64,000 nt of DNA, taken from assembly GCA_046563655.1 (NCBI GenBank), contig CM102287.1, forward strand, positions 6,696,001-6,760,000, in the 5' to 3' direction. Made by a program: the position numbers and the translations under genes. This stretch comes from Yuukianura sp. NJ FZ-2021 (lineage: Eukaryota). The notes beneath the pieces were generated by a model. That model was not told the origin of the DNA, ran no database searches, and saw nothing but the letters and a program-made list of their open reading frames with translations. Shown in pieces: positions 1-64,000 of the stretch (positions are counted from its first letter, which is position 1; each line of letters starts with the position of its first letter).

Positions 1-843
1 AGAAAAATTGAGTTTGTGCAAATCGGGTTCCCAATTCCACGTCGCGCATATCATGCCTGGAAGTTTTGTAATACGACACTTTCGGTATTCGATATTTTAC
101 TAGGAAAATGTTGAATATAACTACATTAAGTGATTGTCATGAAAAGATTTGTTGCTAAAGTTTAACTTTATGCCTTCATGAATATTCCGACTGTGAGAGT
201 GATGGGTCATAACGTCAAGGGAGCATTAGTGGTACTGGAGCTGATGCACCGAATGTCAGCGCTTAATTAGACGCACATGGGAAGATGTAGTGTGTAATTG
301 GGAAGGTAGGATTACAAGGGAGATGTCACAGATAAAGAAACCAAGAAACACCAAATGTTGGAAGTACATTGGCACAACCATAATTTGGAACGGAAATATG
401 GTTTCTGATGACAGGAACACAGAAATAGGAGGATCCAGGGCCTCAAGTACGCAGTCACTCAATGATGACGCTTCAACTGAAATCTGGAGTGCGATTTCAG
501 TCTCTTAACTTCCACAATCCACAGACACAAAGTCCCCAGCTCCTTAAAAGTTTTTTTCAAAGTGATTTTTTCTAAACTTATAAAACCCTTCCTGGAAATA
601 ACTGGAAATAACATTTCCATTACACAATACTTTCAAAAAAAATTTTTTTTTTTGATTTTCTTATAACTGGAAATCCACAAAATAGACTTTAGCTGCGAAA
701 AAGCAACTAAAACTTCATTAAAACTGTCAAGTAGTGACAAGTTAGATTAAACCTGTAACATAAAATGAGCTTTGAAAAAAAAAGTACAATTTCATTTCTC
801 CATTTGCAAATCCGGTTTATGGTATTTGGATTTCACTTCCTAG

Positions 844-3800
844 GCCTTCCAATGTCGATGCGGAAATTCCCAGCTTCCTTTTGGAATTCAGCGTACCAAC
901 CGACTAAATCGCTGACAAACTATGGTGCTGCTGCAGCGGAATTCTATGGAGCAGTCGACTACGGTAGCAGCCTCTCCAGCCTCGGTCACCACCACCAAGC
1001 AGATCCTTGGCACTACCAACTCCCACCTCCACATCAGACATATCACCACAGGCCCACCGAAATACCCTACCCACCAATTACCTCCTCCAGGTTAGAAATG
1101 CCTCAAAATCTCAATTTCCTTTAACATTGACTTTAAAATCAAAATTTTAAGTTATATTGATGTTTACAGAATTGACGCTGTCAATTCTTGTATTTTCTAG
1201 ATTTTCAACCCCCTCTTTTGGTTAAAATCCAGTTTTTCAATCTGGGAAAGCCCAGATTTTCCTGAACTTTTCAGAGTCTGGTTTTACCCAGTTTTTCTTT
1301 AGTTCAGTTGGAAAGTTACTGAACAATTGATAAAAAGTAAAGAAAGACTTGCAGTTGCAACAACTTTTCTATTGTACAACCTCAACGTCATTTTATCATA
1401 ATATTTTCAAATCCCACGTTTAAGGAATTACATCAAAAGTTGTAGATTATTCAGAAAACCGATGTTATTTTTTAATAATTAAAATCAAAAATTTCAGATT
1501 CAATGCAAGTCAATACGGGAGTTTTCTGCTTGCTGGAGCCGCAGCAAGTTCTGGTGCTGGACGCTTTGGAGGCATGGCCACTTCTGGGCAATGTGGTGTC
1601 GTCAATGTCAAGGGCGTGGGTGACGGGGGTAGTTGGCCTGGCGGGCGTTACCACCATCACCACCACGACTCACATGCGCTCTCTGACCTTCATAACCTCG
1701 CAGACTACAGCGCCGCCGCTGCCGCACACTATTCAAACATGGCTGCAGGTATATTTAAAAGACACCACCAATTTTTGCATTTTGTCAAATCCGGTTTCTT
1801 TCCTCATCCTGCTCATTCCCTAACATCTTGGAAACAACTTTTAACATAAAACTGTCATCCAACTGATACTTGAACATACACTTATGAGATGGCATGAAAA
1901 ATGGTTAGTTGGGTGCTCTGGGTGGACAGGGGGATGATGACATCTCTACGAGATCTCATATCAATTACAATAGAAGGGGATGAAAAATCATTAGTTGCTG
2001 TGTGATGAGGGGGATGAAAGTGCGGGAGGAGGGTGATTTTATTTTACCTATTGTGCTCTAATTAAAACCGGGTTCGTGCGTGTCTCCATATGGCTAGAAA
2101 TTAAATTTCAAAGGAAAAACGCATGACTAGACAGGAATTGTTCAATTGAAAACTGCTCATTGTCAGTTGAATTCATATTTATCCGCATTCAACTTATTAT
2201 TTATTACTTTTACAGATTATTAATCGAAAACAATCAAAGCTCATTTCTTCATTCGACCGAAAAATAGCCTCATTTCACGTTCTCATAAATTCATTTGTCA
2301 AATCTCACTCGAAAATGACTTTCTCTTTTCATCGGATGAGTTAATTCGCCTTGCTGACACTTTGGCAGTAATTAAAATTTCAAATTGATTAAATTTAAAC
2401 GAAGTTCAATCATTTCTGCACTAAGATGAAAAAAGTTAGAACTTTTACTAGCGTAAGCAGCCCTGCATTTACCGAATGGCTGAATAATGGAAAGGCTCTT
2501 TTCTCCTTGTAAACAATAATTTGTTTTCTCCCCTTCCGTCGTCTTCCCTTTCCCTCTTGCAATTCATTTGTGTCATTTTATTAGTTTTTTCTTCGCTTTG
2601 TCTCCCATTCAAGAATCCAAGGTTCAATTTACAACGTTTCTCCCCATCTCGATTCGTTTCACCAAAAGGACACCGTGATTTTCCACGTGTCCCTTCAAGG
2701 GCCCCCTCAAAATGTCAGGGCACTTGAATACTCTAGCACAACTTTTGTCAAATTCAAAAATTCAAGTCCTGTCGCGTGTTACAAAATCAAAGGCAGCGAA
2801 GAAAACTTTTTTTTTCAAAGCTTTCTCTTTGGCGAAGTTAGGTTTTTTAGAAATCGACTCATTCAGAAATATTTGACCTTTGATTTATCTTAGCCCGAAA
2901 ATTGTTGACAGCGATTGACCTCAAATTCTGCACGAATGTGTCACTCTTAAACCAAAAGCCGAACAACCAAATAAGTGCTGACACAACAAAAGTTTTATTG
3001 GATGACGATATGATCTGTTTGATTGACTTCGGAAGAGTGACGACCTTCTGCTCCAGATTAATTTCAGTAGATCACCCATTCGTGCCAGGCGTTGTGTCAA
3101 GGGACTTTGGGTGATCTGATATCCAGGACTTCCCTGTTGTTCTCTGGGACTTAATGAAGCGTCACTACAAGTGTGACTTCCAAGTACCTGCTTATGACTT
3201 ATAGCGTTAGGGTGGTCCTCTTTTAGTTTCAAATGCAATATCCCAAAATCTCATTACGCGCCAAGTATGAATAGAAGGGAGGAAACGTACGTGGTGAATC
3301 CAGGAAGTCGACGGAGATTCAATTGTTGAGGGGAGAAGCTGCTTAGGCGTATAATTGGAGGACTTTCGCTTCTTTTCCCATTGTGTTCCCTTGGCATCTT
3401 TAATGGAGCATCCGAGGGAGGATGAAAGGAAACACAACGGAGGGGCCCTTGGCACGGGGCCAGAGATCAGTGATGAGATTTTTATTATTAAACTTTTTAT
3501 TACATTCTACCCAAGGACGATGACATGGAATTGAAGCTCTCCCGGTCGAGAGGCTGTGACAAATCAACAAGTGGAACAAGGATGCAATATAGACAGTAGT
3601 TAACGTTATTACAAAAGTTGGAATTATATTCAAGCTGGATCTGCAGAGAGTCAAAGGGCCAAAGCAGTTCTGGATGTCATTGATTCGACAAGGTGAAATG
3701 TAATTATTGCAGTGTTTCCTGGAACTATTGATTCCACAGAAGCAGTAATAATTTGCCATGTCAGAAGGACCAGGACTAATGAAACTTTTAGTTTCGTTTA

Positions 3801-4825
3801 GCAAGGGACTGAAAGTTCTGTAAAGCTGAAAAGTGAAAGTCCAGGGGACTGTAATTGCCTTTTGTTTCCAGAACTTTGAGTCTTCTTCCAATAAATCATT
3901 AGCGTCGTCCTGGGTGTCTCCTAGTGGCTTCTGTTCTGGAGCAAAAGGGGATAGCTTGGATATGCTTTCACCAACTTTCATTTTAGGATCCTCCGCCCAA
4001 CTAATCGAATTCTTCTGGATGAAATAACCAACATTGGATTTTTTTTTATAGAAAATCCATGACTTTTCATCATAAGAAGCACTTAGAACTTCCGCAGTTT
4101 TCTCTCATAATTTTTGACACACTACGGCAAAAAATTACTTCGAACGTGAAACGCAAGCTTTTAATTTTGGGAAATAATATAGTTCAGTCTCATTTTTCTG
4201 ACTTTCTGAAACTCAATTCGAGCAGTATTGGCATATTTAGTGATGTGAAAGCAAATTCGAGATTCAAAGCGTCTGCATGGAGTTCCTGGACTGTGGACAT
4301 GGAGACTTTCTCCTCTCGATTTGTGTCCATCCAGAAGATATTTCTCGCTGTCTGCTTTCCCCGAGTGCCTTTATGCGTCCTTTGGTCTTTTGATGGCTGT
4401 TTGTATGTAACTGAAGGGGAAATTTAGGGGGGCGGAGGTAGGGAAAGTGGCAGTGGAGGACATAGAGACTTTGTTTTATTATTCGAATAAAAGTGAGTAA
4501 GGCCTTCCACTACGAAAGCGTCGAATACTCCGCCTCCCTAAGCCTCCATACTCCACCTCTTCCCAATAATCAAGACAAAAGGACTTGGACAAGGGCTCAC
4601 TTCACTCAGGTTCCGAGTGACGGACACACGCAACTTTCACCCGATGCACAAAACTTGAATTTCCTCTGACTCTTTTTTTTGTCGTGTGTCACTTTTCCTT
4701 CCTATGAAAAAAAAAAATCTTGAGACATTGCGAGTGAAAGTCCTTCAAATTCTGACTGTTTTTAATTTTCAGGCCTGGAGTCAACTGTAGTTCAAGACAC
4801 AGCCAAAGACCTATACTGGTTTTAA
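844..4825 (+). CDS. vg: Vestigial (Scalloped/TEAD co-activator), 3' part only; 5' exons lie upstream of the window
   Basis: Exons 844-1090, 1498-1748 and 4773-4825 have GT-AG boundaries and compatible phases. Translation: GLPMSMRKFPASFWNSAYQP...ADPWHY...RFNASQYGSFLL...YSNMAA|GLESTVVQDTAKDLYWF*. The PMSxRxFPxSFWNSxY motif and the C-terminal KDLYWF are characteristic of Vestigial proteins. Confidence 0.93.
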
Positions 4826-5810
4826 CTTCTGTATTTGAAAAAACGCATTTTTCTCGAGGTCAACAGACTCAACGCAGTTGGAGGTCAGAAAATCAGGACA
4901 ACTTCAAAAGCAACGGAAAGTTCAATTGGCGCGTGGCGATTCGGCTACAGCTATATAGCTTCCTTAAGAATCTTTTATCGTATTTTTATTGATTGTTCTC
5001 TAATTCTAGGTCACAAGAGGTCACATGAGACCGAATAAAATTTGGTTAACTAACTTATTTCTCCTAAACAAACTTGTTTTTGCTTGATCATTAACATTAT
5101 TGACTTATCCTCATCACTATCCTGTAGATTACTGTTTCAGCAATGCCTTCACTGGTTTCACAACACATCGAAATCAATTTTTATTCTAAATGCAAAATTC
5201 AAGATTAAAGGATTAAGATTTTATGGTATTTCTAATTAATTAACGTTTTGGCGCTTTAATTTACGGTTTGTTAAGATTCGACTCAGATTAAATACGTACA
5301 GTTCAAAGAGCTCTCCCATTATATGGATATTCAATATTGTTATTAGACATAATATTATTATATCTTCCGCTACTATTTTAATATCTAGTCAAAGCTATAT
5401 GTTCTTAGTTATTGTATCTCTAGCAATAAGATTATTAATGAAATTCTAAACAGCAAAAATTCTAAAAAACTAAGTTATGGTAGAAATGGCACCAGTCAAA
5501 TACGTATTAAGGATCCATTTTTTTTATTATGAAATTTTTGTCATGTAACTGCTGCTTCTTCGAAATTTATTTCGAATGTCATACGTATAGCGTTCTCGAA
5601 TGCGTAAGTAACAGTTTGAATTTTAAATCCAAAGTTATGGAACTCTTAAGTCATTAATTTATATATTTTGAACAATGTAACATATTTCGTAATAAACTTG
5701 AGTTCTCGTATACTCCAAGTTCTGTCAAGAGAATTAACTTCCGCGTATATACGCGTATTATCGGAGTTTCAAAAAAGGAGAAGCATTTCGCTTTTTGTAC
5801 AACCTTAAAC

Positions 5811-7303
5811 CTAAAATTTTCTTTGATCCCTACCATACCATACAATTATACAAAATGCAATCGTTATAACACTCAAACTAAAGAAGTTCGTGTATGTATA
5901 AAATAGAGGGTTAAGTGAAATTTGCTGACCAATTATAATTGGGTAAACCCCGCTCACGAAGCCCGCCGAAACTAAGAATATTGACCCAATTACATTAGTA
6001 ACGACAAGATAGCGGGCAATATAAGCGTAGAAACTGGCTTGTACAGTTGACAAGCCAAGACCCAGCAAGATGGCTCCCAGCCATAGCAACAACGGATCCA
6101 CATTGGAAGCTAGAAGAATGATGTTGGCGACAATGAGCATGAAAAAATTGAACGTCAGAATCCCTATGGCTGGAATTTTGGAAATGGCAAAAATTCCAAC
6201 GAAACTTCCAACAGATATAGAAGCAGCTAAGGCTGAAAAAAGAATCGAACTCTGCGATTCCGACAATCCGTGATCCGTAAATTGTGCAAACGTTGACATG
6301 TACAGTTTTGAGCTCAGGTCCATTCCTGTGTAAAATGCAATGAAAACTGCAGAGAACGCAATACACACAATCTTCAAACGCTTGCTAGTTTTTGCATTAT
6401 CAGTTTGTTCATGTTTTCCCTCCGTTTGGCTGGTTCCCGGAGGAGGCGGAAAATATGGTTGGAAAATATACAGCAAAAGGTGAACCGACGCTGCAACTGC
6501 TGTGTACACTGCAATAGCCGTAAATGGAATCCACATTGGGTCACCGGTTTGAGCTTCAGCGTTCAATTGACTAAGAAATGGAGCCATCAAAAATCCTGGA
6601 ATAAATGCTCCAACAGAACCGAAGAAGTATAGTACTTGCAGATATGGTCCACATTTGTCTTGCCACATTTCCAGCATCCACACAATTTCTGACGTATCGT
6701 ATGCACCAAAACACAGCCCAATGACTGCTGAGTGAATATACATCGACATCAGTGTAGGCAAATGGCTTGACAATGCCACACAAACTGCGATTCCGAACAG
6801 AAATATGACCATACCCAATTGTCGCTTTATAAATTTGTATATGAAACTAACTGAAAAAAAAAATCAGACAAATTAATAGCTCAAATTAAAACTGAGCGGG
6901 GTTATGAATGTACTTTTTTCACAGCGTTTTGTTTTGACTAACCCAAAAACGCTCCAATTAGATAGGTGACAAGTGACAGTGTTGTGCCCACCGAAATTGC
7001 AGCTACATTTGTATCGTATTTTGTTGCGTAGTAAGTCATCGTTGGTGAATAAGAGTTGACACTGCTTGCCTATAGCAAACAAGAATATTAGAAAGTAACA
7101 ACATTACAAGAACAGCACTGTACATTGCTCATTTGGAAGAATTACTGCGAATGTTCGCAGTGTTTTTCTATGAATTTTAAATGATGTTATGTGAATTTTC
7201 GTACCACTCCGATATTTGCAAGGTAGATTGCCAAAGTTGTTATAAGATAACGGCGTCGAGTACTCCGTGAAACAGATTCTTCAATCTTCTCAATGGCGTG
7301 CAT
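5811..7303 (-). CDS. Major facilitator superfamily transporter, MFSD4/NAGLT1 (sodium-dependent glucose transporter 1)-like, 421 aa
   Basis: Exons 7303-7205 (MHAIEKIEESVSRSTRRRYLITTLAIYLANIGV), 7069-6943 (ASSVNSYSPTMTYYATKYDTNVAAISVGTTLSLVTYLIGAFL) and 6850-5811. GT-AG introns, 1266 nt in total, in frame. Many hydrophobic helices. WMLEMWQDKCGPYLQVLYFFGSVGAFIPGFLMAPFL resembles the MFSD4-type motif. Confidence 0.85.
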
Positions 7304-8072
7304 TTTTAAATATTATACTTTGAGTAACTACTACAAACAAATCATTATCAAATTGAAAACTCAAACAACTTCACTTCGTTTAGCAATTTTTTCTAAAAAC
7401 TAACAAATAAAACTCAGTTATACATGGATGGGGGAGTGAAAATAATTTCGTAGATAATTTGGACGAGTAGAAAGAGTTTTCGGGTTACCCATAAAATATT
7501 TTATACTCCTCTTCACTGTGAGTGTGAGGTAATCTTGATCTCACCGATAAATGATATCGATGGAAAAATTATTAATCCGAATACTATATTTAACAATGAA
7601 GAAATTTATCCAAAATTTACGTAAATATTTACTAAAAACGTAAATATTTTTTTCCCGTCAAATCGGCGGAAATATTTAAAAAATATGTAATAAGTAAGTA
7701 CATGCTTTTGACATCCCCGGTTATACGTTACGCTGAAAGAGATAGGTGAAGTAAACCGAATTCTATGTGGTGCAGTGCACGCCACCTCTTTTGGTTACAA
7801 AGACTCTTGTACCCACCCGCTTTGCAACTTACAATTTAATGCGACGGTGGATACAACACAGTCTGATTTCCTTTACCCAACCAAGTATTGGGTGGGTCTG
7901 ACAATATTTGAGATTTTAAATTCCTCGCACTTTGTTGAGCAGTATATGACTACGTACGTCTCTGTCAAGGCGGATTTCTCGGACTCTATGCGGAAGAGGT
8001 TAGGTTTTGAAAAACCATACTTCAACCTGTTTAACCTGAATTAGGTCGAGGCTGTTCAGAGGTGGGTTCTTA

Positions 8073-8408
8073 TTATTAAGTAGCTTTAGCTACTATATAA
8101 AAGTATTTTTGTCCGTCATCACGTTTTCCGTCATATCCCCATAACGAAAGCCGGTCCGTCATCGCGTTTTCCGTCATGACATAGGGAAAACCATTGTAAA
8201 ATGGTGAAAACATCCGCACAATTATCTCGGAAACTACTGGATCGATTTCGTTCCGGTTTTCACCATTTAACAGCTAATGACCCGGGTGAGGTCAAGTTGC
8301 AATATCATTCCGGTCAGTGACCTCCTTCCGGGTCAAAATCAATTTCAAAGGTCAAGTGAATTGCAGATGGAGGAAGTCTGGGTAGAAAAAACTCTGCTTG
8401 TGGGACTG
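8073..8408 (+). mobile_element. Left-end copy of the HINE/DINE-1-like element (subTIR, two ~41-bp GTCCGTC repeat units, core sequence)
   Basis: Near-identical to 15421-15934 (e.g. ATTATCTCGGAAACTACTGGATCGAT and GGTCAAGTGAATTGCAGATGGAGGAAGTCTGGGTAGAAAAAACTCTGCTTGTGGGACTG). Identity stops after GTGGGACTG. Confidence 0.8.
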
Positions 8409-8562
8409 CTCTCCTTTTTTCGCGGGATTTCGGCATGCACGGATTGGCTGAAAAGCAGATCACAGGATTCTGTCATCTCTGGGCCTTTATTGGAGTCGCT
8501 GGGACTCCAAGATGAATTTAACTTTGCTTTGCTGTCATCCAAACCTGAAAATAGAAAAAAGA

Positions 8563-9855
8563 TCAATTGAAATTGCTAATGAAGTGGAACTGAAAATTGT
8601 CAAGTTTAGTTTCACCCAGATTGATCCAACTTTGCCAAGTTACAGCATCTCTCCATTGCCTCCGATTCCGTTCCGTATTGGGAACAAGAGCTTGGAGTCC
8701 TGCATCTATATCTGCAGCAGCTTCGACTGCAAATTTTGGAATGCCTTGAGAATCCATTGATACGTCGTAAATTTTTTGGCCATAACGTGGGCAGTAATCT
8801 ACAAAAACATCAGCGTTCAATTGCGCCGTCTCTAATGGCCCAATAAAGACATAACGCGGAGCCAGCCCTTCACGAGTTACAGTGTCAGCGTCGGCTAGAC
8901 TTAGAACTCTATCTTTGACGAGGTTCCAAGTTGCGTTGAGAATTGCATATCTAAAAAATTAACTAAAGGTTAAATTACTCATATTTTGCGTTCTAAATTG
9001 TAGTAATAGTAGAAGGCACTTACTGAACTCGCGGTTGAGCAAAACCAGCAATTTCTTTGAATTACGACCGGAGTTTGGCCAAGGTCAGTCAGAAGTTGAC
9101 GAATTTTAAAGGTGACCTCGGGTTTTGTTTTGGGATTCGGAACCAACTAGACCAGCCGAATAAAGTACGACGGATTAATCTGCATTATAAATAACAATAA
9201 CTTTAGTTTCCAACTAAAAAATAGTAATAAGGCATTCTTTCTTTACTGGGTGAACAATCAGACTTTGCGTTTGAATTGAACGGTCATTTACAAATTTCGA
9301 TGAAGGAATGGCCGAACTGGAGCTGCCAATAATAGCCTGTGTGTGTTCCCAACCTTGTTGAACACTTCGTCAATGTTAACGAAGACTGAACGCTTGACGT
9401 CTAGGCGTTCCGGATTACATTCTTGGATATACGTGGCGTCCCGGAGGGTGTCCTCAAGAGTAGAATAACCTTAGATATGATGGTAAAAAAAATATTCTAA
9501 GGTTAAAACGATTTTTCTTACATTTTTTGGAGGCGTTCGTTCACTTGAAATCTTACTTGAAATGAGCTCGGATTGCATCTTTGATGAAAGTATCTTCGAG
9601 TTCTTCAGAGTCCCATCTTCCTCCAGTTTTTTCCGAATGTCTGTCAATGCCAAATTTACTACAACGGGATCCGTGTCATAAAGTCTGACCTGATGACCTA
9701 CAGAGGCAAAGAGCATTGCCCAAGACTTTCCAATAAGACCGCTATAATAAGATCAAACAATACAAAATGCAATAAGTTAATATCGCTAAAAAGCATCATC
9801 AGTCACTCAGCGATACTTACCTCCCGAGAATGGCTACGATCTCTTTGCTCTCCAT
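8563..9855 (-). pseudogene. CRYL1: Lambda-crystallin homolog / L-gulonate 3-dehydrogenase pseudogene retaining 4 introns
   Basis: Exons 9855-9821, 9741-9557, 9469-9247, 9179-9024 and 8950-~8563 give [34 protein letters not shown]...QECNPERLDVKRSVF...IIGSSSSAIPSSKF...HPINPSYFIRLV*LVP...GLAPRYVFIGPLETAQLNA. Lesions: frameshift in a (CA)n run at ~9337-9345, in-frame TAG at 9149-9147 replacing the E of LVELVP, and a second frameshift at ~9055-9062. Confidence 0.9.
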
Positions 9856-10393
9856 GCTATCGAAGCCTTTGTATCTAAGTTCTCAGATTCGAGTATTGTA
9901 AACTGTAAAGTTAACGCTGAAATCTTGTTCCTTTGAGGTTTGTGATACCAATCTTCATACCCCAGAAAATGGAACTGGACATTCAATTCGTCTGGCCGCC
10001 GGAGCAGAAGAATCTGAAACAGTCAAGACTTTATTAGGAAATAGGTCAGAGGTTCGGCTATCAAGTAAGGTCAAACTGAACACGATAATTTGTCATGTCT
10101 TGGTGTCAAATTTATTAAAGGACTCACTTCAGAGAGTGTACTGTTAAGTCGAAATGTCAACCGAAATTTTGCCAATGGTATGCTGCTTTATCAAATTTCA
10201 AAATTTTTGCGGTGTGTAGATTGGGTATGAATGTAGTATTTCGTTTTTTTCCCCGCTATTTTTAGAACAAATGAATGGAACTATACATAACTGTTTACTT
10301 CATACAAAAGTACTAATACTACTTGGACAACAATGGATGAGCATTGCTATACTGTCCAGAGGCAGGTCACCCCTTCCCCCCCCCTCCCCCTCC

Positions 10394-10550
10394 GAACTTT
10401 CTGGAAGGTTCCACTATATCGAAAACCGATCATAGCCAGTAACAGTCTCCATTGTTTTCCATATAGCAGTCACTGCTTAGAAGCAGAAGAAGTTCACTGT
10501 CTTTCTAGAACCTTCTAGAAGGTTCCTTTCTAGAACCATCTAGAAGGTTC
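10394..10550. promoter_or_regulatory. Cluster of heat-shock elements (alternating nGAAn units)
   Basis: GAActTTCtgGAAggTTC (10394-10411), TTCtaGAAccTTCtaGAAggTTC (10503-10525) and TTCtaGAAccATCtaGAAggTTC (10528-10550). Confidence 0.6.
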
Positions 10551-10720
10551 TCGTTGTGATGTCGTCGGTCGCCATTTTGAAATCCCGCAGTGATTCTTAG
10601 AAACCCGGCCTGGGTAGACGTACTTTACGTTCCTCGCAAAAAAAACCGCAAAAGTTTCTCTTTTTTTTTGCAACACCGTGCAAATTTTGTTTGTGCGGAA
10701 CAATTTGTGAGCGACCAGTG

Positions 10721-11413
10721 TCAATGGACAAGGACGATGGATGACTTGGACATACTCACGGTGGACAAACTGTAGAGTTCAAGGGCCCTCACTGTTACCT
10801 GGATATTTCCGAAGACTTCAAGACCCGACGTCGGTAAGTTGCCAATTTTTTTTTTGTTTAGCTTATCCTTTCCTATCGCAAATCGCAATGTTTGACTTCA
10901 ACTTTTGCGAAGTCAATCTCTGCTTGACCAATCTTCAATGGACAAGGAAGGACGACCTGGGATTCCCTAACAGTAACAGTACTCACCGTGGACATACTAC
11001 AGAGCTCAAGCGCCAGGACTGGAATGTGGATATTTGCGAAAACCACCACACGGCGGCAAGTTTTTGGCAACTTCATTTCAGCTTCTCTTTTCCTATCACA
11101 ATCGCAATGTTTGACTTCTTTTGCGAAGTCAATCTCTGCTTGACCAATCTTCAATGGACAAGGAAGGATGACCTAGGACACCTTAAGTACTAACTGTGGA
11201 CAACCTACAGAGCTCAAGTGCCAGGACTGGAATGTGGATATTTGCGAAAACTATGAAAACCCACCAGACGTCGGCAAGTTTTTGGCAACTGTTGATTTCA
11301 TTCAGCTTCTCTTTTCCTATCGCAATCGCAATGTGTTTGCGTTCTTTTTGTGACGTCAATCTCTGCTTGCTTGACCAATCTTCAATGGACAAGGAAGGAT
11401 GACCTAGGACACC
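10721..11413. repeat. Tandem repeat, ~215-230-bp unit, three copies plus a partial fourth
   Basis: TCAATGGACAAGGA recurs at 10721, 10935, 11151 and 11382. The units share GTCAATCTCTGCTTG, GGAATGTGGATATTTGCGAA and GGCAAGTTTTTGGCAACT blocks. Confidence 0.9.
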
Positions 11414-12096
11414 AAAGGCTCTTTTGATAAGTTTTTCGCTCTGTTTCCTCTTACGTTTCACATCTCCCACGGTAGATTCAAAATTTCACGCCAAGTTTTC
11501 TGCCATTGTTACCGACTCCTGCAAAAATTTGAGGCGATGTTCACTCCAAGTCTGTCGCTCAGTTCAAGGCCTCTGGACTCTGCCAAATCCGCTACTTTGT
11601 TCAACAGTTCTTTATCGACTCGGCGCAGAGAATCCAAGTGGAAGTTGACAACAGCCGAGAGACATTTGATTGCAAGTTCAGCGTAAACGGGAGAGTGGAC
11701 AAGTACTTGCTCCAGTGCGGGAATCATTTGATGAACGTAGGAAACCGGAAGTAGCATAATGCTTTGTTCCAACTCTATTGCCTTGATAGTACTTAAACTT
11801 AGCACTTTGGTCATGAACTCATTCAGTGTCTCAGCACCGTAGGCTTGCAGGAGAGGGTGTTCATCAATCATCTTTGAATACATCAAGGAGCTTCGATGAG
11901 TTTGTCAGCCTGTTCAGACCAAATTCGAAATTTTCAAAAAATAATCTTTTCTAAAAGTTGCAAACTTTGGAAATTACCATTTTTTCAATATCAGCTGTTT
12001 GTAGACTTGGTAGATTTGGATTTTTAGTGATGGCTTCTTTCTCCATGTCATCTTCCCTCTCTCGTTCTCGTTCATCTTTTTCCAAACACGAATTAA
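11414..12096 (-). pseudogene. WDR3: WDR3/Utp12 (SSU processome) C-terminal gene fragment, degraded, with one retained intron
   Basis: LIRVWKK.../DEREREREDDMEKE...IEKM, intron 11977-11910 (GT-AG), then ADKLIEA (frameshift) HPLLQAYGAETLNEFMTKVLS...IKAIELEQSIMLLPVSYVHQMI...ELAIKCLSAVVNFH...DRLGVNIA...KRKRKQSEKLIKRAF. This matches the Utp12 domain and basic tail of WDR3. Several frameshifts and stops; WD40 repeats absent. Confidence 0.8.
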
Positions 12097-12612
12097 CTGT
12101 AAGGTGTGATTTGTGTTTCCGATGCACAAATATGAATTAATAACAATTTGAAAGTAAACATGATAAAGCACATGGAGCAACAAATCGGGTATGTCTATTC
12201 CTCCGAAAACCAGATATTTCAGACTGTGCCGATTCGCAGGTTTTTACGAGTGTTATATTATAGGCATTATGTTACGAGTGTGGATAATATTTTTATCCGG
12301 TTTTATCATCCATAGGGAGGGTTATAGAAATCATGGTAAAAAAAACTTGAAAAAATAAGGAATTTGAAATAGCGAATACTCACGTCAGTTTGCAATTGTG
12401 TAACAGGTCAACCAGGCATTTCTTTTCTCAGATTTTCAAAATTTGGGATAAATTCCGAATTTAGTTTTTGGCAACTCGAACCTCAACTTAATCAAAAAAT
12501 TAGGTTAGGATTAGAAACCTGGACAAAAATTACTTCAACACATTTCCAAAGTTTTTCCAAAAAAAAAAACAAATCTTAACGAAATTATACGGATTCATTA
12601 TGCATAATACTG

Positions 12613-14298
12613 AAAAAATCTGGAGTTTGTTTGGTAATTTTGGTTCAAAAAATAGGAAAATGAAGTTTAAATTTTTGACTAAACCTTCTCTGTACCATCA
12701 CTTAGGAACACATACTAAATCCCACAACCGAAACCTACGGAATCACTTCTTGGCGAATGTGTCCATGCACAGATCGTTTCAAAGTCTCAATCCGCATTGG
12801 TTCGGGGATGTGGTAAAAAACTTAGTCCCTGTGTCTCTTGCTTGAATGCGCAGCAGAAGTGTTATTATTAGAGTTAACGAGACTTGACTTGACATTTAAC
12901 GTGACTTTCGGTTTTTTTCATATCGCAGCAGAAGTGTTATTATTAGAGTTAACGAGACTTGATTTGACATTTAACGTGAACTTTCGGTTTTTTTCATATA
13001 CACTGGAACATACGGCATTGCAGTAGATTGGGCGCGAAGACGGATCGAGGCTTGCGAGTAGCTGTTCAGGTGACACAGGGCAGGGAGGGGTGTGAATCTC
13101 TCTCGGTAAGTCCGGAGTGTGCCAGTCCGAGTGAACTGGGGCCGGAATCTCGAGCGTAGTCATTGACTAGTCCTCTGTCGTGTGGATCTTCGTGTATATA
13201 AAAAATCTGGAGTTTGTTTCGTAATTTTGGTTCAAAAAATTGTAAAATGAACTTTAAATTTTTGACTAAACCTTCTCTGTACCATCACTTAGGAACACAT
13301 ACTAAATCCCACAACCGAAACCTACGGAATCACTTCTTGGCGAATGTGTCCATGCACAGATCGTTTCAAAGTCTCAATCCGCATTGGTTCGGGGATGTGG
13401 TAAAAAACTTAGTCCCTGTGTCTCTTGCTTGAATGCGCAGCAGAAGTGTTATTATTTGAGTTAACGAGACTTGACTTGACATTTAACGTGACTTTCGGTT
13501 TTTTTCATATCGCAGCAGAAGTGTTATTATTAGAGTTAACGAGACTTGACTTGACATTTAACGTGACTTTCGGTTTTTTTCATATACACTGGAACATACG
13601 GCATTGCAGTAGATTGGGCGCGAAGACGGATCGAGGCTTGCAAGTAGCTGTTCAGGTGACACAGGGCAGGGAGGGGTGTGAATCTCTCTCGGTAAGTCCG
13701 GAGTGTGCCAGTCCGAGTGAACTGGGGCCGGAATCTCGAGCGTAGTCATTGACTAATCCTCTGTCGTATGGATCTTTGTGTATATAAAAAAAATCTGGAG
13801 TTTGTTTCGTAATTTTGGTTCAAAAAATTGTAAAATGAACTTTAAATTTTTGACTAAACCTTCTCTGTACCATCACTTAGGAACACATACTAAATCCCAC
13901 AACCGAAACCTACGGAATCACTTCTTGGCGAATGTGTCCATGCACAGATCGTTTCAAAGTCTCAATCCGCATTGGTTCGGGGATGTGGTAAAAAACTTAG
14001 TCCCTGTGTCTCTTGCTTGAATGCGCAGCAGAAGTGTTATTATTTGAGTTAACGAGACTTGACTTGACATTTAACGTGACTTTCGGTTTTTTTTCATATA
14101 CACTGGAACATACGGCATTGCAGTAGATTGGGCGCGAAGACGGATCGAGGCTTGCGAGTAGCTGTTCAGGTGACACAGGGCAGGGAGGGGTGTGAATCTC
14201 TCTCGGTAAGTCCGGAGTGTGCCAGTCCGAGTGAACTGGGGCCGGAATCTCGAGCGTAGTCATTGACTAATCCTCTGTCGTATGGATCTTCGTGTATA
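12613..14298. repeat. Near-identical tandem repeat, ~587-bp unit, three copies
   Basis: AAACCTTCTCTGTACC at 12681, 13268 and 13856 (spacing 587 and 588). Units 1 and 2 contain an internal ~75-bp duplication that is single in unit 3. Confidence 0.95.
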
Positions 14299-15086
14299 TT
14301 TAACGGGACGTTCGGCTTTTATTAATTGACTTTTCTTTTGTTGAATTGATCTTCGTGTATATTTAACGGGACTTTCGGTTTTTTTCTTAAACGCTAGAAC
14401 ATACGGCAGTAGATTGGGCGCGACGACGGATGAGGCTTGCAAGTAGCTGTTCAGGTGGCACGGGGCAAAGAGGAGTGCGAATCTCTCTTGGTGAGACCGG
14501 TGTGCGCCAGTTCGAGTGAATGAGGCCGGAATCCCGAGCGTAGTCATTGACTTATCTATTGTTGTATGGATCTTGTGTATTAACGGGACTTTCGGTTTTT
14601 TTTAATTGACTTATCTTTTGTTGAATTGTTCTTCGTGTATATTTAACGGGCTTGAACGCTAGAACATACGGCAGTAGATTGGGCGCGACGACGGATGAGG
14701 CTTGCAAGTAGCTGTTCAGGTGGCACGGGGCAAAGAGGGGTGCGAATCTCTCTTGGTGAGACCGGTGTGCGCCAGTTCGAGTGAATGAGGCCGGAATCCC
14801 GAGCGTAGTCATTGACTTATCTATTGTTGTATGGATCTTGTGTATTAACGGGACTTTCGGTTTTTTCTAATTGACTTATCTTTTGTTGAGTTGTTCTTCG
14901 TGTATATTTAACGGGACTTTCGGTTTTTTTTCCTAAACGCTAGAACATACGGCAGTAGATTGGGCGCGAGGACGGATGGATCTTGTGTATATTTAACGGG
15001 ACTTTCGGTTTTTTTTAATTGATTATCTTTTGTTGTATGGGTCTTCGTGTATTTTTAATGTGACTTTCGGTTTTTTTATACGCTAG
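14262..15086. repeat. Related tandem array of ~265-285-bp units (two ~60-bp AT-rich subunits plus a ~150-bp GC-rich module)
   Basis: Repeated GTGTATATTTAACGGGACTTTCGGTTTTTT subunits alternate with GAACATACGGCAGTAGATTGGGCGCG...CGAGCGTAGTC modules at ~14397, ~14662 and (partial) ~14943. The module is a diverged version of one present in each 587-bp unit. Confidence 0.9.
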
Positions 15087-15155
15087 AGGGACCACACCCT
15101 GCACAACTACCAGAAACTTAAATCTGGTATGTTATGCACAAAGGGACCATTGCAC

Positions 15156-15207
15156 TACGGTCTACCGTGTTGCTCGGTACTGATGACGACAGCAGTCAGA
15201 AACCGTA
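15156..15207 (+). ncRNA. Type III hammerhead ribozyme (predicted self-cleavage after GUC, C15162)
   Basis: TACGG-TC | TACCG-tgttgct-CGGTA | CTGATGA | C-GAC-agca-GTC-A | GAAA-CCGTA. Core CUGAUGA, GAAA and UH are intact. Stem III has 6 perfect pairs, stem I has 5 perfect pairs, stem II has 3 pairs closed by a C-A mismatch. Confidence 0.85.
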
Positions 15208-15420
15208 TTAACTTGAGATTCTTTGCTGTTCTATTTAAGAATTTTCAGTGACATAATTGGTAAGTCTGAAAGGTGGACAGGGTGAAATTGGAAATCGTTT
15301 TTAGAAGTTTAGTTTCTGGAAAACTGAATTTTACCGATTTCTAACATTTTGTCAGAAAAAGAAAAAAACAAATTGTTATTTTTAGTTACAATTTGGAGAA
15401 TGAAGAAAAAGAAACAACAG

Positions 15421-16234
15421 TTATTAAGTAGCTTTAGCTAAAAGTATTTTTGTCCGTCATCACGTTTTCCGTCATATCCCCATAAGAAAAGCCGGTCCGT
15501 CATCGCGTTTTCCGTCATGGCAAAGGGAACTCCTTTGGTCTTCAAGTTCTCTGTCATGTCCATAAGATAGGCCGGTTCGTCATCACGTTCTCTGTCATGT
15601 CCATAAGATAGGCCGGTCTGTCATCACGTTCTCTGTCATGTCCATAAGATAGGCCGGTCCGTCATCGCGTTTTCCGTCATGACATAGGGAAAAATATTGT
15701 AAAATGGTGAAAACATCTGCACAATTATCTCGGAAACTACTGGATCGATCTCGTTCCGGTTTTCACCATTTAACAGCTAATGACCCGGGTGAGGTCAAGC
15801 TTGCAATATCATTCCGGTCAGTGACCTCCTTCCGGGTTAAAATCAATTTCCTTCCGGGTCAAAATCAATTTCAAAGGTCAAGTGAATTGCAGATGGAGGA
15901 AGTCTGGGTAGAAAAAACTCTGCTTGTGGGACTGGAAAGGTAAAAGGCATGGGAGTTGGTTCTCTGCTTTTAGCAAAAAATCAACTACGCAGCAGTTGAC
16001 CAACACACTCATGCACTGTCCAGTGCCCATTCCTTCTGTTGTTGCTTTATCCGGATCCAACCTCTTCACATCTTTGCTTGACCTCACCCCCATTTCCACC
16101 GGGGTGGGGGGTGAGAAGGTGGGGGGAGCACCGCGCCACTCCCCCTGAGGGCTCAACAGATTACTCCAGCTTGTTAAAAAAACACTTAAATGCTAAAGCT
16201 ACTTTTTTATGTGCGGTTTACAACCGGTTTATTT
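15421..16234 (+). mobile_element. Full-length HINE/DINE-1-like non-autonomous Helentron, about 810 bp
   Basis: 13-bp subterminal inverted repeats at 15426-15438 and 16192-16204, about six ~41-bp GTC(C/T)GTCATCACGTT tandem units (15452-15685), a short terminal hairpin (16214-16226) and T-rich ends without a TSD. This is the established DINE-1/HINE architecture. Confidence 0.85.
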
Positions 16235-16787
16235 AAAAATACGATGAGTCCGACCTATAGAAGAGAGTCCACGCAGTACGACGTCACAGTAGTATCTGCT
16301 CCGCCCTCCGCCACTCACGAAACATTTAAGGTATCCGAAATCCGACTTATAGCTACACCCCTGAAGTTTGGGTCGCCGTCGACAAATACTAAGACAAGGT
16401 TAGGGTAAGGATTAACGCAGGTGATTGTAGACCACATAGCAGCTCGAGCCATCTTGTTTGGCTACGATAGGAGACTATACTTCAGTGACATCTTATGAAT
16501 CCACTTTAATCCAACTTAAGTCAGCATAAAATGGCGACATAAGTTGCCACAACGTAAACTCCCATGGTAGTCACAGAATGGGTATGCTGCGTGGCTACAA
16601 TGGCTATCGTCATACCTTACCGCAACCAAAATTCGAATTCGGAAAATATTTACGCGGTGTAAGTGTGAAATTCATTGCGTTAAATACAGAATCTTCAGTT
16701 CAACTTGTCGATCGATTGATTAACAATTAGTATTGGTAAACGCAAGTGTTCCAGTGTTGACGAGATTGTCTTAGTACTCATACCGAA

Positions 16788-19478
16788 ATGTTAGGATTGC
16801 AGTCCTACTCTCGTTCCTCTGATTCTGAATCCAGCGAAGCCGAAGTATCGGAAGGAGAAACAGAACGAGGAAATGTAACACCAAGTTGTTTACCCGAAGA
16901 CCTTCCGGACCATCTGAAACCTTTACCCTCGAACGAATCAACATCTATTATGTCGAAAGTGTTGATTGTCGCCGCGCCGGATGTGGTGGTTAATGTGAGT
17001 ACACAAACGAACCTAATTTGAAGTACAGATTCTGCACTACCCTATCGATCCTAAATGTAAAAATGTGCTGGCTAGTATTCATAGTTTAAACAGCCGATTG
17101 ATTTGTTCTTTTATTCAGAAATCCCTGGATCCACTCCGGCATATTGACCCAAAGACGAAGGAGTTATCGTATAACCCCAGATATGACGAATTGTTTGCCC
17201 CCGTTATGGGACCATCGGATCCTAACAAAACACGACAGCAAAGTGCTCAGAGAAATATGTTGTCTGGATATGTGGAAAAGGCTCATCTTAACGAGTTTGA
17301 GTTTGAAAACCAAAGACGCACATTCAGTAGTTACGGTAAGAATTGGACTTTGGATTCATTTTGTGGCTACATTTTAGTATTTAGTATCGTATTGAATACA
17401 ACTACACTAACCTCTTTTTCGCAGGATATGCTCTTGATCCTTCTGTGCAGTCTGCCAGTGCTGCTGGTGAAACCACAAAATTGATCGGTACAAATCCGGA
17501 TGCAAATAAAACAGAATTAAAAACAGTGTTTGAATCTATACCAAAAAGACCGAAGGACAAGAGGAAGCGAGAGAAAAATGATAAGCCTGAAGATATTGAA
17601 GGTTTTATTGGACCGTGGGGCCGATTCGAAAACGAAATGACTATCGCCAAGCCCTCCGAAGTGAGTTTTTTTTACTCTTCCGTCTTCCGTAGAATGCCTT
17701 TCTTTCTTGTTGTAGCCCGGCATTTCACCAAACCTTAAATACTCCTCAAATCTACATTTCATTAGTAAATGATAGCTTTATACTACGGGGACTTACTGAG
17801 GATCCTTGAGGAACCTTTCGGTTAATTTTTATTTTTCGACTGTATTCATTCACAATTTTACGCCTTTTTATCTCATTTGATTCTGTAGGAGGAAGCAGCG
17901 GAACTGGAAGTAATTTTGTCTAAACGTAAAAGGAGAGGGAAGAACGTTGACGAGAAACCCATTGAAGAGAAGAGTATTCTTCACATTAAAAATCCACTGG
18001 ATTACCAAGGCAGATCATTCATGGTTCCGCCGACGGACGTTGGTGTGAATCTCAAATCTCGAGACCCACCTTCCAAATGCTTCATTCCGAAAAACCTTAT
18101 ACACACTTACCAAGGCCATTCGAAAGGCGTGGCTGCAATTCGGTGGTTTCCTAAGTCTGCGCATCTGTTGCTTTCCGCTGGAATGGATTCAAGAGTCAAG
18201 GTACATTTACTACTATATTTTAGCACGCTGAATCCATCCGCTGCCCTTTACATAATTTAACTCTTTCAACGCTTCAATCGAAACTTAACCGACATCAAAA
18301 GTATTGCTTTTTTGCCTTTCTTCGTAGCTTTGGGAGGTGTACGGTGATCGTCGGTGCCTCCAAACCTACGTCGGACACAAGTTGGCTGTACGCGACATCA
18401 ACTTCAATAACGATGGAACACGGTTCCTATCGGCTGGTAAAACGAATGTTACTGCTTTTCGGTTTAACTAGATTTTAACTGCTGCGCCTTTATTTGGAAA
18501 ATTTAGGTTACGACCGATTCATAAAGCTTTGGGATACCGAAAAGGGCGAGTGTATTTCGCGTTTCACGAATCGTAAAGTCGCGTACTGTGTCAAGTTCCA
18601 TCCTGAAGAGGAAAAACAACATCTGTTCGTTGCTGGCACTTCAGACAAAAAGATTGTTTGTGTAAGGCCTCTCTCTCTCTCAGTAATCAATAACAATTAT
18701 GTATTACGTGTCAAGCCAATGCCTTTTTGATCTTTTTAGTGGGATACGAGAAGTGGAGACATTGTACAGGAATATGATCGTCATTTGGGTGCAGTGAATA
18801 CTATTACCTTTGTCGATGATAATCGTCGTTTTGTATCGACTTCAGATGACAAAAGTTTGCGAGTTTGGGAATGGTGAGTAGCACCACCAAATAAGTCCAT
18901 AAGTATTTGAAATTATGAAGCATGCAGTGCAGATTCTCATTCAAATTCGAATCTCAATGTTTCAGGGATATTCCAGTAGACATGAAGTACATCGCTGACC
19001 CAAGTATGCACAGTATGCCAGCGGTAACGCTTGCACCCAATCAAAAGTGGCTCGCATGCCAAAGCATGGACAACAAGGTGATGATTTTTACGGCGTTGAA
19101 CCGGTTCAAGCTTCATCGAAAGAAAACTTTCAAAGGGCACATGGTCGCTGGTTATGCGTGTCAACTAGACTTTTCTCCTGACATGAGGTAAGGGCTATCG
19201 GGATTGCTAATTTTTGTTACAAAGTTATTATAAGTTACCCGGTAGTAAGGAAATCGTATCTTTCTCGTATCATGTAATATTGTCGATTTTTTTTCCACAG
19301 CTACCTAATTTCTGGTGATGCGGATGGAAAGGTGTTTGTCTGGGATTGGAAGACAACGAGAGTATTCAGCAAATGGAAAGCGCACGATAATACCTGTATC
19401 TCGGTACTCTGGCATCCTCACGAAACGTCCAAGATCATGTCAGCCGGATGGGACGGACTAATAAAACTTTGGGACTAA
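16788..19478 (+). CDS. CDC40: Pre-mRNA-processing factor 17 (WD40 second-step splicing factor), 589 aa
   Basis: Exons 16788-16994, 17119-17335, 17425-17660, 17889-18200, 18328-18436, 18507-18661, 18740-18873, 18966-19187 and 19301-19478. All GT-AG, 1770 nt in frame. Motifs [57 protein letters not shown] and WHPHETSK...[10 protein letters not shown]. Confidence 0.97.
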
Positions 19479-20951
19479 ATTTTCGATTGTTTAAAATAAT
19501 GATAACTTATATTCGGCAAATTGATTTGTACAGGAGAGGTGAAACAGCCCTGTTGCCAGCAGGAGTAGGGAAACAATAATCTTCATATCTGTCAATACCT
19601 AATATCTTTTTTTTTTATAATACATTAGAGTCAAATTTTCTTTAAGGTTAGCCTATACCCAAGCTTCGGCGAAGAACCGAATGCTTGTTCGGAATCAGCG
19701 TACAAGATACTATATTGAATGTATTTAGAAAGGTTTTTAATAAGTATTAAATCGATGCGCTATTTTGCCGAATTTGCTCTAGAATGATTCATCATCAGCA
19801 AGTGACACTTTCTCCAATAACTCCAATACGACTCTAACATTTTTGCCGAGCCTTAACCTACGATATACTCTGTTTGTTCACAATCCTACAAATTTTCATG
19901 TATTGATTTTTTAAAATCCTTACTACCTAATATTCGAAATATAATTTGAAAATTTTGATTTAGAAATTCTAAACAGACGCTTGACATTTTATTGAGCAGC
20001 GGGGGTGCTACTTCAGGAGCTTTAAGAAGTTATTTAACGGTACCGAGAGCTGGCGCTCACTGTGCAGAAAATGAACGACGTTTACTTGTAACTTATTCAA
20101 GCTTCGGCTTCAATTCAATGCTTCCAAAAAGCTGTGAGCTCTTGTCAGAAGCTCTTTTTTGCCATTGAAGTCTCAAAACTTTGAGGGTTTGAGGGGCTTT
20201 GGAGTGCGCAGACTTAGCAGAAACTCTTCCCTTCAAAACAACATTTCTTCAACAGACCTCGAAACATTTTCCACTAGAAGAACAGTGATCCTCGCAGTCC
20301 CAGTCCTCAGTCTGTTCCTCAACTTTGTCTTGGAGGGGTCACTTTTTACTGAAAAGTAGTCAAAACATTGCCAAAGACTTCGGAAGTACAAAAGACTTTG
20401 AAAAATTTCAAAGCATTTTAAACCGAATTCAGTAGACAACCAAAGTTCTTCGGAAATTTTCCCAATCGGCTTCAACAATATCCTCAATTTTGAACATTTC
20501 AAGAACTAAAGTGTTATTGTACTGAAAAATTTGTTACAAGTTATGAATAAAAACAATAGTTTTTAAGGAAAGTGAAAGTCAACACTTTTAGTGAAGTCGT
20601 AAAGCCGAAATTAATTGATTGCTAAAAGGATCGAGGTCATCAACCTCATTTCTACTCTGCGTTTTCACTTAATTTCCGTTTTATCAGATTCCATGACACT
20701 TTGGTTCGTTTGAAATAAGTGCCTAAACTGGTGACTCCAAAGTGACACGCCAAATTGAATCTGAAAAGTAAAAACCTTACAACTATTTTGGGGAAACTGG
20801 ACGCCAACGCGGTGAAAGTGCAAAATGACACTGTGGCATCCGAAGCCCAGAGAAAAGTCAATGCTGTAACAATACCCAGAATATGTTGGAGTCTGTGTCA
20901 GTGGCATATCTACTCATAAAAGCCCAAATTGAAGAAAGAAACGACGAAAAT

Positions 20952-23900
20952 ATGGGCCCTAAAATTGGAACCTACTCGACACTACTCCTGACCATTGCAA
21001 GTATTTGGTGGGACGGAGGCGGAAGAAAAGTCACGGCCAATTTGGACATTGAAGGTTGCCATTTAATTGAATCTGCAGCAAGTCATCGTCAACAGCATAA
21101 ATTAGGACATCATCATTCTACTAGTGTTGGTGATTCAGTTGGACTTGACTATACCGGAAACATGGACAGTTTGAAAGTGGCTTCTCAGGTGAAAGCTGAG
21201 ACTAATGACGAGGATTACGTTCTGTGTCACATCAGAACGATGCAGACTGAACTAGACTTTGAGAATCTGACAATCCATTTGCCATTTCCCATGGAAAAGG
21301 CTACTGTTCTCAAGGTCGTTTGTAATGACCTTTTGTTCTTTGAATCTGTTCTGAGTCCAGGTCAATTGAGTGGATTCACTGAAGTGTATGACCTGTCAAT
21401 TGAAAAATGCAAGCTCAAAATTGTTACGGGAGATGCATTTCTTGGAATGGATCATCTCAAACGTCTCAAAATCAATACAGGTAATTCAGACTGGGCAGCC
21501 CGTTCACTGGAACTGTCCAGTACAGCGTTCGAAACCGTGCCATCGCTCCAAAGTCTGGATCTAGGCTACAATCATATGTGGTCCCTCCCAGAAAAACTTT
21601 TGTGTCAACTAGAGTCATTGACTGTACTTAATTTGACTCATAACCTTTTGAGTGACATTGACGACCTAGGATTCCCTTCTCCGTCAACGATTCCTCAGGG
21701 AAGAAAAAACAACAACGGAATCCTTAGAAATAAGGCTGGAATTGATGGACGGGAATTCGTGACATCGTCTGCGTGTTTATCAGAGCTGAAACAATTGGAT
21801 ATTTCATACAACACGCTACGACGACTCGGATCTCGTCGGTTTGACAAGATGAAGCGCCTAGAAGATCTGCGTCTCCAACACAACTGGTTGGAAGAGTTAG
21901 ACGACGAAGCTTTGACCGGCCTCGGAGGACTCAAAAGTTTGAATATTTCGTCAAATCGGTTGGTAGCCCTCCCCTCAACTCTGTTCCAAAATTCGAAGCA
22001 ATTACGAAACATTGATTTGCGAAATAATTCACTGTCAGCGCTTTCACCCAACCTTTTCTCTGGACTCGAGTGGCTCGTTGTACTCGACCTAAGTAGAAAT
22101 TCTCTATCAAGCCAATGGATTACAGTCGAAGCTTTCCGGGGACTCGTACGACTCGTCATTCTCAATTTGTCTCATAACCAACTGACACACTTGACCCCAG
22201 CGACGTTCAGTGACCTCTACACTCTGCAGGTTCTGGATCTTGGAAACAATCTAATTTCATCAATTGCTGACTCCACTTTTATGCCCATGAGCAATCTTCA
22301 TTCGCTCAATTTGGCTCGCAATAAGCTCGTGTCCATTTCATCCAAGATGTTCAACGGTCTCTACGTCCTACACAAACTAAGTTTGGACTTTAATCAACTG
22401 ACGACGATTGAGGATGGCTCAATGAAAAATTGCACGAGCCTAAGCGATTTAGGACTCGTCGGGAACATGTTGACGAAGGTTCCCGAAGCTCTCCGAGGTC
22501 TCCAGTACTTGAAAACGCTGGATCTAGGTAAGATTTTAAAAATTTTCAACAGTTTACAAAAGTTCCATTTTCATTCTTTTAAAATGCCGCATTTCCCAGC
22601 TTCCGCCATAGCTCAATTTTTTCGACGAATTTGTTGGTTTTAAGAGAAAGTCGAGTGCTGACATTTTTTTTCCTTTTTAGGAGAAAATCGAATCTCTACT
22701 CTTACAAACGAGTCGTTCATGGGAATGAGTCAATTATATGGAATTCGTCTAGTTGCGAATCAACTGGAGGAGATTCCCAAAGGAGTCTGTGACCCAATTA
22801 GTGACCTCCGCGTCTTCAATGTTGCTCAGAACAAAATCAATAGAGTTGCCTCAGGAGCCTTTGTGTCATGTCCAGAATTGAGAGTACTTCGACTTGACTC
22901 CAATTCCCTGGACATCCTTCCGTCGAACTTGGTTCCTCAATTACCAAACCTCCTCTGGCTCAACGTTTCGCAAAATCAGATAGGACGAGCCGACTACTCA
23001 TTACTACCTTCTTCGCTTGAGTGGTTCGGTAAGAAAATTATTTTATCATTCCTTTGGAACATACCACAAGAACACGTCGATTCAGAAAGCATTTCGAGAA
23101 AAACAAAATTTAATTTCTTATGTAAGAAATACTCTGTGTGATATCAGAATTAGTGAGACTCAAAGAGAGTTTTAGTAATTTATTAGCTTTCATAACGCAT
23201 ATTTCATTCAAACTTATTACATTCATCCTAAAAGTTGCCGAAAAATTGGTTGCGCTCTTTTTGCGTAAAAGAAGAAGAAAGAAAAACTTGTTTTTGACTC
23301 ACCGTTTACTTTCAGTTGGTTCTTACCGGAATGCAATAAAAAATGGAAGAAAAAAATACACAGTATAGAAATGAAAACCAAACAACAATTTTTCCTTTTC
23401 ATGTTTCAGACGTGAGTCATAATCAATTGGTGTCTCTCGGTGGAGCATGGAATCCTGGAAGTGGAGCCACCGTGGGAAAAAATGGGCCGCCACTTTCTCC
23501 AGTCCATGTCCATCATCCCAATCATCATAATGCCAAACTCCGCGTCGTAGATGCTTCCCATAACCTTTTGACCCAACTTGACCTCAATGGAGTTCCACCA
23601 GCACTGGATAAACTAGTGGTCAGCTACAACCGTCTCACAAAAATTCTGCCAGATACGTTTAGTCGCTCGACTCATTTGCGTCGTGTGGATTTGATTGGAA
23701 ATCAATTGGAAACGATTCCGTTGTCAGCGCTCAGATTCCAACAAGTTCCGCTGTCGAAACCGCTTCCTGAATTCTTTCTCGGTAAATTTCAATTTTCGAG
23801 TTTACATTTCTGAACTTTTCTTAACGTTTGCGCATGCGCCAAATGGAAACTGAAGAATGCAGAGTCTGAGAGTGAAAAGGAAAGGAGAAAGTGAAATTGA

Positions 23901-26385
23901 AGAATTTTTTTTAAATTCTAGGTGGAAACCCATTTCTGTGTGACTGTGACATGGAGTATTTGATGCGTATAACCCAACTCAGTGCGACACGTCAATATCC
24001 CGTCGTACTGGATTTGGATGCCATCATATGTCGCCTCACTTACTCTCGTTCCGTGTCCCACATTCCACTTCCGGAAATGAAGCCTCAAAACTTCTTGTGT
24101 CCTTACACCTTCCACTGTTTTCAAACGTGTCAGTGCTGCGAATTCGACGCTTGTGGTAAGTCGACTTACTTCATTTTTTGTTTATGATTTACTAAACTAA
24201 CAAATTCAAAAGCAAAAGTTGTAAAAGAAAAACTGGTTCATTTCATGTTCATGTTATTAATCAAAGCCAACACCAAGTTTAAATTAACTCACAATGCTGA
24301 AATTGTGCCAAAGGCAGTTTTGTAAATCTCGCTAAAGTGGTTGCATTGCTTTGAAACTCATAATCTCCATAAATGTTTACTTTCAATGCGCCAACGCGAC
24401 GACGTCGCTTTTCGGCAATATGGAATATGCCATTTTGATTTTAATTTTCAGACTGCTCCATGACATGTCCGAACAATTGTACTTGCTACCACGGCGATTC
24501 CTGGACAGCCAACGTCGTGGACTGTGCCAATACCAACTTGACCTCCGTTCCAGCCCGAATCCCAATGGACTCAACGTCTGTAAACTTGGACGGAAATTGG
24601 ATCCCAGTAGTGAAGAGCCACAGTTTTATTGGACGTAAAACTTTGAGAAGCCTTTTCCTCAATTCCAGTCGCATCGAGACAATAAGCAATAAATCTTTTA
24701 ATGGACTTCAGTCACTGGAATACCTTCATCTGGAACGGAATCTCCTCCGACGTCTCCTCGGTTACGAATTTGATCATCTCAATAAGTTGAGAGAGCTCTA
24801 TCTCCAAGATAATTTGATCGAAACCATTAGTAACTCTACGTTTCTATCTCTCAAAGAACTGGAAATTTTAAGACTCGACGGAAATCGACTCTCAGTTTTT
24901 ACTGTTTGGCAACTGAGTCTAAATCCATACTTGGTTGAAATCGGACTTGGACGTAACTCATGGAACTGCGACTGTCATTACCTTCATCAGCTTAATGGAT
25001 GGGTCACAGACAATCAAAAGAAGGTCATTGACATGAGAGATATTCGTTGCGTGTGGAACACAACAAAGGAGGTTGGACCGCATTTGTTAGACTACAACTC
25101 GACATGCGGTAGTTCATGGGCCCTTATCCAAGGGGGTTTGGAACGCTTTGACCTTGGTGGACTACTTCCCCTTGTCCTGGGGCTAGCAGTTACCATTGTA
25201 CTTGTGCTTCTTGTCATCATAATCTGCATATGCAGAGACAACATTCGGATTTGGTTACACAAGCAGTTTGGACTCAGGCTGTGTTCAGGACGTGATGATT
25301 TTAGTGACAGTGAAAAATCTTTTGACGCCTACCTTCTCTATAGTCAAAAAGATGAAGAATTTGTGACGACACGAGTAGCTGATGAACTTGAGACGGGTGA
25401 CAACTATCGTTTTTGTCTCCACTACAGAGACTTACTGTCCGAAGGAAGCAATGATCTCAAAGAGGTCATGACGAGTGCGCTTGACAGTTCCAAAAGTTTG
25501 GTCATATTCTTGTCCAGAAACTTGTTCCAGGGAGAGTGGACAAGCGGAGAGTACCGAGCCGGGTTTCATGCTCTCCTCAAATCCAGTGCTAAAAAACTTC
25601 CAGAGGGGGTCAAGAGTATTCTAGTGGTGTTCATTGAGCCAATACCAGAAGAAGAAATGACTGCAGACATTCTCTCGTGGCTCAGAAGTTCAACCAATAC
25701 TGTCACCCTGAAGTGGGCAGACAAAAAGTTTTGGTCAAAGTTCAAATATGCTTTGCCGGATCCATCAGTATGTCATTACCATTCGAACATTACGAGTCAA
25801 ACGACGACTTCTTCTGCAGCGTCTAGTGAACGTGCTTCTAGTGGCCTCAAATATTACACTGCAACTGGAGGTGACCCCAACTTGACCTTGGAAGAGTCAG
25901 GTCAAAAGTACTGGCCTGCGCAGGCCCAGTCGAACTTCATGGCTCTACCGCCAAAGTATGCGTCACATGGCCAGGGATACCGCTACAGCAGTGACACCAT
26001 TCCACAAGATGACGACGACCATGAACTTCCGTCGTTTCTGTTTCAACCAAACGCCAAGTCCCCAGTACCGCTCGGAAACTTTTCAAAAAGCTGTTTGCGC
26101 AAGTCCAGTTCCAGTGGAACCCCCGGGGGTGAAAGTTACTTGAGTCTCGAGGGGGAACATGTTTACTCGACCTTGGACCCCCCTAGTCCTCCCGCCAAAA
26201 TTCAACTGCCTAATGGATACACCTACTCCCCTGGTCCCACCCAGCAGCAGTGGCACCCTGCCCCACCCAAAACCCCACTGCCCCTCAACTTCTCGTCCCC
26301 CAAAGCAAAAGGCCCGTCAAGGAGAAAGTCAAGTAAAGAAAGCTCGGCCCCACCCGGTGGGACAGTTCAAACGTACTTGGTCTAA
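20952..26385 (+). CDS. Long Toll receptor (18-wheeler/Toll-7-like; LRR ectodomain, TM, TIR), about 1487 aa
   Basis: Exons 20952-22527, 22681-23028, 23410-23781, 23922-24155 and 24452-26385. All introns GT-AG, phase 1; 4464 nt in frame. Signal peptide, many LRRs, GGNPFLCDC...[25 protein letters not shown] cysteine cluster, TM helix, TIR (FDAYLLYS...CLHYRD...FWSKFKYALP), EHVYSTL and C-terminal QTYLV. Confidence 0.95.
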
Positions 26386-29300
26386 ATTGTGATATGACTC
26401 CACATACCGCTAGAGGACACGACTTCCAAGGTCATCGATTTTGTTCTACAAATTACCAAAGCCATAACCCCACTTTTTCTGTTCTTTGTTTTTCCAATGT
26501 TGTTGAAGTTGAACCAGCCCGAAATTTCTATTTTCATATTTCTTTGTTCAAAAATTAATTTATTGATTCGTTTTTGAAAGATGACGACATACACGTGGCT
26601 TCCCATTCCCTTTTTATTCTAGCATAAACTATAATTTAAAAATTATGTCATTTCAGTTATATAATTATAAAAGCCTAAATATGTTATTTAATGCGCCTAA
26701 GACTTTTCCATAGACTGAACTCCTCCTTTACCATAACCAAAGGCTTTAGTATAATACTAAATTAAATGTTAAGAGAATTTAGCATAATAATTGTCAGGCA
26801 AAAATTTAACAATGCACTGCGCCCTCGGCGTACAACAAGGTTAACAAAATTGGCAAAATGAGTCAACATTTTTCAAAAGCTACTAATTTATTGCAATGAA
26901 CTAACTAAAATTTAAGTAAATTTTTGGCGTTAGAATATTGAAAAGAAGAAGAAAAATTAGGCTAATAAGGTCGCAATTTGTTAGATAGCAAATGAAGATG
27001 ATGTAAAATTGTTCGAATTTTTGGCTGTTATTAAATTAACTTTGAAAGCAACCAACGTTGACCTAAACGGCGAAATGTTTGTCTGCTACACACATTTAGG
27101 GTTGCGAAACGTGAAATTTTGAAAATTGAAATTTAAAACGACGTAGTTTTTGGAGAAGAAAAAGGGATTGTTTTGTTTGTGTTTTCATGAATTGTTTCCA
27201 TTTTCTGGTTGGAGTTGCCCATTTGACTCCATTTTATTGTTATGGTACTTGGGTAAGGGCTCTCCAGCTTCCATTTTACCATTTAGGTTTCTCCACAAAA
27301 GCACTTTTGTATCCAACTGTCCTTTTCTTAAAGTTAAACAGAAACAGGAAGACTTAAGTTCTCCGTAAAGGGCTACAGGCTAACAAAGACATAAATTAAG
27401 GTCAAGTGACATCAGCAAGAAGCATTGTCTCCTGGCTCTGAGCTCCTCTGTTCTGAACAAGTGCTTTAACAACCAAAAGTACACATGAACATTTTCGCAA
27501 AAGGTGCCCTACTTCAACCCAACCTTAACAAAATCTAACCTTATGTTCCGTAGGCCATACTTCAACCAAAACCTTAAGTAAAACTTTGGCTTTTAGCTTT
27601 CCAAATCTTAAATTCAACCAAAACGTGACTTTAACATAACAATTTTAATGGTTTGAGTCGCGGTTAAACCATCAAGTTTTTTACGTATGTTCTAAACGTA
27701 ACTTTGAGCTAAGTTTAGCATAATTCGACAACTGTAATCTGTAGCTCATTAGTGTTAACCCTTCACCCTTAGCCTGAAGTTAACTTATAGCTTAACCCTT
27801 AGCCTGTCGTTAGCCCAGTATGTTCGTTTCTTCGGTTGAAAGGAAAACCTAATCAAGGGAACAGGCAAACCTTGTTCTGTTGTTGTGTCGATAAGGTTGG
27901 AATAAGGTAAAAGCCTCTGTTTGTTTGTCGAAACAGACAATTTTATTGTCCTTTGGTTCACCGGAAGAGGTCAAAGGGCCTTCCTGTCCTAGTGATAAGT
28001 CCAATCTAAACGAGCCAGGCTTCACAGTCCTCATACGTTTCATGTGTTAATAAAATTGAAAACCAGGCCTTATGAGAGCGCTGGATTTATGAAAAGGTTC
28101 TGGAAGATGAGGGCTTTGCTTTGATGGGAAGTGGGGCAGTGGTTGTATGTGGCTGGAGGCCGCGGGAGTAGTGGAATTAAGCGATTTTCGTTTTGTGGTT
28201 TTTGTGAAAGCGCAAAATGAAATTCTGAAATTCATTTGGAATCCTTTTGGGAAGAAAGCGGGAAAAGCCCTGGTTCTGACGCGGAGTGTATTAAAGGTTT
28301 CCTTTCACTTCGTCACTGTTCCCGTGGAGCTTCTCTTCTGGACACAAAATGTCCCTGGAGAAAGTAGGATTTGGAAGGAGGAAAAGCGTGGGAATTTTCC
28401 CATATCCTTTACATTTATAATATCCTTTGGATATTTTTTAAGTAAAGGACAGTAGATTTTGTGGAAAAAATTTGAAAAAAGGATTTGAGAATAAAAAATC
28501 TTTTGAAATTCAAGGAGTGAGAGTAATTTAGTAAATTCGAACTGGAAAAGAATCGATTTCAATTCAGCAAGCGCCTTTTTCCTCGGAGTCATTTTGTGGA
28601 TAGGGAGTCAGGAGCAGGGAGAAAGTAAAAGTTGGTGGAAAGCAGAACAGTTAGGCAAATGAGGTTCTTGTCCATTGAGCCTCCTAAAGTGCAGTTTTCC
28701 CCTGTTTTTACTTCTTTTTCAAAAACTGGCATTGAATTTCAATGAGGATTTCCAAAACTACGCACTTTCACCAGCTTTTCAGATGTAGCAAAACCTAACC
28801 CTAGAGCTAAAGCGGATCCGGCACTCACTTTGGAGTAGAAAAGAATCAAGGAGAGAATTTTTTGGAAACATGAGTAAAGTGAAAGTGAAAGTTTTAAATA
28901 AAGTTGACATTCTCAAATTTTGCAAAGTTTGAAAACAGGCCAAAAAATTTTTTTTGAAAAGTTTTTGAAAACAATGGAAACATCAGGAATTGTTAGAAAA
29001 AATCGATAGCAATAGTGAGAATATGTGCGCTCCTGTACTTTCTTTTCTTCTGATCAAATTTCGCCTTTGAAAAGTTTATTTCGAAATTTGGATCGAAAGT
29101 GAAATTCAGGTTGAATACACAATAGTTCCGTACTTGTAAGTTTTGCAAACCTAAAAAGTTGTGCAGTTAGGTTCCAGTTAGGCAGAGGTAGTGTAGTTAG
29201 GTTAGGCTTTTGAAGTATGCTTTAGAACTTTTGTAGAGAATCTAGAATTGTAGAACTCGTGTTAGGTTAACCTTAGGTTTACCCATATTAGGTTAGGTGA

Positions 29301-30023
29301 TACGGTTAGGCTAGGGAACGTGAGGGTTTGGAAGTTTACTCGTCGCTTGTTCTCAAGCACAAAACGAATTTAATTTCCTCCGTTCTCGTTCCAGTTCCAA
29401 TTCCGAACTTGTTTGTGTTCTCTAACAAGGAAGGGATCAAGGGCCTCCATCAAAGTTTTGTTTCTCAAATTTGGACATGCAGAGACCTCACCATGTACGG
29501 ACACAAAGGTTCAAGGGCTCTTATTTCAATATATTATACATTATATAAAATAGATAGTCTATGACTAGCGGATAGTCAAGTACCACATTGTGACATCTTT
29601 TCAAGTACCTCCCACTTCTACACTTGTTTTAATTGTGTCCTCATGTGACAAAAGGACCACAGAAACCGCATCACAAAAACAAACGTTTGTATTCATTCAG
29701 CCACATTTCGGTTCGTCAAGCATCAAAAACACGAATTAGGTAAATTCCTCCATGGAGCAACATACTACAAATAAATTTAAATTTGAATTTTGAATTTTGT
29801 TTTTGTAGGTCCTCAGAAATTCGATATTTCAACTCTTTTTTTTACGTTTTTAACGTATCTAATCTTAATACAAAAACTAAAGTATTAAGTTAAATTACGG
29901 AAAAAGTTTTTCCAAGTTTATTCATTGGCGCATGTGAATTACAACTACAAGAAGAAAAGGAAACTTCAAAATTTCGTAGGATTTCAAGTTATGCGTTTTT
30001 AGACAAATAAAAATTTCGTTTTC

Positions 30024-30038
30024 AAGGTCAATGACCTT
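30024..30038. promoter_or_regulatory. Perfect IR1 palindrome (ecdysone-response-element consensus) overlapping an FTZ-F1-type TCAAGGTCA site
   Basis: AAGGTCA-A-TGACCTT; TCAAGGTCA at 30022-30030. Motif match only. Confidence 0.4.
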
Positions 30039-33000
30039 TGTATCGTCTCCTTTGATTACAGCATAATATTTCAAAGTCTGACAGTTTCACTAGGACGCTG
30101 TCATTTGTAATTGCAATTTGAGTGGAACTGTTCAAAAAACCAGCAAAATTGCAAATTGTTTGAAAGTCAATTCCAAAGCCTCGCCCTTTTTCACTACCAC
30201 CAGGGGAGGATAGTAAATGTTAAATTTTGTGGAAAATTTGAAAAAGAAAATGGATTAAGGAACATGGAAGGGGCATGGACAAGAGTCTGACAAGTTGACA
30301 TGTTCCTTCCCTCTCATAGCGGAGGACTTTGATTGACATGGAGGATGATGCTGGGCCCTTGCGATAGTTGCAATTATGAAATTATGATGTCAGTGTCAGA
30401 GTGAGAACACTTTGGTCTATCATCACCCGCCCTACCTTCCAGCTACAAGAGGCAATGAACAGTGGAGAAGGCGGTGAAAGCGCAATGACACGCTGTAATA
30501 AAGCTATCATTTATTTCACTTTTTCATTCTGTAACCAAAGAACTCCAGTAAGCTTATGAGCTACCAATACCATTAAGCCCATTACAACGAAAATTTACAT
30601 TGGCTCGACTCGTAATCGAGACTCAAAGCGCCACGATTACAGTTGAGTCTCGTTGGTTGCAGTTTTTATTGAGGTTTGACACGCTGAGTTGCTTCTGGGA
30701 ACAATTCTACTCAAATTCTAGTAAAACGAGCTGAGGTCATTCCCATATACCTTATTGCTTCCATTAGGTTATGCAAACTCGACCAAGCCTTGACTTGGTC
30801 ACGTTAGGCTGGAATGGACAATTCAAAAAGTTAGGTTTCCATATGATGATGTTAGGTTCATGAAGTGATTGTGTTAGGCCTCAAGTTATGATTAAGTTAG
30901 GTAAGGAGAAAGTTGAGTTTTATGAGCAGAGGTTATTCGGGATGCATTTGGACTTTCTAAACCAAACTCCCGTATCGAATTTGTGCCTACTGCTTGGAGT
31001 GAGCTGGATGCTTTCTTCCATTGTGCTTTCCGTCAGTGAGGAATGTTTCGTTGCTTACCTTGCTGCCACTATCGATCCACCTTCCCCATCACACACACGA
31101 ACAATAATTCCTAGTTCCTGGCTGCTCCTCTTCTGCTTTCTAGAACTTAAGTTATAGGCGGTAGACACTTTCTCCCACTTTCACTTTTGCAAAAACCCGC
31201 CAAACCGAGTTCATCACAGGCAGCATGACTGCTCTTCCCAAATTGGAACAACAAACTAGCAAAGACAAAGAGTCTCAAAAGTCAAAACTAAATTCTAACT
31301 TTTTTTAACTGCACGCTCAAAGATTATGCAATTTAGGTTGTTCTATAAATAATAATCGTAGCGATTGTTTTATTTTAGTAGAGCAGTATTTTAGCAGAAA
31401 TAACTTCAAAAGTTAGAAGTTTCTGGTGAAAACGTTCATGGCTGTTATCGTGTTACGTTTATATTAGTTTGGTGCGGAAGGTATTGATCAATTTATTGAA
31501 TTTAGGAGCGAAGTATGGAATTGGGAACGTGTAGCTTTGATGATGAATGGAAGGTTCCTTGTCCCTTTGATGATGAACGGTGACAATGACTTGACAGGCA
31601 ATTCTGTCACTTTCTCTTCCAGTGAGACACACGAGCCATCCAAGACCCACCTCCTTTCCCCATTGTTTTCACTCCAAATTAATGTCAATTATGATCCTTC
31701 AGTTTTCCCTCGAATTTCCCATCTTTCCCAGAAAGTGCGTTCCCTGGGAAGTGTGGGAAATAATAACCCGTTCAAGTCGAGAGAAAGACTTTTCCTCTCT
31801 TTCCTACTTCCCGTCTCTAATAATAATGGTAACAGATTGAAGAAATTGGGAGCTAAGGATGGCGGGAAAGTTCCATTTGAAAACTTAAGTCGACTAGGGA
31901 AAGGCTTATTAGAAGGACTTTCCTCTCCTTTTACAAAAGCACACGGTGGAGAACCACTTTTCAAACTTTTTGAAAAACCGCGCCGCCCGCTCACAGAGCT
32001 CCTTAAGATGTTTCCAAGGTTTTAAGGGTTTCTGGTGAAGGGGAAAGCTTATTAGCGTTTCTGTCGACTCTGATTTCAACTTCATTTGTGAGGAGAAAGT
32101 GAGCTTTTTCTGTCCCGGGCGCGAAAAATCCGTTTTTTGAAAGAAAATCCTACCAAATGGGGAAAAGTTTGAAAGATTGACGCCTTAACTTGAGCAGCCA
32201 ATTTCAAAAGTGCCACTAATTTTTTACTTTGAGTTTTCCTTCCTGTCCTTTAGACGACAAACTAAAGTTAAAGCTAATTAATCTTATAGGTTAGGTTAGT
32301 TTTTTCTAGGTGAAGTTAGTTATAGGTTAGGTTTTTAATGAACCCTTAAGGAGTTCCTTGGAGCCTGCTTCCTTCCGGGGGTTCGGTGTTCCAGTTTCTA
32401 AGCGAAAAAAAAGTTTTCAAAAACTTTTCCGTCTCACTCCGCCCCCATTTTTTAGAGGGGGCCTAGGGTTTAGTAATTTGGAGAAAGTTGAAGTTTTCAG
32501 CTCATAACCCCCTTCCTATGGCCTCCGCGTACTTAATTACAAACTTTCGTCATTTTATAATAACTGAGAGAGGAAGAGGAGGAATTAAAGTAAAAGTATT
32601 TGGCCCAATTTTGGCCGCTGCTGTTCAAAAAGGCCAATTTTGGAGGACATACTGAAGCTGGAGCTTAATATTTATTCTTGAAATGATGCCAAATTAAGCC
32701 GTGATTCTCATTATGACTACTTTTCCACCAAAATGTGTCAACATCTCCTGCCTGGACATGTCCAATTAGCCAACGAGCTATAAAATTGGACACTTTGTCT
32801 TCATCAGCTTTCAAACACGGTCATCTCCAAAGCATTTGATCATATCGTCTAAAAATCACCTCATTCTGGAAATCTCAAAAAAAGAGAAAAAAAATTAGCA
32901 CTTTTCCAATTTTCTGTTTTCAAATTTTCAAATTTTCTGTGGAGGAAATATTTTCGCTAAACTAAACAGAGCCAATTTTTTAAAATACTTTTTTTGAGGT

Positions 33001-36000
33001 TTGGTTAGAAAATGTTTAAAAAATATTTCGAGAAGAGCCTTTTGTTGTGAATTGGATTGTTGGCGTTGAGACAATTATTGGTGAGTGTGATATCGACTTT
33101 TGAAGAAAGAAAGTTAAGCTTCTTCTGTTACTAACTTCGACTTTCGAAAAGCGAAAAAGAAGAAGAGGGAAGTGTGACGACTATGAACTAGGTTTCTCTT
33201 ACTTTCTTCCGAGAGAAGGCTAGAAGTTTAGTTGTTCAATATCATAGTCTTAGTAGCTAGGCGTTTGCAGAGCTCTACCCAGCACAGCTAGTGTTGGAAA
33301 TCGAAATTTCGCGCTGTTTTAGAACACGAGAGGCGGTTGCAGTCGTAGCTCCAGAACATGGCCTCACTAGAAGTAAAGCCTTTAGGAAGCACTTTCTCCA
33401 CACACCTTCTCCTTTCTGCAACTTTGTTCTTCAAGAGCCTCGTTTTTTAAGAACCTTTTTTTTTCACTAAAAGTCCTCGGCTTCAGAAAACACATTTCTC
33501 ATCTACTCAACTCATTTCCGCCTTCACCACTTTCACCGCTTTCCCCGTTTCAACAACCTCTTAAAACACAAAGTTGAAAACTTTTCCCACTTTCTCATTT
33601 TCAGAACATTTTCAACACCAACTTTGTAATTTTTTGACAAAAATAGCTGGGTATTTTCCCCTTCAAATTTAAATTTTTACTCAATTTATTCTGAAATACT
33701 TTAAAAACTTTTATTCCCAAACGTCCGAGCGTAATGCTTTGCTGCTCTTCAGAAAATCTAAATGCAAAATTAACTTTATGAAAATAACTTATATAAATTT
33801 TTTACTGCTAAAATTTGTTTTGAAATTTGAGCCTAGGAAGGATAGTTCCAATTTGTCATTGTTTTTGGCTAAGTCCTCATCCGAAGTAGAGCAGACTAAT
33901 TGAGTGAGTTTTTGGCCTAACTAAATTTGGTTTGAATTTTGGAACGGTCTCTGGAGAGTGTGTTTTTGCGAGAACTGTTTTTGCAAGACCTGTTTAGAAA
34001 ATAGGTTGTGTGTGGATATGGTAGTTGTAATGGGAGGAGGTCGTATTGCAAAGTAGGTCTTGTTAGTGACTGGGAGTTGCTCTGCTCCCACTACCTCCAG
34101 AGGCTCATAAATCAAGTTAAGGCCTTTTGCAAACGAACTGAATTGGTTGAAAGCTGATTAGCACTGGAGCAGGGCTGGATTTTGAGCAAGTTTCCAAAGA
34201 CCCGGGAGTTTTGAGTTTGAAAAGGTCTGTTTTTGCAAATGCTAAAATACTGATTCTGTCAGAGTGGAATTAGGAAGAGAGAGTTAATGAGGCATTCACC
34301 TTCAGTAGACCAAAGGCCTTTGATCAGCAGATATCAACTCACATAACTAAATCCACAATACTAATTCCCTGTGAATTAACTAACAGTTACACTAAATTTG
34401 CTTATGAATTTGTATTAAATTTTTTAAGTAATGAAATTTATTAAGTGAGAATTTTAACTCAAAGTTTTACCGTAAGTCGAACAGGAGCATTATTTTCAAA
34501 TTTTTGTTTACAAGCGTTTGATAGCGACAAGTTTTGAGAATTTAGAAAAAAATTCTTAAGTTTTCTGAATTTTGTTGTCAAAAATTCGTCGTTTTAATAA
34601 AATTTTCTACTCGAAGGACCGCTTCTCTCCTCCTCGTTTCATCTTTTCCATCACAATTGAATTATTAGCAGGTTTCACTTAAGAGGTGGAGAGACTTTCC
34701 AAATTGACAAGTCTTCTCTTTTCCTCTAATAAAATTTTAACAAATAGAAAAATTTAATTTTGGTGAAATTTTCAAAGAATTTTATACTCTTTTTTTCAAT
34801 TTCAACCACTTCAAAGACTCAAACCTCACCTTGCATCTTCTCACCTTATTTTAATAATTAAATTTCAAAAAGATGGAGGAAAAGTAGGTTTGGAATTGCA
34901 AGAAGAAATCGTGACAGGAACATTATTTGATGAATTCATTTTCTTTTTCGTAATTTTGAAATTGACAAAAAATGTGATGAATTAATTTCATAACTGTTCT
35001 TTTCCATTTTTTGTCACTTTCGAAATTTCGGATATAAAAAAAAGTGTTTCGGAACAATGGAATACATTTTGTAGGCTGGTGACTCTCAAAGTCAATACGA
35101 GATTGAAATCATGTTACTTCTTTAATTTAAAAAATGGACAGAAAGATGAAGGGAAGTGATAATAATACACATCACTGTATCCAACAACATCATCATTTCA
35201 CAACCAACAGCAAAGTCATCATCCAACGTTGTACCTGCTCAACAACATCAATTTTCGCACATTTTTTGCACAAGTTCTTCCACACCTTTTTGTAGCAACA
35301 CCAAATTTTTACTGTTATTTCACGGAAGTTTACTGTAACTGACTTTGGTCCAAAGGCGTCTCCTCCTGGCCTAAACAAAACAAATTCTTCCCCATTTTTA
35401 TTATATTTTTTATTATTATATTATTTATTCTAAAGGAGAATAATGAATTCGGAACCTGAAATTAGAGTCAATTTGGGCCTTTGAACAAAATCACATCCCT
35501 ATTTTTACACAGCAAAAAACGAGCTCATTTTCTTTTGAGGAAGAAAATGTGGAGCAACGGGAAATTGCAGCGCAGTCACTCACCACTTCTTGAGCTCTTT
35601 CTCAGTGTCCCTACAATTAGGGGAAATTTACAACGGGAAAGAGTTCGGGGAGACGTGCTGTGCCCATGTGAAAAAACTGCGGTGAATTATTTACTTCAAA
35701 AAATAAAAGTTCAATTCAACCAAGTGAGGATATCCACAAAAGTTTGAACATAAGAGGGCTAAATAATGGAAAAAGTAGTATCTGTGTAGATGTTTTGAGG
35801 AAAAGATGCAATTTGATGAGCTTATGTGAAAATAAAATGGAATTTCAAGTTACCGCTACAAATAAGAATTTGTGGACATCCTAGTTCCGATGAGGACTTC
35901 GAACTCTGCGAATTTAGTGAGGACAAAGTGTGGAAGTACATTCAAAAATTTTGTTTTTTGAAAATTCGAAAGAATTTTTTTGAGGATTGTTGAACTTGAA

Positions 36001-39000
36001 ATTGAGGGCTGAGGATTTCCTCTTTTCATTTCCCGTGACCTTGTTTTTCTTTTCTGCTTTACTTTTTGCACCTAAGTCTCAACCCTATAATTTGAGCCTC
36101 TCAGAAAATGAGGATAGTATAAACTAATGCAAAGTTTTGATGATGAGGAGGGACAATGGGTTGAGAGTATTAAAAATCTAATCTTGGCGAAATCACGACT
36201 TGACTCCCTTGGCTTGGGAGCGGAGGGAGTAACTATTTGAATCGAAATCCCACGAGTGACTTGTAGTCTCGAATCAGTTGATGTGATGGAAGACTCAGAT
36301 TAATAATTGGGCACGATGTTATTAAGATACAAATCACATTTGAACACAGCTCAGAGTTGCAGAATTCGCAAAGTTGCAACTTTGCCATTTGGCAACAACA
36401 GATCCGGTACAATTCGCAAATCCACATAAAATCAAATCAAATCCTTATTATTTTCACGAATTGAGGTCACTCTCACAGGTTTCAGTTCATTAGTTCATCC
36501 CACGAATTCTGATCAAAGATCAGTCGTGGAGAGAGCGAAAGTTGGCGTGATTCCGTGACAAGCATTGTGTCACCAAAAGTCATTTCTTTACCTGCAGTAC
36601 TTTCTGTTTAGCTTATTTTGATAAGTTTAGTGGGATCACGATGGCAAAGTTAGGTTAGTTGAAGTTAGGCGACATTTATTAACAACTTTTCTCGATTGAA
36701 GTGAAAAATTTGCAAATTGCAAAACTTGAAACAAAACTCTTCAGAATTTATAATTCCAACATAAATTTTGAAAAAGAAAAGAAACTTTTTGAAAAAATGA
36801 GCATTTTATGGGAGTGGACAGCCACACCGCATAACCGTTGTGTGGTCTTTTTTGACAGAAATTTTGTGTGAGCAAGCAGTTCATAAATTGAATTTGACAA
36901 TTTAATTGTTGTTTCTAGGCGGAGGTAAGTTTATAAAACTTGGTCCAGCATAAAATATTTGGTTGGATGCTGCTGTGCGTAAACGCATCTTTCTTCAATT
37001 TTCGTATTTTTTTTCGTGTCTCGCATGGGTGGATTTGAGTTTTTGGAAGGAAAATGTTTCGTGTGTTTCTTGGAGACTGTTCCCCTGCTGCGACGAAGAT
37101 GACTGTTTGTGCACTGTGTCGGAAGCGCAAGAAGAAATGAATTTGTGGAGGAAATGGAAGCGGAGGAGATCCCATTATCCTTTGTTCTAGGAATTCTGGA
37201 AGGATCCAGTAATGATACATATTTAATATCCTACGGACGATTATCCACTGGGACTCACTTTTCAAAATGTGGAAAGTAAGCGGTTCTTGTTTCTTAAACA
37301 TTGAATCTGTCCTGGAAGCCTATTGTCTTCCTAACGTTGATGCGAGATGCAGAAGGAGGCGATGTCATCTGAAGCCATAAGCAAACGAGAGACGATGAGC
37401 TTCACAGTTTTTAATAATGTTTGAAACGTGGGAACTGCTGAGGCTGCCGTCACTCAACCAACCAACATCCTTCAGGCAGTCACAATCCTCAAATCAAAAA
37501 CCAAAAGAAAAATTCAAAATTCAAAATTATTAAAATTTTGAAACTAATTTTACTCCCACTCCCAACCAAGGTCCTGGTGGTAGGTTAACCTAACTAAAAA
37601 GTACGTGTTAAGATAGGAACTATTGAAATGTATTTTCCATCTACAGAACGGAACTGTAGCCCCATTGTCATCAATAATCTGAAATTAGATCTTCCTTCAT
37701 CTCGAAGTGCGTGAGGTTAGGTTATGCTTAGGTTTCAGATTAGGTTAGAGAGACTGCTCTACAGGGAACTCAAGATACGGATGACTCCGGAGCTTCCGAA
37801 ATCTCGCTTTTTCAGGTTAGGTTAGCCAACCTAACCTAAATTACCTCCTCTCTGCATGACAGACACACCTACCCTAATGTTTTACGATTTAAAATAATGA
37901 TTTACGTTGTCTTTATGTTAAGAATAGACTTAGAAAGCATTAGAAGCAAAAATGGTTGTGGTTGAATTAGAGGCGGAGTGCAGAGTACAATCATGACTCG
38001 GAATCATTTGGAAATTAAGTGAGACACGACTGCTAGATTTTAAATTAAATTAATTCAGTTGTCATTAGTTCTCTCAGCTAGTGGTGAGAGTCTCTCAGTA
38101 TGAAATTCATAAACGAAACAATAGAAACGTAATGCTGCACAAAATGCACTTCAAAAGCACCTCGTCTTGTTCACAGTTTGTCGTGAGAACACAAATTCTA
38201 TTTTGTCTGGATCTGGAATTTGACAAGATCAAAAGCGGCCCTTTGTCCTTGAATTTTCTCAAAAGACTAAAAAATTAATTTAAACTTTGAGATTTTTTGA
38301 ATTAAAAGCACAACAGGTCTCCGCTTTTCTTATTAAATTTAATATTTCAAAAAAAGTTGAATAAACTGCTATGAAACTAAAAGTGAAAGCAGGGATCTCC
38401 TAAGTGAAAAATGATGAAAGAGGAAAAGATCAAAAACGAAAAATGAGAGTTCCATTTTTTTCTCTCGTGTTTTGTAAACGATACATCGGGGGTCTGTCAC
38501 TATTTCCCCTTAGTTTTGTCACGGAATGAAAAATTGCTCAGAGTATCAAGGAGCAAAAGCAGGGAGAAAGTTTTCTAGTGGTCGCAGTAATGCTACAGGA
38601 TGTTGCTTTCTCCATTTCCAATCTTAGGAGCCGAAGAAACAATATTTTTGTGTCCCCTTTGTAACTTTTGGAAGAGCACCATCTCCGATGTGACCAAAAT
38701 TTCAAATTAAGGTAAAAAGAGGAAGGGAGACGGAGTGGTTCTTGTTGCTTTTCTTGGATCCGAATTCGGAGGGAGAAAGTAGAAAATCCCGTTTTGATAG
38801 GGAACGAAGTTCCAGAACTTGGGATCTCCATCCATAGCCTCTGGGACCACCAGAAAGATACTTCTGGACGCTGTGACTTTTGTAGAACAGGGAAGAATGA
38901 ATGGTGCTTTTACTTTTTCTTTTACTGAAGCTACTTTCACCATGGGAGAAAGCAGAAATAAAATACCGAGTTGGGTTCGACCGTGTAGCTTCACACTTTT

Positions 39001-42000
39001 GGCCCGTGTCCAAAACCTTAACGGTTTTACGACTGTCGACCTATTACTCACTCCGCTGCTGTCGCTGTGTGTTCCAGCGGGAATCACGGTGTGTCGTAGT
39101 TCTGCTAAGTTGAACCGGAACTGGTCCGAAGGCAGCTCAAAATCTAGTCCATGATGGTCCTGAGTTTTTCTAAACTTTTTTTTAGTTTTTCAGTTTTGAA
39201 TTCCCTTTGGAATTTCAGAGTATATGAAAACTTTTACATGTTTGTTAAGTTAGTAGTTTTGTTTTTCAGAATTATATAAACTGTTTGACCTGAAAAATTT
39301 GAAAGATTATTCGAAAAAATTTCTCTTACTTGGAAAACAGTTTTCGGGTATCCTTTGGCTCGTGCTAACATGTTTACAGAGAAGAAGATGAGAGATGTGA
39401 TGTGAAAGATCATTTCTTCCAACTGAGAAAATACTCAAGAAGTGTAAACTGCATCGAATTCTAGCGTTGCGTTAGGTTCTCCATCTGTTTCTGTTGAAAC
39501 TTCAAACTTATTGTTGAAAGATTTCGGAAGAAGGAAAAGGTAAAAAACCGCTGCTGCCGCCACGACGGAAACCCACATTTCTTTGAGCGTTGTGTCGGAG
39601 GCGAAGTGTTGAGCCTAATACCCGGATCTGGGTAGTTTGGAAGTTGTAAGGACGCGGAATATTGACTTCTACTGTCATTTCCACAAACATCAGTTGAAAA
39701 GTTTGGAGGTTCCCCTCCTTCCTTTCCGTTGAGCCTCAGAATATATATTAGTTCATTCATATGGATTAGGTCACCGTTCACAGCGGAGCAGAGAGTTCCG
39801 CCACACTCCCGGGTTTTATTAGAACCCGGGAGAAAGGAACCAGCATGTGCCTCCTCCCGTTCCAAATGAGATTAGAAAAATAGAGACCTTTTCCCCGAAT
39901 TTCGGTTTTTCGGAGTTTTCAGCCTTCGATGGCTCAAACACAGTCTGTTAACCTATTCAGCGTTAGGGAAATTCGGAAATGCCAGGAACCAGGTGCTTTG
40001 AATATTGTCAAATGTCAAACTGGAAACGGAGGGGGAACGGCAAAAATTATAGCAGAAATGGCAAATAACTAGACGCGCAACTGCAGTAACTACAAATTTA
40101 CTTTTTCAGAATTTTTGTAGTTCAAAATTATGTGGAGATGAAACCCAAATTGAAAATTCGTAACGAATTTTTTGTTTTCTTCGTTATGAATGATGAGTTT
40201 TTTGGTTGCAGAATTTGTGAGAGTGAAAGTGAGAGTAAAAGTGAAAGTTGTATGTTTTAAAATGTAAATAAGAGTTTTCATCTGTTCAAGAATTCTTGGC
40301 TACTCAAATAAACAAGGAGGAGAAGAGAGGTTTGCGGGTTTTTGAAAATTCCACCCTCTTTCAAAATTTTGAAGAGCCTTTACCACCATTCTGCCTTTGG
40401 TGCATCGAGTCCCCTTCTTTTTCAAATATTCATTTCCCTCCGTTTGTGTTCAAAAGGAGGAAGAAAGCTGCATTTTTGAAGTGGAACCAGAGAAGGAACA
40501 AGGAGTCACAGAACATGAAGTGGGTTGATTTAGAGTAAAGATTCTCCTCTTCCAAATGGACGGAAATAGAAACTTGAAGGAAGTTTAAATAGGGAGAAAG
40601 TGACTTCTTGTTTATTTTTCAAAAAAGAGCTTTCCCTCCTCCCTTTGAACTCTTGTGCAGAGAGGGGACTTTGAATTTCTGACGATGATAAAAAGAAACG
40701 AGCTCCGCTCTGGAATTCTAGTGAAAGTCCAGGACTTTCTCCTGGACTTTAGTTCTCCAGGAGGGATCCAAATGGGATATTTACCTTTGTGGGATTCCAT
40801 TCCAGAGAAACAAGGGTTTGGCTAGAAGGAAAGGAACAGTGAAAATGACTATGAAAACCAAGGAAAGTCGGTGGTTCGGAGGAAATGAAAATAAGAAATA
40901 CGATTTGGTGAGGCGGTTGTTGTGTCTTCTACGACGACTTTCAGACTTTCTTCTAAATTTCAAAAGCCACACATTAAGGAGGCTCAAGCCCTAGCGCTGT
41001 GCCTAGTCGTTGTTTATAACACTGGAGAAAGTCGTGTTCTGCTCCAGCGATTTTGAGAACGCTGGAAGTTTTAAGTAGTAAACCTGGAAATTAAATGCAG
41101 GAAAAAATTAAACCATCTTAATTGCACCATTAAAAGAACATCACCTCTGGTAATTATTTTTTAATTGTTGAAAAAAAAGTTAGCTCAGAAACATCAAAAT
41201 TTGACATTCGAAGAACGAATCAAGAGCAAGCGCTGAAAAATCCAGTTTTGCTAATAATAATTTTTGCGCTGTATCAATTTTGGCAAAAACCAAAAGAGAT
41301 ATGCTTTAACTTTTGGTTTTGAAGTGAGTCAATGTATTTTCTTAGAAATATTTTCTAGTTGAGGTAAAAGCGAAGCAAATGGAGGAACTAAGAGTGAATT
41401 TGTGTAAATATAGAAATAGGCCAATTTCGGAGGGAGTAACTATAGAAATCCATGTGAAAGTTTCCTAGAGTTGGTAATTGGGAAGGGCGGAGGCGTTGGA
41501 TGACTTTCACTCCAACTTTCTCCAGCAGAAACTCCAGAGTTCTAGAAATTTCTTAGACTTTTCTAATCTTCCCGCGTCTTCGCGTACTCTAAACTCCTTT
41601 AGGTTAAGTTGGGCTAAGCCTGGAGTTAGGTTAAGAACGTTAGGTTAAGACGGTTAGGCTAAGTTAGGCCAAGGAAAGACTGATGTGATTACCAGCGACT
41701 GAGATTAATAATCAAATTCTCAAAGTTCCTCTCGGCTTCCTCCAGACTTGTTCCTAAATTTTAGAACGAAGTACGTGTGATGCCGCTGGGTCGGAGTTTG
41801 CGAGTCTTATTAAAATATTGAAATCAAGGTTCTGGCAGTTCCAAGCAGATGCGAAGCTTTCACTATCTCTCCAAAACCTACTCGGGTTAGGCCAAATTCT
41901 AAAAGTTAGGTTAGTAACCTAACGTAAACCTAACGTGAACCTGAAAGCAGAGACTAGAGAAAGTAGGATTTTCTGGAAGAAGTCCTCTCGCTTTGGCAGA

Positions 42001-45000
42001 GTTCTACGACAGAGGGTTGCTCTAATTTATTTAGGAAGATGGATGACCCTTATGCTTTCTCTCTGCGGACAACCTTGTGGTTTTGGTTTCATTCCGTTGC
42101 TTAAGGGCTCCACTTGATCAATTTACACTTGCTATTGGGTACTTAAGGCCCCTCTGTCCCATAACTTTTATTCTGTCACATTACAATTAGGTTGGTTACG
42201 TCATGGTTTGGTTAGTGCAGGAGCTAGTGAAATGCATAACTTATTCTGAAATGGCTTTCACCTTACTTTCTTCTTTTTTTCAAATATTGGTTTTTTCCTT
42301 GCGACATTGTGTAAGGCTCCTGGAACTGCCTTTTGCACGTAATTAAATTGTCGGCCATAAGGAAACATGGAAACAGTTTCAAATTACATGCCACCGCGTT
42401 ACTTTCCCGCCGCAGTGGCACTATATGGCTAGCTTTAAGCGATTTTGCGAGCCAAAGGCGGAAAACCAATCAACTTCTTTTATGACTACTCACAAAACGC
42501 TTGCATTTTTTCCAGCTGAAATAAGGCGTTGGACATTGGAGGGAATTTCAAAACAAAAATTTACGACCTGCTCATGTCCATGCCCAAGCCGTTGACCGAA
42601 CTTGACGTGACAACCTCAGCAGTGCACTTGAACACTACTGCACCGCTCTCAAGTTTCAGTTTTTATGAACACGTTTAGGGCATGGAAAAACATGCCCAAA
42701 AGTAACCACTATGAAGAGCTATAAAGCATTGGACTAAGGGCCCTTTAGAGTCAAGTCAAGGGCCCCTTTCATTTTTTGTCCTTACAAGAACATTTTCTTG
42801 AAAACTTCAAAAAAAAAAAAAAAAAGTACTGGAAGATGTAGTCTTTGGCGTCCCATTTTATTGTAGCATCATTTAGGGATGTTTATCTTCAAAGCAGATT
42901 TTTTGCACTTGTAACATCATAAAGCTCAAAAAAAGTTGCATGCAAACACGTCCAATTTATTTGTTGATTTTAATACTCAAAATTGGGCCTTTTCTTGCAC
43001 GAAACAAGTTTACAACGGTTCTCAAAAAAAAAATTCACTGCAACGATTGTAACTTTTTTTAAATGAAATTGTTTAAATTTACAATAATACAAAATTTTAA
43101 ATTGCGAAGTGCTTTAAAAACATCAACTGTGTAAAATCTACGGATTCAACACAATCACCTGATTTCTCCGCGTTACATTTTACATTCTTTTCTGGGAAAA
43201 GCTCAACAGGAACAAAATGTTGCAAAAAAAATTGTTGTTTTTTTAAAATTTTTCTAAATTCATTTGAAATGTTTTAAAAAATTCAAAAATCAGGAGACGA
43301 AGAATACTGGATTCCAAATTTTACTTTGTTCGGAAAACGTTTGGAGCCTTCAGGTTTTTTACATTTTCTATTCGAGTTTAGTCCAGAATTTATGTTGGGA
43401 AGTTAACTTTGAGAGATTTTAGGAAGGAAGTGACACTTTGCTTTTAAAATTTACTGTTGTAAGTTTTCGTGTAAAATTTGCCACAAATGGTTAGGAACTT
43501 TGAGGTCGTAATTTTTTTGTGGATTTTGAGTGTTGGAGCGAGAGCGATGCCCATAAACCTAAATTCCCAAGGAGTCACGGTTCGTCTCCTACAAATTCCT
43601 TTTTACAACTCGAGGCAATGGGCTTTTTATGCAAGTTTTAGTGAAGCTCTGTCTGATTCTCCTTTATTACACCCAGAGACACACACAATGGACACTTCTT
43701 AAACACAACTTAAACGCGCAGATTCACGGACATAAAGTGACATAAACTCTAAATAATTTCTGACTTGGCTGTAGTGGGCGACATCCAAAAATATGAGCAT
43801 CCACTCAACCATAACCTAACTCCAAAGTGTTCAGGTTTTAACTTTCGTTTCTCGCTTCACGTTAGGTTTCCGAACTTGTGAGAATTTTATGGTTTACATA
43901 CCTAGTGTCCTAAAATTTGAATTTTAGAAACTGAAATTTTGGGAACATTTTCAAGAAATCTGGAATTTTTTAAAGTTAGGCTAGAGTTTAGGTTAGGTTG
44001 TTTATGTTTTGGGGAGGGCTGCGGGCAGGTGACAAATGTAAGCGATCTGTCCTGTTCTGACCCTGTTCATTTCCAAATCCTATTTTGACTTTGGTTGAAT
44101 AAGTGGAAATGAATCCAGGGGCCCTTTGTGCCTTAAGGCCTCTCTTCTCCAAATCACTTCCACAATGAAATGGATCTGTGTCCATGTGGTTACTACTCCA
44201 AACCAAATCCTTCTCTCTAACTTTCCCAAAACAACGTCCAAACCCACTGTAGTCGATTCAATATCAACCACAAACTGTCACTGGAAAAGGCTTTTCGAAG
44301 GCCCTTCTAAATGAAAATCTAACAAAAGGGAAAAAGAGCGGCGCAAATTCCGGTTTTGTTTGTGAAAAATAAGTTTTTTGGAAAAAGAGATTTTTCCTGG
44401 CCTTTTGTCAACTTTAACCTAACAACGTCCAAAACCCCCGCAGCTTCACCCGAAAAAAACAGCTTAGGCTAAAGTTAGGCTAAGCCTACGCGTTAGGTTA
44501 ATCTTTTGCAGCACAATAACTTAGGGTGTCACTGTCTCAGCATGAATAATTAATTCTAAATTACTTTGGGATTTGACACTTTCCAAATGGAACGCGCTCC
44601 AAACGCCCTCCTACCTCTACCTTAACCTTAGCAAAGATTAGAATTCTAAATATTTTAGAAAATGAGTTTTGGCTTGAGATTTTGAATCTGGAATTTTAAA
44701 ACTGAATTTTAGAACAACATGCTTAGCTTTGTGCTTACCTGGTTCATTTTGAGTGCTCTAGCGGAACAAAAGAAACCGATTCATCATACAGAATTGTCAG
44801 GTCGTGACAAATTGAGAAACCGAACCGAATCGCTCTTCGCTTTAAATTTAACCAGCTAAAGGTGATTTGAACACGGTTTACTACGCATGCGCCGAAAAAT
44901 CATAACCAAAATTAGACACATTTTGAGAATTTACGACAAGTCAAGTGGTTGAGGTTAAGGCACCCAAGGGTTCAACCATGAAGAACTAAATCTAAAAACC

Positions 45001-48000
45001 AACCACAAGAAAAAGTTAACAATGAGATTTTGCAAAGAGAAATAGAAATAGAAAAAGTACAATTTATGAACTCATTGTGTTTTTAGTGCTACAAAAAAAA
45101 ATTGGCAAGCTTTCGAATCTTGTTTTTCTGCTTGAATTTGGAGTCATTCAAATTTTTTTAAGGAAAAGTACCTTGAAATATTACATCTCTCATCAGTTAA
45201 GAATAAGCCACACGATTCTCTAGTTCTAACAAAATTTTAAGTTTACCTAGAGAAAATATTTAATATTTTCAATAATATAAATATTTCAAAACATTTCACT
45301 CAAAAACATCAACATTTTTTAATTCTGTGAAAAGGAAATTGGAAATGTGCCATTGAATTGAAAATTGAATTCTATCAAAGAATACACACAACGACTACTG
45401 CATTTCCATTTCATTTTTTTGTAGTTTGAGTGACATAACCTTTGCAGGTCAAAATCCAAATTCATTTTTCAGTTCCCTTCTTCCTGTCAAAAGAAACTAT
45501 TTGAACACACAAATCTGTTAGAGTTCCTCACCTAAAAAATTATTTCAAGCTGAGAAATTATTCAAGCTCAATTCAAAACTCCCCTCTCGAAGGCCCTTTC
45601 CTTGAAGGGCCCCTTTGCTCAGCTAGGTTTGATGAGATAGGGCAAGTAGATGACCTCAGAGGTGGTTAAGGCTCCAGTATCTACATCCACAGGGTCTCTG
45701 CTTGGTTCCAAGGGCTCATTAAACAATTATTCTCGTAAGGCCCAGGCAGAAGGGAGCCCTTGAGAGATTCCTTCTCGTCAAAGGATCCTGAAAGATGATC
45801 CTCCTGACGACTCCTTTGAAGGGTACAGAAACTAAGAGGAAGGCTGTAAAGTTGATGATGGGAAAAATGTTATGTTGAAATTCTCTTTTTGACTCTCACG
45901 AGACCATAATTTTTGAATACCTAAAAGCAACCTTAACTTTAGGTTGAGCAACCTAGGCAGTAGGTTACAACCTAACAATAAACCTAACAACCTAACAAAA
46001 ACGAAACAATGAATTTTAAAGTTTAGTTGTTATTCATGTGCTTCTGTTTGAGATATGCATTAAGGTTAATGTTCTTACAGCATTATGTTTAGAACATGCA
46101 GCGCAACGTAACTCAAACCTAACATTTTGGCTTCAGTTTTCGAACATAGGTTTTTGTTAGGCTTATTTTGATGATATTTTGAAGTTTGAGTAGATTTTTA
46201 GCATTCTGCTTTTCCCTCCCCGAAGGTCAATGAATTCCAAAGCAGTTTGTTGGGGAGATGAAAAGAAGGGAATGAACAGCAGCCCTGCTGGTTAGATTGG
46301 TTAGGTCACGTTAGCCTACGAAGATACACTTTGTGTTATTCATGGAGGTCATAAGTCGGGTCATAGAAAGTTTAATGACCTTTCCCGTGGAGTAGACTAT
46401 TCCAGCCATATTGTCTCACAAATGATGTTTCCAGGAACTTTTGCAGGGAGGAAATTGTTAGGCATGGGGATCCTCCCGTCTTCTTCAAAGTAAAATTTAT
46501 GTGAGCTCCGGCAGCGTCGTCGTCGCTTCGAAATGATACATCGGGGCGATGAGGGCTGACTTGGCAATAACATCTTCTTGCACGGTGCTGCTGCTAGTGG
46601 TGCAGAAAAAGTATGGAAGGTAGAAAGTATATGGAAGTGTTGAGGGGGAGCCATTTCTCTTGGAAATGTACTGGATGATACTGGGAACATTTCGGGGAGC
46701 TTATTATGTCCAATATATTAGAAGAACAAATGATGAAAAGTGTGAAAAGATAGATTTCTTCCTTCAAGGAATTTCCTACTACGAAACTAGCATTTTGGAA
46801 GCCTAAAATATTACAACTTCCTCCAAAAAATGAAATCTTGAGATTTTAATATTTGAATGAAATGCAAAATTGCATTGACGAATCTCAGAAATTTCATTCG
46901 AAATTACAATCCGGAACGAAAACACTTTCGGAAATTTCATTTGCTCGTTGTGTTACTGAAAATTTTTTTTGGAATGATATCTGCGTTACAAAATTTTAGA
47001 AAACGGGTATTGAAGATATTAGTTGTTAAGTTTAGTACGAAACGGTTTGTCAGTTGAGGATCGTCGACCATGTCGAATGCTTAAGCACCACCGATTGGTC
47101 TTGACTTCCAGCATCGCAGCATCTGGCACAAATTTATCAGTGACATTTTTAGAAAAGTCAGAGTTCGTATTTTCCCTCCACGCCTGAAGACATTTTTCTC
47201 AACAGGATTTCGACAAGGAAAAGAAAAGTGAAACATATGTCGCTAACTGCCTCTGCTTTTTTCGAAGAAGCGTAAATGAAGGGGAGCAGAAATGAATGTT
47301 CTCAAGAAACAAAACGGAAATTAGTCTGGTTTTCCCATTTCAAATTCTGTTCGAACCCGTTTTCAAAATATCTTCATTTCAACTTTCAAAAAACCCGAAA
47401 AGACAAATCGTCCAGAACGAAACTTTGAAAATGGCTTTTGAAAATCGTAAAAGATTTTTACGCAGCTTGAAATCAGCAACTGGAAATGTCGCCTTCTTCG
47501 CAGAATTTGACAACATTTTTTTGTAAACTGCAAAGACTTGTAGCAATTTGTGTCAAATGTTTTTAATTTCTATTTGAACAAGATTGAACAGTAACTTTGA
47601 AAAGAGTGTAATAACTTAAGGAGAAAAACAAAGAAAGAAATTAGTAACACTTTACGTTACGACTTCCTCTGAATTAAATTTATGTGAAATGGAAAACTAA
47701 CAAAACAGACTCGTATTGTTGAAAATTTTTTCTCAAAAAGGTAATGATGGGTGAAGCGTCTTCATAAATCCAAACTCGTTTTTCCCCAACCCCACCCCCT
47801 CAAACGCATCTTCACCCCTTAGAAAGTAAATCTTGGTGACTTCTGATCTCTTCAAGATGCAAAAATGAAATTGAAGACGTCTACGCATGAGCACGCACTT
47901 TCAAATTGGTTGATTTTTTAAACTCTTAACCAAAAACCACCCGGTGCTTTTCAAATTCTCATTCATAAAGTGGGCTTAATCACTTCGATCCCACACTGAG

Positions 48001-51000
48001 CGCAGATCAACTTCAACCCGGTTTGACAGGCTGAAACATCCGAAAGCTCCAAACTTCATCTTCTCATCAGCAGAATCTTCATCTTGAACAACATAATTAA
48101 TGTGCCAAGAATTCACCCATTTCAAACACAACTTCCAAAACTCCTGTCTTAATTCTGCAATTTACTTTAATTAAAAGCCCATGTCTCAAGTTCAAGATCG
48201 CATCGCTTCAGGGCTTTTGGCAAACGAGAATGGGCGGTTCGGGTACTTAAGGGCTAGGCCTTGCGGACTAATTCTAACCAGTGATTATTCTAGAAATTCT
48301 CCTTGCTCACGTTGAAAATCAAACTCTGTTTAGAAAAAGACTCAAATGTGTGTAATTTTTGTTTACTCTTTGAAATTATAGAGGCAGGGGGAGGGGACCC
48401 TTGGAATGATGTGCCAATTAACTTGCGTATAAGCAACAGTCTGAAGTTCATGTTGAAAGAAAAATTACAATGGAAGAGCCAAGTCAACTTCTGAAATCTG
48501 GAATTGATCTACTTTCTGAAACGGATATTTGTAATTTCTGGAAGATTATATGCAATTACTCCACAGTTCAAAAAAAAAGAAGAATTGCAATCGTTTTAAA
48601 CAAAACAAAAACGAATTTTAGTTTCCGTAATCTACCGGCTTGTTCCCATATTTGAAAAAAGTTCAGAAAGTTTCACTCACGACAAATTTTTTTTTGTAAT
48701 GTTATGTTGAGTTTAAACGTTGACTAAAATTGGTTTCCTCCTGGGCATCTGAATTATGGTTATGGTGATTGTAGACTCATGTTTAAGAAATTTAAATTTC
48801 AAAATTAAATGCTGCAGTAAGGGATGGTGCCTTGAACTGGAAAGGAAGGGAGGCTAAGGGGGTACTTAAGGGGACTAATGGGCCCATTGCTGCCTCATAA
48901 CAATCAACAGACGAAAACACAAAGAATTCAAACACAAACCACCTCCAAAGGCAGCAGAATTTACTTCAAAGGCCCTTTTAAATTCCACTTTCCTGGATTT
49001 CGAAATGGATCCCTTGGCTATTTAGCTTTCAAATGATCAAGTCAACTCGCATAATTAAAGGGGCCTTAAGGCCACTCTCGAGTCAAGAAATTGTAAGGGT
49101 CCTTCCATGCGAGTGTTCAATGTTGATTTTTTTTAAATTGTGTGCAATGTCCATGTTTTCTTGCTTTTGGAGGTAACCTTTGAATTGTGTTAATAATATA
49201 AGGTTGTGCGTGTTGAGGAAGTTGGTTATGGGTGATTAACCTAATGGAGTCTCTGTGTAAAGTGTTGATTGTACGAGGCTCAACTGGGTGAGAACCTGAT
49301 TAAGATCTTTTCCTTATTCGCAAATACTGAATTCAAACTAAGGTTAGATTAACATAACCTTAGCAGCCTAACAGCCGTGAGAACTTGGAACACAAAAATC
49401 ATGACTCATTCAAGGGTATGCAGAGAAAGTCACTTTCACTATTTGATAAATCAGAAATAAAATAACGCATTGTTTTTACGAAGTGTAGTCATTTTTTCTC
49501 TCGCTTCATCTTACTATTATTTTTCAGCCTTTCTTCCTCATAGAATGCTCCCTGAATCGCGTTTCCAATTCGTGTATTAGCAAATATTATATTTCAGAAT
49601 TTGACGCAAGGGTATGAAATTGAGATGTTTCGTTTATGAACGATTTAATTTCTTTATTAGAAAAAAAGCGCTGATGCGTAATTTGTGTTTGGTGAAGTTT
49701 GGGAATTAATCGTTGGTTTGCATGTGAAGAGTCTGTTAAGGGTCACAAACGCCCTTCCCCCATTTGCGTGGGCTGGAATCACTTTCTCCACACTGCGCAC
49801 ACTCCAAATGGAATACTCATTGACTCCTTAAGTCAACAATTGGAGGTCACGAGGTCAAGATGCTAATTAAGAACACTCTACCACCTAATCATTCCATCGC
49901 TCCCTACCACCACTTAACCACAAACGATCAATTCCTGCCATTTTCATCTTCCACGCACACAAAAAACTGTCACTCTAAACACTTCAGACGTCAAAAATTT
50001 TGCATTAGAAAGTTCATAAGAATCGTGAATTTTGGAATTCCCGATTTCAAAATTCGGAACCAGCTAACACTAACACAACCTGAACCCTGTTTTGTTCTGT
50101 CTAATTTTTTGAGGTGTGAATTAATCGTTTGTTTTGTGGCAACCACATTTGTCCGTATTACTCACACTCTGATCATCATTTGTGCAATCATAAGCTTTCT
50201 CTTGAAGGTTGAAAGTAGATCGTATAGTAGGTTAGATTAAAGTGATGTTGGTTAGTATATGGTCCATTGTTCGCAAGTTCTCATTAATTTTAATTCCCTT
50301 CCACTTTACCCCTGATTGACTAACGACAATGGCTCTCTGCCTCTGGATCTGGACTCTGGAAACTACAAAGCAGTTTCCAGAAAAGGCTTGTGGAACATGA
50401 CAAAAGATCCGAATCTCATCTCGTTCCAATTAACGCACAAAGTACAGTTTTTGAACAGTTCCTGGACACCCTCAAAATTGTGTTCACTCACCATGAAAAT
50501 TTATTTACAACGATTTAAAAAGAAACCAAAACCTATGCTTGAGCTACTACAAAGTTCAAGAAATGAATAGCTTGGGAAAAAACACAAAAATTTTGGAAAC
50601 GAAAATTATGTATAAGGTTTTGCATGCTTGGTAAATGAATTTTTTAGTTACAAACGTGCGGTCCACTTATGAAAACATGACGCTCAAAAGCTGCGAAAAA
50701 AATCCTCGTTAGAAAAACGGTTTTGATTCATGCATGAATTCGCAAAATTGCAGAGAAGCACGGAAGGGCGTCTGCGCACATCCGAATCCTTTGAAACGAA
50801 AACTAGGTTAAGCTTTGCATTTATTTTGCTTAGTGCTTTTTTTAAAAAAATGGAAAATGGATGAAGCGGATCTTTCAGTTTTAATATGACGAAAGAAGTG
50901 AAACGAGAAAGAAATTTGAAGCCTCTTTGAAGATTCTAAAAAAGAAGAAATCCAACGGCCAGTTTCAATTCTCGACGTTGAAGATGAGCCAGGGAATTTT

Positions 51001-52095
51001 GAATTTCCAAATGCAAAGAACTTTGGAGATGAAAAATTGGATCCAAGGGAGTTGGAATAGAGAAGTTGTCTCAGAATTCAATCTTCTTCCATCTTCGCAT
51101 TCTAAAGCTGGAAAATGGAGATCTTCTTGGTGCGTCTTGAAGAAGATGGGTTCATATTCTACTCTGATCTCGTTGTATCTTCTATCTTCATCTCATTTAA
51201 TATTAAGGACGAGCAGCTCATCCAATGGACCATGGCAACACACGTTTTCGTAATTTCATTCTATTACTAAACTCCTACACACTTCGTGTTGTAACAAGGC
51301 GAAAAGAACAAAAACGCTTCAAAATTTGAATTTCAATTCAATGACCTCCAAGGTTTGAGTTAAAACGGAAAACTAAAACAGCGCGAAAAGAAATTCAATT
51401 TTTGAAAAGTTCATGTCCAAAAAATGACGTTTCGAATGTAACAAGCAACGAGGTTACATTAAGAGAACTGTTTTTTCAAACTGTTGCAAAATTGAGTCAT
51501 CTGAGCATCAACTACACTACAATGGAGATGGTACAGAAAGTGTGAATTAGAAATTTGTAAATTGGAAATTAAAAATTCGCAATCGTCACTCCAATTTCAA
51601 AGTTTTGTGCAAGCTTTTTGGCCCATTGTTACTGTTATATCATCTTGGTTGTTACAAATTCTCATCAACATGTGCAAAAATGGGAACAATGACTTAATGC
51701 TCATCACCGTTATGTCCTCCTATTAGAACGTAACGTTGTTTGAGATTTAGAAATCCTACACAATAAAAAACACAATGAATTATAAATTTTAAATAAAAAA
51801 GGCTGTAAAAAATTCTAAGCTGAAGATTTGCGAAATCTGTGCAAGAGTAATTAAGACTGGGTTAGTCGGCTGATTCATGGCCGTTGTTGATTGAAATTCT
51901 TTTTGAAAATCCGTAGCAAATCTTTCCTAGTCCATTTGACTCATTGAGGACTTAAAATAATTGCAATTCTTAAGCGTGGGGATACAATGGGTGACAAGGA
52001 TTTAATTGTCTACGTTAAAGAATAAAATCCTAATTTACGACTTTGGAATCTAAGACTTGATACTGCTAAATCCATAGCTTAGCTTAAGATTTTCG

Positions 52096-52108
52096 AGGTC
52101 ATTGAACT
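52096..52108. promoter_or_regulatory. Ecdysone-response-element consensus match
   Basis: AGGTCA-T-TGAACT fits RG(G/T)TCANTGA(C/A)CY; further AGGTCA half-sites lie within 70 bp downstream. Motif match only. Confidence 0.35.
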
Positions 52109-55100
52109 ACCTCTGCATCATTTCGGAGGTGGAAAGGTCAAAATGTTGTTTAGTGAGTTCAAGAGGTCAAACTAAATCATCAAGGGATTTTTGTTGGTTG
52201 CATAGATTACGTAATTCAACGATAAATACAAAAATGCTTCCACTCATGAGTTTGACTTCTAAATGTTTGTTTACGTTTGCCGTAGCCTTAGGTTTGGTTA
52301 TGCAGTTACTAACTGAATAGAAAATTTTGAAGGTTACATGTTCAAACAGTGTTCAAACACGGCTGATGTTAGAAGTTGGTTAATCTTCGTGTTGCATCTC
52401 CACGGTTGCTTTCGAAAGTTCTGAATGGAATAGCATAGCATTGTTCAACATTACAATTGTGCGTCAGATTGTGGGGATTTGATTGTGCGTCCTTTTGTGT
52501 ATTTTGTCAATACAGAAATGTGTTTTATGAAGATTGAATACAGATTCAGGAGACAGATTTGAAAAAGGAAGAATCTCCGCTGCAGGAGTAGAACTTTGAA
52601 TTTTTGCTTCGAGTTCTGCTTTAGATTTTTCTTTTTAGAAAAAGGAAAAAGTAGGAGGGAGGGGAAAGTTTTAAAACTATTTTTGAAATTACGGAACTAA
52701 ATATGCCCATTTATTTGCTAATTTCATTCTGCAGGGAATTCAACCCTTTTAAAATATTTTATGTACAAGACAAGAGGGGGAGAGAAGATGCATTTTGGAA
52801 TGAAAACTGAAAATATCCTGCACCGTGCTCTTAAAACTCTGTGCGTTTTTGTGCATTTTAGTCCAAAATTGTTCTGGAGAAGAGGGGGAAGTGGAGGGCG
52901 TGAAGGTTATGATGAAGATGATAATCTCCCAGGAGAATTTAATATGCATCTTCAATGAGCCTGGAAATGATCTCTCTCCCTCCTATTTTTTTAAAAACAG
53001 AAACAAACGAAAAAAGAAACAATTTTTCAAAATTAAAAACATGTTCAGAACCTAACCTAATCCATTCTTTCTAAAAACTGAAATTCAAGCACAGTAAAAA
53101 CTAGCGACGCTAATTTGAAATGGTTTCGTGAAGGTACAAATTTCGAACATCTTTGTCACGGCCTAAAAGGTGTGAAAAGTCCATTGTTCTTGATTTCATT
53201 GTTGTTTTGATAGACAATAGTTTGATTCTGTTGAATTATAAATCAATCTCAAAATTGGATTCACAGCATGTGTGACCTTTGACCTCGTGTCATAACTTTA
53301 GTTATGAGATCCACTTTGGATTAAAACAATGGAGTAGTGTAGTGGATGTTATTTTAAAATTAATTTGATCTCTCCCTCCAGGTTGAGCTCTAAAACCCGC
53401 ACTAAATAAAATCCTATCATCAGGAAATGGAGTCTAATTTTATAAGTCCCCAGAGGAAGGGCGTGTGTAGGTTCCATTACCATAGGGCTCAGTCCTCCTA
53501 ATAACTTTTTGATCCGAAACCACAAAATACTTCTCTCCGAAAAGCGGGTATTAGGCTAATATCTCGGTGTTCATGTGCTTCCTTCCGGGGAGGAAGATCC
53601 TAAAAACAGATTATGAAATATACACGCTTACGACAAAAGAGCTTCAAAAACCGCAAAAGCCCTCTGCCTTTTGAATCTCCAATTTCAAATCTTCTTATTA
53701 TGAAATGTGAGCAAATCAGATTAGGATTTATGGCAGACATTCCGAAATGTCAGATTAAAACTGAAAAGGTGAAGCAGTTTTTAAGTGTCAAAAATACAGT
53801 TTTATTCAAAACTTTTTACTTTAAAAAAGTGAAAGCATTCAAAAAATTTTTTTGAAAAAGTTGAAGAGTAGTGAAAGTGCAAACAAGCTCTGAGTTGGTA
53901 ATTGCGACTCAAAGAAAGCCTGAAATTTTGGTTCCGGGTTCTGGATACTGCAGTGCTTTGCTTTCACTTTTGGTTTCACATCCCTTGCAACATTTTGGAT
54001 CAAAAGCGGCACGTGACAAAAACCTTGAAAAGTTGACATTTGAGTTTTGAATTTTGAAAATAGGGAAAAGATGAATAAGTAATGGGCTGCTGGCATTGGC
54101 AGAAGAAGAGGGTTATAACGAGACAAGAGCTGCTGCTGGCTTATGCCTTTGCAGATTTATGAATTATGAACAGACTCTGCAAGAACGAGAAACACGAAAT
54201 GTAAATTCCCCTAATTTACACACTTGTCTCGCTTTCTCCCCTTTCAGGGGAAAGATCAAGGAGAAAGTCACGACATCACATTAGGTCTTCCCTATTCGGA
54301 TTTTGAATTTCCCGAATTTAATTTGTTACATTCTGGCAGTCTACGTTCCACATTTTTAACTCATAGATTAGTCCTACCCGGATTTTCAAAATTTAACAAT
54401 TTTTTGACAAGAACCAATTCTTTAGTTTTTGACAGCTTAACGAGAAGCGTTTAGTCAGAAAAAATTCGGAGAACCTGGAGAAGTAGTCGTGATTGAGTGA
54501 ATAATGGTGGCACATGGTAGTTTGGAGAGAAAGTCAAATAGTCTTATGAGGGAATTCAGAAATGCCCGGATGCTGGAGTAAGATGGTTGGGTGGGTCCAA
54601 AAGTTCCTGGAAGAAGAGAAAGCCAAGACGGGAAAAGTCTCATAAATTTGGAGAATCACCTTCTTATTTCTAGGGAGACTCAAATTCTTATGAAAATTGT
54701 GAGTGTGGGTGGATCAAGGGATGATCATCAGAGGCCTCTGTTCCTGATCTATGCAATGGCAGTCACCTCCATCCATGATTCAGGAATGGTCCAGACAATG
54801 CTACGGCTAATCTCTGCCACATTCTTTTATGGAGGAAGCATATGAAGATGAAGGCACAAAAGTTGGAATAGGAACAACCACTTTCTCTGCTTTCCTGCTT
54901 TTGTTGCCCGGAAATTGCTGGAAACCCCGACATTTTTTAGAGTCTTCGGTTTAAAATGCGGCTGGATAAGAAAAGATTTTGAAAAAGTAACGTTTTTCAC
55001 TATTCAGATTTTGTGGAGTGGCAGAATAATGTTAATCAGTTGAAGTGGGCTTTTGAGGGAAAACTGCAGAAGCCTTTTTGTTCAAAATCCGCGTAATTTG

Positions 55101-58100
55101 AAAAGTGCATCTGCCGTTTGGGTTTGTGCCTGTTCAAATGAAGTTTTTGAAAATGACTTAATGCGTTTCTGGTGAAGTGGAGAGACTAATCCGGTGGAGT
55201 GGCAGAGTCAAGAGCCTCAATGCAACTTTACAAAATAAACCAACTCACTTCTGCCTCACTTCAACCAAAATCAAGGGCAGCTTCTGCACTCTCAACCATT
55301 TCAAAAGAAAAGCAGCTTTTGAACGAAGGTCAGAGGCCATTTTGTGATGAATGAACTGCACTACGGGGTGAATTTGTGTTGATGAAGAGCGTGTTCTTGG
55401 CTGGAAGTGTCTGAGTAATTAGCCAAGTGAAAACAAATGGATGTGGCTTTGTGGAGTCTATTTTTGAGTTAAGATTCAATTGACCTTTGACATGTTCCGA
55501 GGGAGAAAGTATCGTATTTTCCCTGTTGTCTTTTGTAATCTTGGGTGAAAGTAGAAGATTGGAAGTTGGAGGGTGGATTAGTGTCTCTCTTGTGCACTTT
55601 GATCCAAAGAAGATTCGAAAACTAATTAAACTTGGAACATCCCCGCAGATGCTTCCTCGCTTTCTCCAGCGTATTCACTACTGCATACCCACATCACTCA
55701 CGTCAGTAGTACTTGCATTTCTTGAGACAAAAATTGGGATTTTTTTTTGTTACGAAGCATTCATCCAATAATTTCAATCCGTTCTTATTACATGCCGGTG
55801 CAGCTGCTTAGAGGTTAACATATAAAACTTGGGTGAGGCCTGGGTTATTAATGTAAGTGTCACTCCGCTACAAGGTTTGGTACTTAAGGGTAAGTTATAA
55901 ACTACCAGATTTATCTTGTCGGAAGCGCTTGACATTTCGGGGTTCTTTTTAATTCGAAAATCAAGTAGGCAATAAGGGCCACCCAGAAATTCATGAATCG
56001 TGAAAACCGACACTTTTTCTTTTGAAAAAAAACGTAAAAATTCTCGAAACTTAAACACCCCACGCAAGAGAGAATTTGCCAAACCAACACCCCATCCCTT
56101 GACCTCGCCGCTTTGTTCGAACGAAGTGTTGACGATAAAGTACGAAGACCATCGGTGCAGACAGTTGAGACATAAGTGTTTAAGTCCTGCGTAACGTGTC
56201 CGTGTGGATCATCAATTGTTTGGAATGATGAATCGATTCAATTGATGATCCCGTGAGACAGCACACCGTTGTTAAGATGGCACACAAGAGATTAATTTCT
56301 CCTAGTTCAATTCATTACCTTATCCAACCTACCTAACCTAACCAAATTACCGTATCTTGCACATGTTTAACCAAGGAAATTTTTCGAGGACTTTCTCCAG
56401 AGAGAAAACAATGCGATCAGAGAACGAGTAGATACTCATCTACATACTAAATGACGCCAAAATTTTCTATTTTGCCCGCTAGTGGTATTTTGTTGTCTAA
56501 AAACGTAGGTTGAAAGCCTAACTTTTAGCCGAAAGTGCTTAGCCTAACCTAGCATCTCATAATGTTAGCCTAACCTAACTTAATCTTGCATTCCATTGGG
56601 GTTAGGAACATTGAAAATTACTTGGGAGGTGAAGGGAGAAGATATTCGTTAAGGCACGTAAAGTGGTTTTGATGATGGTAACGAAGGTTGATGAGAGACG
56701 GAATCTTGTGATGAAGAGATGAAGATCAGAATGGTAATGATGATCATTACTACAGATCATCACAAAGATCAAGATCGCATTAAGGGCTAAACACGCTTTT
56801 CTCTGAATTCTACAGGTTTAATCATTGTCAAAAACAAAGGAAAACTCGAACTTGTTTTCAAAAGTTCCTGTGACAAGATTGACAAGATCCAGTTTTTGGA
56901 AAAGTCATCGACAGATTAAAATTTTGCAAGAAAATTGCAATCCTTATTTGAAGTCCAAGTGCCTTTGGTGGAGTTTAAGCAACTTTGATGATTTTTGAAA
57001 AATCAAGATTTTTTTTCCAAAAAAATAGTAAGAAAGGTATTAAACTGCTAAGCGACTCCAACCACGTCTTGGCGTAATGGCTCCTTGAAATGGACTCTGT
57101 TCTTTATCATGATCCTCAGAATTTGGATGCGTAAATCCTTCAAGTGCTTCGAGATCCCACTACTAATGTCCCCCGTGTCACAGCTTTAGGTACCCTTAGA
57201 CTCAAATTTGCACCAAAATGGCCAATTGCCAATTGCATCATCTCATCTCCAGCACTTTACAAGGAAACACTTCTACTTCGACAGATAAACACTCACAGGA
57301 CATCCACAAACCACATGCCATAACGCACCAAAGCTGAACTAGTCACAAGTCCCGCATTCCAAACTACGATGCAGTCCCTGGCACTGCGGCGTCGTAGGAG
57401 GTGTAAGCGATTAGAGAATGTTCAGAACAAAAGAGATTTCAATTGAACAGGATTAGATTTGAAGAAACTTCTTAAGGATCTTTCGATGCATAACGCATTG
57501 GACCGAATGAACTTCAAGAGCCACGCAGCCCAGATTGCAGTTCCAGTCTTTTTACGCTTCGATGCCGCTGGATTCCAGAATGTCCAACAGACTAGGGGAC
57601 CCTTTGCGTCGTGGATCCTGTCAAACCGGGTTGGAGTGACTCCAGGAACGACGCCTTCTTCGACGAGAACCTCTGGATATCAGAGAACTCAGACACTTTA
57701 TTCTAAAAACAAAAAAGTTCAACTAATGCAAAGCCGTAAGGCACAACAGTCGTGATAGCCTTAAATTGAAACAATGACAAGGTGGAATTTAAGTGTTCTC
57801 TACTTTGGAGGTAGAGATTAAAAACAAAACAAGTTTTGTAGAGTACTGGAAATGGACAGCATCGACAAATTCACAAGTTTAACGTTAGCATTTTTAACAT
57901 AAGAAATCGTTTCACTATTTTTCAACCCTTGTTCCTAATCTTGTTTCTCCCTTCTTCCGCTTGACTTCGTCTACAAGAATTCCATAAAGATCCCAACCAA
58001 CTCCCTCTTCTTCTAACACACAAATCTCAAACTGAAAAGACATTGCAAAGCCCAGGGACTACGCAGCAGAAGGAAGAATGCGGGTATTTCGGGGAATTCC

Positions 58101-61100
58101 GAGAGGGTTGAAAACAAAGATCTCAAAGATACCCGCTTTCTCCCTCACAAAAATTTAAAGCCCACCACCATCCACAGTTCCTCCGATGACAGCATCCCAC
58201 CATTCGACATTCAATTTCCTCCCTTCAACGCAGAGGCACAAACCACTGAAAAATGGATCCCTGGAGACCAACAATTTGTGAAACAACAATCAGAACATGC
58301 AGATTCAATACGCGACATGAAATAACTTTGCATCACATCAACAGAAAGAAAGTTGAAATTTTAGAGAGAATTGAGCAAATTGTCGATTGATTTTTAGCGA
58401 TGTTGATGTTGTTGTGTTTTGAATGTTCAATCAACAAACATGTTGACATTTACCAATCGAATACGTCAGAAAAATATTTTTGCGACGATTGGAAAGGTTA
58501 ACAGAGTGACACGGGTATTTGACGTCATCAACCATTCAAAAATCCCACAACATTCTCAGCACGAGGCAAAAATAATGGTAAAATGCCCTCCACCTCCGTC
58601 ATTCACTTTCTAAATTTTTGACGAGTCCAAACAAAGTCCAAGCCCAAAATTAGAGAAGTGTTTACGTAATTTTGAATTCAAGGAAAGCGGATCAATACAA
58701 GCGACATTCAACGCCCCTACGAAAAGCGTGCCTGGCATTTTGTCTATTTTGGCTACACTGCCCACTCACAACTGTTCATACAAACACAAGTTAAAAAAAA
58801 GTATTTTTAAACATTCCATTTTGAAACAAGGAAAATCAGCGTTTATCCAATTTCAAAGTGAATTGATTTGTGTGATTCACTTTCAAAATGCTTTTCGAGG
58901 AAGCATGTGGCTGTAGAGGATGTCACATGAATTGGTCACAGAATGCTTTGTAGCATGCCACAAATGCTATGTAAAATGGTTACAATTGTCAATCGAGAAA
59001 GGGGTGGGTCCCTGTACCCCTCTGGGAAAGTACTTTGTAAAGAGTAATTCATTGGATTTTAATTGAATTCAAAAGATCGTAGCCAATTGAACTGCGGGAT
59101 GAATGCAATGCTGCCACTTTGGACAAAGGACCCTTGGACTCACAATTGGTGACATTCTGAACTGGTCCTTGAGGGTTCCAAAGGGCTCAATAGGGTTCCA
59201 AATGAAACGTTTCCGCAGGAGTGGCTAATGAGGAGGAACAGAATGGAGGTTTGGTAGTTGCAGGACGAGATTTCATCTGCATTCAAAAGAGTTAGGTTTT
59301 GAAAAATTAAAATCGTATTTTTTATTTTCGAAATTTTGAATGTTGTTCTGACAGGGGACAGTTGACGTGTAGGGAAAAACAAAAGATGGTGTGATGCTAA
59401 TTGTGACTTTGTGCCTTTCGAGTGTGGGACAAAATGAGGCAAGGGACAGTGGGAACTGAAGGAATCTTCCAGATCTTGTGATTAAAAAGTCCAAGTCACA
59501 CCTCTCTCGCAGTTCGAATGTTGTCAAGGGCCCTCTTGTCTTCCAGGCGTCAAAACTGTCACCTTCATTTCTTTAGATAATTCTCGTTAAAAATGCCAAG
59601 AAAAAATTTTGGACGAAGAAAAAATGAAAAATTTCGATGTTCTGTTCAAAAATATACAGCACGCTGGCAAATCTAATTGCCAACACAAATGGTGTTTGCA
59701 ACCATCACCGTAATAAAATTAGAAAAAAAATTGAAAACTAGCTGACATTGAACTCGATAGAAATGATTCAACGTTTAAAATTGATGGTAATAGGAATAGC
59801 TTTGGTGGCAATTTCTAGAACTTCAATTTCAAGTACTCCCGGCACAGCCTTTTTCTCCCTTTTCCTTGGAATAATCAGAATTGCATCAGAAAGTGCAGCA
59901 TGTGACATTATGGATGTCATTCCATTTCTCAATTCCACAAAGTTATTTTGATACTCATTTCAAAATTCACTTCAAAAAGTTAGATTTAACTTTCCTCCCC
60001 ATGCAGCGTAGGTGAGGGAGAGTGATGTGAGTTATGTCGTGTCATGTGTCATGTGACACGAGGGAAAGTCAGGAGAAAGTTAGATTCAATCTCTGCAGTC
60101 ACCCCATCAGAACACGAGGGCACACAGGTCACACTACGAAGTCAAGGAAATAGTGTAACTCCTTCCCTGTGCATTTGGTTAAGCACTTCACCCCTCATCA
60201 TTTTCACAAAAAAAAAATCCCCCACCACGACAAGGGTTAACAAAAATCCGAAATGGAAAGACACCACAAATTCAGAAGAAGGTTGAAACTTCAAAGTTGG
60301 AAGTGGCTTCAAGTTGAGGTCATTTACAAAGTCCATGAAAAATAGGAAGGCCCTTTGCGACCTCCGAAGGCTCCGCATGACTGCCAAATCTCATTTGCCT
60401 TTGGAAGAAAGTGGGGCAAAACCCACGGGAATCAAACCACCAAAAACCCACCGAACGAAGCATTCTTCCACAAGAAACACACACTGCGGTGGGTTAGCCT
60501 AAAATGGAAAACTGGTCACTTTACATGTAAAATACATACACTGGATCGCACAATGGAAAAATGTGCCATTTTAAAATCCAACATTAGAATCCCATTCGAA
60601 ACTCCATTCCAGAAGAGTCCAGAGTGAGTTATGAGTGGATGACATTTTCATTCTGGTGGGACAAAGCTTAACCGTTGGTGGAACTGATCGCTTTGCAGTG
60701 AAAACAACAAAAGACACTGGAACACAAACCATGTTTACAATGCACATGGGACTAAAACAATGAAAACAAAAACTGTTTCCTTTGTTCCGCTATCTTTTAC
60801 CTGTCGCAGATCTTTCGCGCTTTACTACAACTTTCTCTTCATCTCATTCTTTGAAAACGAGCACGGGAAAGTTCCATCCGAACAGTTTAAAATCAAAACA
60901 AACTTACGACAAGAGAAAATTTGACAACCCAAAATTCATCACATTTTTTTCTGCACCTTGTCATCTTTGATTTTTACAATCTCGTGTGTCACTGGCAAGC
61001 TTCACTTGACGTATGTGAGAAACGTTTGCACCTTGGAAAATGGCGTGTGATTTGTCAGTGTCGTTTCGTCGACACGGGAGACCAGCGACAAAGTTCCGGC

Positions 61101-64000
61101 GTTTTTGCCCCGAGGCAACGGTGACATTTTTATGCCCACAGTTTTACCCCACGCTGAGGAATAAGAGAATCCAGGAAAAAGTCATTTCCGTGGAACCTCG
61201 CCCCACCACCCACCCTCGCAATTCCCACCAATCACTTTCAGAATCCACAACCTCCTTCTTTTGCACAGTTTTTGCATACTCTGCTAAAATATTCGCATGG
61301 TGTCTTCTGCACATTTTTCATCTCCAAAGACACAAACCAGATTCAAAATAGACAAGGATTGAAATTCCCCTGGGAAGAATAGAGTATGCGAAAAGAACTT
61401 GGTCTCTGCATTTGTCACCTCTGAAAAATTTTCACCTCTCACAATTACTAGAAGATCATAAGCAACAGTTTGGTCTAAAATTTGATTCTATTCTGCTTTT
61501 TTAATACAAGTCGGATAAAGTAAGGTTGGAAAATTGTTTTGTAAATTGGGTACTTTGATTGACTGAAACATACATTTGTTAACGCATGTTCCATTTAGAT
61601 CGGCAACTCAAAACAAACCGTCAATCGGGTCAATCCACCTTTCAATTCAATAAAATTCTCAACCAATTGGTTCTGAACGCAAAGAAAACAAGCCCCATTG
61701 CCTAAATCGGAATCACAAAGACTAAAGGGAGATTCATGTCAGTGGGATTTTTTGAATCGAAATTAATCACATCCTTCTTCTGTTCTCAAGTGGGAAGAAA
61801 CGCTTTTGGATTTTGGAAATGGTGCGACTCTGCCCGTGGGAACTTCATCCGCCATCTCCACGGGCATCTTCATGATCCAAGTACCCCCTCCCTCCTGGGG
61901 GTGGAAGTGCCCCCCGAGGTGTGTGCGTACCTTGTTACGATCACTTTTGAGTCATGCCGAGTCTCTCCCTTGCTAAAACAATTGATTAATCGATTGGATC
62001 ATGCAGACAGAAAGTGGGAAATGACAACTAAGAGAAAAATTGAGCAATTGGAAATGACCGGTAGAAGGTCAGTTGGCCCAAGGTGACCTCTTAAAAGGTC
62101 AAAGTCAATAAGACAATCAAAGATTCAGTGGCCACGAACAGGTAGGATGGGCATGGCAAGTTTCATTTGACCTTGCTTATTAACACAACTCAGTAACCAC
62201 AACCACTTTCACTGGCCGATTCCCACACAGTGAATCCGGTTTCAATTGCAATTTTGTATTTGACAGTGCTGGATTATTCAACTTCGCTGTTCATTATTGG
62301 CTCTGAAGCAATCAAAAACCATTTATCAATTCATCCTTTTCCTTACACTTGAAGGTCGATCGTTGCCAAATGACACTAAAGGTCAAGGGTGTGGAGACAG
62401 AGTGTGACCTTCACCAAATTGGCACTCGGCAGAAATGCATGGGAAATCGATCGAATTGAATAATCAAATAGAGCTGTAATCAGGAAGACAAGAATTTAAA
62501 GGATTCTAATTTCAGCTGAAATTGGTCAATTTATTATTAACAAAGGTCAGGTCAATAATTTCCAAAGGTCAAGGACAAGGAGTGTCTTTCTCAAATTCTA
62601 TTCAGATTCAGAATGAATCCGATGTTTCTGTTGGATTCTGCATATCAGAAGATTCGAAATCAAAAGAAACTATTCTTTCTCCAGCAACAAAAGAATTCTT
62701 TTTGCTTTGACTGTACCACCGCTGAAGAACATCAAAACATTCGAGGAGCACAAAGGACCCACTTCCAAGGTTCTGGAAGGCCTCACACCTCGGCTATTCT
62801 CAAACACTTTTCATCCCACAAGATCCAAGGGCCATTGTGGGGAGCCCTTGATCTCCCTCCACAATCTCCCTATTTTTACTTCCACCGAAGCAGAGGCATA
62901 AACAATTTCTAAATTGCGATCCTCGGGAACATTTCAAAACTAGATTGAACACGAGAGCAGCCGAGGAAGTTGCTGACTTGGAATGGAAGTGGCTGGAACC
63001 GCGACTTCCTTTTGGTTTCCGAAGTGATTTCGGTGTTGAACGAGGTTGAGGGCAACCCAATAGCAAGGAAATCCCAACAATCCACAAATACAATGTGAAT
63101 CCACATTGTTAAACTTACTGTTTATGCTAAGGTCTTCAACATAGGTGAAACATGAGGATCATTTTGAACAATCGTTCTGTTGTGAAGTTCATGAAAATGA
63201 GGCCAGTGAAGCAACAAACTGCTTCTTACTCGCACCGTTCCCATCCTAATCCTCAACTGAAGCTTTGAAATTCAATCGACCAAACAACTAAAAAATTGGG
63301 ATATTTCAAAATAAGCGTCTCACAACAAAGAATTCAAAAAAGAGGCAGTAAAAGTGAATGGAAATTGAAACGGAAGCTGCAGAATGCGGCCATTTATTGA
63401 CTGATGCCGCAGATGGTTTCGTTGTTATTTATTTTCCCAGATTGAATTCCTCCCATTTTTCTTTTGCTTTCACTTTGCAATTCATGAAGTTTTTTACTCG
63501 GGAACTCATATGCCTTTTACAAGAGTTTTACGATTTCTGTTTGATTGCAGAGAACAGCAGTTATTTTGCAATATCAAATTAAGTCTATTCCTTCGAGTAA
63601 TTTCGAAGCATATTTGAAACTCCTTCAAGAAAACAAAGAACGCAAAAGAATTTGTGTAATAAAATTCATATTTGAAACAAAAGCGTCTGAACATACTGAA
63701 ATTGAAATATTTCTATGTTCACTGGTTGCTTGGTCTGCGAATAACTTCGGTTGTTGCAGAAGTGATTCCATATTTCAGAATGTGAGTAATTCCCATGCAC
63801 ATAATTTCCTGATGTGACAGTTTTATTCCTGCTGTTTCCTCGTTCCTGAATTTACGTCCAGAATAAACATGTCAGTGGCTCGTAGTGTGTCAAGTGTGTT
63901 GTAAACGCCGACATAAACTAGGTCACTTCTGAGGCGTGTGAGAAACACATTCACGAAAAGATGAAAAGTGACCAACTGATTTCGGGAGACAGAAGAGGTC

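Follow-up and report, generated by a model that had tools for sequence, protein, structure and literature searches.

A stretch of gene copies and satellite-like repeats bounded by HINE-type Helentron ends, between an MFS transporter gene and CDC40

An 8.2-kb block of dead gene copies and repeats sits between two intact animal genes in the window (the whole 64-kb stretch of DNA that was analyzed). It constitutes most of the spacer separating a divergently transcribed MFS transporter gene (minus strand, ATG at ~7303) from CDC40/PRP17 (ATG at ~16789) in an arthropod-like animal; both neighbors have open, recognizable exons, and are intact as the earlier note on this DNA had claimed. Identification of the ends of the block as those of a real non-autonomous Helentron-type (HINE) family is well supported, and the segments between these ends are present at unequal depth in sequencing runs. 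The best explanation of the block, at about even confidence, is that it is a HINE-associated mosaic assembled stepwise.

The HINE ends

A complete HINE of 813 bp (15421..16233, + strand) forms the right end of the block. Its 5' and 3' subterminal inverted repeats (subTIRs) are at 15426-15438 and 16192-16204, respectively, a tandem-repeat search finds 5.6 central repeats of 41 bp at 15452-15681, and a stem-loop at 16214-16226 precedes the terminal GGTTTATT. The subTIR 13-mer, AAGTAGCTTTAGC, has three exact matches in 64 kb: two on the + strand, at 8078-8090 and 15426-15438, each starting 5 nt in from a 5' end, and the reverse complement at 16192-16204, ending 29 nt before the 3' end. (The subTIRs at 8078 and 16192 were in the earlier note; the match at 15426 adds a third copy.) A 13-bp inverted pair is not rare in itself, since five perfect pairs of 13-14 nt are found in 9.5 kb. 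What gives this pair weight is where it lies, together with the occurrence of the same 13-mer at both ends of an independent 806-bp element on a public contig, L002. The architecture of L002 is that of the inner HINE, and its 5' TTATTAAGTAGCTTTAGCTACT, 3' subTIR and GGTTTATT terminus are all as in the window; CCAT/ATGG takes the place matching the 3' stem-loop, and a (GTCC)n microsatellite and ~120-bp repeats are present. The GTCC microsatellite is also seen at a loose end in run X2.

The 3' stem-loop (CGGTT/AACCG, 16214-18/16222-26; 5-bp stem, -4.0 kcal/mol) is the terminal hairpin that had been noted before; it is present, though weak, in that 8 of 200 shuffles are as good. The element begins with TTATT and finishes with TTTATT, so that its termini are T-rich, and the flanks, ...GTTCTTA and TAAAAATACG, have no direct repeat in common, in keeping with the absence of a target-site duplication. 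Loose ends of run contigs and comparison with L002 place the 3' end at 16233, correcting an original assignment to 16234.

The left end of the block is a 336-bp HINE 5' part (8073..8408, + strand) comprising TTATT, the 13-bp subTIR at 8078-8090 and a decayed GTCC-type microsatellite. It stops at an internal breakpoint and is without a 3' end. A nested inverted repeat, AGTAGC-TTTA-GCTACT, is present in this copy (arms at 8079-8084 and 8089-8094; hairpin -5.3 kcal/mol, with 10 of 200 shuffles equally good) and in L002, and the inner copy is without its 3' arm. The left piece aligns to 15421-15934 of the inner HINE, and the previously proposed second left end at 15421 is accordingly homologous to the outer one. 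Over 8150-8408 the copies differ by 4 mismatches and by insertions of 1 and 22 nt, but they are identical in the 86 nt leading up to the breakpoint (8408, corresponding to 15934). Between the copies there are differences in a 22-bp duplication, in how many 41-bp repeats are present and in the 5' hairpin arm. Both carry a variant at ~8354-8400 that is absent from most family contigs, which have loose ends at 8354 and 15900.

Flank contigs provide the reference for depth (all depths are summed over contigs and are not copy numbers): 209-252 in X1 (with one at 126), 36-50 in X2 and 3-6 in X5. The HINE family is found at 21-68 times flank depth in X1, X2 and X5 (three runs from two studies), with the bin 8008-8384 at 33-55 times. 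Two X5 contigs carry differing sequence behind 16233, as is expected of a dispersed family with different flanks. High depth stops sharply at 16233; depth is single-copy at 7798 in the left flank and from 16302 onward. Two X2 contigs of single-copy depth connect the block to its flanks: one (7626-8125) bridges the left junction, and the other (16206-17039) starts with 28 letters of the element and continues into the right flank. Run X5 represents a second organism (organism B). One contig from it, 687 nt long, is alignable over 7728-8072 and continues into 173 nt that match nowhere in 6500-17800 (its first 141 nt are also unaligned). Departure of this contig at 8072 into unmatched sequence argues that there is no HINE 5' end at that site in organism B. 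Thus, subTIRs, nested 5' inverted repeat, 3' stem-loop, central repeats, L002 and family depth together bear out the Helentron-type nature that had been ascribed to the ends of the block.

Segments between the ends

The leftmost segment (8409..9900, minus strand) is a whole-gene DNA copy of CRYL1, of the lambda-crystallin/L-gulonate 3-dehydrogenase type, identified by profile, structure-sequence and tblastn matches (domain 3HCDH_N; PDB 3f3s and 3ado, E 9e-19 and 8e-11, respectively; a tblastn match with protein P0004 spanning residues 9-302 of 317). Five exons and four short introns extend from an ATG at 9855-9853 to a last codon at 8566, and AATAAA is found at 8486-8491. An in-frame TAG (9147-9149) and frameshifts at ~9345 and ~9058 disable the copy, which is a pseudogene, as had been proposed. 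The exact version in the window is single-copy in X1 (contig 8973-9215, depth 236, 1 other letter) and in X2 (contig 8973-9369, depth 55, no gaps); a paralogue diverged by ~10% has a depth of 537-670.

Next to it is a multi-copy core of 2.5-3 kb, in which heat-shock elements, a 216-bp repeat and a WDR3 fragment are found in near-identical form at ~4-10 times flank depth (on which X1 and X2, although from one sample, disagree two- to three-fold). Contigs in 10558-12568 have depths of 2102-2322 in X1, 222-264 in X2 and 17-18 in X5, with ~1-2.5% other letters. In organism B, core contigs are ~1% off the window and flank contigs 3-6% off, and the core family is therefore young.

Heat-shock elements were defined as at least three contiguous alternating nGAAn/nTTCn units. 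Three are predicted within 157 bp: GAAnnTTCnnGAAnnTTC at 10394-10411 (4 units), one of 5 units at 10503-10525, and a third at 10528-10550 that repeats the second in a 25-bp tandem duplication (5 units, one of them imperfect). These are the sole perfect elements of at least 4 units in 64 kb, and the 4-unit pattern has no match in 100 shuffles. The stress-inducible module that had been proposed for the block stands to the extent of these three strong predicted elements; its tie to the element does not, in that nothing connects them to HINE sequence itself. The 216-bp repeat follows (10721..11417, + strand; ~3 units, x2.5, 83% matches). It matches no Pfam family in any frame, and its previous designation as an orphan exon is not upheld. 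One X2 contig over it (10558-10932) has a depth of 264, ~6 times that of the flanks.

The WDR3 (UTP12) fragment occupies 11420..12136 on the minus strand (coding 12136-11512) and represents a C-terminal part of the gene with at least two exons. Its Utp12 domain (E 3.6e-8) and its match to residues 791-900 of 943 of human WDR3 confirm the identification made in the earlier note. Contigs over it have 3 other letters each (11472-11813 in X1, depth 2102; 11387-11795 in X2, 222; 11454-11795 in X5, 18), and the fragment is part of a near-identical multi-copy repeat. Since the X2 contig joins the 216-bp repeat to WDR3 at ~5 times flank depth, these two travel together without the 3' half of CRYL1. 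With CRYL1 in five exons and WDR3 in at least two, the cargo does consist of intron-containing gene copies made at the DNA level.

A satellite-like repeat (12451..14299, + strand) comes next, with three units of 587-588 bp from 12613, each containing a 75-bp duplication. Its bins reach ~30-290 times flank depth. Elsewhere in the genome, copies of it have 14296 connected back to 12451 (the joint is seen in X1), and the loose end at 14296 is identical across X1, X2, X5 and X6. It is followed by an array of a 265-bp unit (14300..15080, + strand; x2.0, 98%, with a partial third unit), which alignment shows to be a variant, with ~90% similarity, of the 587-bp unit core, and which has no special fold and no covariation. 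Tandem arrays, of which the earlier note had counted three, are present: 216 bp x2.5, 587 bp x3, 265 bp x2, and 41 bp x5.6 within the inner HINE. The last segment is an A/T-rich spacer (15081..15420) that ends exactly at the inner HINE 5' end, has no Pfam match and lies in bins at ~7-15 times flank depth (X1, X2).

A self-cleaving ribozyme had also been assigned to the block, and this assignment is not sustained. Rfam yields no match at gathering score in the whole 64-kb window, and in 8000-16400, where 7 matches reach E<=10, none is to a ribozyme family. A hammerhead descriptor gives no match, and none of 4 CTGANGA sites has a helix II of at least 3 bp followed by GAAA. A CTGATGA...GAAAC string in the spacer was considered as a hammerhead and rejected on the descriptor result. 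With regard to transposition proteins, of 85 ORFs scanned within 7251-16727 only those of CRYL1 and WDR3 give a match, and no transposase remnant is seen; the 41 ORFs of at least 95 aa in the window outside the block include no match to Rep/helicase families and no autonomous Rep-helicase-endonuclease ORF.

Origin of the block

We infer the following course of events. The 813-bp right-end HINE would have been copied by a Rep-helicase-endonuclease encoded elsewhere, by rolling-circle replication, into a T-rich site without target-site duplication. At the left end is an internally broken HINE of the same subfamily and orientation, of which 336 bp of 5' sequence are present. The 7 kb between the ends would be DNA-level duplicates with separate histories, put together stepwise: a whole CRYL1 copy, now dead; a young multi-copy patchwork of three heat-shock elements, 216-bp repeat and WDR3 tail; and the high-copy satellite-like repeat with its 265-bp variant. 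These pieces most likely came together at HINE copies or next to them, through breakage and repair associated with HINEs, recombination or partial rolling-circle events, and the two ends would not have served jointly in transposing all 8.2 kb. The disparity in depth among the segments (CRYL1 single-copy, core 4-10 times and arrays 30-290 times flank depth) points to separate histories, and HINE-flanked duplicates offer precedent, in so far as they are described in PMC2211543. Several features sit less comfortably with stepwise assembly. A HINE 5' end and a HINE 3' end of like orientation lie precisely at the two limits of the block, and these ends mark the edge of repeated DNA, as a single insertion predicts; the spacer at 15081-15420 halts exactly at the inner HINE 5' end and its depth is not resumed after 16233. 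Near-identity of the HINE copies over 8150-8408, and their common rare variant, hint at a common local origin, not at two random insertions. An older transposition of the whole unit, from a donor that is ~10% diverged or lost, may also fit.

The earlier note had the 8.2 kb moving as one unit, that is, as a non-autonomous Helentron composite with ends at 8073 and 16233 that inserted whole with its genes, heat-shock elements and arrays. This is unlikely. The ends are correct and correctly oriented, their junctions are T-rich and lack a target-site duplication, repeated DNA does not extend beyond them, the organism B contig leaves the alignment exactly at 8072, and gene fragments are known as cargo of Helentrons (in Culex Helentron-Cq-32A and in a P. 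infestans element, as PMC4067079 relates). Nevertheless, there is no positive evidence for movement as a unit, and depths in the sequencing runs argue against recent copying of the whole block: the exact CRYL1 is single-copy, with 4-290 times flank depth in other segments. No second copy of the internal order is seen within the 64-kb window, no joint of 8072 to 16234 is among the 15 listed of 27 joints, and the window holds no autonomous partner. Moreover, the left HINE is broken and a whole second HINE lies inside, for which two insertions plus rearrangement are at least as simple. (A transposase could possibly recognize the present layout, 5' end to 3' end in like orientation, as a single element.) Somewhat less doubtful, though still well behind stepwise assembly, is an event in place, in which a single HINE insertion would have been followed by a failed or re-initiated local rolling-circle copy, or by double-strand-break repair with template switching, duplicating the HINE 5' part and filling the gap with patches from several loci, so that the block was made in situ and never moved. 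The layout A-B/filler/A-B-C with a breakpoint common to both copies, 100% identity over the 86 nt before it, the rare subfamily variant of both copies, and a filler patched together from unrelated, intron-containing genes would all follow. Since the copies differ, however, such an event cannot be very recent, or else the copies are independent. These same differences, being indels, also argue against the two HINE copies being a single collapsed repeat, and mis-joining of a repeat-rich interior through the repeated HINE 5' part or the arrays is very improbable. The interior does consist of repeats at many times flank depth, and among the matches listed (30 pieces) there is none that crosses 8408/8409 or 15420/15421, nor one that covers the whole stretch; but independent short-read contigs of single-copy depth cross the left junction and reach the right flank, and the exact CRYL1 pseudogene is recovered in both X1 and X2.

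Comparison with known systems

HINEs, or DINE-1 elements, are the non-autonomous partners of Helentrons and have subTIRs of 11-13 bp near both ends, according to the account of Thomas, Vadnagara and Pritham (2014, PMC4067079). The family described here resembles them, as they are portrayed there, in its 13-bp subTIRs, nested 5' inverted repeat, 3' stem-loop, T-rich termini and target, absence of target-site duplication, central tandem repeats, size of ~0.8 kb and many copies; the locus differs in that one copy is a broken 5' part with 7 kb of foreign DNA before the whole copy. Cg_HINE of the Pacific oyster (Vojvoda Zeljko et al. 2020, PMC7492417) is also similar, to the extent of that description, with subTIR, inverted repeat and GTCC-type microsatellite in the left flank, subTIR and palindrome in the right flank, a TT-type target, internal arrays, and truncated copies near genes. 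Cg_HINE elements carry satellite-like central repeats, whereas the 587-bp and 265-bp arrays lie outside the complete inner HINE and are far more abundant than the adjacent cargo.

The gene-carrying Helentrons reported in PMC4067079 likewise have decayed DNA-level gene fragments between Helentron-type ends. Culex Helentron-Cq-32A with its histone fragments (8 copies) and the P. infestans proto-Helentron (25 copies) have been amplified as units, in contrast to the exact CRYL1 segment of the block, which is at single-copy depth. In Caenorhabditis, a Helitron consensus includes heat-shock elements that are bound by HSF-1 (Garrigues et al. 2019, as given in PMC6927752). Strong heat-shock elements in rolling-circle-associated repeats close to host genes are a common feature, but those predicted here belong to the multi-copy patchwork, outside HINE sequence. 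Drosophila DNAREP1 (DINE-1; Yang et al. 2008), as PMC2211543 presents it, is associated with DNA-level duplicates of genes or their parts, some of them pseudogenes, with the transposon at or near breakpoints. That study compared parent and daughter loci, while the block is known from the daughter locus; the question of recombination between repeats versus mobilization of flanking DNA is common to both.

HINE ends and their setting

The window is animal DNA, and its introns are short. The block occupies the spacer between two divergent genes, ~770 bp from the start codon of a minus-strand MFS transporter gene (MFS_1 in 5814-6863 and other exons; start codon near 7303) and ~555 bp from that of CDC40/PRP17 on the plus strand (N-terminal exon from near 16789; ORF 17017-17481, equivalent to PRP17 residues 62-137, E 2.5e-23). 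An ATG at 16245 is ruled out as the CDC40 start, as the PRP17-like N-terminus begins near 16789. Downstream of CDC40 lies a large Toll-like receptor gene (leucine-rich repeats and TIR; 20829-26382, plus strand), whose nearest Atlas clusters are mostly Arthropoda (a lead only).

The block is bounded by two copies of a HINE (a non-autonomous Helentron-type element): a 5' part at 8073-8408 and a complete inner copy of 813 bp at 15421-16233. The subterminal inverted repeat (subTIR), the 13-mer AAGTAGCTTTAGC, has exactly three copies in the 64 kb: two on the plus strand (8078-8090 and 15426-15438) and one inverted (16192-16204). By itself, a perfect inverted pair of 13 bp is nothing unusual (9.5 kb holds five such pairs); it is the context that convinces. 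The left copy is homologous to 15421-15934 of the inner one; compared over 8150-8408, they differ by 4 mismatches and by insertions of 1 nt and 22 nt, and the final 86 nt are identical. A nested 5' hairpin (AGTAGC/GCTACT) is found in the left copy; the inner copy lacks its 3' arm. The inner HINE has a central array (41 bp x5.6) and continues to the 3' subTIR, a stem-loop (5 bp, 16214-16226, -4.0 kcal/mol; 8 of 200 shuffles were equally stable) and the terminus GGTTTATT at 16233. The right end had previously been put at 16234; an end does exist there, but one base short of that position, since two contigs of X5 (a public sequencing run aligned to 6500-17800) run on with differing sequence past 16233.

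The family ends read 5' TTATTAAGTAGCTTTAGC... and 3' ...GCTAAAGCTACTT-stem-loop-GGTTTATT, and HINE bins stand at 21-68 times flank depth in runs X1, X2 and X5. A scan of a metagenome collection with the 20-nt HINE 5' end returned 2 loci. One (L001) has only 21-23 nt in common with the family, probably by chance. The other (L002, 1-1129, minus orientation) is a complete 806-bp HINE on an unrelated public contig; it shares with the window family the 22-nt 5' end TTATTAAGTAGCTTTAGCTACT, the 13-bp 3' subTIR, the stem-loop and the terminal GGTTTATT, and its interior is otherwise unrelated, with a (GTCC)n microsatellite and ~120-bp central repeats. Identical ends around a different interior imply that the end sequences are common to several families, or possibly several host species.

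The subTIRs, the stem-loop, the T-rich ends, the multi-copy family and L002 agree, and the assignment of Helentron-type ends is sound. The observation made in the earlier note is largely right. As far as the accounts in PMC4067079 (DINE-1/HINE) and PMC7492417 (oyster Cg_HINEs) go, such elements carry 11-13-bp subTIRs, an inverted repeat at the 5' end and a palindrome at the 3' end, with a microsatellite and central repeats; their ends are T-rich, and they make no target-site duplication. These are the features that the window copies show. None of the 41 long ORFs that the window has outside the block belongs to a Rep or helicase family.

To the left of the block, an open frame of 110 codons (7712-8044, plus strand), a putative terminal exon, has its TAG 28 nt ahead of the HINE 5' end and is at single-copy depth at 7798; it has no Pfam match, and a protein search at similar length returned no homologue. 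Bins 7254-7630 and 7631-8007 are at 2-6 times flank depth, but positions 7559 and 7798 are single-copy, which places a short repeated patch in the A/T-rich MFS promoter region; a candidate for this patch is the palindromic TTTACGTAAATATTTAC sequence at 7605-7637. A duplicated CRYL1 segment extending left of the HINE, an idea raised by the same bins, is excluded by the single-copy depth at 7798 and by one X2 contig that covers 7626-8125.

Gene copies, heat-shock elements and arrays

Next to the left HINE lies a whole-gene copy of CRYL1 (9855 to 8566, minus strand) with five exons and four short introns; its N-terminus is of the Rossmann type, and its polyadenylation signal is at 8486-8491. Matches are to 3HCDH_N and, among structures, to lambda-crystallin (E 9e-19 and 8e-11), and in tblastn with a 317-aa homologue the copy spans residues 9-302. 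The copy is disabled by an in-frame TAG (9147-9149) and by frameshifts near 9345 (in a (CA)n run) and near 9058; the frameshifts are not errors peculiar to this assembly, since an X2 contig (8973-9369) aligns gap-free. Further in is a C-terminal fragment of WDR3 (12136-11512, minus strand), a Utp12 domain equivalent to residues 791-900 of the 943 of human WDR3, with 2 matches among proteins of near length (61% and 46% identity) and none among longer proteins. In a Pfam scan of the 85 ORFs of 7251-16727, the CRYL1 and WDR3 ORFs alone gave matches; the other 71 ORFs of at least 45 aa gave none.

Between the two gene copies lie three heat-shock elements, by their sequence putative HSF sites (10394-10411, 10503-10525 and 10528-10550). 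Apart from the first two, the window has no perfect heat-shock element of at least 4 units, and none of 100 shuffles yielded the 4-unit pattern. Directly past these elements, 10547-10578 forms one arm of an imperfect 32-nt inverted match (72%) with 16528-16559, which lies ~230 bp ahead of the CDC40 start codon. The common core, AAAATGGCGAC / GTCGCCATTTT, resembles a YY1/Pho-type core-promoter motif; if it is one, the heat-shock segment may have been captured as a promoter of the housekeeping type.

The block also holds three arrays: a 216-bp repeat x2.5-3 (10721-11417), three units of 587-588 bp (12613-14299), and a 265-bp repeat x2 with a partial unit (14386-15077). The satellite-like repeat of 12451-14299 stands at ~30-290 times flank depth, its 587-bp array bins at ~85-290 times in X1, ~30-90 times in X2 and up to ~95 times in X5; each sub-unit terminates in ACTTTCGG followed by 6-8 T. 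The loose end at 14296 has one consensus in all four runs (the metagenome X6 included), and an X1 contig joins 14296 to 12451 via GACT, which together imply that this repeat has its own canonical unit elsewhere, of ~750 bp, and that the window holds a 587-bp variant. A structured RNA in the 587/265-bp units is ruled out (core fold z-scores of -0.92 and -0.69 against shuffles); double-sided change is seen in 4 of 75 predicted pairs, 1 of the 4 lying in the core. A SINE reading is likewise rejected, there being no tRNA-like gene in 7000-17000.

The self-cleaving ribozyme proposed for the block is not borne out by Rfam, by a hammerhead descriptor or by fold z-scores. At gathering score, Rfam has no hit anywhere in the window; at E<=10, 8000-16400 yields 7 matches, none to a ribozyme family (4 of the 7 are hairpin hits on the palindromic heat-shock elements). 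CTGATGA...GAAAC at 15180 is the sole hammerhead-like string and is without an acceptable helix II; none of 4 CTGANGA sites passes a simple hammerhead descriptor.

Depth of the segments and history of the block

X1 and X2 are from one sample, maybe the window's own source; X5 carries another organism label and is from another study. (The summed depth of the run contigs over 6500-17800 does not amount to a copy number, and the depth of single contigs tells more.) Flank depth per contig is 209-252 in X1, save for one contig at 126; in X2 it is 36-50, and in X5 it is 3-6. The window's exact CRYL1 version is at 236 in X1 (8973-9215, 1 other letter) and 55 in X2 (8973-9369), and is absent from the X5 contigs listed; a CRYL1 paralogue diverged by ~10% is at 537-670, 79 and 5.8, respectively. 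Depth climbs inside CRYL1: it is ~2.6 times that of the flanks at 9279 and 4-10 times across 9360-9913. The core (heat-shock elements, 216-bp repeat and WDR3 fragment; 10558-12568, with ~1-2.5% other letters) is at 2102-2322 in X1, 222-264 in X2 and 17-18 in X5, and an X2 contig (11387-11795) links the 216-bp repeat with WDR3 at ~5 times flank depth. The unequal depths imply that the segments differ in amplification history, and they argue against a recent second copy of the 8.2-kb whole. In a self-comparison of the window, no part of 8001-16300 is repeated elsewhere in the 64 kb.

Organism B (run X5) has single-copy flank contigs diverged by 3-6% from the window. One contig of 687 nt follows the window over 7728-8072, after which its next 173 nt have no match on 6500-17800 (its first 141 nt are also unaligned, and 15 of the 27 joints were listed); its departure from the alignment at 8072 indicates that organism B is without the HINE 5' end at this site. 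Its core contigs, over 10558-12568, are ~1% from the window (3 of 342 and 6 of 451 letters), so that the core family is young in both organisms. Set against flanks at 3-6%, this means that the core is much younger than the organism split, or has been exchanged or homogenised between the two.

The earlier note had the block moving as one unit. That high depth ends exactly at 16233, that position 7798 on the left is single-copy, that both HINE copies share a variant absent from most family contigs (loose ends 8354 and 15900) and that the spacer 15081-15420 stops exactly at the inner HINE 5' end all favor such a transposition of the whole 8.2 kb, but differing amplification of the segments, an exact CRYL1 segment at single-copy depth and the want of any sign of a recent second copy make it improbable. 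We give about an even chance to a stepwise HINE-associated mosaic, in which a complete HINE insertion and the broken 5' part of a close relative would enclose DNA-level duplicates of unequal age and copy number. Local duplication and filling within one HINE is a less likely origin, one that we would hold only tentatively. Mis-assembly is very improbable: the left junction is bridged by the X2 contig 7626-8125 at single-copy depth, and a second X2 contig (16206-17039) starts 28 letters inside the element and extends into the right flank.

On present evidence the locus is an intergenic island rich in transposons, of an ordinary kind, whose HINE family is well defined. If copies of the very young multi-copy core, with its three strong heat-shock elements, are located close to genes, they could bear on how stress genes are regulated.

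Comparison with known systems

Helentron/HINE gene capture has been recorded in only a few genomes, and the accounts in PMC4067079 and PMC2211543 leave it undecided whether transduction or recombination gives rise to HINE-flanked gene duplicates. The present locus, where one broken and one complete HINE flank gene copies that carry introns, would, given a whole-genome search, be a clean case for that question. Drosophila offers a parallel to the mosaic that we favor in its DNAREP1/DINE-1-flanked duplicates, where the account in PMC2211543 likewise leaves recombination and transduction unresolved.

A bolder reading, distinctly improbable in our estimate, is that the block is a working Helentron-type composite, with the transposase reading from the left 5' end to the inner 3' end. 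On this view, such a vehicle or elements related to it would have taken up a whole gene and spread the near-identical heat-shock-element core (~9.4-12.5 kb, ~4-10 times flank depth) in two related species, seeding heat-shock enhancers near genes as Caenorhabditis Helitrons do, but in an arthropod-like lineage and via a HINE. Caenorhabditis Helitrons, in what PMC6927752 relates of them, carry heat-shock elements; here, in contrast, the heat-shock elements sit in the multi-copy core, outside HINE sequence.

Follow-up and report, generated by a model that had tools for sequence, protein, structure and literature searches.

Genomic context of the hammerhead motif

The window, i.e., the whole 64-kb stretch of DNA that was analyzed, carries on its plus strand a 52-nt sequence (15156 to 15207) in which direct reading identified all the sequence parts of a compact type III hammerhead ribozyme. 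This motif lies within a 335-bp segment, repeated in the genome, that extends between two larger repetitive features. Upstream, a tandem array of 587-bp and then 265-bp units spans ~2.47 kb (12613 to 15085) and ends 71 bp before the hammerhead. Downstream, a HINE-like nonautonomous element occupies positions 15421 to ~16250 on the plus strand (its 3′ end is approximate) and starts 214 bp beyond the motif. Both distances agree with those given in the initial annotation of this DNA. A leader motif, GGGACCA..TGCAC, occurs in two plus-strand copies (15088 to 15104 and 15143 to 15155), i.e., twice in the window versus zero times as expected from shuffled sequences, and the second copy adjoins stem III of the hammerhead. 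Pairwise alignment of the upstream leader copy, taken as a possible decayed second hammerhead, yielded an ambiguous result.

Each array unit terminates in a T run, and a motif scan detected no hammerhead in any of these units. The array produced no Rfam match at the gathering threshold and no tRNA; at E values of up to 1, the region 14300 to 15100 returned only two weak CrcZ rows, with 12 bits versus a threshold of 95. The predicted fold of the array unit was unremarkable (z = −0.57).

HINEs are characterized by subterminal inverted repeats of 12 to 15 bp and a short 3′ palindrome, often together with central tandem repeats and T-rich ends, according to passages of Thomas et al. (PMC4067079) on these elements. 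The downstream element has perfect 13-bp subterminal inverted repeats at 15426 to 15438 (plus strand) and 16192 to 16204 (minus strand), for which 0.05 occurrences were expected by chance, 41-bp central repeats in 5.6 copies (15452 to 15681), and the 3′ palindrome CGGTT/AACCG (16214 to 16226). Judged by structure, it has the features listed for a HINE, i.e., a nonautonomous Helentron. Its 5′ part recurs at 8073 to 8408, with no matching 3′ repeat in the window, and only the copy at 15421 to ~16250 bears both 13-bp subterminal inverted repeats. Host-like exons encoding 3HCDH_N and Utp12 domains lie between the two copies, and none of the ORFs detected in the window encodes a Rep/helicase. The Helentron-bounded block described in the initial annotation is therefore unsupported as a mobile unit. 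The window ORFs that were scanned also contained no RT or GIY-YIG domain.

Three gene fragments assign the window to an arthropod host. Exon-like ORFs with 3HCDH_N, Utp12, and WD40 domains were located at 9474 to 9752 (minus strand), 11512 to 11904 (minus strand), and 17889 to 19188 (plus strand), the Utp12 exon having no protein matches. A Toll-like gene with LRR and TIR ORFs spans 20829 to 26385; the proteins matched by its ORF were Toll-6/Tollo-like ones of insects and crustaceans, with no more than 42% identity across most of the ORF. An MFS ORF gave one weak match, with 28% identity to a spider protein.

Sequence elements and geometry of the motif

The motif begins with the 5′ strand of stem III, UACGG (15156 to 15160), which pairs with CCGUA at the 3′ end of the motif (15203 to 15207). 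This strand is followed by U16.1 (U15161), which pairs with A15202, so that 15156 to 15161 as a whole faces 15202 to 15207. By its placement relative to the core, the next nucleotide, C15162, is C17, the third base of the GUC triplet, and cleavage is accordingly predicted between 15162 and 15163. Stem I (15163 to 15179) consists of 5 bp formed by UACCG (15163 to 15167) and CGGUA (15175 to 15179) and is closed by loop 1, UGUUGCU (15168 to 15174). The core sequence CUGAUGA (C3 to A9; 15180 to 15186) separates it from stem II (15187 to 15198), in which CGAC (15187 to 15190) faces GUCA (15195 to 15198) across loop 2, AGCA (15191 to 15194). Stem II comprises three Watson-Crick pairs (G-C, A-U, and C-G) and, beside the core, a C15187-A15198 mismatch at 10.1-11.1. 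The second core segment, GAAA (G12, A13, A14, and A15.1; 15199 to 15202), continues directly into the 3′ strand of stem III, together spanning 15199 to 15207. Helices I and II are capped by loops, and helix III, of 5 bp plus A15.1-U16.1, is open, which is the type III topology. The motif contains every element of the conserved core as defined in PMC3088659, in the passages on this subject, i.e., C3 U4 G5 A6 N7 G8 A9, G12 A13 A14, A15.1-U16.1, and H17. The core, the GUC triplet, stems I and III, both loops, and the C15187-A15198 mispair were all in place where the initial annotation had put them, and topology and core bear out its assignment of the motif to the type III class.

Both terminal loops conform to published contact motifs. 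Loop 1 fits UNmYN with m = 4 (U-N4-Y-N; U1, G2, and C6), and loop 2 fits RNnA with n = 2 (R-N2-A). In a set of 27 natural hammerheads considered by Dufour et al. (PMC2632901), the loop 1 motif is present in 17, the loop 2 motif in 22, and both in 16. As described in the same work, the U that opens loop 1 at its 5′ end pairs with the A at the 3′ end of loop 2, and the next-to-last pyrimidine of loop 1 touches loop 2. The U and A to which the initial annotation had attributed this contact are thus both present, and the contact itself is a published one. At 15156 to 15207, a 7-nt loop caps the 5 bp of helix I, and a 4-nt loop caps the four positions of helix II. This geometry is close to the layout that de la Pena et al. 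(PMC7936874) give as usual for type III, in which helix I comprises 6 bp and a loop of 6 to 8 nt and helix II comprises 4 bp and a loop of 4 nt.

Rarity of the motif in random sequence

Both strands of the 64-kb window were scanned for CUGANGA, GAAA, and a UH cleavage site flanked by stems I and III of at least 4 bp each and by a stem II of at least 3 bp in which a mispair at 10.1-11.1 was permitted. The sequence at 15156 to 15207 was the sole match. In 60 Mb of first-order Markov sequence modeled on the window, 10 loose matches were found, one of them with stems I and III of at least 5 bp; GUC and the compact form occurred in none. Another 345 Mb of composition-matched random sequence contained two matches with stems I and III of at least 5 bp, neither of them compact, so that the compact form was seen in 0 of 3 random long-stem matches. 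These figures correspond to roughly one comparable motif per 30 to 85 Mb of double-stranded genome, or ~0.001 to 0.002 expected per window, under a loose definition that required neither GUC, a 7-nt loop 1, a 4-nt loop 2, nor the loop motifs; the expectation is far lower once compactness and both loop motifs are demanded. The probability of chance occurrence of the motif is thus low. Rare chance motifs will nonetheless turn up when very many windows are scanned, so independent evidence was required.

Mispairing at 10.1-11.1, covariance models, and predicted folding

The base pair at 10.1-11.1 is absent from the motif, C15187 standing opposite A15198. Passages of Perreault et al. (PMC3088659) describe this pair as the most conserved of the hammerhead after A15.1-U16.1, and candidates mispaired at this position were discarded in that study. 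The same source lists U-U at 10.1-11.1 among natural variants tested for activity, mentions that U-U had earlier been shown to allow more cleavage than other mispairs, and reports a stem II of 2 bp as common among natural hammerheads.

A search with the Rfam covariance models, which the initial annotation had proposed as a check, gave no significant score. No family matched the window at gathering thresholds. In permissive searches with 271 nt and 56 nt, the sole hammerhead row was Hammerhead_II, with 16.6 bits (E = 0.64) and 16.5 bits (E = 0.15), respectively, versus a threshold of 37 bits. Neither search returned a Hammerhead_3 row; since the best of overlapping clan members is kept, the type III model scored no better than Hammerhead_II.

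With nearest-neighbor energies, the hammerhead fold of the 52-mer amounts to −11.5 kcal/mol, and the minimum-energy fold reaches −14.8 kcal/mol for the 52 nt and −19.0 kcal/mol for 15138 to 15207. The optimum of the 52-mer retains stems I and III and replaces stem II by pairing of CUGAU (15180 to 15184) with GUCAG (15195 to 15199); the predicted pair probability of stem II is 0.003 to 0.009. Inclusion of the 18-nt leader leads to a two-hairpin optimum, every hammerhead pair having a probability of at most 0.009. Competing pairings also join the 5′ strand of stem III to the 5′ strand of stem I and the 3′ strand of stem I to the 3′ strand of stem III. These folding models ignore the noncanonical pairs of the core and the loop-loop contact, but even allowing for such limits, stem II is objectively weak in the predictions.

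Copies of the hammerhead block in public DNA runs

Further copies were examined in public sequencing runs. Five runs were listed as containing the sequence, all of them DNA and none recorded as RNA. Four of them (X1 to X4) derive from one sample of organism A, which is probably the source of the window, and the fifth (X5) derives from organism B in a separate study. Runs X1 to X3 are therefore not independent of the window, and X5 is the only independent source. We compared the Logan contigs of X1, X2, X3, and X5 with positions 15080 to 15451 at a likeness of at least 80%. The copies were compared through tables of their differences from the window, and the counts of variants and loose ends given below are those among the matches listed.

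Matching contigs numbered 32 in X1, 19 in X2, 42 in X3, and 4 in X5, with a likeness that ranged from at least 99% down to less than 90%. The contig pieces listed were all shorter than 1 kb in runs that contain contigs of up to 403 kb, a pattern given by a multicopy repeat. Summed contig depth, which is not equivalent to copy number, peaked on a conserved block composed of the 18-nt leader and the hammerhead (15138 to 15207, plus strand). In X1, it rose from 747 at 15080 to 15105 to 10,399 at 15158 to 15170 and dropped to 1,624 at 15210 to 15222 and 628 at 15314 to 15365. The profile was similar in X2 (~140 to 165 in the upstream flank, 692 at the peak, and ~230 at 15210 to 15222) and in X3 (~1,300 in the upstream flank, 5,668 at the peak, and 324 further downstream).

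Among the matches listed, at least 12 contigs (counted per run) diverge from the window directly after 15206/15207, the end of stem III, at least 8 (counted per run) start matching at 15138, and at least 4 start at 15108. The flanks of the block vary between the copies in these runs. In organism B, a 929-nt contig covers 15080 to 15213 with C15111A, U15174C, and one inserted base and continues past 15213 unlike the window; a second contig spans just 15138 to 15206. Paralogous copies, which the initial annotation had suggested seeking, thus exist in the public-run contigs, and the hammerhead block is their best-kept part. The idea that the motif marks the terminus of an unrecognized element fits one of these results, i.e., the divergence of at least 12 contigs at the end of stem III.

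Substitutions within the 52 nt were listed at 11 sites. In X1, variants in the loops carry most contigs, with U15170A in 5, U15174C/A in 9 (8 and 1, respectively), and A15191G in 8. U15170A and U15174C/A affect free N positions (positions 3 and 7 of loop 1), and A15191G keeps a purine in loop 2. The stem III variants A15157G and A15207G retain wobble pairs (G-U and U-G). Changes at constrained positions were also listed, namely the core variant G15182A (G5 to A), in four contigs of X1, and the stem-breaking variants C15197G (five contigs), U15196G, and single-contig changes at 15175 to 15177. Several of these core and stem-breaking changes match the depth of one contig with 18 differences over 15108 to 15227 and probably belong to one divergent, decayed copy. 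Small insertions after 15186, 15188, and 15190, at 4 to 16% of the depth, do not, by our reading, restore a canonical stem II. The best-kept block, the 3′ border at the ribozyme end, the tendency of the commonest variants to respect the known constraints, and the nearly intact block in organism B, next to a flank that past 15213 differs from the window, are traits of transposon-borne hammerheads and not of a chance motif.

No letter other than C15187 and A15198 was found at a share of at least 5% among the listed variants of the public-run copies, and the C-A mispair at 10.1-11.1 looks family-wide. It does not therefore reflect recent damage to the window copy, which leaves tolerance of the mispair, or spread of the family with no need for cleavage, as explanations. 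The proposal that this mispair weakens just the window copy was abandoned, given that no substitution is listed at either position.

Within the window itself, BLAST detected no second copy of 15080 to 15460, no LTR-like direct repeat was seen around the hammerhead, and no second hammerhead lies 600 to 1000 bp away, the motif being single in 64 kb. Scans of genome-contig and viral-contig collections with a stem I/core pattern gave 0 matches. A metagenome scan for a leader-plus-core pattern returned one locus, which was discarded as a chance match because it lies inside coding sequence that looks bacterial and lacks the stems of a hammerhead.

Comparison with known hammerhead systems

According to parts of reviews including PMC7761336, type I hammerheads are typical of animals and type III hammerheads of plants and their circular RNAs. 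More specifically, such reviews assign the animal type I motifs to non-LTR retrozymes and Penelope-like elements and the type III motifs to viroids, satellites, and plants, in agreement with the distribution cited in the initial annotation.

The motif resembles classical type III hammerheads, i.e., those of viroids, satellites, and plant LTR retrozymes, with sTRSV(+), CChMVd, and the Hammerhead_3 family as representatives. Shared features are the topology, the full core, the GUC triplet, a typical stem II of four positions, a heptaloop 1 that opens with UG and whose penultimate base is a pyrimidine, and a tetraloop 2 that begins with a purine and ends in A. The loops of sTRSV(+), UGUGCUU and GUGA, have the same heptaloop-plus-tetraloop format (PMC2632901, in part). 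The motif differs from this class in its location in an animal (arthropod) genome, a stem I of 5 rather than 6 bp, the C-A mispair at 10.1-11.1, a score below the Rfam threshold, and its presence as a single copy at the locus. Plant-type LTR retrozymes carry two type III hammerheads in direct LTRs 600 to 1000 bp apart, along with features that include a PBS, a PPT, and a 4-bp TSD; the two-hammerhead LTR arrangement was not found at this locus.

Among arthropods, termite and dipteran genomes likewise encode isolated type III hammerheads, with no recognizable ORFs nearby, that are related to those of HDV-like circular RNAs, as described in PMC7936874. These are atypical: helix I is long and contains an internal loop and an additional hairpin, helix II has 6 bp, and the two loops form a Watson-Crick pseudoknot, whereas the motif at 15156 to 15207 is compact and its loops are viroid-like. 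Metazoan non-LTR retrozymes and Penelope-like elements are similar to our case in that hammerheads reside in multicopy animal repeats, where, according to parts of the reviews, they are thought to process the RNA of the element. However, their hammerheads are of type I, often with a weak helix III, whereas the motif is of type III with a helix III of six pairs. They also occur in every tandem unit or in pseudo-LTRs, whereas the array adjacent to the motif has none, and the organization of a metazoan non-LTR retrozyme as described there (tandem units of ~150 to 450 bp, each with a type I hammerhead) is absent from the locus. Type III hammerhead elements in insects are mentioned in PMC7761336, which cites de la Pena and Garcia-Robles (2010), and this earlier insect work may already describe similar motifs. 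A full-text search of a limited literature collection returned neither a link between hammerheads and Helentrons nor an arthropod repeat family described as carrying a compact, viroid-style type III hammerhead.

A candidate ribozyme module of a probable, uncharacterized mobile element

The sequence at 15156 to 15207 is probably a genuine hammerhead module of an uncharacterized mobile element and, as such, a candidate that would probably join the well-known type III hammerheads as a new member. The repeat family that carries the block is most likely a mobile element. The somewhat favored reading of its function is that of a working, possibly slow, type III hammerhead that forms the conserved core of this uncharacterized interspersed repeat. 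Upon transcription of the plus strand, CUGAUGA and GAAA would come together as the core, held by stems I and III and the short stem II, and loop 1, with its 5′ U and next-to-last pyrimidine, would dock on loop 2, with its first purine and last A, by analogy with the hammerheads of viroids, satellites, and plant retrozymes. Self-cleavage of the RNA after C15162 would follow, which would trim the transcript of the element and give the ribozyme a role in the element life cycle. The C-A mispair at 10.1-11.1 probably leaves such a ribozyme slow or dependent on conditions. Because the locus has a single copy, it cannot by itself release unit-length or circular RNA.

An unlikely alternative is that the block is a hammerhead-derived relic whose founder was already inactive due to the C-A mispair and the weak stem II and whose copies spread without RNA self-cleavage, by a route such as transposition at the DNA level, segmental duplication, or capture within some other element. 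This would be in line with a mismatch at the most conserved stem pair for which no other letter appears among the listed copy variants, with the insignificant Rfam score, with folding predictions that disfavor stem II, with the existence of core-dead G15182A variants, and with the position of the locus amid DNA-transposon-like repeats. A dead passenger, however, should not be the best-kept part of the repeat, and it is on this block that depth and likeness peak while the flanks vary. The common variants, moreover, fall on free loop positions rather than on the core, and U-U, also a mismatch at 10.1-11.1, is among the natural variants tested for activity that are reported in the cited part of PMC3088659.

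Somewhat less probable still is a chance look-alike, i.e., a block conserved for another reason, with the match to the hammerhead being coincidental. Such a block might act in a mobile element as a terminal or hairpin-forming DNA signal, or it might be a small RNA structured as two hairpins. The stem strands UACGG, UACCG, CGGUA, and CCGUA are mutually near-complementary, and it is for this reason that the alternative two-hairpin fold is the more stable one; at −19.0 kcal/mol, it has a z score of −2.0, with 9 of 200 shuffles as good. The ending of many copies at 15206/7, like at a transposon end, the lack of covariance-model support, and the very many windows scanned, among which rare chance motifs are expected somewhere, are also compatible with coincidence. 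What argues against it is that stems I and III of at least 5 bp arose only once in 60 Mb and twice in 345 Mb of random sequence, never in the compact form, and that the matching loop motifs and the GUC site exceed what the random scans required.

Processing by the hammerhead of a read-through transcript of the upstream 2.5-kb array, as proposed in the initial annotation, is very improbable: proximity on the same DNA, with the array ending 71 bp upstream, is all that connects the two, but the array units are devoid of hammerheads, end in T runs, and have an ordinary fold (with no tRNA and just the two weak CrcZ rows), and other copies of the block have different upstream flanks, which indicates that association with the array is not a trait of the family.

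The most far-reaching interpretation would be an arthropod mobile-element family that uses a classical viroid/retrozyme-style type III hammerhead and tolerates C-A at the normally invariant 10.1-11.1 position, which we regard as quite improbable at present. The viroid/retrozyme-style architecture has so far been linked to plants and the circular RNAs found in them, and the published arthropod type III examples that we found are structurally atypical (PMC7936874, in part). If confirmed, an arthropod repeat family conserved around a compact type III hammerhead of viroid-like form would widen the known host range of this architecture and point to a new ribozyme-bearing mobile element. If the ribozyme were active and some loci contained two copies, the family would represent an animal counterpart of the plant retrozymes, able to make circular RNAs, and would bear on the exchange of type III hammerhead elements of insects or bacteria with plants whose proposal is mentioned in PMC7761336. 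Such a family would also provide a natural test case for the variation permitted at the 10.1-11.1 pair.

Sequences flanking the hammerhead motif

The type III hammerhead motif (positions 15156 to 15207, + strand) is preceded, 71 bp upstream, by the end of a composite tandem array (12613 to 15085) in which three 587/588-bp units are followed by 265-bp units. A GC-richer core of 130 nt is common to the 265-bp units, and every unit of the array ends with a short repeated segment containing a T run. The Rfam search of the array returned nothing except two weak CrcZ matches, the tRNA search of the same interval found none, and the predicted fold of the array unit was unremarkable (z = −0.57). Just 5′ of the hammerhead, a GGGACCA..TGCAC leader motif occurs twice (15088 to 15104 and 15143 to 15155) at a spacing of 55 nt; there are no further copies elsewhere in the window. 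The first copy, which may or may not be what is left of a second, decayed ribozyme unit, is followed by a 7-bp hairpin (15108 to 15129). Among other contigs, from public DNA runs, the loose ends carry similar GGACCA-type motifs 5′ of their own hammerhead blocks (leader plus hammerhead).

Downstream of the hammerhead, positions 15421 to ∼16250 have the structural hallmarks of a HINE (nonautonomous Helentron): perfect 13-bp subterminal inverted repeats (15426 to 15438 and 16192 to 16204), a central region in which a 41-bp repeat occurs 5.6 times, and a palindrome near the 3′ end (16214 to 16226). A second copy of the 5′ part of this HINE-like element, with fewer central repeats, spans 8073 to 8408, and no matching 3′ repeat was found for it within the window. 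In one contig from a public DNA run that probably represents the window's own source, the 3′ half of the hammerhead (from position 15178) is joined to unrelated upstream sequence. Within that upstream sequence, 11 consecutive nucleotides exactly match a portion of the subterminal repeat of the HINE-like element, a hint that HINE-like elements and copies of the hammerhead also meet at other loci.

Other features of the window

A 216-bp tandem repeat (10860 to 11417; 2.5 copies, 83% matches) overlaps a 160-amino-acid ORF (10711 to 11190) that had no Pfam match. A Toll-like receptor gene on the + strand (20829 to 26385) comprises four LRR/TIR ORFs, of which three share a reading frame. The short stretches between the ORFs contain stops, a layout consistent with short introns. 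Among named proteins, the closest to it are Toll-6/Tollo-like proteins of insects and crustaceans (∼42% identity).
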